The notes under the pieces were generated by a model. The model was not told the DNA's origin. It saw only the letters and a list, made by a program, of their open reading frames with translations, and made no database searches. Both the position numbers and the translations under genes were made by a program. Shown here in pieces: positions 1 to 64,000 of a stretch of 64,000 bases of DNA (position 1 is its first letter; each line of letters starts with the position of its first letter). Origin of the DNA: an uncultured virus (IMG/VR IMGVR_UViG_2657245422_000003) (Duplodnaviria; Heunggongvirae; Uroviricota; Caudoviricetes); IMG/VR virus record IMGVR_UViG_2657245422_000003, positions 1-64,000 of that record, one strand, 5' to 3'.

Positions 1-1128
1 TCATAAGGCCACCGTTGTCCACCCCTTCCCACGATCATCATGGTACCTATCCGTTTGTTGTTGAGTTTTATGTCCAAGTAAATCTTTCGTGTTTATACCT
101 TGGGCTTTATATAACCGCTCGGAAAGCGATCTTTGTTCATGGAAAGTTGCCGGTGTACCTTGTCCCCAGTCAATATCTGCACTGTCTCTTGCCTTGCTGA
201 AATTCATGGTCAGTGTTCTGGGTTTCACCTGTGCTCCTCGCTCAGCCTGTGAGGTGGTTCTAAAGAAATGAACCAAATAAGGGCTTACTGCATAATCCCG
301 GCAACGACTGATTACATCTCGGAGGCTCCAGTTGATTGCGTTGCAACGCAGAGCTAATGGTATAGCGATTTTGCTTCCGGTTTTCTCTTGCTCAACGTGT
401 AGATGATCGTCCCAGATGTCCGAGAATTTCATACGGGATATATCACCTAGTCGCTGTCCTGTTACTATGGCTAAAAGCATGGCGTTCCCCATGTATTTGT
501 GATTTTCATCGGCTATATCAAAAATCTTTTGCCATTCCTCAAGAGTGAGGCGCTGGCGAGTGATCTTTCTACGAGGTTGTTTAGTTGCTAGTGCAGGGTT
601 ATAACCAGGAGGTACTTCTCCCGCATGCTGAGCTTCTTTAAAAACATCTATTAGGACAGAGCGAATGACCTGAGCCATTCTGGGTTGTCCCTCCGCTAAA
701 TATTCATCAAGAATTTGCGCAACATCTCGAACATTGACAGCGGATATTAATTTCATTCCTACCCGTTCCTTAAGCAGAGATACTGGTTTTGCTTTTTGTT
801 TGATAGTGTTTTCTTTAATATCTCCGGACTTCAATCTTTCCTGCTGAATCTTCCAGTAACGTTCAAGCCAGGTGTTAGTTGATATTGATTTTCCTGAGCT
901 GGTGGAAATTCTGTCAGTGATTGCCATTATCTGGCGGGTTTGTTGTTCCGCCAGTCTTTTATTTGCTTCAATAGCTATTGCCGTGGCCTCTGCTTCGTCT
1001 GTTCCTAGACTATGAAACTTACCAGTTATCGGGTGCTTATAACGCCAGTATACTTTATTAACCTTTCTGCTGAAGAGCGGGTATAAATTTGGAATAGATA
1101 TATTATTTTTACGTGGTCTGGCAGCCAT
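1..1128 (-). CDS. int: Lambda-type tyrosine integrase
   Basis: 375 aa; N-terminal arm-binding region (MAARPRK...YWRYKHP), TGQRLGDI, FHEQRSLS, LLGHK and C-terminal Tyr (RYHDDRG). Confidence 0.95.
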   Translation of the reverse strand: MAARPRKNNISIPNLYPLFSRKVNKVYWRYKHPITGKFHSLGTDEAEATAIAIEANKRLAEQQTRQIMAITDRISTSSGKSISTNTWLERYWKIQQERLKSGDIKENTIKQKAKPVSLLKERVGMKLISAVNVRDVAQILDEYLAEGQPRMAQVIRSVLIDVFKEAQHAGEVPPGYNPALATKQPRRKITRQRLTLEEWQKIFDIADENHKYMGNAMLLAIVTGQRLGDISRMKFSDIWDDHLHVEQEKTGSKIAIPLALRCNAINWSLRDVISRCRDYAVSPYLVHFFRTTSQAERGAQVKPRTLTMNFSKARDSADIDWGQGTPATFHEQRSLSERLYKAQGINTKDLLGHKTQQQTDRYHDDRGKGWTTVAL

Positions 1129-1354
1129 CGTTCAAAATCCTCTGCAAAAGAACAGGGTCGCTTTTCTTTACTACAGGAGTGGTCAATGTACCGACCAACT
1201 CAGCATCCTCCCTGACGCGCCAGAATCGACCTTCTTTTTTGGCTGGGGGAGAAAACATATTCTGTTTAGCATAATTCCTGAGAGTGGAAACACTTGGAGG
1301 ATTGCTTCTGTATTTCTCGTTTGCCCACTCTTCAAGGGTTAACATCTGGAGCAT
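1109..1354 (-). CDS. xis: Excisionase
   Basis: MLQMLTLEEWA...PPAKKEGRFWRV, lambda Xis-like; overlaps int start; GAGG RBS before ATG 1354. Confidence 0.88.
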   Translation of the reverse strand: MLQMLTLEEWANEKYRSNPPSVSTLRNYAKQNMFSPPAKKEGRFWRVREDAELVGTLTTPVVKKSDPVLLQRILNDGCQTT

Positions 1355-1406
1355 ATGTTTTACCTCATCATGGCCCATTGCTGGGCCAGTATCTGAAAAT
1401 ACAAAA

Positions 1407-3545
1407 TCAGTTTTGAATCAATTTTTGCAGCACCTGATTGCCGGCAATTATTCGCTGCCAGATCGCTGATACATAGCGGGCCTGATGAATAGCATCAGCG
1501 AGGGCATTGTGACGAGACCCTTCAAACGGGATCGTTGTTTTGGGGTCGAAGCTAATGGCTTGGCCGAGCTCTACCATTGTTCGTACGTCCCGATCGTTCC
1601 AGTATTCCCACGGATAATCTTCAGCAATGCAATCGTAAGAAGAACGCAGAATAGAGTTGTCGAATGACGCACCGTTACCCCATACCTGCGCCTTTTTGCT
1701 CCCACCAGCGACATTATCAGAAACAAATTCTCTGAACTGGAGTAATGCATCCTGCAACGGGATAGCATCATCATTTACGATCGCAGAGCGTGCTTCGGAG
1801 GACTGCTTAAGCCACCAGATAACAGTAGATGGATCGATTACGGCGCCCCAGTTCACGGAGGATTCAAGGCATACGACTTTATAGAAACTTTCTCCAATAG
1901 AGCCGGTTGCCGGGTCAAAAACAACCGCACCAATAGCGACGATAGGGGCGTTATGTTTTTTACCCATGGTTTCCAGATCAACCATAACGTGAACATAATC
2001 AATTGGCTGATCTTCCTCCTTATTATGATGACCGGATTCAATATCTACAGAATCCGTTTGATGAACAACTTCATCTGTTTTTTCTTTTTGGTTAACCTTG
2101 CCCGTAACGTCAACAAGACCTTCAATGGAAAATACTCCGTCCCCAATTTTTGAAACTTCAGGCTGCCTGGTCTTGGTAAGTTCTTCGGTTACCCACTTCG
2201 GATCCGTAGGGTCGCTAACCCCTTCAACATATTCGCCGCGCTCGGCGGCCAGAACCTGATTAGCGTCCGGACGTTGCTTTTGAGCCTCTTTTACCAGTTC
2301 GGCACCAACTGCTTTAATGTCGGAGGAGAGTGTTTCCAGTTTTGCGCTGCTATCCTCTCCGGCGATTACTTGGTTTGTTGCATCCAGAGTGACTGCAGCA
2401 GATGGAATATGTCCCGCCTTGGTAAGCGTCTCAGCGCTCGGGGTATCATGCTTATGTTCAGTCAGATTCGCGTTGATGTAGCCACGTAACCGATCTGGAA
2501 AAGGAGTTATTCCACTGGATGCTTCCCTGATCAGTGCAAAAATCGCTGCACGGGAATAATCAAGGATGCCAGGTGTGCTCCGTAATGCTGCAGACCATTC
2601 TTTAAATGGACTTTCTTTCTTCTGTACTATTTCCTTCGCGCGGCGGTGGACTGATGCCGGAAAATTATAGATGTCAAAATCCATAGGCATCGTTGCAAGA
2701 GCGATCTCTATATCCAGAGTATCCAGCGAATGCTGATAATCCGGATTGCGGTCAGTTTTGTTACCGCCGCCAGCATTGGCGCCGGCATCGGTTTTGTTTA
2801 TTGAGGTGATATAGTTTCCAGCAGCCCATTCCTTTGTAAGGATCCCGCGGTCAATGTGCGACGTTTCAAGCCACAATTTGGCGAACTGAATTTGCTTGCC
2901 GAGCTCATGGCGTTTCCCCACAGGAAATACGCTCTTAAATGCACTGGTAAATTTCCACAGGCCAGGCATATCATATTTTTTAAGCTCCGGAATATTTTCT
3001 GCCGTCAGCAGCAGATTCTGCACACCGTGATTATCCGTATCCATTTCCATCGCTGAAAGGCGGTTACGATGAGGAATGCTAATGTGATACACGTGACGCT
3101 CGTCGGCCATATACTGGGCAAGCAGCTGCGTGCGGAATGACATTTCCGCCAGGTTGAAGAGTGCTTCTTCATTGTTCGAATAGTCCTCTTCATCGCTATT
3201 TGCAGGAGAGATATCGTTTTCTGGTTTACTGGAGGGCTGTGGTTCAGCAGCCGCTGGCGCAACGATTTTTTGCCATGTCAGCCCGTCTTCACCACCAAGC
3301 TCGTAACGATCGCACCAGGTGTCATCCAGTACACCTTCTTCCGGTAAGTCATCAACGATGAGCCAGTTGGTGCGGATCGGCAGCTGATGGCTGGCGCCGC
3401 GGCCAACGTTAATTTCAGCGTCTTCCAGGATGTCCAGGATTTTGCGCTCGGCGCGAGAATCGGATTTAGCAGAGAACCAGCAGAAGAGACTTTTCGCTTC
3501 GTTTGCTTTTGCCTTCGCTTTAATGAGATACGGGTAGTTGTTCAT
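1407..3545 (-). CDS. Exonuclease VIII/RecE-like N-terminus fused to a DEDDh 3'-5' exonuclease domain
   Basis: 712 aa; C-terminal HVMVDLETMG, WGNGASFD, HNALADA motifs; early-left position. Confidence 0.8.
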   Translation of the reverse strand: MNNYPYLIKAKAKANEAKSLFCWFSAKSDSRAERKILDILEDAEINVGRGASHQLPIRTNWLIVDDLPEEGVLDDTWCDRYELGGEDGLTWQKIVAPAAAEPQPSSKPENDISPANSDEEDYSNNEEALFNLAEMSFRTQLLAQYMADERHVYHISIPHRNRLSAMEMDTDNHGVQNLLLTAENIPELKKYDMPGLWKFTSAFKSVFPVGKRHELGKQIQFAKLWLETSHIDRGILTKEWAAGNYITSINKTDAGANAGGGNKTDRNPDYQHSLDTLDIEIALATMPMDFDIYNFPASVHRRAKEIVQKKESPFKEWSAALRSTPGILDYSRAAIFALIREASSGITPFPDRLRGYINANLTEHKHDTPSAETLTKAGHIPSAAVTLDATNQVIAGEDSSAKLETLSSDIKAVGAELVKEAQKQRPDANQVLAAERGEYVEGVSDPTDPKWVTEELTKTRQPEVSKIGDGVFSIEGLVDVTGKVNQKEKTDEVVHQTDSVDIESGHHNKEEDQPIDYVHVMVDLETMGKKHNAPIVAIGAVVFDPATGSIGESFYKVVCLESSVNWGAVIDPSTVIWWLKQSSEARSAIVNDDAIPLQDALLQFREFVSDNVAGGSKKAQVWGNGASFDNSILRSSYDCIAEDYPWEYWNDRDVRTMVELGQAISFDPKTTIPFEGSRHNALADAIHQARYVSAIWQRIIAGNQVLQKLIQN

Positions 3546-3686
3546 TGCGTTTGGGCTCCTTTGGATTGTAAGATACCCGGCAGCTGATGGCAGCCGCCCT
3601 GGTGGTGGTCATTGGTCAAAACTCGATTCCGGAAAGCTTTGGTCGGCTGACCGGGTACTTAACCCGCCTTGCGCGGGTTTTGTGCT

Positions 3687-4031
3687 TTATGGGGCTGGCG
3701 AATCGCCCCGCAGCAGCTGTGATACGCGAACGTCGTCAAGCGCTCGCAGGATAGGCTCAAAAGTTTTATGGGCTGGCAGTTTAGATACCGCAGTGATCAC
3801 TTCTGTAACGGTGATGTCATCGCCGCGGGGGCTATAACCACCACCTGGGCCACGCTGTGAAATAACCAGGTTACCCGCCCGCAGCTTTTTGAAGATCTGC
3901 TCAAGGTATGAAGTAGACAGCTTTGACTCTTTACTGATGGCCGTCAGTGAAACGGGCGAGCCGTCATAGAGCTTATTCAAAGTGGCGGCGGCCTGGACAG
4001 ATGCCAGAACGCGTTTCATTCCAAATTCCAT
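3687..4031 (-). CDS. Rrf2-family (IscR-like) winged-helix regulator
   Basis: SYLEQIFKKLRAGNLVISQRGPGGGY signature; no cysteines. Confidence 0.85.
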   Translation of the reverse strand: MEFGMKRVLASVQAAATLNKLYDGSPVSLTAISKESKLSTSYLEQIFKKLRAGNLVISQRGPGGGYSPRGDDITVTEVITAVSKLPAHKTFEPILRALDDVRVSQLLRGDSPAP

Positions 4032-4073
4032 AATCACTTCTCCGGCCGTAACGGCCATTGGTCAAAACTCGAT

Positions 4074-4268
4074 TCAAAAATTCACTGCAGGCTGTTGGTC
4101 GTCAGCCATTTTTTGTGCATTTCGGTAGGGGAGGCACTGGCCCTGTACTTTTTGTTCATCGGCGTTGCTGTTGCAACTGGCCTCTGATGGATAAACACCG
4201 ATCAGAACATCAGAGCATTCACCAGTGAGAGCACATACGCTGATGACAAGGGCAAACAGGGTATTCAT
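4074..4268 (-). CDS. Small prophage protein, DUF1482-like
   Basis: 64 aa, FALVISVC...C...GVY...C...C pattern. Confidence 0.65.
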   Translation of the reverse strand: MNTLFALVISVCALTGECSDVLIGVYPSEASCNSNADEQKVQGQCLPYRNAQKMADDQQPAVNF

Positions 4269-4387
4269 GCCTCAGCCTCAGGGTTTCCTTTCTGCGCAAG
4301 TAAGTAACACAGCTGGCGTAGTCTCACCTCGAACCAGTTCAGGCGGGTCGCCTGGTTCCCGGTAGGTACTCGGGCAAAATCCTTCAT
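4265..4387 (-). CDS. 40-aa early-left phage protein (below ORF-track cutoff)
   Basis: MKDFARVPTGNQATRLNWFEVRLRQLCYLLAQKGNPEAEA; GGAG RBS; stop overlaps next start (ATGA). Confidence 0.65.
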   Translation of the reverse strand: MKDFARVPTGNQATRLNWFEVRLRQLCYLLAQKGNPEAEA

Positions 4388-4657
4388 AGTTATCTCCAGT
4401 TAACTCAGTATTAGGATGTGGTTTTGCAATGCGGCGCCGGGTGCCTCCCGGTGACGGCAGCCAGTTAACAACTACCGCCGACAACTTTTTCCCCACAACA
4501 TGTGAATAACCGCCATGTTTATTTTTTAACTGTGCCGCGTGCGCATAGCCGCATTCACCGCATTGCAAAACCTACTAGTCGTGATGCCTGTCTTTTCACC
4601 ACTTCAGGCTCGGTGGTATTCTTGGCGCTCTCACACAGCCAAATAAAAGAGAGCAAA

Positions 4658-4972
4658 ATGTCTCGTAGCCCTATACCTGTCTTCTGGTACGAAAATCCCG
4701 CTCACTATGAAGAATTCCAAAAAATCCTTTCAGATGCTTACGTCCTTCCCTTTGACTACCACGACTGGCGTATCCGCACCGATAGCATGGTGGAGCGCTA
4801 CGAAAACAGCGGTATCCAGGCTGTGAAGGTGGTAGCCAGCACTTACGATTTCATCACCTGGTGCCAGGCCCATGGACGTGATATCAGTACCAAAAGCTGC
4901 AATGATTACGCGGTCTCCGAATCGGGCCTCCAAATCCTGCGCGACAGAGAGTTTGATTGGGGAGACGAGTAA
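4658..4972 (+). CDS. Hypothetical protein (counter-oriented, moron-like)
   Basis: 104-aa ORF from ATG 4658 with purine-rich leader; overlaps an antisense ORF (4730-5011). Confidence 0.45.
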   Translation: MSRSPIPVFWYENPAHYEEFQKILSDAYVLPFDYHDWRIRTDSMVERYENSGIQAVKVVASTYDFITWCQAHGRDISTKSCNDYAVSESGLQILRDREFDWGDE

Positions 4973-5292
4973 AAAGTAAATTTTCCCTATCTTGGATATA
5001 TCTATTCTCATAGTGATGTCCTATCTCATGCCTGTAACGCCGGCCGGCGGAACGTTTAAACCTGCTGCGAATTCTTCTGGTCGTCATCTCATCCGGTGTT
5101 TCGTATGCCGCCGGCAGCTACTTCGTGGGCTTCCTGCCTCGATGACGTCATAGGACGCAGATAGTATTATCGATATAAACTACATCTGTCAATTAAAACT
5201 GATGATTTAAATTTCAGAATTGGATGTGAGGTGGGGAGCAGACACAAAAAAACCGCCCGAAGGCGGCGCTGATGAAGGGGGGGAAGGCTGTT

Positions 5293-5682
5293 CTAGTCTT
5301 TCTTTCGTTTCATTAAATACTCGTTCATGAAAGCATCGAGTTCTTCCAGCCTTAACTGCATTAACCCGACGAATCTTTCTTGCTCCACTTGCGGAAGCTG
5401 ATCGTAAATTTCTATGAGCTTTTTAGTCTCCGGGGTAAGGACGTAGATATCTTCCGATCTTGGCTGCTGCAGCGTCTCTTCGTCTTCATCTGTCATGAAA
5501 AACCAATACAACGGTTTTCCTGTTATATCAGGAAGTTGCTCAAGCATTTCTTTTCTGGGAAGGATTCCAGCCTGACACCAGCCATTCACTGATTGGGATG
5601 TCGCACCGATCCTCCGCCCCAGTTCTGATTGAGACATTCCTATCTCATCTAAGACTCGTTGCAGTCGAACACCAAAGTTCAT
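5293..5682 (-). CDS. cI: Prophage repressor, XRE HTH, no S24 autoprotease domain
   Basis: MSQSELGRRIGATSQSVNGW HTH; ~129 aa; divergent from cro-like gene. Confidence 0.85.
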   Translation of the reverse strand: MNFGVRLQRVLDEIGMSQSELGRRIGATSQSVNGWCQAGILPRKEMLEQLPDITGKPLYWFFMTDEDEETLQQPRSEDIYVLTPETKKLIEIYDQLPQVEQERFVGLMQLRLEELDAFMNEYLMKRKKD

Positions 5683-5742
5683 CTTCATCCACCCAAACAA
5701 ACACATGAGAAAGATTATACAGATTTTTTCTTCAGGCCTCAT

Positions 5743-5800
5743 ATCGAATGATTTGACACTATCGAAATAAACTGATTAAACTGTAATTCAAATTTACAGT
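5743..5800 (+). promoter_or_regulatory. pR/oR-like region
   Basis: TTGACA (5753-5758), 18 bp, TAAACT (5777-5782); ATCGAAATAAACTGAT resembles ATCGATATAAACTACA at 5169 in the pL-side intergenic. Confidence 0.5.
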
Positions 5801-5817
5801 TCTTAGTGGAGCAGCGC

Positions 5818-6039
5818 ATGAAGCCATCACTTCAAAAAAAATTACTTGCCGTGTGTAGCCAATCGGAAATCGGACGGCGGCTTAATCGGCGAGCACAAAC
5901 AGTAAATGGTTGGTTCAAACATAAAGTTCCCGGCGAGTTGGTTCTGAAAGTCAGTAAGGCATTGGAGTGGAAAGTTACTCCGCATGAACTCAGACCAGAT
6001 CTCTACCCAAACCCAACGGATGGATTACCGAAGGAGTAA
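5818..6039 (+). CDS. cro: Cro-like (YdaS-type) regulator
   Basis: SQSEIGRRLNRRAQTVNGW HTH; C-terminal VTPHELRPDLYP motif. Confidence 0.85.
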   Translation: MKPSLQKKLLAVCSQSEIGRRLNRRAQTVNGWFKHKVPGELVLKVSKALEWKVTPHELRPDLYPNPTDGLPKE

Positions 6040-6041
6040 GT

Positions 6042-6596
6042 ATGCAAACCATCTCTTTTAAAAATCATAACCCGGTAATGGGCCTGCAACTGAACTCAGA
6101 AAATCAGTTTTCCGGTCTACGCCGGGCTCGGATGAAGAGTAGAGCAATTTTTGCTGCCGTTCAGGAATGGGAGTCGACTTTACCTGGACGTGCACAGGAC
6201 CACATCGCGCAGCTGGTGGATGAGCAATGGAGAAAACAAAACGGTCGCGGAATTAACGTCAATAAACAGAATCTGTACCGCTACCTGAAAAACGAATCCG
6301 GATCAGAGAAGTACACCAGCTACGTCATGAAGCTTTCAGGAGCGATCGCTGATGCGATGCCTATTGAGATTGCGCGCAAACACGGATTGAAACGTGGATT
6401 GACTGAAAGCGAGCTGGTGGCTCATGCAATCAAAGAGTGTAGCGAAGCGCACCAGGCAAAATTGCTTGGCGCTCCGTTACAAAAGTTAGAGCGTGAAATT
6501 CGGGAGGCAGCAATTGCACTTTTTAACATGCTTCCTGCAGATGCGGCGGGACCACTACTGGCGAGCATAAGCGCCGTAGCGCCACAGTTTTTTTGA
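6042..6596 (+). CDS. CII-position regulator (YdaT-like)
   Basis: 184 aa directly after cro; KECSEAHQAKLLGAP...REIREA helical C-terminus. Confidence 0.65.
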   Translation: MQTISFKNHNPVMGLQLNSENQFSGLRRARMKSRAIFAAVQEWESTLPGRAQDHIAQLVDEQWRKQNGRGINVNKQNLYRYLKNESGSEKYTSYVMKLSGAIADAMPIEIARKHGLKRGLTESELVAHAIKECSEAHQAKLLGAPLQKLEREIREAAIALFNMLPADAAGPLLASISAVAPQFF

Positions 6597-6640
6597 TCGA
6601 GTTTTGACAATGAGTACCGTACAGAAAATAGGGGGGCTTC

Positions 6641-7660
6641 ATGAGCATTGACGCAATGCGATGGGCCAAAAAAATCAAGACAGGGAAGTCCTCTGCAAAA
6701 GCGGTTCTGACCTGGATGGCCGACATGTGCGGAGCTGATCTCTGTGCTTTTCCATCCATTCCTGCGCTGGCAGAAGCAACTGAGCTGGATAAGAAAACGG
6801 TCCAGTCGAGCCTGCAGTATCTGGTTTCGATCGGGCTTATTGAAGATACAGGTGAACGGCGTGGAAAGACTAAACAAATCCCGGTTTACCGACTTCTTGG
6901 TGTGGAAGAAAGCGTTGCTGAAATTGAACACACCCAAAAACGGGAACATTACCAAAAACGGGATCGTTTAAACACACCCGAAAACGGGGTTGTTACAGCA
7001 GAAAAGGCGCCCGAAAACGGGACTGTTTCCTGTACGCAAAACAACCAAACAATCCCGTTTTTTCCGTCAAACGATCCCAAAAACGGGATCCGGAATCTAC
7101 CAGAGGAACCAAAAGATATAACCCCCACACATAGGGTTCTGGTCGAACCAGTTGTGCCGGCCTATCCGAATCAACCGGGAATAGTTCCTGGTGAAACACA
7201 ATCATTCGGAAAATTTGCGATGTATTTCGGGTGGAAACCTTCCGAAGATTTTTCCCGGCTGGCAACGATTTGGGGAATGCCATTAAGACCGGGGATAAAT
7301 CTTGCTGCCGAGTTGAGCAGTTTCATCGCGTACTGGCAGGCTGAAGGCAGGGTGTTTCACCAGGTCCAGTGGGAGCAAAAACTAGCAAGACATCTTAACC
7401 GTGCGGAAGTCCGCCAGAAAAAACCAGTGAACGGGGGTATCGATCATGTGGGAGTACGAGCAGAGCCAGCAGCATCCAGAGCTGTTCAACAGATTCGAGC
7501 CGCCCGTGAGCAACGGTTGCGAGTTGCAGGATCAGATGGCCGTAGAAACGGCATGGCGCCTATGGGAAGTGATGGGCGAAATCTTTTCGAACCGGTGGAT
7601 CCTGAAGAACGGAGAGGAACCATCAGAACTCTGGATCGCTCAGATTGGATCGATGAGTGA
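6641..7660 (+). CDS. Replication initiator (O-position): N-terminal HTH plus DnaT-like domain
   Basis: [32 protein letters not shown]...FIAYWQAEG...QWEQKLA; contains iterons. Confidence 0.85.
6933..7088 (+). repeat. Phage origin iterons
   Basis: CC(A/G)AAAACGGG copies at 6933, 6951, 6977, 7010, 7076 and an inverted TCCCGTTTTT at 7053, inside the initiator gene as in lambda O. Confidence 0.8.
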
Positions 7661-8117
7661 AGCCCAGATTACGCTGGTTTGCCGGCAGTGCATGGAACGT
7701 TGCGCCGCGGGCAGCACATGGCCGCCGGATCTCGCTGAGTTCGTCGCGCTGGTATCTGCTAGCGGTGCTAACCCGTTCAATCTGACATCCGATGCAGTGA
7801 TGGCGGAGTACAAACGCTGGAGAAACGAGTCTTACCGATATTCGGGAAGCGACAAATACCCATGGAAACAGGATGTTCTGTATCACATTTGCATTGAGAT
7901 GCGCAGAACTGGAGTTGAGAGGAACCTGACGGAGGGAGAGCTGAAAAAAATGGCAGAAAACTTACTCACGAAATGGACCAAGCACCTGGCTAACGGGTTT
8001 TCGATTCCGCCAATTCGTCAGCAGTTGGCAGCACCGAGACATCCAGCGGGACCGACGCCAGCACAGATTCTGATGGAAGAGTACAAACGCCGAAAGGCGG
8101 CAGGTTTAACCAAGTAA
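7536..8117 (+). CDS. Replication protein, P-position (start uncertain)
   Basis: Overlaps initiator end; WPPDLAEF motif; alternative starts 7446/7572/7653. Confidence 0.65.
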
Positions 8118-8130
8118 ACGAGTTTTGACC

Positions 8131-8571
8131 ATGGCCAAACAATCAAAAAACAAAGTAACCAAAGCACAGATGGTGCTTGCCATCGTTAGCCGGACGCCAG
8201 AATGCGTCCTGCAGGATGTTTGCGATGCGCTGGACTTGCAAGCCAGTACAGCAGGTAACTTGCTACGGCAGCTACATGCCGAAGGAAAACTCAATCGTAC
8301 CCATAACGGCTGCCAGTATGTCTACCGGGTTGTTGCAGGCGTTGAGGTTACCGATGTTGCCCTGCCGCAGGCTACAATACAATTATCTGAAGAGGATGTG
8401 AAAAAAATCCAGGAAGCACTGTCCCTGGCTAAGACCCTGGAAGACAAAAAGCTGTGGCGCCGGGCTGCGACTGTTTACACATCGACGCTTGGGATGGCTA
8501 CAACAGCAAACGAACTCTGGTTGCTTGCCAAAATGCGTAACCGCTGCCTGCGCAATGCGGCGAAGTGCTGA
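8131..8571 (+). CDS. HTH plus PerC-like protein
   Basis: C-terminal AKTLEDKKLWRRAATVY...RNRCL resembles PerC family. Confidence 0.65.
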   Translation: MAKQSKNKVTKAQMVLAIVSRTPECVLQDVCDALDLQASTAGNLLRQLHAEGKLNRTHNGCQYVYRVVAGVEVTDVALPQATIQLSEEDVKKIQEALSLAKTLEDKKLWRRAATVYTSTLGMATTANELWLLAKMRNRCLRNAAKC

Positions 8572-8653
8572 TTATGCCTAAAATGGAATCAACAGCAGCT
8601 GGTGCGGGATGTCAAAGCTAAGTTTAAATATTCCGGGGTGAGGCAAAGCTGAG

Positions 8654-8682
8654 ATGTCCGCTGAGTGCCAGAAGCTGACGTT
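8654..8682. repeat. Hairpin repeat, B orientation
   Basis: ATGTCCGCT-GAGTGCCAGA-AGCTGAC-GTT. Confidence 0.75.
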
Positions 8683-9118
8683 GCAACAATGTCTGTTGAC
8701 GATTTCTGCTGGCTCTACGCAAATGTGAAGCAGCGAAAACCAAAAATCATCGGTCGTATTGGTGCATTAAAGTTGATGTTGCTGTGCTGTCCAGTAAGTT
8801 AACTGAAGTAAGATCTTATCAGTCAACACAAGCGAACCTGTTTGAGCAATACCAATGAAAGTGTTTATTACGCGCATTAATTCAATCTTGCATCCACCAG
8901 TTAGAGATCGATGATTTAATTTGTAAAAGGAGGAATACATGATTAAAGACTAAATAAATGAGTCTATTCAGTAGGTTAGCTTTTTTATGACTAATCGATA
9001 AGTTAGCTGGCGTATAATAACGGAAGTAAAAAGTCACCACGTTTTTATGAAATAAGAATCATCTTAATTTATTGGATTTTTGCTTTTAAAAAAGTTATAA
9101 AAGGTCATACCCCCTTAA

Positions 9119-11140
9119 ATGAAGATGGAAAAAATGGCTGAATCGATAAATGTCTATCCGGGTAAACATACTTCTGTTAGAGAAGACCATTTTAGTCACC
9201 AAGAGAGAGATATAATTAATGTGTTGTCGAAAGAATTTTACGTTACGAACGGTGGAGGGATAATAACACTAACATCAAACAGTAAGTATAAATATATACT
9301 TTTACGCCCGACCGATATTTACATAGAAATGTTTAACCTCGATAGAGAGGTAATAGTTCTCTTTAGCGACTATACAAACTTCCAATCACGTACACTGGAT
9401 GCTTTTGAGCAGGCAGCGAAACAACTCTCATCTTTGAGAGTTGATAAAACCTGTTATATTTTGATAAGTAAAGATCTAAACATAGAAGAGAACATTAGTG
9501 AACTTATCAAAAAGGAGCCTGAAACAGCAAATATAGTTCCCTTCACATATGATGAAACGCAAAAAGCAAATTCCGATGGTTACTTTTTTAGAAACAGAGT
9601 TCAGAAATATTTATATAATCGAGATCTTTTTTCATTTGAAGCACCGTTGAAAAGTGATTGGCTTTTCTTCGGAAGAAATGAGATTATATTATCTACTATT
9701 AATCGCATGAAGGGGGGGAATAATTCTGGCATTTTCGGGCTGCGAAAAACTGGAAAAACGTCATTAATTAATGCCATATCCAGAAATCTACAAAAAAATG
9801 GTGAAATTGTTACAACCATAGACTGTCAAAGTCCATCTGTTAATAAAAGAAAATGGAACGAGGCTATCTATTATGTATGCAAGAAAACGAAAGACGATAA
9901 CTATCTTCAATCTTATCTTCCAGAAGAAATTGAATTTACTGAGAAGAATTCTGCTGACATTTTAGCGAAATTCGTCAGAGATGTTAATAATGAAAGAGGG
10001 AAGAAGTTATTTTTGATTTTCGATGAAATTGAGAATATTTCTAGAATTACATCTCCAACAGAACACTGGAGTAAAGGTTCTGATTTTCTTTATTTTTGGC
10101 AAACAATGAGAACAGTTTTTCAGACTGTAGGTATAAATTTAGCGTATTTGATTGTTGGCACAAATCCTTCATGCATAGAAACGCCTAGAATAGATAGTTC
10201 TGATAATCCACTGTTTAATCATTTCACGCCTACTTATCTTCCAGGTTTTGACATTCGCTCTACAAGAGACATGATAAGAAGAATCGGGAAAAGAATGGGG
10301 GTGAATTTTGAGGAAGCAATATATACAAATATCAACGAAGAATATGGTGGTCATCCGTTTCTTATTCGTCAAGTTTGTAGCATAATTGCAAGAAGGACTT
10401 TTAGTCAAAAAAAACCTATCAGCATAGGTAAGATTTCTTACAGGGATGCTGTAAAAGATTTTGGAGAAAATAGTTTTAATTACTTAGAAATGATTATAGG
10501 TGTGTTAAAAGAACACTATAGTGAGGAATATGAACTTCTCATTACTCTAGCAAATGAAGATAACGAAATTTTTAAAGAGAACTCTAGCAAAAAACAAAAT
10601 TCATTGGCACATCTTTTGGGTTACGGTATTTTAGGAAAAGATAACGATAGCTATTACTTTATCATTGATTCCATGAGGCGTTATCTGTTGGAAATAAACA
10701 AATACAGGAAAGTTGAAACAAATATAGAACAACGGTGGGCTGAAATATCTGAAAGACGAAATGCAGTTGAAAAAAAACTAAGAACAATAATAAAAACAAC
10801 TTTAAAGTCGATGTATGGAGAACAATTAGCGAAAGATGCAGTGCTTGACATATTGGGTAAACAAAGAAAACATGAATATATTTCTAAATCTATTAATGAG
10901 ATTTTTGACCCAAATTTATCTACAATTTACTTCGAAGATTTAAGGAAAATAATATCCAAAGAGTGGGGGTCATTTGAGAATATATTTGAAACCTCAAAAA
11001 AAGAAACTTTCGAGTCCCTGGGCTTTATAAATAAATATAGGTCAGATGCTCATGCTAAAGACATAACGCCTGATGAGTTTACTATATTCAGGCTTAGTAT
11101 TGAAAAGATTGAGAATGATATAGCGCGATATTTTTCCTAA
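9119..11140 (+). CDS. STAND-like P-loop ATPase with C-terminal Swt1/HEPN-like domain; candidate anti-phage protein
   Basis: FFGR, Walker A GLRKTGKTS, Walker B LFLIFDEIE, GGHPFLIR; C-terminal YFEDLRKII..EW..F..IF...YRSDAH; AT-rich. Confidence 0.75.
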   Translation: MKMEKMAESINVYPGKHTSVREDHFSHQERDIINVLSKEFYVTNGGGIITLTSNSKYKYILLRPTDIYIEMFNLDREVIVLFSDYTNFQSRTLDAFEQAAKQLSSLRVDKTCYILISKDLNIEENISELIKKEPETANIVPFTYDETQKANSDGYFFRNRVQKYLYNRDLFSFEAPLKSDWLFFGRNEIILSTINRMKGGNNSGIFGLRKTGKTSLINAISRNLQKNGEIVTTIDCQSPSVNKRKWNEAIYYVCKKTKDDNYLQSYLPEEIEFTEKNSADILAKFVRDVNNERGKKLFLIFDEIENISRITSPTEHWSKGSDFLYFWQTMRTVFQTVGINLAYLIVGTNPSCIETPRIDSSDNPLFNHFTPTYLPGFDIRSTRDMIRRIGKRMGVNFEEAIYTNINEEYGGHPFLIRQVCSIIARRTFSQKKPISIGKISYRDAVKDFGENSFNYLEMIIGVLKEHYSEEYELLITLANEDNEIFKENSSKKQNSLAHLLGYGILGKDNDSYYFIIDSMRRYLLEINKYRKVETNIEQRWAEISERRNAVEKKLRTIIKTTLKSMYGEQLAKDAVLDILGKQRKHEYISKSINEIFDPNLSTIYFEDLRKIISKEWGSFENIFETSKKETFESLGFINKYRSDAHAKDITPDEFTIFRLSIEKIENDIARYFS

Positions 11141-11146
11141 AGCCGA

Positions 11147-11177
11147 CCCCTTTTTTTGATTTTTAAAAAAAAGGGGG
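11147..11177 (+). terminator. Hairpin after the ATPase gene
   Basis: CCCCTTTTTTT...AAAAAAAGGGG inverted repeat just after stop. Confidence 0.5.
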
Positions 11178-11288
11178 CATACCTGATAGTCAATAAATTC
11201 TTTATGATTTTTCTACAGCTTTAACAATTTTAATTATAAATAAACTTCAACTTACATATAAATATCTATTGTTGCTTATTGATTTAGT

Positions 11289-11317
11289 ATGATCGCTCTG
11301 TGCCAATTGCAGACGTT
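11289..11317. repeat. Hairpin repeat, B orientation (degenerate)
   Basis: ATGATCGCT-CTGTGCCAAT-TGCAGAC-GTT. Confidence 0.65.
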
Positions 11318-11541
11318 GTTGCACTGCAAAAATATCTTGTCCGGATCAAGGTATCGCCACCACTTGTTAGGTGGATTAATCCGTATTTATAACAAATACA
11401 ATTCCCGGCTGTACCTATAAGCTGTTGTCAGTTATACAAAAGCGATGTAGTGTTCCACACATTAAATTTACAAACGTGGAAAAGTCCGTGTTTAGATACA
11501 GATTTTTCCGCTGAATAACCGCATATTTCCAAAGGTTTATC

Positions 11542-12507
11542 ATGAGTAAGTGGCTATTAGACAGGCTATTTGAAGCCGGTGATCAGGCAGAGCCCCGGTT
11601 TGCGTTTCAGGGGACTGTAAATTGGATGAGGGCCCTTGCCGAAGTCGTTAACGGTGGCGCTTGTTCCGATGATAAACTAAATGATTTATATGCTCGGGTA
11701 CAACGTAGACCTGTCAATCGTGAAGCTGATACGCTTGTGTTTGAGAACACAATGATGGCCTTACATAATCTGTCATCTTTGAAAAGTATGAATAAAGATG
11801 TCGAAGATAAATATGACATATGTCGTTCAGCTATTATTTCTTGGTATTACAGTATCTATTTTTCCGCTAGCGCGATGGTTGCAGCATCTTCTGGTTCTAT
11901 TCAAGAGACACATACAGCCACAGCAAAAGTTTGGCAGTCAGATATCGCGGAAAAAGAACTTATCCCATATCCATTTAATCTTCTTCTAACTAGTTTAGTT
12001 TCAAACACTGCTGATGCCGAGATTGCTGCATATAGAGGTGCTAACCGTTTCGACCTGAATGATAGAGCTTATGATAATGAAACTGCTCATGGTGCACTGG
12101 TTTCCTATCTAAAGGGGACTCATGGCTACAAAAAGTTGGAAACAGAAGAGAGGGTGAGAACTTCTCGTGATTTCAAAGCTCTTGGTGTTGACAACTTTCG
12201 CACGAAAGCTGCTCGCAAAGTTCGCGATCACGCACTAGAAAAAGGACAAGTTAATTTCCTTATTCAGGCGTTTAGATACCGTGGTAAAGCGAACTATCGT
12301 GACTCTATATTTTTATCCTACGGTGACAACAACGAAGCTATTATAGAAGAATTTATCCAAGATTTGTATGACGTCGCTATTGGCTTCATTAGGGCTACTT
12401 CGCATTATTGCAGTCGAAGAGTCGAGAGAGGTACGTGGGCTGAGTTTGTCGAGGATATTTCTGATAACTCAAGGTTGTCTATTGACTCTGTCGTGCTTGA
12501 AATATAA
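11542..12507 (+). CDS. HEPN-like protein, probable former integron cassette gene
   Basis: AIISWYYSIYFSASAM and YRGKANY resemble the two halves of a HEPN domain; stop codon lies in the attC R'' box. Confidence 0.6.
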   Translation: MSKWLLDRLFEAGDQAEPRFAFQGTVNWMRALAEVVNGGACSDDKLNDLYARVQRRPVNREADTLVFENTMMALHNLSSLKSMNKDVEDKYDICRSAIISWYYSIYFSASAMVAASSGSIQETHTATAKVWQSDIAEKELIPYPFNLLLTSLVSNTADAEIAAYRGANRFDLNDRAYDNETAHGALVSYLKGTHGYKKLETEERVRTSRDFKALGVDNFRTKAARKVRDHALEKGQVNFLIQAFRYRGKANYRDSIFLSYGDNNEAIIEEFIQDLYDVAIGFIRATSHYCSRRVERGTWAEFVEDISDNSRLSIDSVVLEI

Positions 12508-12627
12508 CAAACAATTTAAGAATGGCTCAGCACGCTTGGCATTTTCAGTTTGGTTCAAATTTAGTGATTAAGGTATTCAAATTGAGTATGGTGAATACGT
12601 GCTTCACACTTTAATTGGGCGTTAATG
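12502..12627 (+). other. Integron attC-like site (Vibrio-repeat type, 126 bp)
   Basis: ATATAAC (12502) ... CAATTTAAG pairing with TTTAATTG, AGCACG (12529) with CGTGCT (12598) ... GGGC-GTTAATG (12621). Confidence 0.8.
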
Positions 12628-12695
12628 CCCGCTTTTCGCTCACCGCGGACCTTTAGCGCAGTGAGCTTGTCCGCTCAGTGCCAGGAGCAGATGTT
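12625..12695. repeat. Inverted hairpin pair A+B
   Basis: GCCCGCT-TTTCGCTCAC-CGCGGAC (12627) and GTCCGCT-CAGTGCCAGG-AGCAGAT (12669), 42 bp apart. Confidence 0.8.
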
Positions 12696-12787
12696 GCTAT
12701 GTTGTGGTGCGTTAATCAAGCGTACGGCCAAGAAAAATGCGGGAAGAAAAAGGCCGCTAATGCGACCCAAATTGAACAAGAAGTCAG

Positions 12788-13960
12788 CTATTGATATTGA
12801 GAAAGATACTCTGCAACTCCATTCGCCGGATTTAGTCCACCGGTATAGACTGTTCCTAGTTCTTGAGGCGTAACATATGTGGTAGGCCATATAACCATAT
12901 CTTTAAAATAGTTATCTATTTTAATTCTTGTGAGCTCTTTAAAAAGATAATCATCTAATTCATTTCGTTTTAAACAATTAACATAATAAGCTGCCGCACT
13001 TGCTACTATATCTGCGATTTGTAGTTGAGGATATTCTTGCGATGAATGGAATGTCAAAGAGCGAGCTTTAATTGGTAACTCAAAAGTCCTTCTATCATAT
13101 CCATATACCTCCGTAATTTTTGACATATCCATAAATTTATTAAAAATATCTTGTTGTTCTGTAATCGCTTTGGAATCGTCATGCTTAATATAAAAACCGT
13201 TGGGATATAATTTACCCCATTCTATACAGTGCTTGAAGAGAGAGGGTATGGAAGGATCTAGTGTATTTTTTTCAACATCTTCTAGAATGTCATCAATTTC
13301 ATTTTTGGTAATGCTAATTCTATTGATTGTGTCTACAAACCTTTGGTCGCTTGAACATGCCTTTAGCTCATCAACTGACGTGTAAAATTCATCAATAGAT
13401 TCAGGGGTTTGATTTCTAATCATGCTCATAAATTTTTGATACATTTTATCTGTTTTCTCCTCTCCACAGAAAGCTGGAAAACAGAAATAATAAACATTAG
13501 ATAGAGCAAGATTCTGCCCATTTTTATAAAGATCTAACCCTCGATTGAAACACCATGCTTCGATTAAAATATCAACAATTTTTGTTGTTAACATATACTT
13601 TTTATCGACCAAAAAGATTTTGACATTTTCTTCATTGACGTACTTGCTTTCAAGAAGTCTAATAATTCCATCCTGGCCTGATTTTCTACGTCTAAGAGTT
13701 TTAAAGTGAGCTTCTGCTGGTGACTTGCTTCCAGTTAGCTCTAATGCTTTAAGTGCGTCTGGTTTATTAATGCTACTTGAACTTAAGGTGAAAAAAGGTT
13801 GTGTTGAATCAAGTAAATTTCCGCCGGTATTACCCGACTCATCAAAGAATATATCAGGTTTTATGTACATCATTTTATTTTTCTTTGCAGTTAACTCTCT
13901 TATTTTTTCGTTTTTCTGCTTTTTCTTATTCACGCGTCTACTTTGACTATTCTTACCCAT
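12788..13960 (-). CDS. DUF3800-like (RNase H-like fold) protein
   Basis: IFFDESGNTG near the N-terminus, LQIADIVA near the C-terminus; AGGAGG RBS; AT-rich. Confidence 0.75.
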   Translation of the reverse strand: MGKNSQSRRVNKKKQKNEKIRELTAKKNKMMYIKPDIFFDESGNTGGNLLDSTQPFFTLSSSSINKPDALKALELTGSKSPAEAHFKTLRRRKSGQDGIIRLLESKYVNEENVKIFLVDKKYMLTTKIVDILIEAWCFNRGLDLYKNGQNLALSNVYYFCFPAFCGEEKTDKMYQKFMSMIRNQTPESIDEFYTSVDELKACSSDQRFVDTINRISITKNEIDDILEDVEKNTLDPSIPSLFKHCIEWGKLYPNGFYIKHDDSKAITEQQDIFNKFMDMSKITEVYGYDRRTFELPIKARSLTFHSSQEYPQLQIADIVASAAAYYVNCLKRNELDDYLFKELTRIKIDNYFKDMVIWPTTYVTPQELGTVYTGGLNPANGVAEYLSQYQ

Positions 13961-14105
13961 AATACCTCCTGATTAATTTGGAACAAGAATGTTAATTTAA
14001 GGCATTAATAACATAGAGGTGATAATATCACTTAATACAAGTTTAATTCTATATTTTACATCAAGCTTGACTCACTATTTTTTTGATAAGAGTAAAATAG
14101 TGAGG

Positions 14106-14176
14106 ATGTCCGCAATTCGCTCGAAGCAGACCTTCATCCCATTCAGATTGTCCGCTCTGTGCCAAGAGCGGAATCT
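14106..14176. repeat. Inverted hairpin pair A+B
   Basis: GTCCGCA-ATTCGCTCGA-AGCAGAC (14108) and GTCCGCT-CTGTGCCAAG-AGCGGAA (14150), 42 bp apart. Confidence 0.8.
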
Positions 14177-14347
14177 GGAACGCCAGAGGTAGCAACGTTT
14201 CTTATCAAAGGTGTTGATCACCACAAAAATGACTGTATCCCTATGATAGCGGATTTCGTCCTTTATGGAGAAAAGATCAATCTAAACATGAGCATGGGTT
14301 AGCGAAAAGTGGCATTAAACGCTTGAACATTTCACCTAACAAGTATA

Positions 14348-14363
14348 CTGTTTATTTATACAG
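14348..14363. promoter_or_regulatory. LexA (SOS) box
   Basis: TA-CTGTTTATTTATACAG-TA, CTG-N10-CAG, just upstream of dinI-like gene. Confidence 0.9.
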
Positions 14364-14384
14364 TACTTGCGTGAGGAGCTAGTT

Positions 14385-14618
14385 ATGAAAGTGGAAATCA
14401 CAATTGATCGCCAAAAAAAATTGCCGGATGACGCTGTGCCTGCTCTGGAGAAGGAGCTACTGCGGCGATTGGATCAACACTTTAATAACTGCAGTCTTGT
14501 GATTCGTCGGGCCAGCTCTGATAGGTTGACCGTGCTTGGTGGAATGGACGGAGATAAAAAACGTGTAGAGGAAATCCTGCAGGACACCTGGGAAAGCGCT
14601 GATGACTGGTTCTGTTAA
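14385..14618 (+). CDS. dinI: DinI-family protein
   Basis: MKVEITID...ALEKELLRRL...VEEILQDTWESADDWF; GAGGAG RBS. Confidence 0.9.
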   Translation: MKVEITIDRQKKLPDDAVPALEKELLRRLDQHFNNCSLVIRRASSDRLTVLGGMDGDKKRVEEILQDTWESADDWFC

Positions 14619-14662
14619 GTTGAGGTCCAGTAGCTTGCCTGGTTTATTTTGAGGATTTTGCT

Positions 14663-14920
14663 GTGAGTAAAAAACAAGAAATGCCGAACACCGGCTATGC
14701 AATTATCAGATGCGACGATGGGGTGATCGTTGCTCGTCTTACATCCTTTCCTGTGTGTGAGCGCGCTTTAATGTACCGGCGCGGCGACACTGTTTCGTTT
14801 ATGCCTTTGCAGCCGGATGAGATCGTGGGGACTCTCTCTCTTTTTTCACAGATGATTGAAAAGGCTAAGTCTGGAGTTGGTTACCAGGTTCCCCCTGGTT
14901 CTGTTACAATCCCGTCATAG
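14663..14920 (+). CDS. Hypothetical protein, antirepressor candidate
   Basis: 85 aa; second gene of the SOS-boxed operon; function from position only. Confidence 0.5.
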   Translation: MSKKQEMPNTGYAIIRCDDGVIVARLTSFPVCERALMYRRGDTVSFMPLQPDEIVGTLSLFSQMIEKAKSGVGYQVPPGSVTIPS

Positions 14921-14960
14921 GCCTGAACAACCTATACCTGCTGCGTCGCGGAGAGAAACC

Positions 14961-15353
14961 ATGACGCAAACCCCCGAAGTATCAAAACCCCATCAGACTG
15001 GTGCTCCTTCATCGAGCGCCGGTTTGCTTTCGTGTTCAAAACTAACTTTTCGACAGCAGGAAGTTTTCGATCTGCTGGTGGCCTACATCAATCAGCATGG
15101 CTACCCACCTACGCTATCTGAGCTGGCCGATATGCTCGGCGTTAGCTCGTCTAATGCTGTCCTGTTGCATCTGCGTGCGTTAGAGAGAAAAAATTTTATA
15201 AAACTCTCTCGCCGTGTCTCCAGAGGAATTTCCATCGTCGGGCGAAAGGAGCCTATGCTCGCCGTGCAGCTGCTGCAGGAAATGATCGCTGAAGAACCCG
15301 GCGCGCGTGAAAGAGCGATTGAGTTTTTGCGACTGTTCGGTGATCAGCCATGA
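14961..15353 (+). CDS. LexA N-terminal DNA-binding-domain protein (no peptidase domain)
   Basis: LTFRQQEVFDLL...GYPPTLSELADMLGVSSSNAVLLHLRALERK...SRGI. Confidence 0.85.
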   Translation: MTQTPEVSKPHQTGAPSSSAGLLSCSKLTFRQQEVFDLLVAYINQHGYPPTLSELADMLGVSSSNAVLLHLRALERKNFIKLSRRVSRGISIVGRKEPMLAVQLLQEMIAEEPGARERAIEFLRLFGDQP

Positions 15354-15553
15354 AGAAAAGTTGGTTTTTACACGAGCAACTTTCAGAGGCTGAGGCTACA
15401 GAGCTGGTGGAGCGATACCGTAAAAATAACTGTGTGGTTGAGAAGAGCTTGTCCAGAGACTTTGCATCGTGGGAGATCCGCGTGTTGTTGCCGGAATCGA
15501 AGAAGCCGCCACGGATTGACAGGACCTACATACAGAAGATGTGGAGGGACTGA
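15350..15553 (+). CDS. Small prophage hypothetical protein
   Basis: 67 aa, overlapping start/stop with both neighbours. Confidence 0.65.
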   Translation: MKKSWFLHEQLSEAEATELVERYRKNNCVVEKSLSRDFASWEIRVLLPESKKPPRIDRTYIQKMWRD

Positions 15554-16584
15554 TGCGAGCTTTGCTTAACGTGGATATTGCACGCCATCTTGGAATTGTG
15601 CTGCTTAAGCCGGGTAGTGAATTAATGCCGTTATTCGGTGCCGGCCGAGTTCTTGTTGAAATACCGCCGGCAAGCATGAAAAAGATACCCAGTGGACGTC
15701 TTCCTGATGCCCGGCAGCCATTGCGGGATGATATAGGGATCAGACCTTTTTTCATGAAGAAGGCAGTTATCACTGCAGCTGGTGGGGTTAGTGCCCTCGA
15801 GTCATGGTTGCGTAGGCAGGTTAAAAACTGTCAGTGGACACATTCCGATTACCATCACCATGAGCTCGTCCCGTTTCGCCATTCGACGGGTGTAATAATC
15901 GCATGCTGGCACTGTGATAATGAGCTGAAAAACCAAACGGAACAAACCCTCGATCAACTGGTAGGTGTTAATAACGCTGACTGGGTAATCGACACTGCCC
16001 GCATCGCGCTTGGCCTGGACGCTCAGCGGGCACTGTCACTGGCAGAGTTATGCTGGTGGGCGGTAGGCGCCGGGATTGGCGATGAAATTACAGAAGAAAT
16101 GGCGCGCCGATCCCTGCGTATTAAAGACGATGGGATTAAATCGGTTTACAGGGAGAGTGAGATTGTTCCGTCGGTACCGGCCACCAGCATTCTTTCTCCC
16201 CGTCTCGAAAAAGCAATCAGGCCAACGGCAAAAACAACGCCGGGCAAACCTCTGGTTCCTGTGAACGTCGATCCTGTTGCACCGGCGACACTATTCGCGA
16301 GACCTAAGCGGAGCCGATGGTTATCAGCTGACTTTATCTCATGGGTTAAAAAACAGCCGTGTATGTGCTGTGGGCAGCCTGCAGATGATGCACATCATCT
16401 TATTGGCTGGGGGCAGGGCGGCGTAGGCACCAAGGCCCACGATATTTTTACGATCCCATTATGCCGCAAGCACCACCGCACTTTGCACCATGACCCTGCC
16501 GCTTTTGAGCGTGAATACGGCACCCAGCCGGTATTAATTATTAAATTGCTGGACCGGGCATACGCGCTCGGCGTTCTGGCGTAG
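15553..16584 (+). CDS. DUF968 (YdfU-like) protein with C-terminal HNH-like zinc motif
   Basis: CWHCD; PCMCCG..ADDAHH...KAHD..TIPLCRKHH..LH. Confidence 0.8.
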   Translation: MRALLNVDIARHLGIVLLKPGSELMPLFGAGRVLVEIPPASMKKIPSGRLPDARQPLRDDIGIRPFFMKKAVITAAGGVSALESWLRRQVKNCQWTHSDYHHHELVPFRHSTGVIIACWHCDNELKNQTEQTLDQLVGVNNADWVIDTARIALGLDAQRALSLAELCWWAVGAGIGDEITEEMARRSLRIKDDGIKSVYRESEIVPSVPATSILSPRLEKAIRPTAKTTPGKPLVPVNVDPVAPATLFARPKRSRWLSADFISWVKKQPCMCCGQPADDAHHLIGWGQGGVGTKAHDIFTIPLCRKHHRTLHHDPAAFEREYGTQPVLIIKLLDRAYALGVLA

Positions 16585-16600
16585 TAAGGAGAAGAACAGA

Positions 16601-17203
16601 ATGACACCACGTCAACGCCGTCTACACCGTGCAGGATTAGAAACAGTGGCCGCCGCCCCGCGCAAAAGCTGGCTGGGCCGATTCACTCCCCTTAATGGCA
16701 TTCAGTCCGCCTGGATAAAATCTCTGCTTACTGTATGGGGAGAAGGTATGAGAGGAGGTGCGGCCCCGCGCAAACCATCAGGACATTCATGCTGGCGAGG
16801 TATGAAGGGTGATCACTGGTCAGATAGAGCATTAGAGCGCTTTACGGCAGCAATCGAGCAGGCAAGGAGTGAAGGCTATCGCGGGCGGCAGGCACTAAGC
16901 AGGGCGCATGCCATTTTGTGGCCAAAACCTCCAACTGTCGCCATTGACGCTGCGATCACTGAGGATGATGTTGAATTTGTTGAACGATGTGTACTGGCGA
17001 TATTTGAAACGGGTGATCCTGTTTATCTCGTTGGCGTTAACTATTACACCACCCGCAAAAAAATCTCAGACATAACACGGGAAATACAGCTGGTGGCTCC
17101 ATGGTTAACAGACAGTGAGGCCCGGAAAAGAGTGCGCTGGTGCCTTGAAATATTCAGAGCAAAAGCTTTCCTTTCTGTTCATAAGGCGATTCATGCGAAT
17201 TAG
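16601..17203 (+). CDS. Late antiterminator Q-like protein
   Basis: 200 aa, last gene before the late leader and lysis genes; RKRVRWCL C-terminal helix. Confidence 0.65.
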   Translation: MTPRQRRLHRAGLETVAAAPRKSWLGRFTPLNGIQSAWIKSLLTVWGEGMRGGAAPRKPSGHSCWRGMKGDHWSDRALERFTAAIEQARSEGYRGRQALSRAHAILWPKPPTVAIDAAITEDDVEFVERCVLAIFETGDPVYLVGVNYYTTRKKISDITREIQLVAPWLTDSEARKRVRWCLEIFRAKAFLSVHKAIHAN

Positions 17204-17326
17204 CAAAAAGTGCTATGTTGCCTTTTGGGTATTGAAAATGGGCCAGAAAGTTAGATAATCAATTCATGCTTGGCAGAGCTGCGCCACTCGGCAGCGACAA
17301 AAAGCGACAATCTGAATATAATGAAG

Positions 17327-17348
17327 ACCCCGCCCGTGCGGGGTTTTT
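17327..17348 (+). terminator. tR'-like intrinsic terminator
   Basis: ACCCCGC-CCGT-GCGGGGT-TTTT downstream of Q. Confidence 0.7.
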
Positions 17349-17446
17349 GCTTTCCGGCGATACGACAGGGGTATTCGCGAGATGCGCTGCATCAATACCC
17401 CTGTCATATCGTCGTATTGCATACGCAATCTCACATGCTTCAGCAT

Positions 17447-17650
17447 TCACCGAGGATTTTTAGTGATTTTTTTGAAGATCTCTAGGGCTTCGGTTGTTAA
17501 CTGATCATGTTCGCTAAAGTAACTGTCACATGCTGCCTGCTTTTGAGCAGGGGATAGATTAGGGTTGCTTGTTAATTCAGCAGTTTTAGCTGCTATTTCT
17601 GCCAAACGTTCAAAAATCTCTGAAATTCTTTGGTTTTCAGTAGATAGCAT
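17447..17650 (-). CDS. Hypothetical protein (moron)
   Basis: 67 aa, GAGG RBS, counter-oriented in late leader. Confidence 0.5.
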   Translation of the reverse strand: MLSTENQRISEIFERLAEIAAKTAELTSNPNLSPAQKQAACDSYFSEHDQLTTEALEIFKKITKNPR

Positions 17651-18103
17651 TTTACTTACCTCGCATTTACCTGATATCAGTGAGTGCTACATAGAGTCAG
17701 GGCTTCGCAATAGCTTTAAGTATTAGAATGCATACAATTTAAGTGGGCGTTGTTGGCTTATATTATGGCAGAGGCGCTGGCGGTATGGTCAGATATTGAC
17801 ACTTTGAATGTTTGCATCATAAATTATTGAGGTGGTGAATCCCCCTATGCGGAGGGGCGACCAGTCAGTTACAGAAACCTGTAAATGCAGCGCGGGCCAT
17901 GCCGACTGGGGCATGCTCACCGGGAGGCACCCGGCACCACACTGTCACTAAGCATATTGAATATTTCATAGTGGGTTTACTTTTGCGGTTGCCCTTCTAT
18001 GTTTATAGAACGTAACGGCAAAAGTGAATGCTTCCTGGTAAATCGGTAGCTCGGACTATTAGGAGTTCCTTCGTTTCGTTACTACCTAGAATGCCTACTT
18101 TCT

Positions 18104-18127
18104 GCCCGCCTTCAGGCGGGCTTTTTT
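18104..18127 (+). terminator. Intrinsic terminator
   Basis: GCCCGCC-TTCA-GGCGGGC-T6. Confidence 0.75.
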
Positions 18128-18307
18128 ACGCCATCAATAGGGCGCTTCAGAAAGAAAAGGTAAACATCATTTGAAGGCTGCGCATTTGCGTGGCCTTTTT
18201 CATTTCAGGCTCACGGGAATCATCATCGATACGGCTCGTTGTTAAATCAGCCCGATGGGCCTGACCCCCTACACGCACAAAGCACCCCGTTAATCCGGAG
18301 GTGGAGT

Positions 18308-18523
18308 ATGTATCGAATGGACAAGCTAACAACAGGTATTGCCTACGGAACGTCCGCAGGTAACGCGGGGTTCTGGATGTTGCAATTGCTCGACAAAGTA
18401 TCCCCATCCCAGTGGGCCGCTATTGGTGTTCTGGGAAGTCTGGTATTTGGCTTGCTGACATACCTGACGAATCTGTATTTCAAAATTAAAGAAGACCGGC
18501 GAAAAGCTGTGCGAGGTGAATAA
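18308..18523 (+). CDS. Class II (phage 21 S-type) holin with dual start
   Basis: [14 protein letters not shown]...[10 protein letters not shown]...[14 protein letters not shown]. Confidence 0.9.
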
Positions 18524-19020
18524 TGTCTCCGACACTACGTAAAAGCGTTCTTGCTGCAGTCGGCGGTGGAGCCTTTGCGATTGCCTCTGCACTCATTACT
18601 GGCCCGACGGGTAATGATGGGCTTGAGGGAGTGCGATACGAGCCTTATCAGGATGTGGTAGGTGTCTGGACGGTTTGTTACGGCCACACAGGTAAAGACA
18701 TCATGCTCGGCAAAACCTATACCGAGGCAGAGTGTCGGGCGCTACTAAATAAAGACCTGAATACCGTCGCCTGGCAGATCAACCCTTACATCAAAAAACC
18801 GATCCCAGAAACAATGCGTGGGGCTCTGTACTCATTTGCCTATAACGTCGGAGCCGGGAACTTCCAGACCTCTACTCTGCTTCGCAAAATCAACCAGGGT
18901 GACCAGAAAGGTGCGTGTGATCAGCTGCGCCGCTGGACCTATGCCAAAGGTAAGCAGTGGAAAGGACTTATTACCCGGAGGGAAATTGAGCGTGAAGTGT
19001 GTTTATGGGAGCAAAGATGA
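18523..19020 (+). CDS. SAR endolysin, GH24 lysozyme
   Basis: Ala/Gly-rich N-terminal anchor; EG...[19 protein letters not shown]. Confidence 0.92.
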
Positions 19021-19367
19021 GTCGCTTAACCGCCGTTATCATCGCAATAGCAATCCTGCTAATGTCCTGTGCCATTTCATGGCGTATGGGATGGAGTTCC
19101 CACGCTGATCACATCAATGCTCAGGCTGCGAAGAAGAGAGAGAAGGCCGAGAATGCCATTAAGCCTGTAGAGGAAAAGGCCGCGACTGCTAACGAAGCGG
19201 GTAAGGTCATCTACAAAACAATAACCCGCGACGTGGTGAAATATGTTCAGTCTCCGAATCGTACTGTGTGTAGGTTTGATGATGCTGCTGTGCAGTTGCG
19301 TCAGCGCGCCATCGATGCTGCCAACTCCATCCCCGGATTTGATGAGTCCGCCGTGCAAAGCAAGTGA
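19017..19367 (+). CDS. Inner-membrane spanin (Rz-like)
   Basis: N-terminal TM then coiled-coil, follows endolysin. Confidence 0.75.
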
Positions 19368-19485
19368 CGCAGGGAATGACAGCGATGAAGATTTACAGTC
19401 TGATGTAGAAACCGCTCAATGCCTGCGCCAGCTCCGTTTGGATAAGTATCGCTGGCAGGCGTACTATCGGGCGGTGAGTAAGTAA
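19243..19485 (+). CDS. Outer-membrane spanin lipoprotein (Rz1-like)
   Basis: Overlaps Rz in another frame; lipobox LLCSC; Pro-rich. Confidence 0.7.
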   Translation: MFSLRIVLCVGLMMLLCSCVSAPSMLPTPSPDLMSPPCKASDAGNDSDEDLQSDVETAQCLRQLRLDKYRWQAYYRAVSK

Positions 19486-19634
19486 CAGGCATAGCACATG
19501 AAATAAGTGGCTTTAAGTGAACAAAAAATCTGAAAACAAGACATTCAAGCTTTCAGCATCGAAATGTTTGTATCTAATTCAGGGGATGTCATGCACTATA
19601 GGATCTCAAACCACTCTTAACTAAGTAGCCACTC

Positions 19635-19832
19635 ATGACAGTAAACTTACTACCACAACTACCATGCGGTTATCGTTACGGCATTGAGCGCTCGATCCGG
19701 CCCCAGACTGGTGCGGAATTTTTTCCGCCACAAGGGTGTGTTATCAAATCTGTTAACTTTGGGGATGGTGTGGTTATTTGTGTGCCCATCCAATGGTACA
19801 TTAAACAATTAGATTTATGGGTCACTGTCTAA
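19635..19832 (+). CDS. Hypothetical protein
   Basis: 65-aa ORF only. Confidence 0.3.
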   Translation: MTVNLLPQLPCGYRYGIERSIRPQTGAEFFPPQGCVIKSVNFGDGVVICVPIQWYIKQLDLWVTV

Positions 19833-20301
19833 GGAACCATCGAATAATATGTTAGTTACCAGCCTCGTTAGGGCGAACTGATAATTGCTCTCAAAAGACC
19901 AGCATAGAAGCCTGTTGCTCTGGTTGAATGTTCCGGCAAGTTGAAAATGATTGGTTCAATGAGCTCTTTCGATATTTAAATGCTATCGATAACTTAAATG
20001 AAGCTATCATCACGTTATCACTGCCAGCCAACACCGAAACGGCAGTGGTCAGTTAAAAAGCAGAAAAGCCTCTCTTGGGTGGCTCCTGAGAGATTTTAGT
20101 TTTCTAACTGGTACTAACCAAAGGTCGCATATCTATGCGGCCTTTTTTTTAGCCGGTTTCATGGCTTGAGGACATCCTGGACGAGAATATGTGACAAAAC
20201 CAATCAGGGGAAACAGGAATGCCCTGTGAGCGGATTTACGAATCGGTGCGAAAGTCTATCCCCTCTAAGGGATAAAAAAACGATATCCCTTTTAAGAGAT
20301 A

Positions 20302-20754
20302 ATGAGGAGAAGCAACTTGAAAACGTTGAAAGTCACTATTACAAACCTTCAACAGATTAATGATGGCATTGTCTGTGGGGTCAAAGTCAGATTTAAAGTC
20401 ATTCAGTCTGGTTGCGTGCTGGTCGAGAGGGTTATATCAGGCAAGGCTACCGCTCCGTTTACCTTATCTTATGATGTCAATGCGAATGATGAATCTCTGG
20501 TGGTGGAACATGATCGCCCAGACCTGCAGGAGCTTGTAGTCTCAGCGGCAATTTCCTCTGCAGAGTGTTATAAACCGGATAATACCCTGACCTCTGTCAG
20601 TGCTTGGAGCATTCAAACGCAGGGTAAGATATACGCTTCAGGTATGCAGCCAAACATTGATGAGGTATTCAAACGGTTAGATGCTGCTGAGGCACTACTA
20701 CACTTTATGGACTGTAAGATTGCGGAACTACAATTAAGATATCGAAATAAATAA
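20302..20754 (+). CDS. Hypothetical protein
   Basis: 150-aa ORF between lysis and packaging. Confidence 0.5.
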   Translation: MRRSNLKTLKVTITNLQQINDGIVCGVKVRFKVIQSGCVLVERVISGKATAPFTLSYDVNANDESLVVEHDRPDLQELVVSAAISSAECYKPDNTLTSVSAWSIQTQGKIYASGMQPNIDEVFKRLDAAEALLHFMDCKIAELQLRYRNK

Positions 20755-20792
20755 TAGATCGGCAGACAGCCTGTAACCGTCTGCCATAGCTA

Positions 20793-21017
20793 TTAAGGTC
20801 GATTATGGATATGTTGGATTTGCTTTAGCATCTCCAAGTTTTTCTGGTTGTATTCATCATCAATCTGCGAAAGTTGATGTATTACGACACCCTTCATATC
20901 CTGATCAAGGCAAACAAACATAGTTGCCAGAAGACCTTTGAGAGCTCTTATTTCTTTTGCTGCAGACTCCAGAGTTGAGCAATCCACCTCGATGTTATAT
21001 TTAATTTCTTCTTCCAT
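20793..21017 (-). CDS. Hypothetical protein (moron)
   Basis: 74 aa, AAGGA RBS, convergent with 20302-20754 across a hairpin. Confidence 0.55.
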   Translation of the reverse strand: MEEEIKYNIEVDCSTLESAAKEIRALKGLLATMFVCLDQDMKGVVIHQLSQIDDEYNQKNLEMLKQIQHIHNRP

Positions 21018-21195
21018 TTTAAAGTTCCTTAAGCAGAGCTAATCAGCCATTCCTCTGCAAGTACAATATTTAACTGTGTCCCACCACAGATAGGCTGAGC
21101 CGCAACCTTACACTCTGAGCTTTCACAGTAACACCCTGATATTTAACCAGTAGCCTCGCATCTGCGGGGCTTTTTTATTCGCAAAAGGTAACGCG

Positions 21196-21360
21196 ATGAA
21201 GAACTTAAAAATTGCATACGTAGACGAGAAGCTGGTGGCGATTGAGTGTGACGGATTGTCATGCTCATCGCTGCCCGTTTCAGAGTTTCCCATCGACAGT
21301 GCCGCTTTAACTCTTCTCCCTCAACTCATGCTCGAGGATGTTTATGCCGCCACGAGCTAA
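21196..21360 (+). CDS. 54-aa protein (below ORF-track cutoff)
   Basis: MKNLKIAYVDEKLVAIECDG...; AAGG RBS; similar to N-terminus of 21703-21981. Confidence 0.5.
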   Translation: MKNLKIAYVDEKLVAIECDGLSCSSLPVSEFPIDSAALTLLPQLMLEDVYAATS

Positions 21361-21706
21361 ACGACCTTGCCGGCACAGAGGATGCACGGCTGTGACCAAT
21401 GATGTCGGAGGATACTGTGAGATGCATAGGCAGCAACACGCTGGTGATGGCTGGCGTAACTATCAGCCCGGAAAAACTCGGCAGGAACGTGGTTATGGTC
21501 GACCGTGGGAAATTAAACGGGCCCGTATCATGAAGAGGGATAAATACCTTTGTCAGAACTGCAGGCGAGACGGTATTGCCACGAAAGCCTCAAGTGTCGA
21601 CCACATCATTCCTAAAGCTCATGGCGGTACCGATGATGACTTTAATCTGGAGTCATTGTGCTGGACCTGCCACAGCAAGAAAACAGCAACAGAGAGAACC
21701 CGATGA
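21344..21706 (+). CDS. Packaging-associated HNH endonuclease (helper)
   Basis: CQNC...VDHIIPK..GG.D...NLESLCWTCHSKKT, upstream of terS. Confidence 0.9.
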   Translation: MPPRAKRPCRHRGCTAVTNDVGGYCEMHRQQHAGDGWRNYQPGKTRQERGYGRPWEIKRARIMKRDKYLCQNCRRDGIATKASSVDHIIPKAHGGTDDDFNLESLCWTCHSKKTATERTR

Positions 21707-21981
21707 AGAGTTTCAAAATTGAATACGTTGATGGTGTTTTGACCGTTCTGGAGACGGATGGTCAGTCACGAATGAATGAAGCCGTACATGGCATCCATTT
21801 TGAGCATGTCCAGGGCGGCCGCCCACTGCTGAAACTGACGATTGCACATGATATTGCTCCGGCCCCTGTTTCATCACCTGTACTGGATCAGGAGCCTTTA
21901 GAGGGGGAGTTGGTGCAGGAACAACAGACAATGGTTCCCGGTGGTCGCCGTTCACGTCATCGTCGTGGAGGTAAGCAATGA
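21703..21981 (+). CDS. Hypothetical protein
   Basis: 92 aa, translationally coupled both sides. Confidence 0.6.
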   Translation: MKSFKIEYVDGVLTVLETDGQSRMNEAVHGIHFEHVQGGRPLLKLTIAHDIAPAPVSSPVLDQEPLEGELVQEQQTMVPGGRRSRHRRGGKQ

Positions 21982-22409
21982 TGTATCAACGCACGGATCT
22001 GACGCTTTCCATGTTCTATGCATCCAGCGCTGATGCAGACGGGAACAAAGTGGCTACGTTGACGATGCAGGTCATCGCTGCAGAGGCTGGGGCCGTCCAG
22101 ACCAGCCAGCTGCGATGTATCACCGATAGCGCGAAGAAAAAAACGTATAGCGTAGGTGAACAATCTGTCAGTAATGGTTCCGATCCGTTGCTGGTCGCGA
22201 TTGAGAATTACTGGCGTCAGAGTACGGATGTCGTCGTTAAAGGATTGATCGCCGAGGTGACCGACTTCATCGCAGGGAACATCAACTCAGTCAGCACCTG
22301 GATCGGTCAGTTTGGCATGAAGGTGTTCGAGAACCAGCCATTAGATGAACGGCTACCAGAAAGCGTACTGCAGGCCGATGGAGGCTCCGCTACCGAGACA
22401 GGATCCTGA
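21978..22409 (+). CDS. Hypothetical protein
   Basis: 143 aa, GGAGG RBS. Confidence 0.6.
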   Translation: MMYQRTDLTLSMFYASSADADGNKVATLTMQVIAAEAGAVQTSQLRCITDSAKKKTYSVGEQSVSNGSDPLLVAIENYWRQSTDVVVKGLIAEVTDFIAGNINSVSTWIGQFGMKVFENQPLDERLPESVLQADGGSATETGS

Positions 22410-22529
22410 TCGCCGGTATAACAACTGGTGTTCATTGAACGTCTGAGATACGCCGGCCCACCAATGCGAACCGTATTCGCCGCCGGCGCAGCCGGAATGA
22501 CGACCTCCACCTCGACAGAGGCAGCTGCA

Positions 22530-22630
22530 GCCAGGGGTAGGGGGGAGCAAATCCCTGACCCCTTTCGCGCTTCGGGACTGCCCGTTGAAGTCTATTTTTA
22601 CACGCCAGAAATAAGAAACTTTTTTCCGGA
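22530..22630 (+). other. Probable helper cos region
   Basis: G-run ... TTTTTAC ... T-run immediately upstream of terS; same layout as 36780-36865. Cut site not determinable. Confidence 0.4.
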
Positions 22631-22656
22631 AGGTTTCATCTATCAAAGGAACGTTT

Positions 22657-23091
22657 ATGGCCGGAGGAATTCGATCGTCCGGTGGTGGCCGAAAACCCAC
22701 TTTACCCACCGGGCAAAAAAGCAAATTAACACGTATTGCGCCCCCCGCTGAGTTAATGGGGGAGGCGGCAATAAGAATGTGGAAGACGCAAAGCAAAATA
22801 CTCATCGACCGAGGAGTGTTTGAGCTGGAGGACGCACCTTTGTTGCTGGCTTACTGCAATGCTTTTCATCTGATGCTCGAAGCCGAAAAAATGCTGGCCA
22901 GCGGACTGACCTCAGAAAGTGAAATGGGGGGCCTGAAAAAACACCCTGCAGTTAATGTCCGGAATGACTCGGTTTCCCAGCTTGCCCGCCTGGGCTCTCT
23001 GTTGGGGTTAGATCCGCTCAGTCGTCTTCGCATGACCAGCGGACAAAAGGATCCGGACGATGACGGGAATGAATTCGATGAGTTTGACTGA
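22657..23091 (+). CDS. terS: Terminase small subunit (P27 family), helper
   Basis: [22 protein letters not shown]. Confidence 0.9.
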
Positions 23092-23738
23092 TGGCAACCT
23101 ATCCGAACGTCAATGCAGCGAACCAGTATGCGCGGGATATCGTTGGCGGGAAGATTCTGGCGTGTCAGTTAACGATACTTGCCTGTCAGCGACATCTGGA
23201 CGACCTCGAACGAGCCAAGGATCCCCACTGGCCCTACCGCTTCGATAAAAACAAAGCAGAACGATTTCTTCGTTTTGCCCAGAAAATGCCTCATACCTCA
23301 GGGGAATGGGCCCGGCGTAAACTCCGGATTGAATTTGAAGCCTGGCAGAAGTTCGCTCTTGGCGTACCGTTTGGATGGGTACACAAGAAGACAGGCCTGC
23401 GTCGTTTCTCTGAAATCTATATCGAGGTGCCCAGGAAGAACGGGAAATCCGCTATTGCCGCTGCTGTAGGAAATTATATGTTTTGTGCAGATGGCGAGCA
23501 TGGTGCAGAAGTCTATTGCGGCGCCACGACTGAAAAACAGGCATGGAAGGTATTTTCTCCGGCGCTGCAAATGGTGAAAAAGCTGCCGGCATTGCGGCAA
23601 AAATTCTCGATAAAACCCTGGGCAAAAAAAATGACGCGCCCTGACGGTTCGGTTTTTGCGCCTGTGATCGGTGACCCGGGGGATGGTGATTCGCCATCAT
23701 GCGCCATCATTGATGAATATCACGAGCATACAACATAG
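23091..23738 (+). pseudogene. terL: Helper terminase large subunit, 5' part, interrupted at Walker B
   Basis: Walker [10 protein letters not shown]; ends [15 protein letters not shown] at the satellite left junction. Confidence 0.93.
23716..23734 (+). repeat. Satellite attL core
   Basis: AATATCACGAGCATACAAC; 17/19 identical to 39332-39350. Confidence 0.88.
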
Positions 23739-23852
23739 AGGTTTCAGAGGAACGGTAGTGTTCGTGATTGTTCGTTAACTTAATGAGAGTTATGGTTTTT
23801 TTTGATTTTGATGTTCGAGCATGATCGCATCCGTTTTCTCCGTTACGGGCCA

Positions 23853-23875
23853 CTGTGTATTGCAGTGTGTATTGC
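23853..23875 (+). repeat. Tandem integrase arm-type site (left)
   Basis: CTGTGTATTGCAGTGTGTATTGC; 21/23 identical to 39238-39260. Confidence 0.75.
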
Positions 23876-23900
23876 TTTTGTGTGAGCAGAGAGTGAGAAG

Positions 23901-25136
23901 ATGGCTGCAGAAAATAAACTTAGTGATAGGCAACTAAAAGCGCTACAGGGTAAATCGCAGACTAAGCAGCGGTTGATTTCAGACGGTCGCGGAATGTCGG
24001 CGAGAGTTAGCAAGAATGGGGCTGTGAGCTTTGTGATGTTCTACCGCTTGGGCGGTAGGGATACTTCCCCAATATGGCTGACGCTGGGCAAGTATCCTGC
24101 TATGTCATTGAAAATGGCACGAGATAAACGTGATGAATGTAGGGCTTGGCTTGCTGAAGGGATCGACCCACGTCACCGGATCGGCTTAATCACTGATGTG
24201 TCGGAAAGGCCAGTTACCGTAAAAGATGCGCTTGATTATTGGTTAGAGTATTACGCCAAGCCTAAGCGCAGAACTTGGGAGGTCTGTGAACAACGGTTTG
24301 CCCGATACATTTATGGTCGCCTGGGGGATGTACCTCTAACCCTGTGTAATGCAGCAATGTGGGTAAAGTGTTTTGATGAAGTGAGAAAAACAGCTCCGGT
24401 AGCTGCTGGTCATACATTCCGAGACGTAAAACAGGCGCTCAAGTTTTGCCGGGTACGCCGTTATGCTATCTCCAGCGAACTGGATGATTTTACCGTTATG
24501 GATATGGGGGAAAGGGCGCAAAAAAGGGATCGTGTACTCACAGCTGATGAAGTGCGGGACGTTTGGTATTGGGCGAATACTGAGGAAAACAATACCAAAT
24601 TATCACCAGTTAACAGGGTGACACTTGTCATAATGATCGTATTCGGTTGCCGTGGACGTGAATTGCGGGAGTCGCTCTGGAATGAATGGGACTTTAAAGA
24701 GTGGATTTGGACAGTGCCCAAAGAACACAGTAAGAATGGGCGCGAAATTATTCGCCCAATCCCCCCGCAAATCCGTCAATGGCTTGTAAACCTTCGTGCA
24801 ATTGCAGAGGAGGAGGGTACCGAGCGCCTACTTAATGGTGAATTTTCAAAACAGACAGTTATGAGCACGGTTGGTAGCCGTTTTTGGCGTAAGTTTAGGC
24901 ATGAAAAATCATGGTGCCTGCATGACCTTCGTAGAGTTCTTGCAACCAATCTAAATGACATGGGGGTTGATCCCCACGTTGTCGAACAGCTCTTGGGACA
25001 TACGCTACCGGGGGTTATGGGAATTTACAATCGTAGCCAATATCTGGCCGCAAAACATGATGCACTGACGAGATGGGTAGACTACCTGAATTCGTTGATC
25101 CGTTCAGATGCTAAGGAGGAAAGTTCCAATGTATAA
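23901..25136 (+). CDS. int: P4-like tyrosine integrase (satellite)
   Basis: DGRGM...LTLGKYPAMSL arm domain; FGCR, HDLRR, LLGH, YNRSQY. Confidence 0.95.
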   Translation: MAAENKLSDRQLKALQGKSQTKQRLISDGRGMSARVSKNGAVSFVMFYRLGGRDTSPIWLTLGKYPAMSLKMARDKRDECRAWLAEGIDPRHRIGLITDVSERPVTVKDALDYWLEYYAKPKRRTWEVCEQRFARYIYGRLGDVPLTLCNAAMWVKCFDEVRKTAPVAAGHTFRDVKQALKFCRVRRYAISSELDDFTVMDMGERAQKRDRVLTADEVRDVWYWANTEENNTKLSPVNRVTLVIMIVFGCRGRELRESLWNEWDFKEWIWTVPKEHSKNGREIIRPIPPQIRQWLVNLRAIAEEEGTERLLNGEFSKQTVMSTVGSRFWRKFRHEKSWCLHDLRRVLATNLNDMGVDPHVVEQLLGHTLPGVMGIYNRSQYLAAKHDALTRWVDYLNSLIRSDAKEESSNV

Positions 25137-25347
25137 ATTCATGAGTAAAGCAGAACTTGAACTGATACCAGATCTGGAACGTGTTATCCGAGAACAGGAA
25201 TGTTTTTGGATGACTGGTCTACCAAAATCTACTCGTGCTTTTATGGAGAAAAAGGGACAGTTTCCAAAGCATCTTGTGCTGGGCCCTAAAATTTGTGCTT
25301 GGCGACTCTCTGAAGTGCAAGAATGGATAAAGACCAGGGCACAGTAA
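25129..25347 (+). CDS. alpA: AlpA-family regulator/excisionase
   Basis: TGLPKST...KKGQFPK..LG...AWRLSEVQEWI. Confidence 0.85.
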   Translation: MYKFMSKAELELIPDLERVIREQECFWMTGLPKSTRAFMEKKGQFPKHLVLGPKICAWRLSEVQEWIKTRAQ

Positions 25348-25367
25348 ACCGACACTTTTCAAATCAC

Positions 25368-25393
25368 ACCCGCTTCTTCAGGCGGGTTTTTTT
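25368..25393 (+). terminator. Intrinsic terminator between the alpA genes
   Basis: ACCCGC...GCGGGT followed by T-run. Confidence 0.65.
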
Positions 25394-25409
25394 ATAGGAT
25401 TTTCTGCTG

Positions 25410-25649
25410 ATGAAAAAATTTATTGAACCAACCCCAGAGGAACGCCGGCAGTTACTAAACGAGTACGGTGTTCCATACGACCGTATTGTTCGTGAGAAAG
25501 AGCGTCGTGAGATTACTTCGCTTTGTAGATCGTCAGCGTGGGAGATGGAGCAGAATGAAGCATACCCGCAGCGACGCAAAATTGGTAAAGCAGGTGCAGG
25601 TTGGCTTCTTAGTGACCTGCTTTTCTGGCTAAGAACTCTTGAGAGGTAA
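25410..25649 (+). CDS. alpA: Second AlpA-family protein
   Basis: RIVREKERREITSLCRSSAWEME...YPQRRKIG...GWLLSDL. Confidence 0.8.
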   Translation: MKKFIEPTPEERRQLLNEYGVPYDRIVREKERREITSLCRSSAWEMEQNEAYPQRRKIGKAGAGWLLSDLLFWLRTLER

Positions 25650-25967
25650 TTTCTAGATGTTAAACCTTCAACCTACTGTAATTTATGAAGAAAAGGTGAA
25701 GGACTTCCAGTGAAAGATTGATCATCATGAAAAAATGGCAGTTGTTGATAAGGATGGTCTGGAGTAAATTATTACATTGATCGCTTTCTTTGTAAGAGAC
25801 ACTGTTTGGATTTAATCGCTCTGGCGAACAGAACTCGTTGGAAGGTAGTCAAAGTTTGAAAAAGGTTAAACTTGGTACTTCTGGTGTTGCATAAATCCTT
25901 TCTGAAATCCAAGTGTGGATAAAGGGGAGGAATAAAGTTTATTTAGACTTATTCGGGTGGGTAATAA

Positions 25968-26726
25968 ATGGACTATATAACTGAAGGCGTTTTAGATAAA
26001 GTAATTAATGATTTAACTTATAGAGCTAATAAAGCCAGAAAAGCAAGATTTTTAATCGGTGGTTCGATTATCCTCATTGCAACCATGCTTTCTGGGTTCA
26101 TCACTTATAGATTAACTGCTAATCAATCAGATAGTAGCCTTGCTAATACATTCATGGCTTTTAGAGATCGTTTAGTTGTCAGTGAAGATGGTGGTTTGAG
26201 AGGATTTATTAACAAAGAATTAGGCCAGGTTTATGAGAGTGAAAAAGATGTAGTTCGTTTGCGAGTAGAGAACGAAAGTTCAATACCATCTGAAAAAAAC
26301 AAAATTAACAATGACGGGAATGGTAGGCAGATCACACAAACCACTAATAAGAAAGAGGCTCTGGATAATGCAAGTAGGTTGGTTGATTTTTACACAAAAG
26401 TGGTTGCGGCGAATAACGGTAAACCAATAAATAAAACGGATGATACTTATAGTAATTTAATAAGCTCCATAGCATTATCTGCAGGTATTGTAGGTTTTCT
26501 ACTCTATATACTTCAGATTGCTGTAAGTTTTATAAGATATTATTCTAGGCTTGCAGAGTTGTATGACTCACAAAAAACAGCTTTAATTGCTTCTGATGGT
26601 AATGTCGAATCCGCAGAGATTTTAATGAAGATATTATCTAATGACCATATTGGATTAGGGAAGGAACCTACTACCTTATATGGAAAAGCATTAGATGTGA
26701 TTGGTGAGGTAGCGAAGTCAAAATAA
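25968..26726 (+). CDS. AT-rich membrane protein (satellite cargo)
   Basis: 252 aa with two hydrophobic segments (FLIGGSIILIATMLSGFI; IALSAGIVGFLLYILQIAVSFI). Confidence 0.7.
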   Translation: MDYITEGVLDKVINDLTYRANKARKARFLIGGSIILIATMLSGFITYRLTANQSDSSLANTFMAFRDRLVVSEDGGLRGFINKELGQVYESEKDVVRLRVENESSIPSEKNKINNDGNGRQITQTTNKKEALDNASRLVDFYTKVVAANNGKPINKTDDTYSNLISSIALSAGIVGFLLYILQIAVSFIRYYSRLAELYDSQKTALIASDGNVESAEILMKILSNDHIGLGKEPTTLYGKALDVIGEVAKSK

Positions 26727-27141
26727 GATTTATTAAAAGGCGCGTTTTTAATGCGCCCTTCTATATTTATTGAGAATGAAAAACGAATTAATTTAATGAT
26801 GGTTTTATTTTATGGCGTATAATAGGGTTTTATTACTCAAGGCTTTCATATATAGCTTGTAGATAAATGTATGTCTGTGCCGTACTTTGAAATATGAGTA
26901 ACTGCATTTCGGGATTGCTCTTTCCTACTCCTATGAGTTGGGGGGTATAGACTGTGTAATATATTAGTGATCCGCGCAATTCGGTGTCGACATGAAATAT
27001 TGCATTCTCCCGCTTCACGATTGCGCGTCATGATGAAATCTACTGGTTCATATAGCACTGTCAGTATACAAGCATTCATGCTACCGCTGCTTTGGGAGAA
27101 AAATCGTATTTTATTATCACTTTCCTTGTAAAGAATGAGAA

Positions 27142-27312
27142 TCAACCCATGGGCTTGATACCGCGTGATTGCAATTCTTTTCGGATAATCCGTTTGATCC
27201 AGGTTGCAAGTGATGAGTCACCATCTTTGCGCATTTCTTCTTCAAGTTGTGCACGCAGTTCATGGGCTAAACGGATTTGGTACTGATCAGTTTTTGATTT
27301 TTGTGTTGACAT
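27142..27312 (-). CDS. 56-aa ribbon-helix-helix-like regulator (below ORF-track cutoff)
   Basis: MSTQKSKTDQYQIRLAHELRAQLEEEMRKDGDSSLATWIKRIIRKELQSRGIKPMG; divergent from icd operon. Confidence 0.7.
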   Translation of the reverse strand: MSTQKSKTDQYQIRLAHELRAQLEEEMRKDGDSSLATWIKRIIRKELQSRGIKPMG

Positions 27313-27357
27313 TGTAATTACAAAATTCCTATCATCGTCTCGTTTTTGTAATTACAA
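27306..27357 (+). promoter_or_regulatory. Satellite rightward promoter with two palindromic operators
   Basis: TTGACA 27306, TATCAT 27330; TTGTAATTACAA at 27312-27323 and 27346-27357. Confidence 0.7.
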
Positions 27358-27459
27358 CGTAACTTTCGTTTTTTTGCAACCATAAGAAACGACGAAGCCC
27401 CGATGTGCTCGAACACTATCGGGGCTTCTAACCACAAACCGTTAACTGGAGTAACGACT

Positions 27460-27738
27460 ATGGCTGGAACACAGCATACCCAAACTTACCCCAAATTTAC
27501 ATGGCTATTCTTGGCTACCCGAGAAGCGCTTTCTGAATGTTCACCTGTAGTCCTCAGATGTGATGCAGATTCGGAGGAGGATGCTCGAGCAATCTTCCCT
27601 GAGTGGCATCTAACCTTTGCAGCAAAAATCCGTACTGAAAGTCCCTATTCGTTTACATGGACCGACAAAAATCGAGCAACTCTCTGGTCAATAATGGGAG
27701 GCGAAATCAGCCTCCCTCTGGAGGCTCGAAATGTCTAA
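27460..27738 (+). CDS. Icd-like (Ash family) protein
   Basis: FTWLF...ADSEEDARA.FP.W.LTFAAKIR; preceded by GAAGCCCCGAT...ATCGGGGCTTC hairpin. Confidence 0.8.
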   Translation: MAGTQHTQTYPKFTWLFLATREALSECSPVVLRCDADSEEDARAIFPEWHLTFAAKIRTESPYSFTWTDKNRATLWSIMGGEISLPLEARNV

Positions 27739-27985
27739 GCCACAACTGGGCTATATCGCAGATCTAAAAAATCTTGAAGAGCATGAACAGGAGTTGCGTA
27801 CTGCCTCGCTTAGCGCTGCCCAAGCAAAAATCGTGGCGACTATGCTGGTGTGTTATCCCAACGTAATGGGGGACGGTGAAATTACCGCGATTGGCCAGTT
27901 ATTTGAGTCCCTGGCCACTAACCTCGATAGTTTCTTGAAAGCAGGATGCGAGCGTTTTGAAAGTTGTTCGGAGGTTCAGTCATGA
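27731..27985 (+). CDS. Hypothetical satellite protein
   Basis: 84 aa, coupled to neighbours. Confidence 0.6.
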   Translation: MSKPQLGYIADLKNLEEHEQELRTASLSAAQAKIVATMLVCYPNVMGDGEITAIGQLFESLATNLDSFLKAGCERFESCSEVQS

Positions 27986-28350
27986 TTAGCAACATCAAAT
28001 TCAATGAACTGGAAAAACGCTTTGATCTGCTGGTGGAGAAAGTCAACGTTCTTGAAGAAAAAGTAAGATCGCTGACTGATAGTCAGGGCGGTGAAATCCC
28101 ACCCGGTATGACTCCTGTCGCTACGCTGGCGGCTGAGTATGGCATTTCTACCAAAAAAGCGGAGGAACTGGCGAAAAATACGGGCGTTATGTTGGTTAAG
28201 CTGAAATCAGGTGGCTTTATTGTGCCTGACGAGAAATTCAGGGAAGCGGCCCGACTGGTTCTCCGTAGCGCAAAAAGAAAATACGGTTCGGCCTACTGGT
28301 TTCATCCGCTGATAGGCAAATTCCAAATGAGCGGAGGGATCCCGAAGTGA
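27982..28350 (+). CDS. Hypothetical satellite protein preceding primase
   Basis: 122 aa, N-terminal coiled coil, coupled to neighbours. Confidence 0.65.
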   Translation: MISNIKFNELEKRFDLLVEKVNVLEEKVRSLTDSQGGEIPPGMTPVATLAAEYGISTKKAEELAKNTGVMLVKLKSGGFIVPDEKFREAARLVLRSAKRKYGSAYWFHPLIGKFQMSGGIPK

Positions 28351-30149
28351 AAAATGCACCTAACGTAAAGGCGCTGCCGAAAGACAAGTTTACAGAAGCG
28401 ATTATTTTCGCGGGTGCCGACGCGTGGAGTCATGCCAAAGGCTGGGAAGAGGGGTTAGGTAAGCAGATCGCGGAAGATACCACGCCTCCTGTTTATCTTG
28501 GCCCGCGGCAACTGGAGGAACTGGACAACCTGCGCATTATCGATGATGGCCGCAGAGCTGCGCGGGTATATCTGGCTGGCGATATCGAGACGTCGATGAT
28601 TAGTGCCATTGGTGCCAAACTGGCACTGGCTGGGGTACAGGAGGCAAAACTTTATAAGAGTATTCCCGATACTCATCCGGAGGACTGGCGCGATCATCTT
28701 AATCGGATTAGGGAAGGAAAAAGCACAGTAGTAAATCTGCCAGTGACGAAAAGAGAACCAGCGCATGATGAAGTTAGCCCGGCTCTTAATCAGATGGGGG
28801 CCAGCCAGCGCGGGCAAGTGCTGCTGGCCCATTACGATGGAGACCTGGCTATTCATGCTGATTCGGACATGGTTCACCACTATAACGGTGTGATCTGGAA
28901 TCCACTCCCGGATAAAGAGCTGCAACGGGCAATGGCGCAGATTTACATTGATGCTGAGGTAGCCTATTCGCAGAACGCCATCAAATCGGCGGTGGAAACC
29001 ATGAAGCTGAGTCTGCCGGTGATGGGCGTAACAGCCCGCAACCTCATTGGCTTCAGCAACGGCGTATTTGATACCCGGACGGGGCAGTTCAGGGAGCACA
29101 GCAAAACCGACTGGTTGTTGATTGCCAGTGAACTGCCATTCAGTCCACCAACTGAGGGGGAGACACTGGCCAGCCATGCGCCGAACTTCTGGAAGTGGTT
29201 ACGCCGTTCCGTGGCCAACAACGACCGCAAAACAGACCGTGTGCTGGCGGCGCTATTTATGGTGCTTGCGAACCGGTACGACTGGCAGCTGTTCCTTGAG
29301 GTTACGGGCCCCGGCGGTAGCGGTAAAAGTGTGATGGCGGAAATATGCACCATGCTTGCGGGCAAGGCCAATACTGTATCAGCCAGCATGAAAGCGCTGG
29401 AGGATGCCAGAGATAGAGCGCTGGTGGTTGGGTACTCACTTATCATCATGCCGGATATGACCCGCTATGCTGGCGATGGCGCCGGGATTAAGGCAATTAC
29501 CGGCGGTGACAAGGTTTCTATCGATCCTAAGCATAAAGCGCCATATTCAACCCGTATTCAGGCTGTGGTGCTGGCGGTCAACAACAATGCAATGACCTTC
29601 AGCGACCGGAGTGGTGGGATATCGCGCCGCCGAGTTATATTCAACTTCACGGAAATAGTTCCGGAAAACGAGCGCGATACGATGTTGGCTGAAAAGATAG
29701 AAGGTGAGCTGGCCGTCATCATTCGCCATCTGCTGACCCGTTTTGCAAGCCAGGACGAAGCCAAACAGCTGCTGCACGAACAGCAGAAGTCAGAAGAAGC
29801 ACTGGCTATCAAGCGAGAAGGGGATTCGCTGGTGGATTTCTGCGGTTATCTGATGGCGTCGGTAGTTTGCGATGGAATGTTTATCGGCAATGCGGAGATT
29901 GTGCCATTCAACCCGCGCAAATATTTGTATCACGCCTATCTGGCTTACATGCGAGCCAATGGCCTGAGTAAGCCGGTTTCTCTGATGCGGTTTGGAACCG
30001 ATATGCCAGGCGCAATGGCTGAGTACGGCAAGGATTACCTAAAGCGCAAGACCAAACATGGTATACGTTCCAATGTAACTCTGCATGACGATTCAGAAGA
30101 CTGGATGCCATCATGTAATAGTATATCTGCAAGTGGTGCGGTAGAGTAA
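28347..30149 (+). CDS. P4-type primase/SF3 helicase replication protein
   Basis: IGFSNGVFD (D5_N-like), Walker A GPGGSGKS, IKAITGGD, SRRRVIFNF, C-terminal winged helix. Confidence 0.9.
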   Translation: MKNAPNVKALPKDKFTEAIIFAGADAWSHAKGWEEGLGKQIAEDTTPPVYLGPRQLEELDNLRIIDDGRRAARVYLAGDIETSMISAIGAKLALAGVQEAKLYKSIPDTHPEDWRDHLNRIREGKSTVVNLPVTKREPAHDEVSPALNQMGASQRGQVLLAHYDGDLAIHADSDMVHHYNGVIWNPLPDKELQRAMAQIYIDAEVAYSQNAIKSAVETMKLSLPVMGVTARNLIGFSNGVFDTRTGQFREHSKTDWLLIASELPFSPPTEGETLASHAPNFWKWLRRSVANNDRKTDRVLAALFMVLANRYDWQLFLEVTGPGGSGKSVMAEICTMLAGKANTVSASMKALEDARDRALVVGYSLIIMPDMTRYAGDGAGIKAITGGDKVSIDPKHKAPYSTRIQAVVLAVNNNAMTFSDRSGGISRRRVIFNFTEIVPENERDTMLAEKIEGELAVIIRHLLTRFASQDEAKQLLHEQQKSEEALAIKREGDSLVDFCGYLMASVVCDGMFIGNAEIVPFNPRKYLYHAYLAYMRANGLSKPVSLMRFGTDMPGAMAEYGKDYLKRKTKHGIRSNVTLHDDSEDWMPSCNSISASGAVE

Positions 30150-30159
30150 ATTTATTGAT

Positions 30160-30395
30160 AAAGTGTTCACCACTATTCATCATGGTAAAAAGTCCTTTTA
30201 TTACATGTCATTAGATGGTGAACATTTCTTTGTGAAGTATTCATCAGGTATTCACCTGTTCATCTTTTGCTTGTTTTATGTTCTAAAAGGTGAAGGGGGG
30301 AAGTGAACACTTGTGAATACTTAAAAGTGAGGTGTTCACCGCTTAACTTAATGAATTTTAACGATAAAAAGATAAGGGTGAACGGGTGAATACTT
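30160..30395. repeat. Satellite origin iterons
   Basis: About ten GTGAA(C/T)A / (G/A)TTCAC copies in both orientations in AT-rich DNA after the primase gene, similar to P4 GGTGAACA iterons. Confidence 0.75.
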
Positions 30396-30441
30396 AAGCA
30401 TATAATATTTATATTAAATTTCATTTGCTACGGAGTATTGG

Positions 30442-30783
30442 ATGCAACGGCTTATTGAAATCAAAGAGCGTCTGGGTGTCATCGAAAGGTATCTTGATAT
30501 ACAGGCCCCGTTTTACAAACGAGATCTTAATATCTCAACTTTAATCACTGATCTAAAGGACCGTGTAGAGAGAAACCATAAATGGTTACAGCGCCAGAAA
30601 TATCAAGGTATGTTAACTGAGTTTGAATCAATATTTATTGAGCCCGCAATTAATGATATTTATCTATCTTCGATAGTTAATCTTAAACGAGGCGTAAAGC
30701 CAAGTGATACAGTAAGTAATTATATATCTGAATCCTTATCCACTGTTGACTATTGGATTTCACATATTCCTAATAATCAATGA
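30442..30783 (+). CDS. Hypothetical protein (satellite cargo)
   Basis: 113 aa, GGAG RBS, AT-rich. Confidence 0.65.
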   Translation: MQRLIEIKERLGVIERYLDIQAPFYKRDLNISTLITDLKDRVERNHKWLQRQKYQGMLTEFESIFIEPAINDIYLSSIVNLKRGVKPSDTVSNYISESLSTVDYWISHIPNNQ

Positions 30784-30838
30784 ATTATGAATGGTGTGTT
30801 TTTTCTTTATATTTAATCTAAATGTTTATGGTGATGGT

Positions 30839-32311
30839 ATGTTGACTGAGATTGTTAAAAGGGTTGGTGTCAATCGTACGGAAAAAATATTGGCATCGTT
30901 GGGTGATAAAACTTTTTTAGGATTGTGGTCATTTCCAAATGTATATAGCGATGAAGGTATAACTAAAAGTAAAGTAGGAAAAGAAGTTTGTGACCTTTTA
31001 GTAGTGTTTGAGAATAATGTTATTATCTTTTCTGATAAAGATAATAAGTTTCATGACAATATTGATATCTCTGTAGCTTGGAAAAGATGGTTTAAAAAGT
31101 CTGTTGTTGGTTCTGTAACACAATTGTATGGCGCTGAAAAGTTCATTAAGGAGTATCCTGAACGATTATTTTTAGATGAAGTATGCACAACAAAATTCCC
31201 AGTTGAATTTCTTGATCATATGCGTTTTTTTTTAATTGCAGTTACAAACAATAGTTGTGTGCAAGCGAAGAGATATTTCGATGGTATATCAGAAGGAAGT
31301 TCAGGGACGTTTGTGAATATTTTCCCATTTAACGCTTCTGATTGCATGGATAAACCATTTTGTGTAGGAGATTTATACCCAAGTAAAACATTTGTGCATG
31401 TTTTAGATGAGGTCTCTTTGAAATTGCTTCTAACTGAGTTAGATACTATAAATGACTTCATAGGCTACTTAGCAGAGAAGGAAAGGGTAGTTAGAAATGG
31501 TACGCTGCACACAAGCATTGGGGAAGAGGAGACACTAGCAACATACATTTTAAACAATAAAACGATTGTAAATAGTGATGATATCCCTGCTAATTCTATT
31601 GTTATGATTGATGAATATAGGTGGAAAGAATTAATAGAGTCATTTGAATATGCAACTCATTGCTCCTTTAAAATCGGAAGTGTTTTTTGGGATGAAATGA
31701 TAAAAACATTCTCTGATTCAATTTTGTCTGCAAATGTTGGTGCTGGAAAAAATATGGACTTTGGTATTCATGAGATGGTTTTAAGGCAATTGGCATCTGA
31801 AAGTAGATATTCTAGATATATTTTGTCCCATAATTTTCTTGATAAGTTAAAACAAGTCCCGAAAGATCGCAGGAGTGCGAGAATTATAGAGTCTCCTGAT
31901 TTTAAAGGAAAGTATTACTTATTCCTTTTTTTTCCTAGAGACCGGGGGCAAGGATATGATGAGTACCGTCAGGAAAGACAGGGATGTATGCACTCATACG
32001 CATTGGTGGCTAATTATAAATATCCTGAAATAAAAGAATTGATAATAATCGCTACAGAGCCTAAAGATGCAGAGGGTCGTTCGGAAGATATAATTTACTT
32101 TAACACCTCAAACACTTTAACAAGAGAAGAGAGACGATTGGCGAAGGAGTTAATGAGGGAACAAATGGTTCTGACTAATTTTTTATCGGAAAGGAATGTT
32201 GGGCCGAACATGAAGCGTTCTTCTGCTGCAATAGAATTACCCAAAGTTGGTCGTAATGAGAAATGTCCCTGCGGTTCCGGTGAGAAATATAAAAAATGCC
32301 ATGGGAAATAA
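30839..32311 (+). CDS. PD-(D/E)xK/NERD-like domain protein with C-terminal SEC-C motif (satellite cargo)
   Basis: [40 protein letters not shown]. Confidence 0.75.
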
Positions 32312-32541
32312 GTGTAAATTATTAGTTTGTATGTATTCATGGGTGTTTTTATAAAGCGGGTGGGGTTTACTTAAGAAACTTCGTGTATAACTTAAAGAGT
32401 GGCACTCAGACGTGAGCCGCCACAGGCCGTTTAATCAAGCTGTAGTGAGTACAGCCTGAGAGAGTCAGAAAAAGGTTAAACGGCCTTACCCCTTCCCGCG
32501 CTGGTTTCACGTCTTAACGTTAATTGTTACGGAAACCACTC

Positions 32542-33708
32542 ATGAAAAAATTACTCGAATTACGCCAGCAGAAAGCCGCACTCAAAACCCAGATGCGTTC
32601 CATGCTGGATAAAGCCGACACCGAAAAGCGCAGCCTGAACGATGATGAGGGCAAGCAGTTCGACGAACTCCGTGTCCAGGCTGATGCGCTTGAAGTTGAA
32701 ATCACCCGTCTTGAAGCCGTCGCCGACGATCAGCGCAATCAGCTTGGTACTTCCGTTGAAGGTGAGCCAGTAAGCAACGACGAACTGCGACACTACATCA
32801 TGACCGGTGATACCCGTTCTCTCTCCACGCTGGTGCAGGCTGATGGCGGGTATACCGTTATCCCTGAGCTGGACAAAGAGATCATGCGCCAGTTGCAGGA
32901 TGATAGCGTGATGCGATCTATCGCGACAGTGAAGACAACCAAAACCAACGAATACCAGAAACTGGTATCTGTGGGCGGTGCTGCCGTTAAGCATGGGGCA
33001 GAAGGTGAAGCGCGTGCCGAAACTACCACACCAAGAATGGAACGTGTGGATATCAAACTCAGCCCGATCTATGCATACCCGAAAACCACTCAGGAGATCC
33101 TCGATTTTTCCGAGGTGGATATTCTGGGTTGGTTATCTTCTGAAATCTCCGACACCTTCAGCGCTACTGAAGAAAATGATTTTGTTAACGGCGATGGTGT
33201 GAAGAAGGCTAAAGGCTTTCTGGCTTATGACCGAGTGGCCACCGGCGATAAAACCCGACCTTTCGGTACGCTGGAGAAAATGGAAACGACAGCTGTTAAC
33301 TCTGATGGTCTGATCGACCTGCTATACAAGCTGAAAGCGAAATACCGCAAGAACGCCATATGGGTGATGAACTCGAATACTGCGGCCACGCTTCAGAAGC
33401 TGAAAAACGATAACGGGGACTATATCTGGCGCGATCGTCTGGTCGCTGACTCTCCTGATACGCTGCTGGGCCGTCCGGTTCAGTATCTGGAAACTATGCC
33501 CGATGCGGCTCCGGGAGAAGCATTTCTGGCGGTTGGCGACTTTAAGCGTGGTTACTTCATTGTCGATCACACTACTGGCGTGCGCACCCGTCCTGACAAT
33601 ATCACCGAACCGGGTTTCTACAAGGTGCATACCGATAAATACCTGGGCGGCGGCGTGGTGGACTCCTGCGCCATCAAGGTGCTTGAGCTTTCCGGCTCCG
33701 GTTCCTGA
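32542..33708 (+). CDS. HK97-fold major capsid protein (satellite)
   Basis: Coiled-coil delta domain, DGGYTVIPE, FVNGDG, TLLGRPV, GDFKRGY. Confidence 0.93.
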   Translation: MKKLLELRQQKAALKTQMRSMLDKADTEKRSLNDDEGKQFDELRVQADALEVEITRLEAVADDQRNQLGTSVEGEPVSNDELRHYIMTGDTRSLSTLVQADGGYTVIPELDKEIMRQLQDDSVMRSIATVKTTKTNEYQKLVSVGGAAVKHGAEGEARAETTTPRMERVDIKLSPIYAYPKTTQEILDFSEVDILGWLSSEISDTFSATEENDFVNGDGVKKAKGFLAYDRVATGDKTRPFGTLEKMETTAVNSDGLIDLLYKLKAKYRKNAIWVMNSNTAATLQKLKNDNGDYIWRDRLVADSPDTLLGRPVQYLETMPDAAPGEAFLAVGDFKRGYFIVDHTTGVRTRPDNITEPGFYKVHTDKYLGGGVVDSCAIKVLELSGSGS

Positions 33709-33759
33709 TCTGACGTTTAAGGGGCTTCTGCCCCTTTTTGCCCTCTGTGGAGTCCAGTA

Positions 33760-34320
33760 ATGAAAACAATAGATTTTGAAATCCGTATCTCCGAACTGAG
33801 CGCCAGCAACAAAAAGCTGGTGGGCTATGCCGTGCGCTGGAACAGCCTGTCAGAAGTTATCTGGGATGAATTCCGTGAGCAGTTCGCGCCGGGGGCGTTT
33901 AAAGACAGTCTGGCATCCGGTAGCGATGTGCGTGCGCTGTATGAGCATAACTATACCCAGCTGCTTGGGCGCACCAAATCAGGCTCGCTGATACTTTCCG
34001 AGGATGATACCGGGTTGCGCTTTGAACTTACTCCACCGAATACCCAGCTTGGGAATGATGTGCTGGAGCTGGTGGAACGTGGGGATATTTCCGGCATGAG
34101 TTTTGGTTTCCGCGCGCTGAAAGAGACGTGGGATATCGGCCAGTCTCCGTACCTCCGTACTGTAATAGCTGCCGACCTGCGGGAAATCACAGTTACGTCT
34201 ATGCCTGCTTATCCTGAATCTGGTGTGGAAATCGCGCACCGTTCGCTTTTCTCCCAACACCCTGAACTGCGTCGCGCTGGCGATAATCGTCGCCGCTGGA
34301 CTGAATTAGCGGGGCTTTGA
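33760..34320 (+). CDS. HK97-type prohead protease (satellite)
   Basis: GYAVRWNS, ALYEH, GMSFGF, EITVTSMPAYP. Confidence 0.92.
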   Translation: MKTIDFEIRISELSASNKKLVGYAVRWNSLSEVIWDEFREQFAPGAFKDSLASGSDVRALYEHNYTQLLGRTKSGSLILSEDDTGLRFELTPPNTQLGNDVLELVERGDISGMSFGFRALKETWDIGQSPYLRTVIAADLREITVTSMPAYPESGVEIAHRSLFSQHPELRRAGDNRRRWTELAGL

Positions 34321-34321
34321 T

Positions 34322-35557
34322 ATGTGGAATATCTGGCCGTTTGGCCGTAAGTCTGAACCCTCCGAGCAGCGCAGCATGACCATTGATGAGTTTCTGGCGA
34401 TGGCAGGGATTCCAAATACCGGATCAGGCGAGTACGTGTCTGCGGGTACTGCGGAATCTCTGCCGGCGGTGATGAATGCTGTTTCCGTTATCAGTGAAGC
34501 TGTGGCGACAATGCCCTGTTACCTCTATCGGGTACGAAATGATAAAGGACGAGAGGCGCGGGAGTGGCTGAGCAATCACCCGGTGGATTTTCTCCTGAAC
34601 GAACAGCCTAACGACTGCCAGACGCCTTACCAGTTTAAACGCACGATGATGCGCCACTGCCTGCTGAATGGTAACGCCTATGCGGTGATCCAGTGGGGCC
34701 GTGACGGCCAGCCGCAATCCCTGCATCCGTATGCGCCGGGGGCGGTTGTTCCCGAACGTATCGGCCAGCATAAGTACAAATACACCGTTACTGAACCGTT
34801 TACGGGGGCTGTGCGCACCTACTTGCAGGAAGAGATGCTGCACCTGCGTTACTCCACCGACGATGGCTTTCTGGGGCGTTCGCCGATCACCGTCTGCCGT
34901 GAGGCGTTGGGGCTGGGCCTCGCTCAGCAGCGCCACGGTGCCAGCATTATGAAAGATGGCATGATGGCGGCTGGCGTGGTCACTACTGCTGAATGGCTCG
35001 ACAGCTTAAAGGGCAAACAAGCTCTGGACGCACTGGAACGCTACAAAGGTGCCAGAAACGCCGGGAAAACGCCGATCCTTGAAGGTGGTATGGACTATAA
35101 GCAGCTTGGCATGAGCAATCAGGATGCTGAGTGGCTGGCCTCCCGTCGCTTCACCATTGAAGATATTGCCCGCATGTTTAACGTTTCTCCCATCTTCCTG
35201 CAGGAATACAGCAACAGCACCTACAGCAATTTTAGTGAGGCGAGCCGCGCCTTTCTTACCATGACAATGCGCCCGTGGCTGGCGAACTTTGAACAGCAGA
35301 TTAAATCCGCGTTGCTGGTGGCATCGCCTGTACCCGGAATCCGTTATCAGGTGGAGTTCGACTCTGCCGATCTTCTTCGAGCCACTCCAACCGAACGTTA
35401 CGCCACTTATGAGCGCGGTATCAAGAACGGGATCATGAACCCGAACGAAGCCCGCGAACGGGAAGGGATGCCACCGCGCGAAGGTGGCGACGAATACAGT
35501 CAGGCATGGAAGCAGGAAGTGAAGGTCAGTAAGGACAACAAGGACGGTGACGAATGA
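34322..35557 (+). CDS. Portal protein (satellite)
   Basis: LLNGNAY, GRSPI, IARMFNVSP, MNPNEARE. Confidence 0.93.
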   Translation: MWNIWPFGRKSEPSEQRSMTIDEFLAMAGIPNTGSGEYVSAGTAESLPAVMNAVSVISEAVATMPCYLYRVRNDKGREAREWLSNHPVDFLLNEQPNDCQTPYQFKRTMMRHCLLNGNAYAVIQWGRDGQPQSLHPYAPGAVVPERIGQHKYKYTVTEPFTGAVRTYLQEEMLHLRYSTDDGFLGRSPITVCREALGLGLAQQRHGASIMKDGMMAAGVVTTAEWLDSLKGKQALDALERYKGARNAGKTPILEGGMDYKQLGMSNQDAEWLASRRFTIEDIARMFNVSPIFLQEYSNSTYSNFSEASRAFLTMTMRPWLANFEQQIKSALLVASPVPGIRYQVEFDSADLLRATPTERYATYERGIKNGIMNPNEAREREGMPPREGGDEYSQAWKQEVKVSKDNKDGDE

Positions 35558-35892
35558 GAGCCGGAAAGATGAAACGCCGCGTCACTTTTCAGAAGTCAGA
35601 ATCTCACCGTGATCAGATGGGTCAGGTTATCTCTGTGTGGTCTGACCTTGCCACCGTCTGGGCTGAAATCCGCGCTATAAGTGGGCGTGAGCGTATGTCT
35701 TCAGGGGCGCTCTACTCCGAAGCCACTGTACGAATCTGGACGCGCTACCGCGACGATATCACCACCGCAAACCGCATTTTGTACCGCTCGCCAAATGTCC
35801 GGGGGCAGATTTACGGCATTGTGGCCGTCATTCCTGATGTGGATCACACCCGGCTTGAGCTGCTGTGCAAGGGAGGCATTTTCAATGAATGA
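35554..35892 (+). CDS. Head closure protein (satellite)
   Basis: MRAGKMKRRVTFQ...VWAEIRAISGRE. Confidence 0.85.
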   Translation: MRAGKMKRRVTFQKSESHRDQMGQVISVWSDLATVWAEIRAISGRERMSSGALYSEATVRIWTRYRDDITTANRILYRSPNVRGQIYGIVAVIPDVDHTRLELLCKGGIFNE

Positions 35893-36178
35893 GTTAATTG
35901 GTCTGGAAGAAGCAAAGCTGCATTGCCGTATTGATGATGATTATGAAGACACGCTGATACAGGCATACATCGATGCGGCGCTGGAGGTTTGCCAGAAGCA
36001 TATCGGCAAGCGGTTTGATAACGGGCTGGAGTTTACGCCAGCTATCAAGATTGGCTGTCTGATGTACGTATCTCAGCTGTACGAGTACCGCACGATGATT
36101 GGTGATACTGACGCCAAAGAGATACCGATGGCTGTCTCTGCGTTGTGGTCTGTCTATCGTGATGTGGGGGTGTACTGA
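35885..36178 (+). CDS. Head-tail connector, gp6-like (satellite)
   Basis: LEEAKLHCRIDDDYEDTLIQAYIDAA...LYEYR. Confidence 0.85.
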   Translation: MNELIGLEEAKLHCRIDDDYEDTLIQAYIDAALEVCQKHIGKRFDNGLEFTPAIKIGCLMYVSQLYEYRTMIGDTDAKEIPMAVSALWSVYRDVGVY

Positions 36179-36621
36179 TGCCGTGGCAACCACTACGCCG
36201 ATGCACTGAGCCGGGATGTAATAAACGGGTGAAGTCTGGCAAGTGTGACGAGCATAAGCGGGATGCCCGCCGACAAAGCGACAGCCGAAGAGGTACGCGA
36301 ACAGAGCGTGGTTACTCCAACCGCTGGGGCCAATATCGTCGTCATTTTCTGAAAGCTAATCCGCTGTGTGTCCATTGTCTTAAGGCTGACGTCTATACAT
36401 CGGCAACTATCGTCGATCACATCATCCCTATCGAGGGTGAGGCCGATGTGCTGTTCTGGCCCGCCAGTAATCACCAGTCGTTATGCGCTGCCTGTCATGG
36501 ACGGAAGACAACCACAACAGACCCGGTGACGAAGCAGCAGCGTAAAGCCGGTAAGTTCTGTGAGCAGGAAGAAGCAGCACGTCATCGCACCGACTGGATC
36601 TATGAGGCAAACAATGACTGA
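36178..36621 (+). CDS. HNH endonuclease (satellite packaging)
   Basis: PLCVHC...VDHIIP...NHQSLCAACHGRKT. Confidence 0.9.
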   Translation: MPWQPLRRCTEPGCNKRVKSGKCDEHKRDARRQSDSRRGTRTERGYSNRWGQYRRHFLKANPLCVHCLKADVYTSATIVDHIIPIEGEADVLFWPASNHQSLCAACHGRKTTTTDPVTKQQRKAGKFCEQEEAARHRTDWIYEANND

Positions 36622-36766
36622 GCAGGAACAGCAGCGGCTGATTAGTGGGCTGATAAAGCAGCGTGAGTCATGGCAACCAGCCAGACAGAGGGCGCATAAG
36701 AAGCCCGCAGCAAAGCGCATGAGCCAGCGTGACCGGGAGCTCATTGAATGCTTTCGCAACCGCTGA
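36614..36766 (+). CDS. Small hypothetical protein
   Basis: 50 aa from ATG 36614, GAGG RBS. Confidence 0.45.
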   Translation: MTEQEQQRLISGLIKQRESWQPARQRAHKKPAAKRMSQRDRELIECFRNR

Positions 36767-36779
36767 CAGGCCGAATGGA

Positions 36780-36865
36780 CGGGGTGGGGGAGGTTTTCAG
36801 GACAAACCCCTCTCAGCGAGGAACCACCCGCCCCCTCAAATTTTTACGCTCGGTGATTTTTTTGA
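36780..36865 (+). other. Probable satellite cos region
   Basis: G-run ... AATTTTTAC ... T-run between HNH and terS. Confidence 0.45.
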
Positions 36866-36895
36866 AAATAAAACGTGATGGAAACGAGAAATTTT

Positions 36896-37252
36896 ATGGC
36901 AAGACCACCAAAACCGCCAGCTTACCTTGATGAGCTGGCCGCGCAGCAGTGGAAAGCAAAGGCGAAGCAACTGGCGGAGCGCGGGGATCTGACTCCCGCC
37001 GACTGGAATAACCTTGAGCTTTTTTGCGTTAACTATTCGTTGTACCGCAAAGCCGTGGAAGACCTTGCCAGCCGTGGGTTCAGCATTGTTAATAGCCAGG
37101 GCGGCGAGAGCCGGAATCCGGCGCTGAGTGCAAAGGCGGATGCTGAAAAAATCATGATTAAAATGTCGTCGCTGCTGGGCTTTGATCCGGTAAGCCGCCG
37201 TCGTAATCCTGTAGAAACGGAAGAGGAAGACGAGCTTGACCGTCTGGGATGA
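36896..37252 (+). CDS. terS: Terminase small subunit (satellite)
   Basis: PKPPAYLD, RNPAL, LLGFDPVSR. Confidence 0.9.
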   Translation: MARPPKPPAYLDELAAQQWKAKAKQLAERGDLTPADWNNLELFCVNYSLYRKAVEDLASRGFSIVNSQGGESRNPALSAKADAEKIMIKMSSLLGFDPVSRRRNPVETEEEDELDRLG

Positions 37253-38897
37253 GTACGCAAACGCGATAAAAACGGGCGAAATTCCGGCCTGTAAGCGCGT
37301 AAAACAGGCCGTGGAAAGATACTTTTCAGACCTGAGTGACCCCCGTTATGAATTCGATACGTCGACCGTAGAGCGGTTTATTGCGTTCTCCCGGCTCTGT
37401 CCTCACGTCAAAGGACCGCTGCGCGGCCAGCCTATTGAACTGGAGCCGTGGCAACAATTTGCCTTTGCTAACCTGTTGGGATTTAAATTAAGGGAATCAG
37501 GCCGCCGGAAGTACAGCAGCGCCTTTATTGAGGTGCCGCGCAAGAATGCCAAATCTACCGTAGCCGCCATGCTGGCTAACTGGTTTCTGGTAATGGAGAA
37601 GGGCCAGCAGGATATCTACACGGCGGCGGTGAGCCGGGATCAGGCCCGAATCGTGTTCGACGATGCCCGCCAGATGTGCCTGCTGTCAAAACCGCTGAAA
37701 AAGCGCGTCAGTATTCAGGCGCATAAAGTCATTTTTCCAAAGAGCAACAGCCTGTTGAAGCCGCTGGCGGCGAAAGCGGCCACCATTGAGGGGACTAACC
37801 CCAGCCTGGCGATTGTCGATGAATACCACCTTCACCCCGATAACGGTGTTTATTCCGCGCTTGAGCTGGGTATGGGCGCACGACCGGAGGCGATTTTGTT
37901 CGCCATCACGACCGCCGGAAGTAACGTTGTCTCCGCCTGCAAACAGCATTATGACTACTGCTGCCAGATTCTGGCCGGGGAAGAGAGTAACGATTCGCTA
38001 TTTGTCCTGATCTACGAGCTTGACGACGAAAGCGAGGTTGAGCAGCCTGAAATGTGGATCAAGGCTAACCCTAACCTTGATGTGTCCGTTGACGCGGCGA
38101 AACTGGAATCTACCATCCAGAAAGCGCGAGGTATACCGTCGCAGTGGGTGGAAATGCTGACTAAACGTTTCAATATCTGGTGTCAGGGCTCTACGCCGTG
38201 GATGGGTGCCGGTGCATGGGGCGCCTGTGCGCTCGACTATACCGAAGAAGATCTTGCAGGGATGGAGTGCTACGCAGGATTTGACCTGTCCTCAACCAGC
38301 GATATCACCAGCGTGAGCTACGCTTTCCCGATCGACAGGGAGATCCGCCTGCTGACCCGCCATTATCTGCCGGAAGCGCAGTTGCTTAACGTCGCCAACA
38401 AAAACCGCGCTATCTACCGCCAGTGGGTGAAAGCGGGCTGGATACGCCCCACACCCGGCGACTGTATCGACTATGACCGCATTCGTGACGATATCCTGCG
38501 CGATGCTGAAATCTTCAATATCCGGCTGGTGGGATTCGATACGTGGAACGCCACACATTTGCGTACCCAGCTACAGGGGGCGGGGCTCGATGTGGAGCCT
38601 TTCCAGCAAACCTATCTGCGGTTCAGCCCGGTTGCTAAATCTTTTGAGGTGTTCGTGAACCGTAAGGTATTACGCCATCGTGGCGATCCGGTTCTGTCCT
38701 GGGCGATGGGTAATGTTGTGATGGAGTCCGACGCTAACGCCAACATAAAGCCTAACAAAAAGAAATCTGGTAACAAGATCGATCCTGCGGTCGCAGCGTT
38801 GATGGCATTCGGTACCTTCCAAGCTGAACATGAAGATTTTGCGTTTGACATGAGTGACAGCTACAAGGAACGGCTGGCGACGTTTAATGGGGTTTGA
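37236..38897 (+). CDS. terL: Terminase large subunit (satellite, intact)
   Basis: 553 aa; EVPRKNAKS, AIVDEYH, ITTAG, GFDLSS, KIDPAVA. Confidence 0.93.
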   Translation: MTVWDEYANAIKTGEIPACKRVKQAVERYFSDLSDPRYEFDTSTVERFIAFSRLCPHVKGPLRGQPIELEPWQQFAFANLLGFKLRESGRRKYSSAFIEVPRKNAKSTVAAMLANWFLVMEKGQQDIYTAAVSRDQARIVFDDARQMCLLSKPLKKRVSIQAHKVIFPKSNSLLKPLAAKAATIEGTNPSLAIVDEYHLHPDNGVYSALELGMGARPEAILFAITTAGSNVVSACKQHYDYCCQILAGEESNDSLFVLIYELDDESEVEQPEMWIKANPNLDVSVDAAKLESTIQKARGIPSQWVEMLTKRFNIWCQGSTPWMGAGAWGACALDYTEEDLAGMECYAGFDLSSTSDITSVSYAFPIDREIRLLTRHYLPEAQLLNVANKNRAIYRQWVKAGWIRPTPGDCIDYDRIRDDILRDAEIFNIRLVGFDTWNATHLRTQLQGAGLDVEPFQQTYLRFSPVAKSFEVFVNRKVLRHRGDPVLSWAMGNVVMESDANANIKPNKKKSGNKIDPAVAALMAFGTFQAEHEDFAFDMSDSYKERLATFNGV

Positions 38898-38969
38898 GCG
38901 AAATGCCTCAGAGTAAACATCTGCAATTGATGTTGGGGAAACTTTATAGCGTTGTTTCCCCCATGTTTG

Positions 38970-39191
38970 CTAACTACAGAAATCAAATACAACGCATCCT
39001 TTCGAGAAATTTGCAATGGATTTCAAGTCACTTGCTGAGATTACCCCAGCGTTTTTAATTACGATTTGAGCTTGTTTCGCACTTGCATAGTTTGCAATTG
39101 ATTTGAGGTCGGTCGCAGAAATGGTTTTAGCATCAAGAATCATTCCTCCGCCATAACTAGCAATTGATTTCAAATCTGAGACTGTAATCAT
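38970..39191 (-). CDS. 73-aa internal-repeat protein (satellite cargo)
   Basis: Three DLKSIA repeats; AAGGA RBS; convergent with terL across GGGGAAAC...GTTTCCCC hairpin. Confidence 0.7.
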   Translation of the reverse strand: MITVSDLKSIASYGGGMILDAKTISATDLKSIANYASAKQAQIVIKNAGVISASDLKSIANFSKGCVVFDFCS

Positions 39192-39237
39192 ATCTTATCC
39201 TTGAAAAGTAAAGGCCGATAGGGTGAACCCAGTGGTT

Positions 39238-39260
39238 CTGTGTATAGCAGTGTGTACTGC
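39238..39260 (+). repeat. Tandem integrase arm-type site (right)
   Basis: CTGTGTATAGCAGTGTGTACTGC. Confidence 0.75.
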
Positions 39261-39331
39261 TCTACAAGCTAGATATCATTCTATTTGTCAAAAAAGTCTT
39301 ATACAACATGTAATTAAAAATCCTTGCAATA

Positions 39332-39350
39332 AATATCACGAACATACTAC
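39332..39350 (+). repeat. Satellite attR core
   Basis: AATATCACGAACATACTAC. Confidence 0.88.
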
Positions 39351-40428
39351 TGATGCGCTTTACACCACCATGACCACCGGCATGGGGGCTCGTGAACAAC
39401 CGATGACACTGATCATCACCACTGCCGGCTATGACATTACATCCCCTTGCTATGAAAAGCGTACTCAGGTTGTCGAGATCCTGCGGAGAACCCGTAATGG
39501 CGAGGAAAATGAAACCATATTTGGGCTGATTTATGGCCTTGATGACGATGATGACTGGACGACTCCTGAGGCATTAATCAAGGCAAACCCCAACTATGGC
39601 ATTTCGGTAAAAGCAGATTTTCTCCGGGCTAAACAATTATTGGGTATGTCGACGCCCGGGCAGACAAACAAGATTCTGACCAAGCATTTCAATCGCTGGG
39701 TAAGCGCAAAATCAGCTTATTACGACCTGAGAAAATGGATGGATGCAGCCGATAAAAACCTTAAGTTGTCAGATTTTGAAGGGGAAGAATGCTGGCTGGG
39801 TATCGATCTGGCCTCGAAAGTTGACCTCAATGCCGTGGTTCCAGTTTTTCGTCGTGAAATAGACGGAATAACACATTTTTACTGTGTTTCTCCTCTGTTC
39901 TGGGCACCCGAAGAAACCATTTACTCGCAGGAGACCGCGCTGAAAAGTACCGCAGAACGTTATCAGTCCTTTGTCCGGCAGGGTAAGTTGATCCCGACCG
40001 ATGGTGGCGAAGTTGATTACAGGCTGATATTTGAAACGATCCTGAAGCTGCGGAATACCGTAAAAATTGCCCAATGCCCCATTGATCCTTATGGCGCGAC
40101 TTCATTACGTCACATGCTTGAGGAAGAGGGGCTTGAGCCTGTCGAGATAAGACAAAATTTTACCCATATGAGTGATCCTATGAGAGAGATTGAGGCTGCG
40201 CTCATCTCGGGGAGATTCCATCATGACGGACACCCCGTCATGAACTGGTGTATTTCCAACATCGTCGGCCAGTACCTTCCCGGAAGTGACGATATTGTGC
40301 GTCCCGGGAAAGAAGGGCGGCAGAACAAGATAGATGGTGCGGTTGGTTTAATGATGGGGCTGGGGCGCGCCATGCTTAACAGTTCAGTGATGACATCCGT
40401 ATACGATGAGGAAGATATAGCATGCTAA
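39334..40428 (+). pseudogene. terL: Helper terminase large subunit, 3' part
   Basis: Resumes YHEHTTDALYTTMTTGMGAR; ITTAG, GIDLASKVD, KIDGAV; in frame with 5' part after excision. Confidence 0.93.
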
Positions 40429-40601
40429 TTTCAGTTCTGAGTTTTATTGTCGGCCTCACTGGTGCTGGATTGTTATCTGCAGGTGCCTGGCTTATTTCTC
40501 CATCAGTGGGATTGATAACAGGAGGGATTATTTGTCTGGGCTGGTCATATATGACAACCCGGGCCTTTTCCTCCGGCGTCAGCAATGGCGGAGGTGAATA
40601 A
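40422..40601 (+). CDS. 59-aa hydrophobic protein between terL and portal
   Basis: MLISVLSFIVGLTGAGLLSAGAWLI...; coupled to portal start. Confidence 0.6.
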   Translation: MLISVLSFIVGLTGAGLLSAGAWLISPSVGLITGGIICLGWSYMTTRAFSSGVSNGGGE

Positions 40602-41860
40602 TGTTCCTTCCCCAGATGTTCAGGGGCCGACAATATTCGGGTAATAGCTTCTGGGAAGCCATGCTGGGCGGGGTTCGTTCAAGCCAGAGCAAAACTGGCA
40701 TCATAATCACGCCGGAAACCGCTCTTGGACTTTCAGCGGTCCGGGCCTGTGTCACCCTCCTGGCGGAGTCCGTCGCGCAGCTGCCGTGCGAACTTTACCG
40801 GCGGGATAAAAATGGCGGGCGCCAGCGTGCGACGGACCACCCGGTTTATGACCTGATTCACTCCCAGCCCAACAGGAAAGACACCTCATTCGAGTATTTT
40901 GAGCAGCAGCAGGGGTTGCTGGGGCTGGAGGGAAATTGCTACTCGATCATCGAACGGGACGGAAAAGGCTACCCGAAAGAGCTGATCCCCATTAACCCGA
41001 AAAAGGTCATTGTGCTGAAAGGGCCGGACGGTATGCCGTATTACCAACTCCCGGAAGTCGGCGAAATTCTGCCGATGCGCATGATGCACCATGTGAAGGT
41101 CTTTTCTCTGGATGGCTATATCGGCAGCTCCCCCATTCAGACGAACGCCGATGTTCTGGGGCTGAACCTGGCGGTTGAGGAGCATGCGGCCGCGACATTC
41201 CGGCGCGGGACAACGATGAGTGGGGTGATAGAGCGTCCGAAAGAGGCCGCGACCATTAAAAGCCAGGATGCTATTGATCGCCTGCTGGCGAAATGGACCG
41301 AGCGCCATTCCGGTATTCACAATATGTTCTCTGTGGCACTGCTGCAGGAGGGTATGAGCTACAAACAACTGTCGCAGGATAACGAAAAGGCGCAGCTGCT
41401 ACAGTCGCGGCAGTGGGGCGTGGAAGAGGTCTGCCGGCTCTATAAAATCCCGCCACATATGGTGCAGATGCTGGCGAAAGCGACCAACAACAACATTGAG
41501 CACCAGGGCCTGCAGTTCGTGATGTACACGCTGCTGGCATGGCTGAAACGCCATGAGGGTGCGTTGCAGCGCGATCTGCTTCTGCCCAGCGAACGCCGCG
41601 ATTTGTACATCGAGTTCAACGTTTCCGGGCTGCTGCGAGGCGATCAGAAATCACGCTATGAATCTTATGCGCTGGGCCGCCAGTGGGGATGGCTATCCAC
41701 TAACGATATCCGGCGTATGGAGAATCTGCCGCCAATTGCTGGCGGGGACAAATACCTGACGCCGCTCAATATGGTCGACAGCGCGAAGATCCTTCCTGGC
41801 GATAAGTCGCCGACAGCAAAACAGCTGGCCGAAATCGAAACCCTTCTGGCCAGAGCCTGA
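40601..41860 (+). CDS. Portal protein (helper)
   Basis: LEGNCY, GSSPI, VCRLYKIPP, STNDIRRMENL. Confidence 0.93.
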   Translation: MFLPQMFRGRQYSGNSFWEAMLGGVRSSQSKTGIIITPETALGLSAVRACVTLLAESVAQLPCELYRRDKNGGRQRATDHPVYDLIHSQPNRKDTSFEYFEQQQGLLGLEGNCYSIIERDGKGYPKELIPINPKKVIVLKGPDGMPYYQLPEVGEILPMRMMHHVKVFSLDGYIGSSPIQTNADVLGLNLAVEEHAAATFRRGTTMSGVIERPKEAATIKSQDAIDRLLAKWTERHSGIHNMFSVALLQEGMSYKQLSQDNEKAQLLQSRQWGVEEVCRLYKIPPHMVQMLAKATNNNIEHQGLQFVMYTLLAWLKRHEGALQRDLLLPSERRDLYIEFNVSGLLRGDQKSRYESYALGRQWGWLSTNDIRRMENLPPIAGGDKYLTPLNMVDSAKILPGDKSPTAKQLAEIETLLARA

Positions 41861-41896
41861 TTATTTCCCGCCGCGCGGGATGACCTGGAAGACAAC

Positions 41897-42817
41897 ATGA
41901 CAACGAAATTAATTAACCTGCCGCACCTGGCAGATATGGTCTTTGGTGTGCCGCATTACGTGACGCGGCAAACAATGGACTCCGTGAAAGCGGTGCTCAT
42001 CCCTCGTATTCAGGGGATCACCGAAGATGCCGTCATTCAGATGGCGCTGAATCCGGGTAAATCGCCTGCCGCTGAGCAGGTCCAGCCCGCAGGCGGGGTG
42101 GCGGTGATCCCCGTTCACGGCATTCTTGTTCCACGCCGGGGGCAGATTACGGCGATGTGCTCCGAGCTGACCAGCTACGAGCGGATACGCGGGCAGTTGC
42201 AGGCGGCGTTAAACGACCCCTCAATCAGCGAAATCGTTCTGGATATTAACTCCGGCGGCGGCGCAGCGGTGGGGTGCAAGGAGCTGGCCGATTACATTTA
42301 TCAGTCTCGCGACACGAAACCCATCACGGCGATTGTGAACTACAGCGCGTATTCCGCCGCGTATTTCATCGCATCGGCCTGCAGCAAAATCATCGTCAGC
42401 CAGACCAGTGGCGTGGGGTCGATTGGTGTGATCATGGAGCACCTCGATACGTCGAAGATGGAAGAAAAAATGGGGCTGACGTTCACCACCATTTACCGGG
42501 GAGATAACAAAAATAACGGCACCCAACATGAACCACTGAGTGAAGAGTCGCTGGGTATGTTCCAGGGCATGATCGACGAAATGTACGAGACGTTTACGGG
42601 GTCGGTGGCCGAATATCGCGGCCTGAAGCAGCAGGCCGTCATTGATACGCAGGCGGGGCTGTATTTTGGCCCTGGCGCTGTGTCTGCCGGCCTGGCGGAT
42701 GAAGTCTCTGACCCCCAGGCGGCGATCAATGCTATCGCGGCAAAGTATCAGCAACCCCGTCAAAAAACCTCCATTCAGATGCAGGCAGCCGCGATGGACC
42801 TGCAAACCAAAATGTAA
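41897..42817 (+). CDS. S49-family head maturation protease
   Basis: LDINSGGG, AYSAAYFIASAC, GVGSIGV. Confidence 0.9.
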   Translation: MTTKLINLPHLADMVFGVPHYVTRQTMDSVKAVLIPRIQGITEDAVIQMALNPGKSPAAEQVQPAGGVAVIPVHGILVPRRGQITAMCSELTSYERIRGQLQAALNDPSISEIVLDINSGGGAAVGCKELADYIYQSRDTKPITAIVNYSAYSAAYFIASACSKIIVSQTSGVGSIGVIMEHLDTSKMEEKMGLTFTTIYRGDNKNNGTQHEPLSEESLGMFQGMIDEMYETFTGSVAEYRGLKQQAVIDTQAGLYFGPGAVSAGLADEVSDPQAAINAIAAKYQQPRQKTSIQMQAAAMDLQTKM

Positions 42818-42846
42818 CCCGGCGCAAACACAAACCGCGTCACCTT

Positions 42847-42872
42847 AAGCAGCCAGCAGGCTGCTTTTTTTA
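42847..42872 (+). terminator. Intrinsic terminator-like hairpin
   Basis: AAGCAGCC-AGCA-GGCTGCTT plus T-run. Confidence 0.6.
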
Positions 42873-42894
42873 TGTCTAAAAAGAGAGAAATAAA

Positions 42895-44181
42895 ATGCCA
42901 CATATTGAAGAATTGCGTCGTCAGCGTGCGGGTATCAACGAACAGGTTCAGGCCCTGGCAACCATTGACGCCAGCGGCGGCACGCTGACTGCGGAGCAGA
43001 TGACGGAGTTTTCGAACCTGCAGCAGCAGTTCACTGATATCAGCGCCAAAATTGAACGCCTGGAAGCCGCCGAACGTGCTGCGGCGCTGGTCGCAAAGCC
43101 AGTCAAGGCTACCCAGCAGGGACCAGCAGTCATCGTCAAAGCTGAGCCGAAGCAATACACAGGCGCAGGCATGACGCGCATGGTGATGTCGATTGCCGCA
43201 GCGAAGGGGGATCTGCGTGATGCAGCGGTCTTTGCCGCTGAAGAACTGAATGATCAGTCTGTATCGATGGCCATTTCCACCGCTGCGGGTTCCGGTGGGG
43301 CGCTCATCCCGGAGAACATGCAAAACGAAGTCATCGAGCTGCTGAGCGACCGTACCATCGTCCGTAAGCTGGGCGCCCGCTCCATTCCGCTGCCTAACGG
43401 TAATCTGTCGTTACCGCGCTCGGCTGGCGGTGCAACGGCCAGCTACACCGGCGAAGGAAAGGATGCCAAATCGTCTGAATCAAAATTCGACGATGTAAAA
43501 CTGAATGCCAAAACCATGATCGCACTGGTCCCGATGTCGAACCAGCTGATTGGCCGCGCCGGTTTTAACGTTGAGCAGCTGGTCCTGCAGGATATTCTGA
43601 CCGCCATCTCTGTTCGTGAGGATAAAGCGTTTATGCGCGATGACGGTACCGGCGATACACCAATTGGTATGAAGGCGCGTGCGACGCAGTGGAACCGCCT
43701 GCTGCCGTGGGAAGCTGGTTCCACGATCAACCTGAACACGGTTGATGAGTACCTGGACAAGATTATTTTGATGGCGATGGATGGCAACAGCCTGATGATC
43801 CGTTGCGGCTGGGGTATGTCGAACCGTACCTATATGAAGTTGTTTGGCCTGCGTGACGGCAACGGCAACAAAGTCTACCCGGAAATGGCTCAGGGGATGC
43901 TCAAGGGCTATCCGATTCAGCATACCAGCGCTATTCCGGTTAACCTGGGCGAAAGTGGCAAGGAATCGGAAATTTATTTCGCTGACTTCAATGATGTTGT
44001 TATCGGTGAAGATGGCGCCATGAAGGTCGATTTCTCCAAAGAGGCCACCTATTTGGATGCCGAAGGCAACACGGTTTCCGCGTTTGCGCGAAACCAGTCG
44101 CTGATCCGCGTCGTCCTCGAACACGATATCGGCTTCCGTCATCCGGAAGGCCTGGTGCTGGGTACCGGCGTCCTGTTCTAA
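42895..44181 (+). CDS. HK97-fold major capsid protein (helper)
   Basis: Delta domain, GGALIPE, LKGYPI, FADF. Confidence 0.92.
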   Translation: MPHIEELRRQRAGINEQVQALATIDASGGTLTAEQMTEFSNLQQQFTDISAKIERLEAAERAAALVAKPVKATQQGPAVIVKAEPKQYTGAGMTRMVMSIAAAKGDLRDAAVFAAEELNDQSVSMAISTAAGSGGALIPENMQNEVIELLSDRTIVRKLGARSIPLPNGNLSLPRSAGGATASYTGEGKDAKSSESKFDDVKLNAKTMIALVPMSNQLIGRAGFNVEQLVLQDILTAISVREDKAFMRDDGTGDTPIGMKARATQWNRLLPWEAGSTINLNTVDEYLDKIILMAMDGNSLMIRCGWGMSNRTYMKLFGLRDGNGNKVYPEMAQGMLKGYPIQHTSAIPVNLGESGKESEIYFADFNDVVIGEDGAMKVDFSKEATYLDAEGNTVSAFARNQSLIRVVLEHDIGFRHPEGLVLGTGVLF

Positions 44182-44239
44182 CCCATCCCTCAGTAAATAC
44201 GGCCCGCATATGCGGGCTTTTCCTTTTCAGGAGAATGTT

Positions 44240-44554
44240 ATGGCTGTGAAAAATAAAGCAGTGGAGCCGGAAGAAACAGGCACACAGGACAACCATGCGA
44301 CCGAGACCGCACAGGACAACCATGCGACCGAGACCGCACAGGATAACCGTGCGACCGTGGTCGCACAGGCAGAACGTAAATCCGTTGTGTTCCTCGGTCC
44401 GCATAGCCGTTATTCCCGTGGTGATATCGCGTGGTTTGAAGGATCGCACGCCGAAGAGCTGGTTAAGCGCCGTATCGCGGTATGGCCGAAGGATGCCGAA
44501 CGCGCGCTGAAACCGAAGCCGGGAGACAGCGATTTTGATACTGACATTGGATGA
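44240..44554 (+). CDS. Hypothetical head-associated protein with 9-aa repeats
   Basis: After capsid; (A/T)QDNHATET repeats. Confidence 0.65.
   Translation: MAVKNKAVEPEETGTQDNHATETAQDNHATETAQDNRATVVAQAERKSVVFLGPHSRYSRGDIAWFEGSHAEELVKRRIAVWPKDAERALKPKPGDSDFDTDIG
44283..44369 (+). repeat. 27-bp coding tandem repeat, ~3.2 copies
   Basis: CACAGGACAACCATGCGACCGAGACCG twice exact plus one diverged copy. Confidence 0.9.
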
Positions 44555-44852
44555 TGTGAAAACCCAGCTACGCCTGGAACTGGATTTCACGGAGCATGAC
44601 GCCATGCTCACGCAAATGGTGAACGCCGCGCAGCGGAGCATCGAGCGTGATTATTACTGCAAGCTGGTCACCAGTGATGAAGAGCTGCAGGCACTCCCGG
44701 AGACCGTCCGCGGATTTATCGCGGATGAAGATATCCGGCTGGCCATTCAGTTTCTGGTCAGCGATGCGTATCTGAATGGCCATACCGGACAGTGGCTGGA
44801 AACCGCTGCGGTGAGGCATCTTCTTTTCCCCCTGCAGGAGCATACGCTATGA
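44535..44852 (+). CDS. Head-tail connector (helper)
   Basis: LTLDDVKTQLRLE...D..L..MVNAA. Confidence 0.82.
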   Translation: MILTLDDVKTQLRLELDFTEHDAMLTQMVNAAQRSIERDYYCKLVTSDEELQALPETVRGFIADEDIRLAIQFLVSDAYLNGHTGQWLETAAVRHLLFPLQEHTL

Positions 44853-45187
44853 ACCTGAAACCGGGAGAAATGACCTGCCGCATTGTGATTGGCTATATGC
44901 AATCCGGGCGGGGGCCGCTGGGCGAACCTCTGCCAGAAAAGCTGGTTGAGACGGGGAAAGCTTGGGCGAAGGACGAGCTGGTATCCGGCAGGAAAGTCCG
45001 AACGCTGGATCAGCAGCAGGTAGTGGAAACCCGCCATTTTACCGTCCATCCAGGGGTTCTGGTCGACCTAGACTGGAAAATCACGACGAAAAATTTGGTT
45101 TATACCGTCCGGAATATCGACCGCAAAACGGACCGGATCATTATCACGGGGGAGGCTGACGGGCGGCATGATAGAGCTGGCGATTAA
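44849..45187 (+). CDS. Head closure protein (helper)
   Basis: GEMTCRIVI, AWAK..VSGR; position. Confidence 0.75.
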   Translation: MNLKPGEMTCRIVIGYMQSGRGPLGEPLPEKLVETGKAWAKDELVSGRKVRTLDQQQVVETRHFTVHPGVLVDLDWKITTKNLVYTVRNIDRKTDRIIITGEADGRHDRAGD

Positions 45188-45557
45188 GGGTGCGCTGGAG
45201 CGCATCACCGGCATGAATGCGTATCCGCTTTTACTGCCGGACACGGTCCAGGAAGGAGCGACCTTTCAGCGTATCTCTGACCCGGAAATGGTCTCGGGAA
45301 TGTTGCGAACGGGGATCGTATCTGCCCGTATCCAGGTGAACCTGTACCTTCTCGATAATTACACCTCACTGCTGCAGCTGGATAAAAAAATCTGGACGGA
45401 ACTGAAGTCAGTCGTTCATGGCCAGCTGGAGGGTATCCCGGTTCAGTATGTGGAGCGAGGCGGTATCCATCAGGATAAAAACCAGCTGACGAATCGTCGC
45501 ATTCAGTATCGCCTGACCCGCGATTTCATCATTCACTACGTGGAGGACTCCTCGTGA
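45168..45557 (+). CDS. Tail completion/terminator-like protein
   Basis: YPLLLP, FQRISD, RIQVNLY; position. Confidence 0.7.
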   Translation: MIELAIKGALERITGMNAYPLLLPDTVQEGATFQRISDPEMVSGMLRTGIVSARIQVNLYLLDNYTSLLQLDKKIWTELKSVVHGQLEGIPVQYVERGGIHQDKNQLTNRRIQYRLTRDFIIHYVEDSS

Positions 45558-45955
45558 TCCGAATGGAAGTTAAAGGGCTGGATGAGCTGGAGCGGCAGTT
45601 AATGGCCCTGGGCGAAAAAGTGGCGACGAAGGTATTGCGGGATGCCGGGCGCGAAGCGCTAAAGGTCGTCGAGGAAGATATGAAGCAGCATGCCGGCTTT
45701 GACGAAACGTCTGCCGGGCCGCACATGCGGGACTCAATCAAAATCCGCTCTTCCACCCGCAAGGGTAAAGGGAACGCGGTTGTAACGCTCCGTGTTGGCC
45801 CCAGCAAGCAGCACCATATGAAGGCGCTGGCGCAGGAGTTTGGCACGGTTAAACAGGTTGCAGACCCCTTTATCCGACCCGCCCTGGATTACAACCTCCA
45901 GACCGTTTTGCGCGTGTTAACCGTGGAAATCCGAAACGGCATTGAAAACAGGTAG
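45554..45955 (+). CDS. HK97 gp10-like tail component
   Basis: VKGLDEL, QEFGT, PFIRPA. Confidence 0.85.
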   Translation: MIRMEVKGLDELERQLMALGEKVATKVLRDAGREALKVVEEDMKQHAGFDETSAGPHMRDSIKIRSSTRKGKGNAVVTLRVGPSKQHHMKALAQEFGTVKQVADPFIRPALDYNLQTVLRVLTVEIRNGIENR

Positions 45956-45986
45956 CATCCGCTGCCGTATAAAAAGAGAGAGAAAC

Positions 45987-46448
45987 ATGGCTGATAAAAC
46001 TTCACCTGAATATGCGATGTTGCCGGCGGGCACCATTGTGAAATACGGGGAGCCTGGCGCTGCCACGTCAGCGCTGAAACCGCTGATTAACTGTAAAGCG
46101 CTGGGTGCAATGGGGCAGACGGGGGGCTTTGTCGACTGCACCACGTTACTGGATAAGCAGAAACAGTCCATCAGCGATCTGCCTGACGGGCCTGAAAAGT
46201 CGCTGGGCTTTATTGATGATCCAGGCAATACCGATTTTGCCGCGCTGCTGAACGCAGCAGAGGCCCGCAAGACCATCCAGTTATACGTCGAATTACCCAA
46301 CAAGCGAACAGCGACGATGCTCCTTGCGCTGTCCGGGTGGCAGATGAATGAAATCGCCGCTCCGGCGAATGAGGTCATCCAGATCACTGTTCAGGGTAAG
46401 CAGAACAAGATCACCTGGGGAACCGTGGCTGTCTCCGGCGGCGCCTGA
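45987..46448 (+). CDS. Major tail tube protein
   Basis: 153 aa; VDCTTL, LPDG; followed by hairpin and chaperone genes. Confidence 0.8.
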   Translation: MADKTSPEYAMLPAGTIVKYGEPGAATSALKPLINCKALGAMGQTGGFVDCTTLLDKQKQSISDLPDGPEKSLGFIDDPGNTDFAALLNAAEARKTIQLYVELPNKRTATMLLALSGWQMNEIAAPANEVIQITVQGKQNKITWGTVAVSGGA

Positions 46449-46505
46449 TTAACTTAACCTGTAAACAGCCACCTTAGGGTGGCTTTTTATTTTTAAGGAC
46501 TACCT

Positions 46506-46871
46506 GTGAAAGATAAAGATTACCTGTCCACGCTGAAATCCGCGTTGCTTAAATCGGAGCCAACCGTCATTAAAACCGAGTTGTTTGGCGCTACCGTATT
46601 CATCCGCCGCCTGACCGGGGATTACCTCATCAGCTACGAAGAGAAAATGGCTGAAACCGCAAAAGCTGGCGCAGCGCGCGAGGCATCGGAGCAAGTCATC
46701 CAGATCGTCATCGATGCACTGGTTCAGCCGGATGGAACGGCCATTCCGGATGAGTTTAAACCCACGGCAGCCGAGCTGCTGAAGGCCCATGAAAACCCCG
46801 AACTGCTGGCTGCAGTGGAAAAAGTGAAGCAACACGCAATCGGCAAGCTGGAGGAAGCGGAAAAAAACTGA
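46506..46871 (+). CDS. Tail assembly chaperone (G-like)
   Basis: Between tube and tape measure; ends in slippery A-AAA-AAC (46862-46868). Confidence 0.8.
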   Translation: MKDKDYLSTLKSALLKSEPTVIKTELFGATVFIRRLTGDYLISYEEKMAETAKAGAAREASEQVIQIVIDALVQPDGTAIPDEFKPTAAELLKAHENPELLAAVEKVKQHAIGKLEEAEKN

Positions 46872-47104
46872 GTGACTCGCCCTGGCTGGAGCTGATTTTC
46901 TGGCTGGCCGACCGCTGGGGCGAGCCTGACCCATCCAAAATTGCCGCATTGCCGGCAAACACTCTGTACCACTGGCGAGCCTACTTCCTGAAACAGGGCA
47001 CTTTCCGCCGTCCTGGCGATGAAAACACGCCACCTACCGAAACCACACCTGCGCCATCCCGGGTCGATGATGAATGCGCGGCAGTCATGAGGGCATTAAT
47101 GTAA
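46868..47104 (+). CDS. Tail chaperone T segment, reached by -1 frameshift
   Basis: -1 frame open: LSDSPWLELIFWLADRWGEPDP...WRAYF...RALM-stop, overlapping the TMP ATG. Confidence 0.75.
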   Translation: MSDSPWLELIFWLADRWGEPDPSKIAALPANTLYHWRAYFLKQGTFRRPGDENTPPTETTPAPSRVDDECAAVMRALM

Positions 47105-50100
47105 TGGCAGACGTCGCATCTTTAGCGGTCGGGCTGCACCTGAACGCAGCCAGTTTTAAATCCCAGTTGCTGGGAGCGTATGGCGATGCGGAGAACCAGT
47201 CACGACGGTTTAACCGTAATGCCCAGGCGGACGCGAAAAAGACGGAGGACGCCTATAAGAAGGTCGGTCTGTCGATATCCGGGATGGCCAGCCGGCTGGC
47301 GGGGCTGGCAGGAGCCGGCCTTTCCATCGGTACGATCGTCACCACGTCCAGACAATATGGACAGGCATTATCAGACCTGCAGGCCATCACCGGTGCGACT
47401 GCTGCTGAAATGAAAGCGCTGGATCTGGCTGCGCAGGAAATGGGACGCACGACAGAGTACAGCGCCAGCCAGGCCGCCGAGGCGCTAAAGCTGATGGCGT
47501 CGGCTAAACCGGAGCTTTTAAAAACGTCCGATGGACTGCAGAAGGCTACGAACAGCGCGCTTATCCTGGCGCAGGCCGCCGGCACAACGCTGCCCGATGC
47601 GACCAGAACGCTGGCGCTCTCCTTAAACCAGTACGGGGCGAGCGCGCAGGAGGCGGATCGTTATATCAACGTGCTGGCCGCCGGCGCGAAGTACGGGTCG
47701 TCGGAGATTGTGGATACAGCGGCCGCCATTAAAAATGGTGGCGTCGCAGCCGCACAGGCCGGCGTTGGTTTTGAGCAGCTGAATGCCGCGATTCAGGTGC
47801 TGGCAGAGCGTGAAATTAAAGGCGGTGAAGCCGGCACGGCGCTGCGTAACGTCATCCTGAATCTGGAAAAGGGCACGGACAAGAGTCTCAAGCCGTCCGT
47901 GGTTGGTCTCAGCCAGGCGCTGACCAATCTTTCCGGGAAAAATCTCTCCACGGCCCAGGCCGTAAAACTGTTTGGCGTGGAGAACCTGAATGCGGCGTCT
48001 ATCCTGGTCCAGAACCGTTCAAGGCTTGATGAGCTGACCGCTTCCCTGACCGGTACCAAAACGGCGCATGAGCAGGCATCCATCAGGGTTAACAACCTGA
48101 ACGGCGATTTGCTGGGTCTGAGCAGTGCGTTTGAAGGGATGGTCATTAAGATCGGCCAGAGCAGTAACGGGCCACTCCGCAGCGGGATTCAGGTTGCCAC
48201 GGAGGCACTGAACAGCCTGGCAGACAATTTCAACACCGTCTCCAGCGTGGCGCTTTACAGTCTGATCCCCGTGCTATCCACGAAACTGACCGCAGGGCTG
48301 CGGGAGAATATCGCGGCCTGGCGGGAAAGCCAGGCGGCGGTAAAAGCGCGGGCGCAGGCTGATGCGGATATTGCCCGCAAAACGCTGGATTCGACAGCTG
48401 CCATCCTGAAACAGAACGACGCTGAGTTTGGCCACTACCGGCAGATGGAGCGGACGGCTAAACAGTACGGGATGAATATCAGTTACCAGGATGAGTTTGC
48501 CCGCCTCATCCGACAGGAAACTGAACAAACCAATCTGGCCAGCCAGGCGAAACTGAAACTGGCGGCGGCAAACCGGCAATTGTCGATATCAGCCCGCGCG
48601 GCCTCTGTTGCGGTGGGCCTGGCAAGAGGCGCCCTGGCTTTTGTTGGTGGTCCGGTTGGCGCGGCGACGCTGGCTGGATCTGCATTACTGTATTTCCATC
48701 AACAAGCAAAAGAAGCCCGGCAATCGGCCATTGATTTAAAAGATGCCGTAGTGGAAACCAGTGAAGCGCTGATGCGCCTCTCGCTTAACCAGTTAAATGT
48801 GAAGCAGTTCGACCTGGAGGATAAGTACGAAAACCAGGTCGTGCAGCGTAACCAGCTGATGAAAGAGATTCAGGATGCCGACAGTCGTATCGACAGCCTG
48901 AAAGGGTTTGACCCCTTCGGCCAGCTGGAAGGGGTGACAAAAGGCCAGGCGCGTGCACGGGCGGATCTCGAAAGCGTTAACGAGGGACTCCGCAAAACTG
49001 AGGAAAACATTAAGCGTGTCAGTGATGCAAAAACACTGGCTCAGCTGGGTTTATCGGGAAAAATAACCTCCCTTACGGACGATCTGAAAGGGGCGTTAAG
49101 CACGCCCCCTAAAGAGACCGGAGAGGGAAATCCCTGGGGCGGCGATGGCGGTACCGGCACGGGGAAAGGCAGTAAGTCCCAGGTCGACCAGTTCAAAACG
49201 CTGCGGCAGCAAATTGAAGAAGCCCATGCGTCCAGCCTGGCCAGAATTAACCTGCAGGAAAAGGACAGTAACAGGGAGCTGCAGGAAGCGGCGAAGAAAA
49301 ATGGCGCCAGTGATGCTGACCTGCAGCGCGCGCTGTTAATGAACGCAGAGAATTACCAGAAACAGCGACTGGATCTGGCCGCGCAGTATTCCCCCGCCCA
49401 GGAAACTCTGCGAAAAGAGCAGGAAGCCAGCCGGGACCTGGCTGAGCTTTTCAAAGCCCGCCTTCTTGATGAAAAAGAGTACCAGGCCGCACGAATAACG
49501 CTGGCCAGAGATACCGCGAAAGAGCTGCTGCAGGCGCATGCCGATGAAATCGCTGCGCCGGCACTGGATATCGCCGGCGAAGTTGATCCACTGGTCTCGC
49601 TGCGCAATCAGCTTGCGCATCGGCAGGCATTGCTGCAGGCGTACTACCAGGGCAGCGCGATCAGCAAAGAACAGTACGAAATGCTGATGCAGAAGGCGAC
49701 GAAAGAATCCGCCGATGCGCAGTATCAGACGACACTGGAGTTATACCGATCACAGGGAGAATTCCAGAGCCTGGCCGTCGGGTTATTTGAAACGGCCCAT
49801 GAGCGCTCTAGCAACTTCCTGACGAGCATGCTGACGCGGACGAGAAGCTTTAAGGAGAACATGGCTGACCTGTTTTCCTCGCTCACACAGTCAATCATAA
49901 AAAATCTCGTTGATATGGCCGCTCAGGCGCTGGTCACCAGTACCGTCATGCAAACCATTATGGGCGTGGTGGGCGTCGGGACCAGCGTTGTCACGGGCGC
50001 TGCGGGCGCAGGCTCGGGGACGGCGATCCAGAATGCCGCCAGTAACTTCCAGTTCAACGCCAAAGGCGGCGTTTATGACTCACCGTCGCTAAGCGCATAC

Positions 50101-50439
50101 AGCAACCAGGTCTACGACTCTCCGCAGTTCTTCGCTTTTGCAAAAGGGGCCGGCGTATTTGGCGAGGCCGGGCCGGAGGCCATCATGCCGCTGACGCGTG
50201 CCGGCGATGGTTCGCTGGGTGTACGCGCTGTCGGTGGTGGTCAGAACGCCGGCGCGTCGGAAGGGCCAAAAGTCTATATCACGATTGAAGGCGGAAACAC
50301 CTCAACGCAGGCGCCGTCTGGTTTTGAGCAGTTTGGCCAGCAGATTGGCTCGTTTGTGGAGAAAAAATACAGGGAGCTGATGGCGCAGGATATGCGCCCT
50401 GGGGGGATGGTCTGGAATGCAGTTAAAGGACAACGTTGA
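47104..50439 (+). CDS. Tail tape measure protein
   Basis: 1111 aa, Ala-rich helical; NAKGGVY, GEAGPEAIMPL. Confidence 0.93.
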   Translation: MADVASLAVGLHLNAASFKSQLLGAYGDAENQSRRFNRNAQADAKKTEDAYKKVGLSISGMASRLAGLAGAGLSIGTIVTTSRQYGQALSDLQAITGATAAEMKALDLAAQEMGRTTEYSASQAAEALKLMASAKPELLKTSDGLQKATNSALILAQAAGTTLPDATRTLALSLNQYGASAQEADRYINVLAAGAKYGSSEIVDTAAAIKNGGVAAAQAGVGFEQLNAAIQVLAEREIKGGEAGTALRNVILNLEKGTDKSLKPSVVGLSQALTNLSGKNLSTAQAVKLFGVENLNAASILVQNRSRLDELTASLTGTKTAHEQASIRVNNLNGDLLGLSSAFEGMVIKIGQSSNGPLRSGIQVATEALNSLADNFNTVSSVALYSLIPVLSTKLTAGLRENIAAWRESQAAVKARAQADADIARKTLDSTAAILKQNDAEFGHYRQMERTAKQYGMNISYQDEFARLIRQETEQTNLASQAKLKLAAANRQLSISARAASVAVGLARGALAFVGGPVGAATLAGSALLYFHQQAKEARQSAIDLKDAVVETSEALMRLSLNQLNVKQFDLEDKYENQVVQRNQLMKEIQDADSRIDSLKGFDPFGQLEGVTKGQARARADLESVNEGLRKTEENIKRVSDAKTLAQLGLSGKITSLTDDLKGALSTPPKETGEGNPWGGDGGTGTGKGSKSQVDQFKTLRQQIEEAHASSLARINLQEKDSNRELQEAAKKNGASDADLQRALLMNAENYQKQRLDLAAQYSPAQETLRKEQEASRDLAELFKARLLDEKEYQAARITLARDTAKELLQAHADEIAAPALDIAGEVDPLVSLRNQLAHRQALLQAYYQGSAISKEQYEMLMQKATKESADAQYQTTLELYRSQGEFQSLAVGLFETAHERSSNFLTSMLTRTRSFKENMADLFSSLTQSIIKNLVDMAAQALVTSTVMQTIMGVVGVGTSVVTGAAGAGSGTAIQNAASNFQFNAKGGVYDSPSLSAYSNQVYDSPQFFAFAKGAGVFGEAGPEAIMPLTRAGDGSLGVRAVGGGQNAGASEGPKVYITIEGGNTSTQAPSGFEQFGQQIGSFVEKKYRELMAQDMRPGGMVWNAVKGQR

Positions 50440-50777
50440 TGGCTATTGAGATATTCACCTGGAGTCCGCGGGTTAATCCCCAGCAGACCGTTAACTTTCG
50501 TGTCCGGAAGGCGCAGTTCGGTGACGGGTATGCGCAGGTATCCGGCGATGGTATTAACACCCGATCACAGGATTGGGAGCTGAGTTTTGTCGGTACGGAG
50601 GACTATATCCGTCCGATTAAGCAGTTCCTCGACCGTCATGCCGGCACCCGCGCGTTTCAGTGGACCCCGCCTCTGGAAGAGGTGGGGCTTTACCGCTGCG
50701 AACAATACAAACCGGTGCCGCTGGGCGGCGGAAATTACTCACTTTCAGCCACTTTTATTCAGGCATTTAAACCATGA
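50439..50777 (+). CDS. Minor tail protein, gpM-like
   Basis: AQFGDGYAQ..DGIN, FLDRHAG..AFQWTPP. Confidence 0.9.
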   Translation: MAIEIFTWSPRVNPQQTVNFRVRKAQFGDGYAQVSGDGINTRSQDWELSFVGTEDYIRPIKQFLDRHAGTRAFQWTPPLEEVGLYRCEQYKPVPLGGGNYSLSATFIQAFKP

Positions 50778-51529
50778 GCCTTAACGCGAATTATCAGAAG
50801 TTAGAGCCAGGCGATGAGGTTCGTCTCCTGGAGATCGATGGCCAGGCGTTTGGCCTGGACGAGGTTTTGTATTTCCACGGCTATAACGTTCCCCATACTG
50901 CAGCCGAAATCCTCGCCGCTGGCGGCGACCTGAATAAGCTGCCGGCGAAAAGCATCTGGTGGCAGGGGCGGGAGTATAAAGCCTGGCCATGTGAAATCGA
51001 AGGGATCGAGTCATCCACCACTGGCAGCGACGCGCAGCCAACGCTGCGGGTAGGGAACATCGACGGAAAGATATCCGCGCTCTGTCTTCATTACGATGAT
51101 CTGGCTCTGGCGCGGGTTGTCATCCACGACACACAAAAACAGTATCTCGATGCGAAGAACTTCCCGGACGGGAATGCCTCAGCCGATCCTACGCAGGAGA
51201 AACGGCGCCTTTTCTTCATCGACGTAAAGCATTATGAAGACGATGAGAAGGTGGAATTTACTCTCTCCAGCCCGTTTGCCCTGCAGGGGATAATGATCCC
51301 CACTCGCCAGCTGCATGCGATTTGCACCTGGTGCATCCGCAATCAATACCGCAGTGGTAACGGGTGCGACTATGCCGGCACCCGGTATTTTGACAGGAAC
51401 AATCAGCCAGTTGATGACCCGTCGCAGGATGTCTGCAACGGCACGCTCACGGCCTGCAAATTACGTCATGGTGAGAATAGTGAACTGCCGTTTGGCGGGT
51501 TCCCCGGCACTTCATTAATCAGGAGCTGA
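50774..51529 (+). CDS. Minor tail protein, gpL-like
   Basis: IWWQGREY, IPTRQ...CTW, C-terminal Cys cluster, FGGFPG. Confidence 0.9.
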   Translation: MSLNANYQKLEPGDEVRLLEIDGQAFGLDEVLYFHGYNVPHTAAEILAAGGDLNKLPAKSIWWQGREYKAWPCEIEGIESSTTGSDAQPTLRVGNIDGKISALCLHYDDLALARVVIHDTQKQYLDAKNFPDGNASADPTQEKRRLFFIDVKHYEDDEKVEFTLSSPFALQGIMIPTRQLHAICTWCIRNQYRSGNGCDYAGTRYFDRNNQPVDDPSQDVCNGTLTACKLRHGENSELPFGGFPGTSLIRS

Positions 51530-51530
51530 T

Positions 51531-52241
51531 ATGCGTCAGAAAACGATTAAGGCCATCCAGGAACATGCGGCCGCAGAATATCCGCGCGAGGCCTGCGGCC
51601 TCGTCGCCCAGAGGGGCCGAGCGGAGCGTTACTTCCCCTGCCGGAACCTGGCCACAGAGTCGAAAGATAATTTTGTGCTGGCGCCGGAGGATTATGCGGA
51701 GGTTGAGGAATGGGGAACGATCACCGGTATTGTTCACAGCCATCCTGATGCCACTACCCAGCCGAGCGAACTGGATAAAGCGCAATGCGACGCGATCCTT
51801 CTCCCCTGGCATATTATCAGCTGGCCAGAAGGCGATCTCCGTACCATCCACCCGCGTGGTGAGTTGCCGCTCCTCGAGCGACCATTCGTGCTGGGTCACT
51901 ACGATTGCTGGGGCCTGGTGATGAGCTATTTTCGGCAAACCCACGGCATCGAGCTGCACGATTACCGCGTCGATTATCCGTGGTGGGAAAAGGAGTATCC
52001 GGACAATTTTTATCAGGACTGCTGGTATGAATGCGGGTTCCGTGAGTTTGATGGTCCACCGCAACCGGGTGATATGGTGATCATGCAGGTGCAGGCGGAT
52101 AAGTGGAACCACGCCGGGATTCTGCTGGAAGGGAATATGCTGCTGCATCACCTGTATGGCCATCTCAGCAAGCGCGTGCCGTATGGTGGGTACTGGATGG
52201 AAAGGACGATGAAGATTGTTCGATACAAAACATTAACTTAG
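51531..52241 (+). CDS. Tail assembly protein, gpK-like (JAB + NlpC/P60)
   Basis: PREACGL, HSHPD, DCWGL, NHAGI. Confidence 0.9.
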   Translation: MRQKTIKAIQEHAAAEYPREACGLVAQRGRAERYFPCRNLATESKDNFVLAPEDYAEVEEWGTITGIVHSHPDATTQPSELDKAQCDAILLPWHIISWPEGDLRTIHPRGELPLLERPFVLGHYDCWGLVMSYFRQTHGIELHDYRVDYPWWEKEYPDNFYQDCWYECGFREFDGPPQPGDMVIMQVQADKWNHAGILLEGNMLLHHLYGHLSKRVPYGGYWMERTMKIVRYKTLT

Positions 52242-52301
52242 GCTTTATATATCACTTCTCTTTGGTACCATCTAACTTCCTTTACTCATGGGAATATGGA
52301 T

Positions 52302-52979
52302 ATGAAGAAAGTAGTGATATTTTTAGCCACATTGGCATTAGCAGGATGTGTATCAAACTCAGAAAGACAAAAGCAGCAAGCTGAAATTGATAGAACCACG
52401 CCATACTGTTCATCCCAAAAACAATGCGATGCGGCTTGGGCTGCTGCAAGACAGTGGGTGAATCAGAATTGTGGAATGAAAATCCAGAACTATAGTAGTG
52501 ATTATATAGAAACATATAATTCCCCTGCTAATAGTGCAGCAATTGCATGCCAAGTAACCAAAAATCCTTTGCCTACAGGTGCTAGCTCAATAAACGTACG
52601 TATATCATGCTCAAATATGTTTGGATGCGTTCCTGATGTATATCAGGCTGCTATTAATTTCAATAAATATATTAATGATTATATTGAGAGATTTGCACCA
52701 GTCAGAATGGGCTTTATGGCACGAATGTCTGACACCAAGGGGAATGAGGTACAAAACACGTCTTATTCTGCAGGAATGTTAATAAAAGGTGTTACTCATG
52801 ACGGTCCTGCTTATAAAGCAGGTTTACGTGACGATGATATTGTCACAGCGGTAGGGAATGATGCGGTGCGAAACCAGTACGACTTGACCTCTGTGATGGA
52901 AAAATATCACTCAGGGGATAACGTGAAAGTCACCATTTTAAGGAATGGAAAGGAATTAATTAAAGAAGTGCATCTTTAA
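52302..52979 (+). CDS. Lipoprotein with C-terminal PDZ domain (moron)
   Basis: Lipobox LAGC; GPAYKAGLRDDDIVTAV...VTILRNG; AT-rich insert between K and I. Confidence 0.8.
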   Translation: MKKVVIFLATLALAGCVSNSERQKQQAEIDRTTPYCSSQKQCDAAWAAARQWVNQNCGMKIQNYSSDYIETYNSPANSAAIACQVTKNPLPTGASSINVRISCSNMFGCVPDVYQAAINFNKYINDYIERFAPVRMGFMARMSDTKGNEVQNTSYSAGMLIKGVTHDGPAYKAGLRDDDIVTAVGNDAVRNQYDLTSVMEKYHSGDNVKVTILRNGKELIKEVHL

Positions 52980-53025
52980 AAATTATAGGCCTGATTATAT
53001 TCAGGCCTTCATTTTTGGGGTATAT

Positions 53026-53616
53026 ATGAAAGAAACAATGACAAGGATTGAGCTTTCTGGCACCTTGGGGAAAATGTTTGGAAAAGTTCATCATCGATTG
53101 ATTTCTACTACGCATGAAGCAGGTATAGCGTTAGCAAATACGATACCGGGCTTTGAAAAATTCATGATATCCAGTGAGGAACGCGGATTAACCTATGCCA
53201 TATTTAAAAAAAATAAGAACATTGGACTAGATGATTTAGGTTTTCCGGTGACAGGTGAGGTTATACGTATTGTGCCTGTCGTGGTCGGGAGTAAAAAATC
53301 CGGATTCCTACAGACAATTTTAGGTGCGGTCATCGTTGCGGCTGGAGCTGTCGCTACATTCGTATTTGATCAGCCGTGGGGTGTTAATGTAATGATGGCT
53401 GGCGGTGCCATGATGCTCGGCGGCGTCGTTCAGATGCTCTCCCCACAGCCAGCTGGCCTGGCACGAAAAGAATCCGCTGACAATAAAGCGTCCTACGCCT
53501 TTGGGGGAGTGACGAACACTGCCTCTCAGGGATACCCGGTCCCTTTGCTTTATGGAAAACGCCGAATTGGCGGAGCCATTATATCTGCCGGTATTTACGT
53601 AGAAGACCAGCAATAA
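53026..53616 (+). CDS. Tail assembly protein, gpI-like
   Basis: IRIVPVVVGSK, GGVVQMLSPQ, QGYPVPLLYG. Confidence 0.9.
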   Translation: MKETMTRIELSGTLGKMFGKVHHRLISTTHEAGIALANTIPGFEKFMISSEERGLTYAIFKKNKNIGLDDLGFPVTGEVIRIVPVVVGSKKSGFLQTILGAVIVAAGAVATFVFDQPWGVNVMMAGGAMMLGGVVQMLSPQPAGLARKESADNKASYAFGGVTNTASQGYPVPLLYGKRRIGGAIISAGIYVEDQQ

Positions 53617-53644
53617 GTTTTATTCAGTAAACCATCCAATTCAG

Positions 53645-53667
53645 GCCACCTTGCGGTGGCTTTTTTT
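53645..53667 (+). terminator. Hairpin plus T-run before gpJ
   Basis: GCCACC-TTGC-GGTGGC-T7. Confidence 0.6.
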
Positions 53668-53678
53668 ATGGGCGTAAT

Positions 53679-56600
53679 ATGGCAAATAACATAATTAAAG
53701 GGCGCAAGGGTGGCGGCTCAAAGCAGCGTACACCGACGGAACAGCCGGATGATTTACAGTCCGTTGCGAAAGCCAAAATTCTGCTCGCATTAGGTGAGGG
53801 TGAATTTGCAGGTGGTTTAACCGGGAAAGATATTTATCTTGATGGCACCCCGCTTGAAAATGCTGATGGTTCGCAAAACTTCAGTGGCGTGTCCTGGGAA
53901 TTTCGCCCCGGCACGCAGGCTCAGACTTATATTCAGGGTATTCCCGGTACTGAAAATGAAATCAGTGTAGGAACGGAAGTTTCCAGCAAGACAGCCTGGA
54001 CCCATACCTTTACTAATACCCAGCTTTCTGCCGTTCGTGTCCGCCTGAAATGGCCGTCCCTGATGAAACAGGAAGATGACGGCGACGTGGTGGGCAATAC
54101 CGTCAAGTATGCGATTGACCTGCAGACCGACGGCGGCACCTGGCAGACGGTGCTGGAAACCGCTGTCACGGGTAAAACCACCTCCGGTTATGAGCGGAGC
54201 CATCGTATTGATCTGCCCCATGCCGGCAGTACCTGGACGCTACGCCTGCGTAAAATCTCTCCGGATGCAAACAGTGTCAAAGTTGGCGACGTGATGACGC
54301 TGCAGAGCTATACCGAAGTGATTGACGCGAAGCTGCGTTATCCCAACACCGCGCTGCTTTATATCGAGTTCGACTCCAGCCAGTTTAATGGCTCCATTCC
54401 GCAAATTTCCTGTGAGCCGCGTGGGCGCGTGATTCGTGTGCCGGATAACTACAATCCGGAAACCCGCGAATATACCGGCGTCTGGACCGGCGGGTTTAAA
54501 TGGGCCTGGACGGATAACCCGGCCTGGATCTATTACGACATTGTTACAGCTGACCGTTTTGGTCTCGGTAATCGTCTGAGCAGCGCCAATATTTCGAAAT
54601 GGACGTTGTACCAGATTGCACAGTACTGCGATCAGCTGGTTCCTGACGGGCGTGGTGGTGACGGCATGGAGCCGCGCTATACCTGTAACGTCTATGTCCA
54701 GGAACGCAACGATGCTTACACCGTGCTGCGAGACTTTGCCGCCATTTTCCGGGGCATGACCTGCTGGAACGGTGAGCAGATTGTTGTGCAGGCTGATATG
54801 CCGCGTGATGTCGATTTTACCTATACGCGCGCCAATATTGTCGGCAAACCCCGTTATTCGAGCAGCAGCAGCCAGGTTCGGTACACCAACGCCCTGATTT
54901 CCTGGTCTGATCCGGATAATGCTTATGCTGATGCAATGGAGCCGGCGTTTATCCCGGAACTGGTTTCCCGCTACAGTTTTAACCAGCTCGAAATGACCGC
55001 GATTGGCTGTACGCGCCAGAGCGAAGCCCACCGTAAGGGGCTGTGGGGCATACTGACCAACAACAAAGACCGGGTCGTTGAGTTTGATGTGGGGCTGGAC
55101 GGTCGCATTCCTCAACCCGGTTATATCATTGCCCTGGCGGATGAGTTGCTGGCCGGACGGGTCAACGGCGGGCGAATCAGCGCGGTGAATGGCCGGGTGA
55201 TTACGCTGGATCGTGATGTGGATGCCAAACCTGGCGACCGCCTCCAGCTAAACCTGCCATCCGGGATCTCACAGAGCCGGACTATTCAGGCTGTTAACGG
55301 ACGCCGGCAGATTACGGTCACAACGGCGTACAGTGAGACACCAGAACGGGAATGCGTCTGGGCCATTGAATCCGATGACCTCTTCCTGCAGCAGTACCGG
55401 GTTACAGGGGTAAAAGAGAACAGCGATGCCACCCTCACGATCACCGGCGTGGCACATGACCCGGATAAATTCCCCCGCATCGATACCGGCGCTATTATCG
55501 ACCAGCGCCCGGTTAGCGTATTGCCGGCGGGCAACCAGTCACCTCCTGACGATATTGTCATCACATCCCGCTCGGTTGTGAATCAGGGGATCAGCGTCGA
55601 AACGATGCAGGTTAACTGGTCAGCGGTCAGCGGTGCAATTGCCTACGAGGCGCAGTGGCGCCGTAACGACGGGAACTGGATTAATGTGCCGCGCAGCTCG
55701 ACCACCTCGTTTGAGGTCAGCGGCATCTATGCCGGTCGTTACCTGGTTCGCGTCCGCGCGATCAATGCGGCGGAGATTTCGAGCGGGTGGGCGTATTCCG
55801 AAGAGAAAACCCTGACCGGCAAGGTCGGCGAGCCGCTGGCACCGCTGGCGCTGGCAACCCGTTCGCTGGTTCATGGGGTCCAGGTTAGCTGGGAGTTCCC
55901 GACCGGCTCCGGGGATACGCTGCGCACGGAACTGCAGTACAGCAAAAATCAGGACGGCAGTGCGCCGATGCCGTTATCAGACGTGGCCTATCCGGGGAAA
56001 AGCTATCAGCAGATGGGCCTCAGTATGGGCGCCGAATTCTGGTACCGGGCGCGCCTTGTGGATCGTCTTGGCAATGAAAGCCCGTGGACAGGCTGGGTCC
56101 AGGGGATGGCCAGCGATAACTTTGATGACTACTACGAAAACCTGACCGACGCGATCAAGGATACGGCTGCCTGGGAGGAAACGCAGCGCACCATTAGCGA
56201 AACGCAGGAAGGTATCCGCAATACGCAGCAGGAACTGGAGCAGACCGCTGAAGCTTTGCGTAAGGAAGCCGAAGACCAGGCGAAGCAGGTCAGCCAGGAT
56301 ATTGAAGCATCGGCGAAAAGCATCACTGCTGATGTTGACGGGAAGATCTCCGCCGTGAATAAAACCATCACGGATGAGATAACCTCGGTCAATGAGGCTC
56401 TCGATTCTGGTCTGGCTCAGGCAAACAAAGGTGTTCAGGAGGCAAAATCCGCCGTCGCAGATGCGAACAAGCAGATCGCAACTGTGAACAAGTCGTTGAC
56501 CGACAGCATCACCCAGGTCAGACAGTCAGTCACTGATACGGCTGCGGAAATCAACGCCACCATCGACCTGGAGATTGCCAGGGTCAACAAAACGCTGGCC

Positions 56601-59600
56601 GACGGCGATGCCGCATTGAATGCGCAGATAAAGACTGCCGAAAATGGCCTGAAGCAGTCGCTGTCTCAGGTCAACACCACGCTGACCAGTGCGGTGAAGC
56701 AGGAGACCGCGGATCGTATCGCCGATGTTAACGCGAAGGCGGCACAGGCCGCTGATGAACTGCTGGCGGCAACGCAGGGGATTGAGGCGAGTATCGAGAG
56801 CCTGACTCAGGTGATGAAGACCGCCGATGAAAATCTGGCGCGGGAAATGTCCAGCCTCGCTGCCGGCGCTAATATCCAGTTCGATTCGCAGGTTATCTGG
56901 CATTTCAACAATCAGACGACCGAGGGCTGGACCGGCAGCGCCGGCGTACCGGGTGTGTCACAGGATGGCTGGTTACGCCCGGCGGACAGCGCCACCGATC
57001 CGTACATTACCTCTCCTGGCGGGCTGGCTGTCGATGGTGCGGCGTACCGTTTCATCATGCTGCGCTTTCGTAAAACCGGCAAACCCGTCTGGGCGGGTGA
57101 GATCCGCTGGGTGTCTGCCGGCGAAAACTTCAATAACACGAAGCGATACATTGTTGCTGAGCCGGAATATGCCGATGGGGTGGCAACCCTGACGGTGCGT
57201 GATATTCCGTGGACAGGGAACATTGATCGTATTCGCCTGGATCTGACGAACCAGCAGGATGCCAGCAACTTTATCGAATTCGACTGGATCGCCGTTGGCC
57301 GGCCAGCACCCGGCGCCAGTACGGCGGCTTTGCAGGATGTGCGCAGTACGCTGAGTAACGCGCTGACCGCCGAAGCGCAGGCACGCAGCACGCTGGCGGC
57401 GCAGATGCGTGGCTCCTATGATGGGAGCGATCTGGAGAAAGTCACTTCCGGGCTGCTGTACCAGGAAAAAACCGCGCGCGTTACCGCCATCTCGGCGGAA
57501 GTTAAGGCCAGAGAGTCCCTGCAGACGCAGTTTAACGACAACAAAGCTGCTGTTTCTGGTGAACTGAGTTCTCTGACGACAGAGCAGAGCGCGCAGGCGA
57601 GCCGTATCGGTGGCCTGGAAACCAGCCTCGGGAAAAAAGCCGATGCGGCCGCGCTGACGTCCCTGACGCAGAAAGTGGAGCAACAGGGCGCCACGCTGAC
57701 ATCGCAGGGCGCCGCGTTAACATCGCTCACTAACCGGGTTGGCCAGACGGAAACGGGCCTGGCTGGTACGAATGAGGCGCTGAGCGGGCTGCAGTCTGTT
57801 GTTACCCGGCAGGGCGACAGGATAACCAGCCAGGGTCAGTCCATCACGAAACTGACGAGCGATTTGGGCACGACAAATGCCGCGCTGGCGAAGAAAGCGG
57901 AGGCGGCTGCGGTCACTGCCTTAACGCAGCAGGTAGAGCAAAACGGGCAGGATATTCGCAGCAATACTGACAGCATCACCAGCCTGTCAAATCAACTGGT
58001 TAATGGCCAGCCGAATCGCTGGTCCCGTCGACTCTATCCTGTGCAGCTGGCTAACGCCGGGACAGTCCCGTCATTCAGCGATATTCGCGCCGTGGCGCCA
58101 ACGGTCGTGGATGAGGTGGCCGACGCGGCCAAACTGGACTTTACGTCCGCCGGCAGCTATCTGATCGCGCAGTATTCCTGCCAGGTGAAAGTGGCCGCAG
58201 ATACCACCATCACACTGGCGCCCGGCGCCAGGGTTTTTGATGATACCGGCGCCATATTTGTGAACGGGGTTCAGGTCGCCTGGGGTAACGCCAGCTGGAA
58301 TACCGTCAGTTTTGAACTGAAAGGCGGCTGGAACACCGTTGAATTTCTGGTGAATCAGTGGACCGGCCAGGCGTATATCAACCTGGGCCTGAAGCTGTCA
58401 GACAAGGTTGCTGAGATGTACTCCGGTCTCGGGGTATCCGCGCTGGCAAACGCAGCCGGCGTGCTCAGCTCGAATGTCAGCCAGATTGGCAACGAGGTGG
58501 TCAGCAATTCGCAGAGCATCACCCAACTCCGGAATGCGCTGACGCAGACAGACGTGAACGTGGCCAGCAAAGCGGATCAGACGGCGATGAACTCGCTAAC
58601 CGGACGAGTGGAGAAAACGGAATCCGGGCTAACGGCTGCTAACGCCAACATTACCTCGCTGAAATCCGCTGTACGGGCCGGAAACGCATCAGGCGGAGAT
58701 TTAATTCCCAACCCGACATTTGACCCGGCTTACGACCAGATGGGGTTTAGCGTCGTATCCACGACGGCTGAGGAGGTCCCTCCTGGCTGCCCGTATGGTT
58801 ATGCGGCCCGAATTGCCAGCCGGGATCACCATCCTGAGTTTGCCGCGTTCCCGGCCACGCTTAACGATGTGATTGAGATCAGCGCACTGGTTGCCTGCGG
58901 CGCCGGCACGGCGAATTTTAATCTGTATGTTGGCACCGCCGTTCGGCCAGATACGAGCACCGGTGCGCCACTCATGGCGGGGGGCGGGAAATCACCCTCC
59001 GCGACCTGGCAGAGAACCACCTGGCGCTTCAAGGTCACGCAGGCGATGGTGGACAGGGGTTATATCCGCCCGTTCCTGCAGATCTCGCAGAACAGCCCGT
59101 ATGGCACCGTATGGTTCGTTACGGACTGGCATATGCGAAATGTGACAGCGGCGCAAAAGGTTCAGGATACTGCGGATGCCACGGCGGCGGCGGTTGACTC
59201 CCTGACCACCACCGTGACGCAACAGGGTAATCTGCTGACCTCGACCGGCAACCGGACAACCCAGCTGGAAAACGGGCTGGCAACCACCAATGCCGCAGTG
59301 GCCAAAAAGGCTGATGCGACAGCGGTGCAGAATTTGACCAATACCGTCACACAGCTGGGCAACGACCTGACGGCTGCGAACAGCGCCATCACGAAACTGA
59401 CCGGAAATCTGGCGAATACCGATAAAGCGCTGGCGCAGAAAGCCGATGCGACAGCGCTGGCCACGCTCGACACGAAAGTGACGCAGCAGGGCAAAACGCT
59501 GGAGAGCCAGAGCAATTCGCTGACGAACCTGTCGAACAGCCTCTCGCACGTCGCGGCAGATATCGATGCCAGCGGGCAGATACCGGGTAACCTGGTCGTG

Positions 59601-62600
59601 AATCCCTCGTTTGAACGTGGGCTGGATGGTTACGCCGGGCGGTCAACCGCGACCAGTGTGGTGGAGGTTTCCGTTCCTCATAGCGGGACGCGGGCGCTGA
59701 AGGTTGATCCGGGGAATGTGACTCCGGGGCAATACATCCCGTTTATTCAGGGGCGAACCTATGAAATCGGGGTGTGGGTCAAGGAACCCGGAGCGACGAC
59801 GGATAATGGCGCGGGGAACAACAAGCTGCGGATCGGCAACTCTGCCGGCCAGCCGGTTTTTGAGCGTCCATACAACAGCGGTACGGTGGGGACAAACTGG
59901 ACCCTGATTTCCGGTCGCTGGAAAGCGACGGAGACAGCCAGCCTGCCGGTGACGCTGAGTAACTATCTGATTAGCGGCAGCCGCTACTTCGATGACTTTT
60001 ACGTCACTGACGTTACCGACCGGGTGGACATCGATGCCACCGCCGGCGCCGTTACCGGACTGACGAGCCGGGTCAGCACAGCGGAAGGGGCCATCACCTC
60101 ACAAAGCCAGCAGCTGACGAACCTGCAGAACAGCCTGAACACGACCAACAGCAATGTGTCGAAGAAGGCCGATGCAACGGCACTGACTTCGGTCGATAAC
60201 CGGGTGACAGAGGCGGAAGGGAAACTGACCACACAGAGCCAGCAGCTGACAAATCTGGCGAATGTGCTGACGGCCACCCGCAACGCCGGCGACAACCTGA
60301 TCCCGAACTTTGATTTTCTGCAGGGCAGCACGGCCTGGGATATCCAGTATCCTGCCGGTGTGACCTTTGGCGATTTCGGGGACGGGAAAGCGGGGGTCCG
60401 ACTGAACCGGACGACTAACACCAGTCCGGGGATCTTCTCCAACAACAACAAGCCGGTGCCGCTGAATGGCCAGCGCAAGTACCGGGTGGTGGTGAAGGCC
60501 AAAGGTGTTTCCGGCGCGATGAGTCTGCTGATCCGTCGCCAGAACAAAATCGGCCAGACGGACAGTACGTATGAGGATAAAACGGTCACGCTGACCACTG
60601 ACTGGCAAACCATCACCTGGGAAACCGGATTGACGGCTGCCGGCGCGGACGGGCAGAACTTCAAACTTTATTCTCATCCGACAAACGGTGAAATCTGGCT
60701 CGATTCCGTCCGGGTGTTTGATATCACCGATGAAACCAACATCAAGGCGACCAGCGATGCTGTTTCGTCTCTGACCGGGACGGTGACGAACCAGGGGAAC
60801 ACCCTGACATCGCAGGGGCAATCCATCACGGCGCTGAAAAACGCGCTGGAAGGGGTCAAAGGCGATGTGGCGAAGAAGGCCGATGCGTCGGCGGTCAGTT
60901 CACTGACCAACCGGGTTACCCAGACTGAAAAGGATATCCGTAGCCAGGCCGACAGCCTGACCAGCCTGAATACATCGCTGAAGCAGCAGGCGACACGGGG
61001 AGCCAACGTACTGCCGGACGGCAGTTTTGAATCCTATGCCGTCGGCGATGTTCTCAGTAATGCCCGCGCCGTTATCACCAGTGAAGCTGCGCACAGCGGG
61101 ACTAAAAGCCTGCGTGTTACGCGCAGTACGGAGTACAACCCGAACGCGACGGATAATAACGATACCCATATCTTTTCGGGCATGCAGGTTCGCGATAACG
61201 CGGTCTATTACGTGGAGGCGTGGGTTAAGTTGCCGGCTGGCTCGACCGCCGATCCGACCGTTTATATGGTGCTCGGATTTTCCTTCCAGGATTCTGCCAA
61301 TGGCTGGTCGTGGCCTGGCCTGAACGTAAAAGTCTCCGGGTTGTCGGTGGACAACTGGACAAAAGTCAGTGGCTATCTGACCAACAACCGAACCGCGCTG
61401 AAACAGGCAATGGTGAGGATCTCCATCCCGAACACACCAAAAGTTCGCCTGGGTGACGCCTTCCTGATTGATGATCTGATCATCACTGACGTGACCGATG
61501 CGAAAGCGGCGCTCGATGCCGCCGATGCGAATGCGCAGGCGCTTTCCAGTCTGTCCGCGTCAGTCACGCAGAACGGGAAGAATATTACGTCTCAGGGCAG
61601 CGCGATCACGAAACTGCAGTCAGATGTGACGCAACTAGGAAAGGATATCAGCGGCAAGGCCGATGCCAGAGCGCTGACGAATCTGACGACTCGCGTGACG
61701 GCTACCGAAGGCAGCCTGAGATCGCAGGGAGACAGCCTGACCAGCCTGCAGAACAGCCTGAACACGACCAACAGCAATGTGGCGAAGAAGGCTGATGCAA
61801 CGGCGCTGCAGAGCCTGCAGAATACCGTTGAACAGCATGGCAGGGATCTGACCACGCAAAGCAGCGCGCTGACGAACCTGGAAAACAACTTTTCCTCCCT
61901 GGCCGTGGGCGGGACCAACCTTATCCGCAATGCGGACACACTGGAGGGATGGAGCAGCCGCCACGCCACAGAGACCTATCTGGGCGACCGCGTGGCCTAC
62001 ACCCGGCTGGCGAAAGGTGCATCCGGTTTTACCCAACTGGATGAACAGACGCTGGAAGTTACCGGGCGTACGGAATTTGTATTCAGCTTCTATGCGAAAG
62101 GGGCTTATGACGGGCAGGAGATGGCGAGTTATTTCTATAACCCATCGAACACCACCACCACGGAAACCAGCCAGGGCGTTAAAGGCGGGGCCGGTGACGG
62201 CAAGGCGGTCACGAAACTGACCACCGCATGGGCGCGTTACTGGGTGAAATGGGTTATTCCTGCCACCAGTGGCACCAAACGGCTGATTGCCGCGCGTCTG
62301 GAAAGCGCGACGTCTGCCGACAAAGAAGTCTGGCTCTGCCGCCCTCAGCTGGAAACCGGGACCGTGCTGACCGACTGGTCACCGAGTCCGGATGATGCGG
62401 CCAGCGGTATTACCGCGAACACATCGGCCATTAATAGCCTCACCAGTCGGGTGACGAACGCCGAGGGGCAACTGACCGCGCAGTCTCAGAGCATCACGAA
62501 TCTGCAGAACAGCCTGAACACCACCAACAACAACGTGGCACAAAAGGCCAGCGCGCAGTCGGTGAGTGATCTCACCAGCCGGGTCACCAGTGCGGAAGGC

Positions 62601-64000
62601 AAAATCACCGCCCAGGGGCAGGCTATCACGAAGCTGCAGGGCGATTTGAGCAGCACCACCGATAAGGTCAACACCAAAGCGGATCAGACGGCGCTTAACG
62701 CGCTGACTGGCCGGGTGGAGAAAACCGAGGCAGGCCTCACGGCAGCCAACAGCAACATTGTCAGCCTGACGGCAGCGGTGAACGCCGGGAATGCTGCCGG
62801 GGATGATTACATTCCAAACCCGTCATTTGATCCGGCGTATGACCGCATGGGTTATGACGTGGTGGAGACCACCGCCGATGGTGTGCCGGCTGACTGCCCG
62901 TTCAGGTATGCCGTCCGGCTGGCCGGGCGAGACCATGTGCCAAAAATCAACAATATCGCCGTGACGCCGGGCGACGTTTTCGAAATGTCTGCTCTGGTAG
63001 CGTGTGGTACCGGCAGCGCTGACTTTAACTTCTATATCGGTCGGGCCACCACCGCCACCGGTGGTATCGGAGCGAAAGCGTCCGGGGGCAACACCAGGAC
63101 CACCACCGCGTGGAAACGAGCCACCTGGCGCTTTACGGTGCCATCCGATACCAGCTTGCTGCGGCCGTTCCTGCAGGTTAATCAGAGCAGCCCGTTCGGC
63201 ACCGTCTGGTACGCTGCCGACTGGCATATGCGTAACGTGACGGCAGCGAACAGTGCGCAGAAAACCGCAGATGCGACCGCAAAAGCGGTGGATTCACTGA
63301 CCACCACGGTTAGCCAGCAGGGCGATACGCTCAGCAGCATCGGCACGCGGACCACCTCGCTGGAGAACAGCCTCCGGTCGACAAACGATACGGTGAGTAA
63401 AAAGGCTGACACGACAGCGGTGACGCAGCTGCAGGGCACGGTGACGCAGCAGGGGAATGACATCGCGGCAGCTAACAGCGCGCTGACAAAACTCAGCAGC
63501 GATCTGGCCACGACGAATGCGAACGTGAACAAAAAAGCGGATGCAAGCGCGATGAACACCCTGCAGAACCAGGTCACGGAGCAGGGCAAAACACTCAGTG
63601 CGCAGGGGGATTCTCTGACGCAACTGAGTAACAGCCTGAGCCAGACGGCAGCGGATATTGACGCCAGCGGGAAAATGCCGGGCAACCTCATTGTCAACGG
63701 CAGTTTTGAGCGCGGCGCGGCGGGCTTTACCGGCTGGAGCAGTACCGCGACGGTGGCCGATTTACAGGTTCCGCACTCGGGTAACAAGGCGCTGAAAATG
63801 TCCGCCGGCCAGTCGAACCTGGTCGGACAGGAAATCAGTATCACGCAGGGCCGTACCTACCGCATGGGGGTATGGGCGAAGCAGGACCCGGGGACCACGA
63901 TTAAAGATGCGGGTAACACGAAGTTTCGTGTGGCCGACAGCACTGGCCTGCTGGTTGGCTCAAACTACGGACCGTTTAGTTCTGGCTGGCAACTGGTAAC
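53679..64000 (+). CDS. Giant gpJ-like central tail fibre, >3400 aa, 3'-truncated by window
   Basis: Starts MANNIIKGRKGGGSK...LALGEGE; WTDNPAW motif; missing from the ORF track, consistent with no in-frame stop; same frame reads SNYGPFSSGWQLV at the window end. Confidence 0.88.
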   Translation, partial: MANNIIKGRKGGGSKQRTPTEQPDDLQSVAKAKILLALGEGEFAGGLTGKDIYLDGTPLENADGSQNFSGVSWEFRPGTQAQTYIQGIPGTENEISVGTEVSSKTAWTHTFTNTQLSAVRVRLKWPSLMKQEDDGDVVGNTVKYAIDLQTDGGTWQTVLETAVTGKTTSGYERSHRIDLPHAGSTWTLRLRKISPDANSVKVGDVMTLQSYTEVIDAKLRYPNTALLYIEFDSSQFNGSIPQISCEPRGRVIRVPDNYNPETREYTGVWTGGFKWAWTDNPAWIYYDIVTADRFGLGNRLSSANISKWTLYQIAQYCDQLVPDGRGGDGMEPRYTCNVYVQERNDAYTVLRDFAAIFRGMTCWNGEQIVVQADMPRDVDFTYTRANIVGKPRYSSSSSQVRYTNALISWSDPDNAYADAMEPAFIPELVSRYSFNQLEMTAIGCTRQSEAHRKGLWGILTNNKDRVVEFDVGLDGRIPQPGYIIALADELLAGRVNGGRISAVNGRVITLDRDVDAKPGDRLQLNLPSGISQSRTIQAVNGRRQITVTTAYSETPERECVWAIESDDLFLQQYRVTGVKENSDATLTITGVAHDPDKFPRIDTGAIIDQRPVSVLPAGNQSPPDDIVITSRSVVNQGISVETMQVNWSAVSGAIAYEAQWRRNDGNWINVPRSSTTSFEVSGIYAGRYLVRVRAINAAEISSGWAYSEEKTLTGKVGEPLAPLALATRSLVHGVQVSWEFPTGSGDTLRTELQYSKNQDGSAPMPLSDVAYPGKSYQQMGLSMGAEFWYRARLVDRLGNESPWTGWVQGMASDNFDDYYENLTDAIKDTAAWEETQRTISETQEGIRNTQQELEQTAEALRKEAEDQAKQVSQDIEASAKSITADVDGKISAVNKTITDEITSVNEALDSGLAQANKGVQEAKSAVADANKQIATVNKSLTDSITQVRQSVTDTAAEINATIDLEIARVNKTLADGDAALNAQIKTAENGLKQSLSQVNTTLTSAVKQETADRIADVNAKAAQAADELLAATQGIEASIESLTQVMKTADENLAREMSSLAAGANIQFDSQVIWHFNNQTTEGWTGSAGVPGVSQDGWLRPADSATDPYITSPGGLAVDGAAYRFIMLRFRKTGKPVWAGEIRWVSAGENFNNTKRYIVAEPEYADGVATLTVRDIPWTGNIDRIRLDLTNQQDASNFIEFDWIAVGRPAPGASTAALQDVRSTLSNALTAEAQARSTLAAQMRGSYDGSDLEKVTSGLLYQEKTARVTAISAEVKARESLQTQFNDNKAAVSGELSSLTTEQSAQASRIGGLETSLGKKADAAALTSLTQKVEQQGATLTSQGAALTSLTNRVGQTETGLAGTNEALSGLQSVVTRQGDRITSQGQSITKLTSDLGTTNAALAKKAEAAAVTALTQQVEQNGQDIRSNTDSITSLSNQLVNGQPNRWSRRLYPVQLANAGTVPSFSDIRAVAPTVVDEVADAAKLDFTSAGSYLIAQYSCQVKVAADTTITLAPGARVFDDTGAIFVNGVQVAWGNASWNTVSFELKGGWNTVEFLVNQWTGQAYINLGLKLSDKVAEMYSGLGVSALANAAGVLSSNVSQIGNEVVSNSQSITQLRNALTQTDVNVASKADQTAMNSLTGRVEKTESGLTAANANITSLKSAVRAGNASGGDLIPNPTFDPAYDQMGFSVVSTTAEEVPPGCPYGYAARIASRDHHPEFAAFPATLNDVIEISALVACGAGTANFNLYVGTAVRPDTSTGAPLMAGGGKSPSATWQRTTWRFKVTQAMVDRGYIRPFLQISQNSPYGTVWFVTDWHMRNVTAAQKVQDTADATAAAVDSLTTTVTQQGNLLTSTGNRTTQLENGLATTNAAVAKKADATAVQNLTNTVTQLGNDLTAANSAITKLTGNLANTDKALAQKADATALATLDTKVTQQGKTLESQSNSLTNLSNSLSHVAADIDASGQIPGNLVVNPSFERGLDGYAGRSTATSVVEVSVPHSGTRALKVDPGNVTPGQYIPFIQGRTYEIGVWVKEPGATTDNGAGNNKLRIGNSAGQPVFERPYNSGTVGTNWTLISGRWKATETASLPVTLSNYLISGSRYFDDFYVTDVTDRVDIDATAGAVTGLTSRVSTAEGAITSQSQQLTNLQNSLNTTNSNVSKKADATALTSVDNRVTEAEGKLTTQSQQLTNLANVLTATRNAGDNLIPNFDFLQGSTAWDIQYPAGVTFGDFGDGKAGVRLNRTTNTSPGIFSNNNKPVPLNGQRKYRVVVKAKGVSGAMSLLIRRQNKIGQTDSTYEDKTVTLTTDWQTITWETGLTAAGADGQNFKLYSHPTNGEIWLDSVRVFDITDETNIKATSDAVSSLTGTVTNQGNTLTSQGQSITALKNALEGVKGDVAKKADASAVSSLTNRVTQTEKDIRSQADSLTSLNTSLKQQATRGANVLPDGSFESYAVGDVLSNARAVITSEAAHSGTKSLRVTRSTEYNPNATDNNDTHIFSGMQVRDNAVYYVEAWVKLPAGSTADPTVYMVLGFSFQDSANGWSWPGLNVKVSGLSVDNWTKVSGYLTNNRTALKQAMVRISIPNTPKVRLGDAFLIDDLIITDVTDAKAALDAADANAQALSSLSASVTQNGKNITSQGSAITKLQSDVTQLGKDISGKADARALTNLTTRVTATEGSLRSQGDSLTSLQNSLNTTNSNVAKKADATALQSLQNTVEQHGRDLTTQSSALTNLENNFSSLAVGGTNLIRNADTLEGWSSRHATETYLGDRVAYTRLAKGASGFTQLDEQTLEVTGRTEFVFSFYAKGAYDGQEMASYFYNPSNTTTTETSQGVKGGAGDGKAVTKLTTAWARYWVKWVIPATSGTKRLIAARLESATSADKEVWLCRPQLETGTVLTDWSPSPDDAASGITANTSAINSLTSRVTNAEGQLTAQSQSITNLQNSLNTTNNNVAQKASAQSVSDLTSRVTSAEGKITAQGQAITKLQGDLSSTTDKVNTKADQTALNALTGRVEKTEAGLTAANSNIVSLTAAVNAGNAAGDDYIPNPSFDPAYDRMGYDVVETTADGVPADCPFRYAVRLAGRDHVPKINNIAVTPGDVFEMSALVACGTGSADFNFYIGRATTATGGIGAKASGGNTRTTTAWKRATWRFTVPSDTSLLRPFLQVNQSSPFGTVWYAADWHMRNVTAANSAQKTADATAKAVDSLTTTVSQQGDTLSSIGTRTTSLENSLRSTNDTVSKKADTTAVTQLQGTVTQQGNDIAAANSALTKLSSDLATTNANVNKKADASAMNTLQNQVTEQGKTLSAQGDSLTQLSNSLSQTAADIDASGKMPGNLIVNGSFERGAAGFTGWSSTATVADLQVPHSGNKALKMSAGQSNLVGQEISITQGRTYRMGVWAKQDPGTTIKDAGNTKFRVADSTGLLVGSNYGPFSSGWQLV

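Follow-up and report, generated by a model that had tools for sequence, protein, structure and literature searches.

Two types of palindromic site border shared accessory cassettes in lambdoid prophages, P2-like phages and enterobacterial chromosomes

Introduction

Integron attC sites, whose features are compared here by description, carry conserved core boxes and are recombined by a crossover in the 3' core. The locus considered here, in which six palindromic sites flank the defence-gene cassettes of a lambdoid, Klebsiella-type prophage, resembles an integron in that co-oriented cassettes form arrays with imperfect palindromes between them, each cassette is accompanied by part of the adjoining site, and the cargo often consists of AT-rich accessory or defence genes. 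However, neither IntI nor attI was found at the array in the window (the whole 64,000-nucleotide stretch that was analysed) and no integrase lies beside the chromosomal arrays described below. The sites are 28 bp long, occur as two alternating types and have conserved sequences other than the core boxes by which attC is generally defined, the crossover appears to lie in the middle of the palindrome and not near the 3' end as usually described for attC, and the cassettes often contain several genes, in either orientation.

The pdif modules of Acinetobacter plasmids are bounded by dif-like sites that depend on XerC and XerD. They share with this locus discrete accessory modules enclosed by 28-bp sites in which two arms surround a 6-nt centre, the occurrence of the same modules in unrelated replicons, and a recombinase encoded elsewhere, which here would be a prediction. 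However, the arms here are by eye unlike the usual consensus of dif-type arms, both arms belong to the same palindrome, and copy numbers above 100 per genome, as in some alphaproteobacteria, are hard to square with active Xer sites.

REP/BIME and REPIN elements are paired with RAYT transposases. Like the present sites they are short intergenic palindromes between transcription units, arranged in doublets or clusters of alternating subtypes and present in high copy number in some genomes (here two alphaproteobacterial ones), whereas here no Y1_Tnp/RAYT gene (PF01797) was found in any of 5 genomes checked, the enterobacterial copy number is low and the sites are phage cassette borders. The PeSLs of T4-type phages, reportedly described by Arbiol and colleagues in 2010 as 'mobile regulatory cassettes', join a stem-loop to an early promoter. 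In both systems short stem-loops recur between the accessory ORFs of hyperplastic phage regions, a part in modular shuffling being proposed for them, but promoter-like sites are not enriched here and the sites span phage families and chromosomes.

The inserts of the P2 Z-region have the same family of sites, with conserved inverted repeats at both borders as in the window, although they lie between the tail-fibre assembly gene G and the sheath gene FI, and the window array between a PerC-like gene and dinI. The title of Nilsson, Karlsson & Haggard-Ljungquist (2004, Mol Biol Evol 21:1) proposes site-specific recombination.

Organisation of the array

The site is a 28-bp inverted repeat with arms ATGTCCGCT and AGCGGACAT on either side of an asymmetric 6-nt centre, which is GTGCCA in type B and TCGCTC in type A. 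In aligned copies the arms span approximately 9-11 bp with a further 2 nt on each side of the centre. A sequence-only reading had placed six copies, of two loop types, at the starts listed below; all six were recovered, solely at cargo borders, as were both 42-bp A-to-B spacings (12625 to 12667 and 14106 to 14148) and the layout B-[673-aa ATPase-like ORF]-B-[321-aa ORF]-A/B-[DUF3800 ORF]-A/B. The array lies between the replication genes and dinI and consists of three cassettes with internal sites:

8125..8571, plus strand: left backbone flank, a PerC-like/winged-helix activator gene, with no further conserved gene before the array
8654..8681, plus strand: site B1, centre GTGCCA at 8665-8670; covariance model and pattern match
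8682..11288, plus strand: cassette 1, AT-rich (approximately 0.30-0.36 GC), with a 673-aa STAND/AAA-like ATPase ORF at 9119-11140
11289..11316, plus strand: site B2, centre GTGCCA at 11300-11305; the sole B between cassettes 1 and 2
11295..12642, plus strand: cassette 2, with a 321-aa ORF at 11542-12507 and a 3' palindromic/attC-like tail
12625..12652, plus strand: site A1, centre TCGCTC at 12636-12641, its left half that of cassette 2; covariance model
12667..12694, plus strand: site B3, centre GTGCCA at 12678-12683, 42 bp past A1; covariance model and pattern match
12695..14105, minus strand: cassette 3, with a DUF3800 protein gene at 12788-13960
14106..14133, plus strand: site A2, centre TCGCTC at 14117-14122; covariance model
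14148..14175, plus strand: site B4, the conserved terminal B preceding dinI
14176..14366, plus strand: module m0, a conserved 205-bp segment between the last B and dinI
14367..14618, plus strand: right backbone flank, dinI (Pfam DinI, E 2e-24)

The PerC-like gene has weak Pfam HTH_IclR/PerC matches and matches phrog_1324 (transcriptional activator) at E 2.6e-47. For the cassette 1 ORF, matches to Pfam AAA_22/ATPase_2/nSTAND were obtained, every one under the curated cut-offs, and no PHROG match. The cassette 2 ORF had been called 'HEPN-like', a label that found no support, the protein having no match in Pfam, PADLOC or PHROGs. The cassette 3 gene matches Pfam DUF3800 (E 9e-12) and phrog_12991 (E 5e-166), and a homologue 82% identical to this gene alone, not to the cassette, is present in 36 E. 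coli genomes.

Searching with TGTCCGCTNNGTGCCANNAGC at up to 3 mismatches gave 4 matches in the window against 0.18 expected, a number reached in 0 of 100 shuffles. The covariance model scored the six copies at 30-37 bits, values that are high by construction as the model was built on them, and nothing further in the 64 kb above 14.2 bits. B1 is a weakly pairing hybrid, its left arm and loop nt 1-2 (GA) being of backbone type and its right arm, AGCTGAC, being linked to the cargo. The left arm of B2 is degenerate (it matches the TGTCCGCTNNGTGCCANNAGC pattern at 3 mismatches), and in E. coli NZ_CP076527 the right half of B2 is joined to a better left arm than in the window. A1, a linker and B3 form a doublet at the junction of cassettes 2 and 3, A2 has a cargo-linked left arm with backbone from TCGCTCGAAGCAGACC onwards, and the 32-mer of B4 is found identically in 31 of the 150 best model matches.

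The stem GTCCGCT/AGCGGAC, given earlier for the hairpin, does not occur in perfect form in the window (0 occurrences), and action as single-stranded hairpins, also suggested, is unsupported by the folding of five of the six window copies. The folds of copies 1-5 as single-stranded DNA are not more stable than those of shuffled sequences (dG -1.3 to -2.9 kcal/mol, z -0.64 to +0.81; B1, dG -2.4 and z -0.64; B2, z -0.32; A1, z -0.29), and a single fold of the attC-like tail of cassette 2 gave z -0.93. A good fold was found in the window only at 14146-14177 (B4; dG -8.5, z -5.3), whereas copies in other loci have perfect 9-11-bp stems (dG -11.5 to -12.3, z -6 to -7). In the window, five of the six sites are recombinant forms of the 28-bp inverted repeat that pair poorly. 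Across aligned sites the symmetry of the palindrome is kept, with 86% of cells paired and two-sided changes in 19 cells compared with 9.6 in shuffles, of which 1 in 500 reached this number.

Distribution in related loci

The PerC-like gene was used to retrieve 80 related loci, of which the 63 with both flanks were analysed and the 17 lacking dinI set aside. A weight matrix identified 189 sites in the perC-dinI intervals of the 63 loci (297 kb) and none in the remaining 846 kb, and 124 of the 150 best model matches, which were aligned, belong to these loci, every one of them inside an interval; sites of this kind had served to train both matrix and model, but the DNA outside the intervals was scanned identically. 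The common layout is perC-B-[cargo]-(A-~42-B-[cargo])n-A-42-B-dinI, with co-oriented sites and A-B doublets recurring at a spacing of 40-42 bp, while 11 of the 63 loci contain cargo and no detectable site. The cargo consists for the most part of known anti-phage systems. The loci yield 148 segments in 61 clusters; cluster m0 is common to most of the loci, and modules m3, m5, m8 and m2 reappear beside varying neighbours.

The two halves of a site segregate differently. All 52 first-B sites of the window-type backbone have GA at loop nt 1-2 together with 18 variants of the right arm, and the A-site right half GA+AGCAGACCT recurs in 29 of 61 A sites, the left halves of which differ with the cargo. 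None of 32 cargo clusters was associated with more than one B right half, and none of 35 with more than one A left half.

Position of the homology switch

The same cassettes were found in unrelated backbones: in another type of lambdoid phage, in P2-like phages and in the chromosome of E. coli. Four cassette types are common to unrelated phage backbones (L115/128/130/148/164 versus L006, 98.5% over 1033 bp; L156 versus L076, 99.3% over 2416 bp; L107/L143 versus L040, 96.9% over 1910 bp; and the P2-like L157, carrying DarTG, versus L015, 86.6% over 2135 bp), and in each the homology switches inside the site, in agreement with the earlier proposal that the motifs are borders of exchangeable cassettes. 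At B, loop nt 1-2 track the backbone (TT versus GA), the centre is common, and loop nt 9-10 and the right arm track the cargo; the switch at A is the mirror image. Exchanges within a backbone family are silent on the crossover point, so that the mapping to the centre rests on approximately 5 left and 4 right junctions between backbones.

Cassette 2 of the window is 99.6% identical over 1348 bp to a segment of the E. coli chromosome, where it adjoins a type II R-M system, and it is also present with other flanks on contigs of runs X16 and X18, ending at 11294 and 12642. Cargo breakpoints at the hairpins had been named as a check on the cassette proposal, and cassette 2 ends at the same bases in E. 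coli and in the two samples. At A1 the window stops matching the copies in E. coli and X16 one base past the centre, and 42 of 5426 E. coli genomes contain the last 83 bp of the cassette at 100% identity, likewise stopping at 12642. The junctions show that a cassette begins at the centre of a B site and ends at that of the A site which follows; the cargo-side half-site moves with the cargo and the other half remains in the backbone.

The identity common to two parents at a site is only 6-9 bp, which is short for homology-driven exchange. We put at just under an even chance the reading that the sites are cassette junctions at whose centre DNA is broken and rejoined by a trans-acting enzyme. Acting in trans, the enzyme would break and rejoin DNA within the 6-nt centre. 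Paired exchanges, B x B at one end and A x A at the other, would swap a cassette between two DNA molecules, and one exchange alone, either B x B or A x A, between directly repeated sites would excise or insert it as a circle. Against this reading, the centres at the two ends of a cassette differ, contrary to the prediction of simple one-site (Campbell-type) insertion. The poorly pairing copies in the window would be hybrid products of such exchanges.

Relation to the P2 Z-region

The fun(Z) gene of P2 is a B..A cassette. In canonical P2 and another P2-like record B follows gene G and A precedes gene FI, and the same model and matrix score both these sites and those of the window. The motif had earlier been left without a named family, but GenBank AJ512680, from a P2-like phage, annotates the same borders: its 'left inverted repeat' ends at the B-site right arm and its 'right inverted repeat' begins at the A site. 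As these borders are already labelled "inverted repeats", the finding is partly prior art. The two centre types, half-site segregation, the sharing of the P2-type sites with lambdoid phages and with chromosomes, and the repeats in alphaproteobacteria were not found in the literature searched, in which Nilsson et al. (2004) is represented by its title. The presence of the sites in lambda-like phages, P2 and chromosomes suggests a route for defence genes between unrelated elements.

Many cassette ends carry a terminal inverted repeat of approximately 50 bp (outside inwards, AGCGGACRTTGCTAACA...GGGAGCAGGTC), the outermost part of which is the site arm, and this extended repeat occurs in 15 distinct contexts, at both cassette ends and at the border of a P2-like Z-region. 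Such ends would be expected if the cassettes were non-autonomous transposable units moved by a trans-acting transposase into a palindromic target. We regard this as unlikely, since there is no target-site duplication, the B and A loops differ, none of the 73 ORFs in or beside extended-repeat cassettes encodes a transposase and the IS copies found are secondary insertions. In addition, the extended repeat is absent or degenerate in many cassettes, those of the window included, and matching arms are present on the backbone sides too, which site-by-site exchange fits better than insertion.

Alternatively, the B and A sites might be attL/attR-like products, left and right, of one integration event joining a backbone site to the site of a cassette circle, with a central GC cut as by serine integrases. 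Loop positions 5-6 are G-C in both centre types, and in the P2 backbone the B-left and A-right flanks are mutually inverted repeats over approximately 16 bp, like one split palindrome. However, neither of the parental centres that this scheme predicts, GTGCTC and TCGCCA, was present among approximately 470 distinct sites in 3.1 Mb of loci, mostly chosen for having B or A sites, and this origin is very improbable. No serine recombinase was found in the window, the cargo ORFs, the extended-repeat cassettes or beside the chromosomal arrays.

The exchange reading calls for an enzyme encoded elsewhere, and the earlier observation that no cognate recombinase is adjacent held throughout the search. 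In the window the only integrases are a lambda-type Int (1-1128) and a satellite Int (23901-25136), and no candidate recombinase was found in 115 cargo ORFs, among the 73 ORFs adjoining extended-repeat cassette ends or beside chromosomal arrays. No circles or joints were seen in the contigs and one raw read, and the 11 loci that contain cargo and no detectable site also count against the exchange reading.

Occurrence in bacterial genomes

In enterobacterial chromosomes, such sites also lie between ordinary genes. B sites, 1-16 per genome, are carried by 78 of 201 sampled enterobacterial-family genomes (range over all 201, 0-16), often as A-B doublets between ordinary operons; Y1_Tnp matches are lacking in 46 of the 78, the richest genome (16 sites) included, though in incomplete genomes the gene may be missed. 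Model matches numbered 2, 8 and 10 in three enterobacterial genomes and at least 102 and at least 72 in two alphaproteobacterial ones, the latter counts being lower bounds with 150 candidates scored per genome. In the alphaproteobacteria the sites behave as a high-copy REP-like intergenic repeat, clustered at a spacing of approximately 45 nt between housekeeping genes. This behaviour, in both chromosomal settings, does not require a cassette system. The proposal of a defence-specific loader of one prophage hotspot is not borne out, as the sites also bound P2 fun(Z), ordinary enterobacterial genes and alphaproteobacterial repeats; a REP-like spread without regard to accessory genes, which had been set against that proposal, is thus seen in part, in the chromosomal and alphaproteobacterial copies.

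The copies in bacterial genomes favour an alternative in which the sites are REP/BIME-like intergenic hairpins with a function of their own (for example transcript-end stabilisation or host-factor binding) and cassettes are swapped through micro-homology, the hairpins at the ends of transcription units being the sole short identity available to phage single-strand annealing or host recombination. The strong hairpin folding of parental sites and the RecE-like exonuclease encoded by the window phage are consistent with this. However, every informative switch between backbones lies in the 6-nt centre and not in the arms, whose identical stretches are as long or longer, parental identity is as short as noted above, and site orientation is set by the backbone, not by the direction of the cargo genes. 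Promoter-like and terminator-like signals are at the expected level (21 versus 19.9 expected and 4 versus 3.9 expected, respectively), and no Rfam family matches at E<=1 in window 8500-14400, the alphaproteobacterial clusters or the P2 Z-region. We consider this alternative doubtful, though it carries appreciable weight.

As the sites belong to a wider family of REP-like palindromes, a role in cassette exchange may overlie a repeat with another life. We tentatively propose, with rather less than even confidence, a conservative exchange system of integron-like logic with its own 28-bp sites of two types and a trans-acting enzyme, by which cassettes of defence and other accessory genes would be shuttled among the hotspots of unrelated temperate phages, lambdoid and P2-like, and Enterobacterales chromosomes, the sites being related to the alphaproteobacterial REP-like repeat. 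At the Rfam gathering threshold the only match was STnc100, located elsewhere in the window.

Sites and cargo of the window

The window covers the first 64 kb of an IMG/VR provirus record 71 kb long and has a lambdoid gene order; its closest named phages are Klebsiella phages, one of which (OK490419) has both flanks in common with it and a different cargo. From ~8700 to ~14250 the GC content drops from ~0.50 to 0.29-0.44. This AT-rich stretch holds six 28-bp inverted-repeat sites with a 6-nt centre of GTGCCA (site B) or TCGCTC (site A), arranged as follows.

Gene order and sites in the window
Left part, in order: Int, Xis; RecE-like exonuclease; repressor-type HTH gene; YdaS/YdaT; O-like and P replication genes
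8125-8571: PerC-like winged-helix gene
8654: site B, followed by cassette 1 (673-aa ORF)
11289: site B
11295-12642: cassette 2 (321-aa ORF)
12625: site A
12667: site B, followed by cassette 3 (390-aa ORF)
14106: site A
14148: site B
14367-14618: dinI
Thereafter, in order: LexA-DNA-binding-domain gene; DUF968/HNH; Q-like antiterminator; lysis genes

The sequence-only reading had described six hairpins bounding cassettes of defence genes, and their positions, loop types, layout and two 42-bp spacings were all reproduced. The B motif was matched four times against 0.18 expected, a count reached in none of 100 shuffles, and no additional copy was detected in the 64 kb by a covariance model or a weight matrix, both built from such copies. 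The stem originally written for the motif (GTCCGCT/AGCGGAC) occurs nowhere in the window as a perfect inverted repeat when searched as an exact pattern, and Rfam contained no family matching the sites. Action as single-stranded hairpins was not borne out either, as five of the six copies folded no better as ssDNA than shuffled sequences and 14146-14177 alone folded well. A coding remnant was also considered (all copies start with ATG or TTG, and the two A+B units are in frame with wobble-like differences by eye) and was rejected because ATG...CAT forms the outer stem, the sites are palindromic and intergenic, and in P2 and chromosomes they bear no fixed relation to genes.

The proposed cargo assignments fared unevenly. 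The 390-aa ORF is indeed a DUF3800 gene and the 673-aa ORF is ATPase-like only weakly, its AAA/STAND matches falling under the Pfam cut-offs, while the label 'HEPN-like' is unsupported because the 321-aa ORF had no match in Pfam, PADLOC or PHROGs. The tail of cassette 2 (12505-12630), previously taken for an attC site, contains imperfect inverted repeats, folds no better than shuffles, moves with the cassette into E. coli and ends in a small terminator-like hairpin (12616-12631) that overlaps the left arm of the A site.

Sites in related prophages

Eighty viral loci with a PerC-like protein were fetched, of which the 63 with dinI downstream were kept and 17 were dropped; the interval between the two genes measures 1352 to 7904 bp. 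The covariance model gave 169 matches in the 80 loci plus the OK490419 locus (L001; 1.36 Mb in all), and among the best 150 of these, 124 lie in the 63 loci, every one (124/124) within the perC-dinI interval. With the weight matrix, 189 sites were found inside the interval (297 kb) versus none outside it (846 kb) in the same 63 loci. Copies in other loci mostly have perfect 9-11-bp stems whose outer positions vary on both sides (ATG/CAT, GTG/CAC, AGG/CCT), and 86% of cells are paired across 78 distinct site sequences. Both-side changes occupy 19 cells in these 78 sequences versus 9.6 in shuffles, a value attained by one shuffle in 500, which lends real but modest support to the palindrome being kept.

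The layout is constant and co-oriented, with perC, 97 bp, B and cargo, then A-(40-42 bp)-B ahead of each further cargo, and the array closes with a final A-42-B, a conserved 205-bp segment and dinI. A lone A or lone B stands between some cargos, and cargo without a detectable site was present in 11 of the 63 loci. The 148 segments fell into 61 clusters, with several modules recurring beside different neighbours.

Position of the homology switch

Breakpoints from all-versus-all BLAST placed 153 of 659 end clusters at most 16 bp from sites versus 22 for random points; as this histogram was blurred by conserved flanks, explicit junction alignments were relied on. For modules present in more than one context, homology begins or ends within the site. 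In the first B, three parts are constant, namely the left arm, loop bases 1-2 (GA in 52/52) and the centre (GTGCCA in 51/52); the parts that vary with the cargo are the right arm, with 18 variants, and loop bases 9-10, with 9. At the terminal A it is the left arm and first loop bases that vary with the cargo, and TCGCTC, the right arm and the linker that are constant. No cargo cluster carried more than one variant of its half-site, i.e. the arm and adjoining loop nucleotides on one side of the centre (0/32 at B, 0/35 at A). An attL/attR scheme, which predicts hybrid centres, is very improbable, none having been present among ~470 sites.

Transfers between backbones (the phage DNA outside the cargo) were the informative cases, because exchanges within a backbone family cannot place the crossover. 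At such junctions in B, loop bases 1-2 are backbone-specific (TT versus GA), the centre is common and the sequence is cargo-specific thereafter; the junctions in A are the mirror image. The switch fell in the 6-nt centre in about five informative junctions on the left and four on the right, with 6-9 bp of common identity in total, and the arms provide equally long identical stretches. The sites are real and are the places of cassette exchange, and the central proposal of the sequence-only reading, in which the cassette borders are recombination sites, stands.

We tentatively prefer, at somewhat below even confidence, a site-specific reading in which an enzyme would direct breakage and rejoining within the 6-nt centre; it is favoured over a homology search because the switch lies in the centre although the arms are equally long, and because only 6-9 bp are identical. 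Two arms, a 6-nt asymmetric centre and two centre types would suit conservative recombination with double exchange, the two types being non-interchangeable.

Other phage backbones and the P2 Z-region

An exact-pattern scan of viral contigs returned at least 122 stretches, and 55 of the 80 with fetched flanks were without PerC, P, DinI and their neighbours. Many of these belong to a second lambdoid type ordered O-like, DnaC-like, DUF1627, DUF977, B, cargo, A, small ORF and hok, with HEPN/RES+GNAT, NUDIX+HAD, AIPR and others as cargo; in another locus (L157) a DarT-macro pair follows genes for tail-fibre assembly and an acyltransferase. Four cassette types are common to PerC-type and other backbones, with 86.6-99.3% identity over 1.0-2.4 kb. 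The proteins encoded ahead of the first B, PerC-like in one lambdoid backbone and DUF977 in the other, gave no alignment at E<=100 and are dissimilar, and there is therefore no shared adjacent factor.

Contigs from two other samples hold cassette 2 between different flanks, with the match stopping at 11294 and at 12642, and it is also present in an E. coli chromosome with 99.6% identity over 11295-12642, beside a type II restriction-modification pair and pao genes. Among 5426 E. coli genomes, 42 carry its last 83 bp at 100% identity, and there too the end is at 12642, one base past the A centre. The arms of B pair better in the E. coli copy than in the window, which fits the window sites being hybrids. 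In E. coli NZ_CP076527 (L416, 1921226-1929308) the 321-aa gene adjoins a cytosine methyltransferase and a type II restriction endonuclease, neighbours that support a defence-related role for it.

In a P2-like record, a junction query also matched the region that separates the tail-fibre assembly gene from gpFI, where the left border is a B site and the right border an extended repeat (described below) plus an A site. In canonical P2 (NC_001895), a B site 57 bp past gene G and a degenerate A site ahead of the pF region, both unannotated, enclose fun(Z), the T5-exclusion gene; in P2-like phages this position is known as a variable 'moron' locus (excerpts of PMC3573123 and PMC3091744). The motif, which the sequence-only reading could not assign to a named family, has a precedent in GenBank AJ512680 (P2-EC46 proviral Z-region), whose annotated 'left inverted repeat' has its end exactly at the right arm of B and whose 'right inverted repeat' begins at the A site. 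The matching paper, by Nilsson et al. (2004, Mol Biol Evol 21:1-13), reportedly contains a site-specific proposal for Z-region inserts; prior art therefore covers both that proposal and the presence of repeats around inserts at this locus. The literature covered, in which Nilsson et al. is represented by its title, held nothing on two centre types, half-site segregation, a lambdoid/chromosome link or the motif strings, for which 15-16-mers gave no papers and 9-mers matched unrelated primers only. B-type sites, mostly unannotated, were also seen in P2-like phages of Yersinia (e.g. L-413C), Escherichia and Klebsiella and in the lambdoid Escherichia phages mEp460, Tritos and Evi.

Chromosomal copies

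A loop-free pattern scan of species genomes yielded chance matches for the most part: of the 107 listed, 92 had 'other' loops, and 13 had the B centre, mainly in Alphaproteobacteria. The covariance model gave at least 102 and at least 72 matches in two alphaproteobacterial genomes (150 candidates scored in each) and 2, 8 and 10 in three enterobacterial ones. The alphaproteobacterial copies (L347-L353) have the same 9-bp stem with several loop types (TTGGCAC, GACCCA, G-rich) and form dense clusters with a spacing of ~45 nt; as clustered intergenic palindromes between housekeeping genes, they show REP/BIME-like behaviour, and a Y1 transposase was not detected in either genome.

In an enterobacterial-family sample, 78 of 201 genomes carried 1-16 B sites, often in co-oriented arrays. 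The chromosomal arrays that were fetched have A-(33-42 bp)-B doublets separating ordinary accessory units (LysR+SDR, GNATs, LysE, arsBC, ParDE, TonB receptor) with no recombinase nearby, and in Erwinia and Pantoea chromosomes B and A flank GNAT/RidA, ADH and AbiTii genes. The sites are thus neither specific to defence genes nor confined to one hotspot, as had been supposed, being present in the second lambdoid type, the P2 Z-region and chromosomes. A RAYT/Y1 transposase was rejected as the enzyme, being absent in 5/5 genomes checked and in 46/78 site-bearing genomes.

That the same palindromes behave like a plain intergenic repeat family in chromosomes counts against the site-specific reading, as does finding neither an enzyme nor circles, and makes it possible, if doubtful, that they are REP-like hairpins used as micro-homology; the switch in the 6-nt centre with so little common identity points to an enzyme rather than to this. 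Circles or joints were absent from four sequencing runs (three contig sets, and a raw-read run that yielded one read), which are silent on excision. Fast turnover of defence systems at fixed phage hotspots and their jumps between unrelated mobile elements are an open question in excerpts of Rousset et al. 2022 (PMC9122126) and of Moura de Sousa et al. 2026 (PMC13586616), the latter weighing transposons, homologous and illegitimate recombination and choosing none. If the site-specific reading is true, a short portable cut-and-rejoin site would offer a concrete, testable mechanism for this turnover. It would also serve as a tag by which the borders of cassettes, and so new defence genes, could be located in phages and chromosomes, and would link the lambdoid hotspots with fun(Z), the classic lysogenic-conversion locus of P2. 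If the REP-like explanation is true, the sharp module borders in these phages would still be explained.

Cargo and cassette ends

The representative ORFs of the clusters read as a catalogue of anti-phage systems, among them those listed below, and no recombinase was common to the cargos.

Cargo of the clusters
SAVED+SMODS+ThiF+JAB set
DarT-macro pairs, three
AIPR; OLD-TOPRIM; SIR2_2
Reverse transcriptases with SLATT or AAA_15 partners
AAA_15/21 with DUF4435
ThsB-TIR/SLOG/patatin sets
DUF4011 helicase-nuclease, 1974 aa
Cytidine deaminase; Zeta toxin; GAF-EAL
Thymine-hypermodification pair

Many cassette ends, in 15 distinct contexts, carry a terminal inverted repeat of ~50 bp, with the site arm as its outermost part. 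This extended repeat, GACCTGCTCCC...GATTCACACAGAATG...CTGTTAGCAAT plus the site arm, occurs in lambdoid and P2-like phages (e.g. L008:11260-11340, L088:5177-5250 and L207:5001-5066), and the window cassettes have degenerate versions only. It is unlikely that these are terminal-repeat cassettes mobilised in trans; none of the 73 ORFs in cassettes with extended ends is a transposase or recombinase. An autonomous element was rejected: a scan with a 16-nt end motif returned 51 loci, including chance matches in unrelated viruses, and these 73 ORFs held no transposase or recombinase. A few secondary IS insertions (DDE_Tnp_1, IS1, IS110-type, rve-type) were seen inside some hotspot arrays (L060, L065, L025, L012, L152).

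Other features of the window

By eye, the conserved segment after the last B (14176-14302) looks like the 3'-terminal portion of a small ORF of which Klebsiella phage Kp4865-4 has a longer version (L001, ~6830-6984); the segment may be what is left of a gene. The stretch 17799-18004, downstream of the Q-like gene, matches the full length of the Rfam sRNA family STnc100 (79.9 bits; gathering score 47). The large-terminase gene of the prophage is split by a satellite-like element (within 23091-40428), as follows.

Satellite-like element and split terminase
23091-23738: prophage large terminase, N-terminal part
23901-25136: integrase
28347-30149: primase
37236-38897: large terminase of the element
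39223-40428: prophage large terminase, C-terminal part
Further genes of the element: major head protein, protease, portal, adaptor, HNH, small terminase

This gene set resembles that of capsid-forming PICI-type satellites.

Follow-up and report, generated by a model that had tools for sequence, protein, structure and literature searches.

The window analysed here is the first 64 kb (64,000 nucleotides) of a virus record of 71,058 bp. According to the window annotation, lambdoid repressor, replication, Q-like and endolysin genes surround the locus. For positions 5200-8700, the closest relatives among phages infect Klebsiella (84.7% over 49%) and Citrobacter, which suggests that the host is enterobacterial. 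The region 9000-14000 is AT-rich (GC 0.31-0.41) and contains three genes with short palindromic sites between them, at 8656, 11291, 12625/12669 and 14106/14150. The original prediction had called the neighbouring repeats hairpins; the sites are real, but they fold no better than shuffled sequences, and palindromic sites is the better name. We regard 8656-14173 as a host hotspot of three site-bounded units between the replication genes and dinI of the lambdoid prophage. The first unit carries an ATPase gene (9119-11140), the second is the subject of this report, and the third carries a DUF3800 gene on the minus strand (12788-13960) and is opened by the next left-type site at 12669-12692. This site and all the parts of the middle unit described below are on the plus strand.

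The products of the two neighbouring units, an AAA/STAND-like ATPase (weak matches below the cut-off) and a DUF3800 protein, are both defence-like. Further low-GC islands (0.34-0.42) are found in this prophage at 25000-27000 and 30000-32000. A 26-bp inverted match of 77% was also noted between the attC/right-site junction (12619-12644) and 14297-14322 upstream of dinI, and it is possibly due to chance. An Rfam search returned no match within 8000-16000.

The middle unit contains a 321-aa gene (11542-12507), which runs into an attC site at 12502-12627. The R'' box of this attC is at 12502-12508, the R' box is at 12621-12627, the crossover lies between G12621 and T12622, and the R''-L''-variable region-L'-R' layout with the AAC/GTT core is present. 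It had been predicted that the TAA stop of the gene lies in an R''-like ATATAAC box, that this box opens a 126-bp element ending with GGGC-GTTAATG, and that R' overlaps the start of the adjacent repeat. All of this agreed with our results, as the open reading frame ends inside the box, the end of the element at 12627 was confirmed, and the repeat starts from 12625. The length and end layout had been assigned to the Vibrio type. A home-made covariance model, built from five other Vibrio attC sites, matched the bottom strand of 12502-12627 with 97.6 bits (E about 2e-21, a rough value). This was its sole match in the 64-kb window, so that the proposed attC-model check, carried out with our own covariance model over the whole window, pointed to the single site. 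A box-pattern attC scan of the contig was loose and yielded chance matches. In the bottom strand, the R and L boxes are paired with an extrahelical A, as in the relatives, and the bottom-strand folding that had been anticipated was therefore observed. Under a loose folding constraint, the pairing probability of R plus outer L was 0.8, compared with 0.33-0.38 in four reference sites. One inner L-box pair is mismatched relative to the intact relatives L118 and L050. The folding energy was no better than that of shuffles (z 0.14 for the bottom strand and -0.68 for the top strand), so the attC is recognised by its architecture and homology and not by its stability. On these grounds, we conclude that 12502-12627 is a true Vibrio-type attC. 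A tblastn search of the whole contig (71,058 bp) with an E limit of 10 found no IntI, as expected from the earlier claim that the prophage lacks an integrase.

The start of the cassette had been placed at GTTATAC (11431), which matches the complement of R'' at six of seven positions. This start is about 90 bp too early. Identity to the intact cassettes (L003, L005, L049, L050, L118) begins at 11523, so the cassette DNA begins at about 11522. In the intact copies, GTTATAT, which is complementary to R'', opens the cassette 19 bp ahead of the ATG, and the equivalent position in the window is 11521-11527, where GTT is missing. The start complementary to R'' is thus lost in the window and kept in the intact relatives L003, L005, L050 and L118. 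The GTTATAC at 11431-11437 falls in the 17-bp spacer of a conserved TTGTNN-17-TARTGT pair. Eight 6/7 matches of this kind lie within the AT-rich island of 5.3 kb, and the G at 11431 is missing from one public copy.

The gene plus attC (11523-12624) align with the Vibrio europaeus plasmid pVEu at 91.2% DNA identity, and the gene is one cassette of an attC array there. It confirms the expectation that homologues reside in Vibrionaceae integron arrays. The closest intact copies are in two metagenome contigs (L049/L050, 96.4%), followed by Pseudoalteromonas (L003, 91.5%) and Vibrio (91.2%), and the 90% protein cluster includes members from V. cholerae, V. parahaemolyticus and V. vulnificus. An exact match between a GTTNNNN start and R'' was seen in 22 of 69 distinct homologue loci (full-length, under 97% identity and with enough flank), compared with 1 of 69 in a control window. 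It suggests that the gene family is a widespread cassette cargo.

Other arrangements of the gene were also observed. In L050 (4700-5003), the closest intact copy (96.4%) follows another kind of attI-like region, which contains an inverted repeat, and no IntI match was found at this locus. In Pseudoalteromonas (L003:4982-6084), the cassette stands alone between two housekeeping-like genes with its start and attC intact, and it looks like a true secondary-site insertion. A Providencia locus (L013:5000-5442) has a 98% gene fragment, whose homology stops at both ends, with the right cut just after the attC start. In Photobacterium and Vibrio pectenicida (L004/L005), the gene is followed by a common second gene with only a short attC remnant, which is likely a fused two-gene cassette.

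The AlphaFold2 model of the 321-aa protein was confident and all-helical, with a pLDDT of 91.3. The best structural matches were HEPN domains with Z scores of 10.4, 8.9 and 8.7; values below about 13 call for caution with helical bundles and may be generic. The top match had a Z of 10.4, an rmsd of 2.9 and 126 of 126 target residues aligned, and four of the top five titles name HEPN. Foldseek returned nothing, a PDB sequence search returned nothing significant, and no match for the gene was obtained in Pfam, PADLOC, NCBIfam or PHROGs. A HEPN profile matched 1 of the 72 alignment members (E 0.046), and the Atlas gave only unnamed clusters. The protein has 767 relatives; among the matches listed, 3 of 120 are named as UPF0332 family. 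In the aligned sequences, Y102-Y103 is invariant, H124 is present in 71/72, and R247-x4-Y252 in 72/72. The catalytic motif of HEPN RNases is R-x4-6-H, and most HEPN RNases have His, while the cassette protein has Tyr (Y252) at this position. The codon differences from marine copies are mostly synonymous (50 synonymous and 22 non-synonymous, 39 and 15), less so from L050 (17 and 12). Compared with three enterobacterial copies, the window gene has 1-2 synonymous and 4-5 non-synonymous codon differences, with no sign of selection. We predict that the cassette protein, which is modelled as a HEPN fold with insertions, belongs to the HEPN-fold proteins. Its fold, its hotspot position and the HEPN cassettes reported by Darracq et al. 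suggest that it may act as an anti-phage RNase.

Upstream of the cassette there is a leader (11315-11521), for which a profile was built only from the window, L123 and L125. In 8 of 30 intI loci, this profile matched the stretch that separates intI from the first cassette (E 9e-12 to 3e-23), and intI itself is absent from the window locus. The other 22 intI loci gave no leader match, and most of them show other attI types. Two of the eight leader-matched IntI proteins pass TIGR02249 and are labelled Arsukibacterium. Comparison with paralogues placed attI at 11465-11528, with a decayed crossover at 11521/11522. The window attI core agrees with the attI of a complete integron (L256) at 49/57 columns, and GTT at the crossover is absent in 27 of 27 locus records of the unit, duplicates included. 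A hexamer pair at 11425-11453 (TTGTCA-17 bp-TAGTGT) is a candidate Pc. The TTGTNN-17-TARTGT/TAATCT pair with its 17-bp spacing was kept in 16 of the 16 paralogues checked. Since the hexamers and spacing are kept while the spacer sequence varies, we infer that this pair is a likely Pc; a consensus promoter scan found none at 11425-11453. A degenerate remnant, weak and aligned by eye, lies at 11324-11339 near the position of the CTGT-N8-ACAG box, which we take to be the LexA-type motif of the intI promoter. Paralogues of 11304-11516 with 75-81% identity precede other genes in Providencia plasmids and in E. coli. In one RNA run, the gene-body contig had a depth of 14-39 and the leader and attC about 5, and such contigs cannot show transcription. 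Judging from these alignments, the ~220-bp upstream DNA is the intI-to-attI region, with a likely Pc and a decayed attI, of one Arsukibacterium-labelled clade of chromosomal integrons.

It had been proposed that a stranded Vibrio cassette sits in an enterobacterial phage. A true cassette with a Vibrio-type attC is indeed present, but it is not bare, as an attI/Pc leader of an Arsukibacterium-labelled clade precedes it. In its plainest form, this proposal is a SALIN, namely a bare Vibrio superintegron cassette beginning at 11431 and inserted by IntI at a chance site. The Vibrio-type attC and the protein cluster with V. cholerae, V. parahaemolyticus and V. vulnificus members are in its favour. 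However, the cassette homology starts at 11523, the upstream DNA is the attI leader, and the same block ends are found in non-phage contexts. The version starting at 11431 is refuted by the true start, the leader and the shared block ends, and we consider a plain SALIN highly improbable.

Paralogous platforms with a homologous leader were found elsewhere, also without the integrase. The paralogue in G360 (L221/L223) heads an array of at least five attC cassettes without intI. With this paralogue as the query, 31 of 61 genomes showed 1-12 leader matches, mostly ending at the crossover. The integron-integrase search gave matches in 27 of 37 leader-bearing genomes, while no match to IntI was obtained at E 1e-60 in the G360, G932 and G945 assemblies. 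Likewise, no IntI was detected in 32 leader loci (about 3 kb), 24 longer stretches or 7 more. GTT is present at the crossover in 26 of 31 intI-less leader loci, and in 14 of the 20 leader loci where a downstream attC was detected, the crossover matches the R'' of this attC at 7/7 positions. On the evidence of these junctions, the integrase-less platforms are loaded like real attI sites. In 11 of 31 intI-less leaders, a left half-site lies upstream of the crossover at a distance of 242-247 bp, roughly the point at which intI would start, compared with 1.7% of random windows and 0 of 8 complete integrons.

The longer stretches of intI-less loci contain arrays of 1 to about 10 attC sites. The full layout consists of a left site, attI, 1 to 5+ cassettes and a last attC that runs into the right site, without intI. 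At least eight units with different cargo show it (the window, L125/L290, L311, L309, L223, L230, L337 and L339; the attC sites of L125 and L339 were read by eye), and partial or decayed layouts were found in L298, L306, L341, L342/L343 and L127/L292. In many intI-less arrays, the right site was absent from the stretch examined. An empty unit, with attI directly on the right site, was found neither in viral contigs nor among 20 matches in 37 genomes. Among sampled genomes, the leader was found in only 3 of 401 from the order, one being a marginal 32-bp match, and in none of 251 from the family of G003; of 300 sampled from the class, one carried a paralogous leader. A viral pattern scan gave 92 loci, mostly by chance, with L196 and L171 as new leader-bearing loci.

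Several variants of these platforms were also seen. Genomes related to G360 (loci L223, which is G360:C4, L296, L299, L301, L304 and others) have up to 12 scattered leader matches, and tandem leader matches occur at L296 and L339. Between left and right sites, a shortened leader is found together with the gene for an Mrr-like nuclease in L126, L127 and L171, and with a different gene in L292. In L127, an E. coli P2-like prophage, the shortened-leader unit adjoins the retron Ec67 gene at a P2 hotspot. A Providencia IncC plasmid (L123:4001-5460) harbors a decayed leader, a PIN-domain gene and a truncated attC-like sequence beside umuDC.

The window unit is bounded by two different 24-bp palindromic sites. 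The left site, of the TGCCA type, is at 11291-11314; the left end of the unit lies inside it, and copies are constant from about 11300. The right site, of the CGCTC type, is at 12627-12650, with the right end of the unit inside it and constancy to 12642. Both site types also flank fun(Z) of P2, and we assume that these are the repeats of Nilsson et al. 2004. The 1.35-kb unit of leader plus cassette, from 11294/5 to 12634-12653, is about 99% identical between copies, which were found in Silvania (L002), E. coli, 12 Klebsiella and 2 Pantoea plasmids and many contigs. It was present in 41 of 5,426 E. coli genomes, of which 40 were listed; these share their ends, and most of them are probably clones. 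In four Klebsiella plasmids (matches H48-H51), the unit is interrupted by IS3-/IS5-like elements. The unit occurs with 15 different flanks on the left and 15 on the right, two of the latter being nearly identical. Only the right neighbour of the window is found again in L001, and only the left one in L039. In the public runs, breaks occurred at 11294/5 in 4/4 and at 12642 in 3/4. The ends of the unit recur unchanged in many phages, plasmids and chromosomes that are otherwise unrelated, which suggests that a second, non-integron recombination system likely packs up integron cassettes and carries them into enterobacteria. A 200-aa tyrosine recombinase lies beside the unit in L122, beside the leader in L126, where the gene is annotated with an internal stop, and 4.4 kb away in L311. 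This recombinase (P0121) is absent from the 71,058-bp contig and is near only these three leader-bearing loci.

The absence of the small recombinase from the contig would fit another explanation, in which the integron part stands but the second system is passive. The blocks would then be exchanged at phage hotspots through homology or micro-homology between short conserved repeats, or by Xer-type enzymes of the host, with no dedicated recombinase. It is also in favour of this explanation that the flanking hosts are mobile elements rich in hotspots. Against it, the breakpoints fall in the same few bases at the site centres in 15 contexts with unrelated flanks, and the shared match is only about 24 bp, which is short for RecA-type exchange. 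We therefore regard passive exchange as rather improbable. The leader is homologous to intI-attI spacers, its intI-less paralogues head different arrays, and the same ends recur in unrelated hosts. Taken together, it is probable that 11295-12642 is an integrase-less mini-integron, consisting of attI, a likely Pc and one cassette between 24-bp sites, and that it is likely moving as a block.

TTAATG stands directly before the right site in 24 of 24 attC-bearing unit records, duplicates included. In the original prediction, this abutment was taken as a sign that the two systems are mechanistically linked. The abutment is not due to chance but systematic, because at least eight intI-less units show this layout; it gives no indication that either IntI or the second system works on the sites of the other. 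A proposal close to that earlier idea is that the right-site edge (GTTRAT) serves IntI as a favoured secondary target of the attG type, so that whole blocks of attI plus cassette dock repeatedly and the two systems are coupled in each event. The junction letters vary among units (TTAATG, TTGATG, TTAACG, TTAATA and TTACTG), and no attC was detected upstream of the GTT-preceded right sites L286, L289 and L291, both of which would agree with such targeting. Insertion by IntI at non-att genomic sites is also described in the accessible part of Loot et al. (10.1101/2022.09.11.507474). However, attG-type targeting leaves the fixed distance of 242-247 bp from the left site to attI unexplained. Moreover, among the 29 distinct right sites, GTT is lacking at 17, and the remaining 12 were mostly retrieved with patterns containing GTT or through leader searches. 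We presume that coupling of this kind is unlikely.

The abutment is best read as a displaced 3' half of attI and not as joint catalysis, because cassette insertion in the proposed founder would move this half downstream. In the founder event, the promoter-attI stretch of an Arsukibacterium-type integron, without its intI, would have become enclosed by a left and a right site, and the 3' half of attI (TTAATG) would have been fused to the right site. IntI acting in trans would then insert cassettes at G / TT, pushing TTAATG and the right site behind the last attC. One copy may have acquired the marine HEPN cassette with its Vibrio-type attC. A second recombinase, likely the 200-aa tyrosine recombinase, would have moved the block to hotspots of enterobacterial prophages, phage-plasmids and islands. 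Finally, decay of attI would freeze the block as a promoter-plus-gene module, likely for anti-phage defence through the predicted HEPN RNase. It seems that no further cassette was added in the copies of the unit, as GTT is lost in 27/27 and the TTAATG-right site junction is kept in 24/24. The link between the two systems is most simply explained by an attI packaged between two palindromic sites.

These units offer a testable origin for some isolated cassettes, in which attI and a promoter are packaged between two short recombination sites. By this means, promoterless cassettes of aquatic chromosomal integrons could reach mobile elements of E. coli, Klebsiella and Pantoea already expressed, with no need for IntI1 or for a class 1 integron. 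Both recombination steps are open to direct assay, as the ends are defined and intact paralogues exist in nature. The cargo, with its 767 relatives, represents a widespread family of predicted HEPN fold that has no name as yet and is a candidate for defence. We also consider a wider capture in two tiers, for which our judgement is evenly balanced. In this scheme, the second system would have taken over the attI-Pc platform and scattered it through the genomes of aquatic gammaproteobacteria, each with as many as about a dozen integrase-less docking sites. IntI would load these in trans, and the loaded blocks would be exported to hotspots of enterobacterial prophages, phage-plasmids and islands. 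If true, this would connect the cassette pools of chromosomal integrons with phage defence hotspots by a defined route, and it would explain how many small CALINs and SALINs arise.

Nilsson et al. 2004 reportedly described inverted-repeat-flanked variable loci of P2-like coliphages in the fun(Z) region. The P2 fun(Z) locus has the same left and right site types as the unit, whose breakpoints lie inside them. However, that locus carries a simple gene, while the cargo of the unit is an integron platform with attI, Pc and a cassette. In integron mobilisation units, MITE-flanked class 1 integrons and the pdif modules of Acinetobacter, short terminal elements mobilise an integron piece or site-bounded modules with the enzyme in trans. 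The ends of the present unit differ from these, being 24-bp hybrid sites broken at the centre and not long terminal repeats. In addition, unlike integron mobilisation units and MITE-flanked class 1 integrons, the unit derives from a non-class-1 chromosomal integron with intI excluded. Compared with complete integrons, its attI is homologous to the attI of eight of them, with a decayed crossover, and intI is missing.

Isolated attC cassettes without an integrase (SALIN/CALIN) are known, and the accessible part of Loot et al. (10.1101/2022.09.11.507474) proposes their origin by attG insertion or by loss of intI and not by attI packaging. A SALIN is defined as a single attC with no integrase and no other att site nearby. 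The unit has a single attC without a nearby integrase, and an IntegronFinder-type search would likely call it a SALIN, but an attI remnant lies directly upstream. It also differs from SALINs and CALINs in keeping attI and a likely Pc, in having two non-integron end sites and in moving as a defined block. In the accessible text of Qi et al. (2023, PMC9892861), attC and attI parts were reported in temperate phages, including one Shewanella prophage CALIN with its own attI. Those cases, as presented there, are single findings in individual phages, while the unit recurs with the same ends in phages, plasmids and chromosomes. Further background is given in the accessible parts of PMC12690207 and PMC3091744.

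As for the cargo, the part of Darracq et al. (10.1101/2024.07.02.601686) available to us documented single-gene HEPN or HEPN-like anti-phage cassettes in sedentary chromosomal integrons, such as Esos and Taranis. Those cassettes act in defence; the protein of the unit resembles a single-gene HEPN-fold cassette, with a predicted defence role. A search of mostly open-access literature found no description of attI leaders bounded by such 24-bp sites. Isolated cassettes and integron parts in phages are known features, and what appears to be new is the packaging of attI as a recurrent, site-bounded unit.
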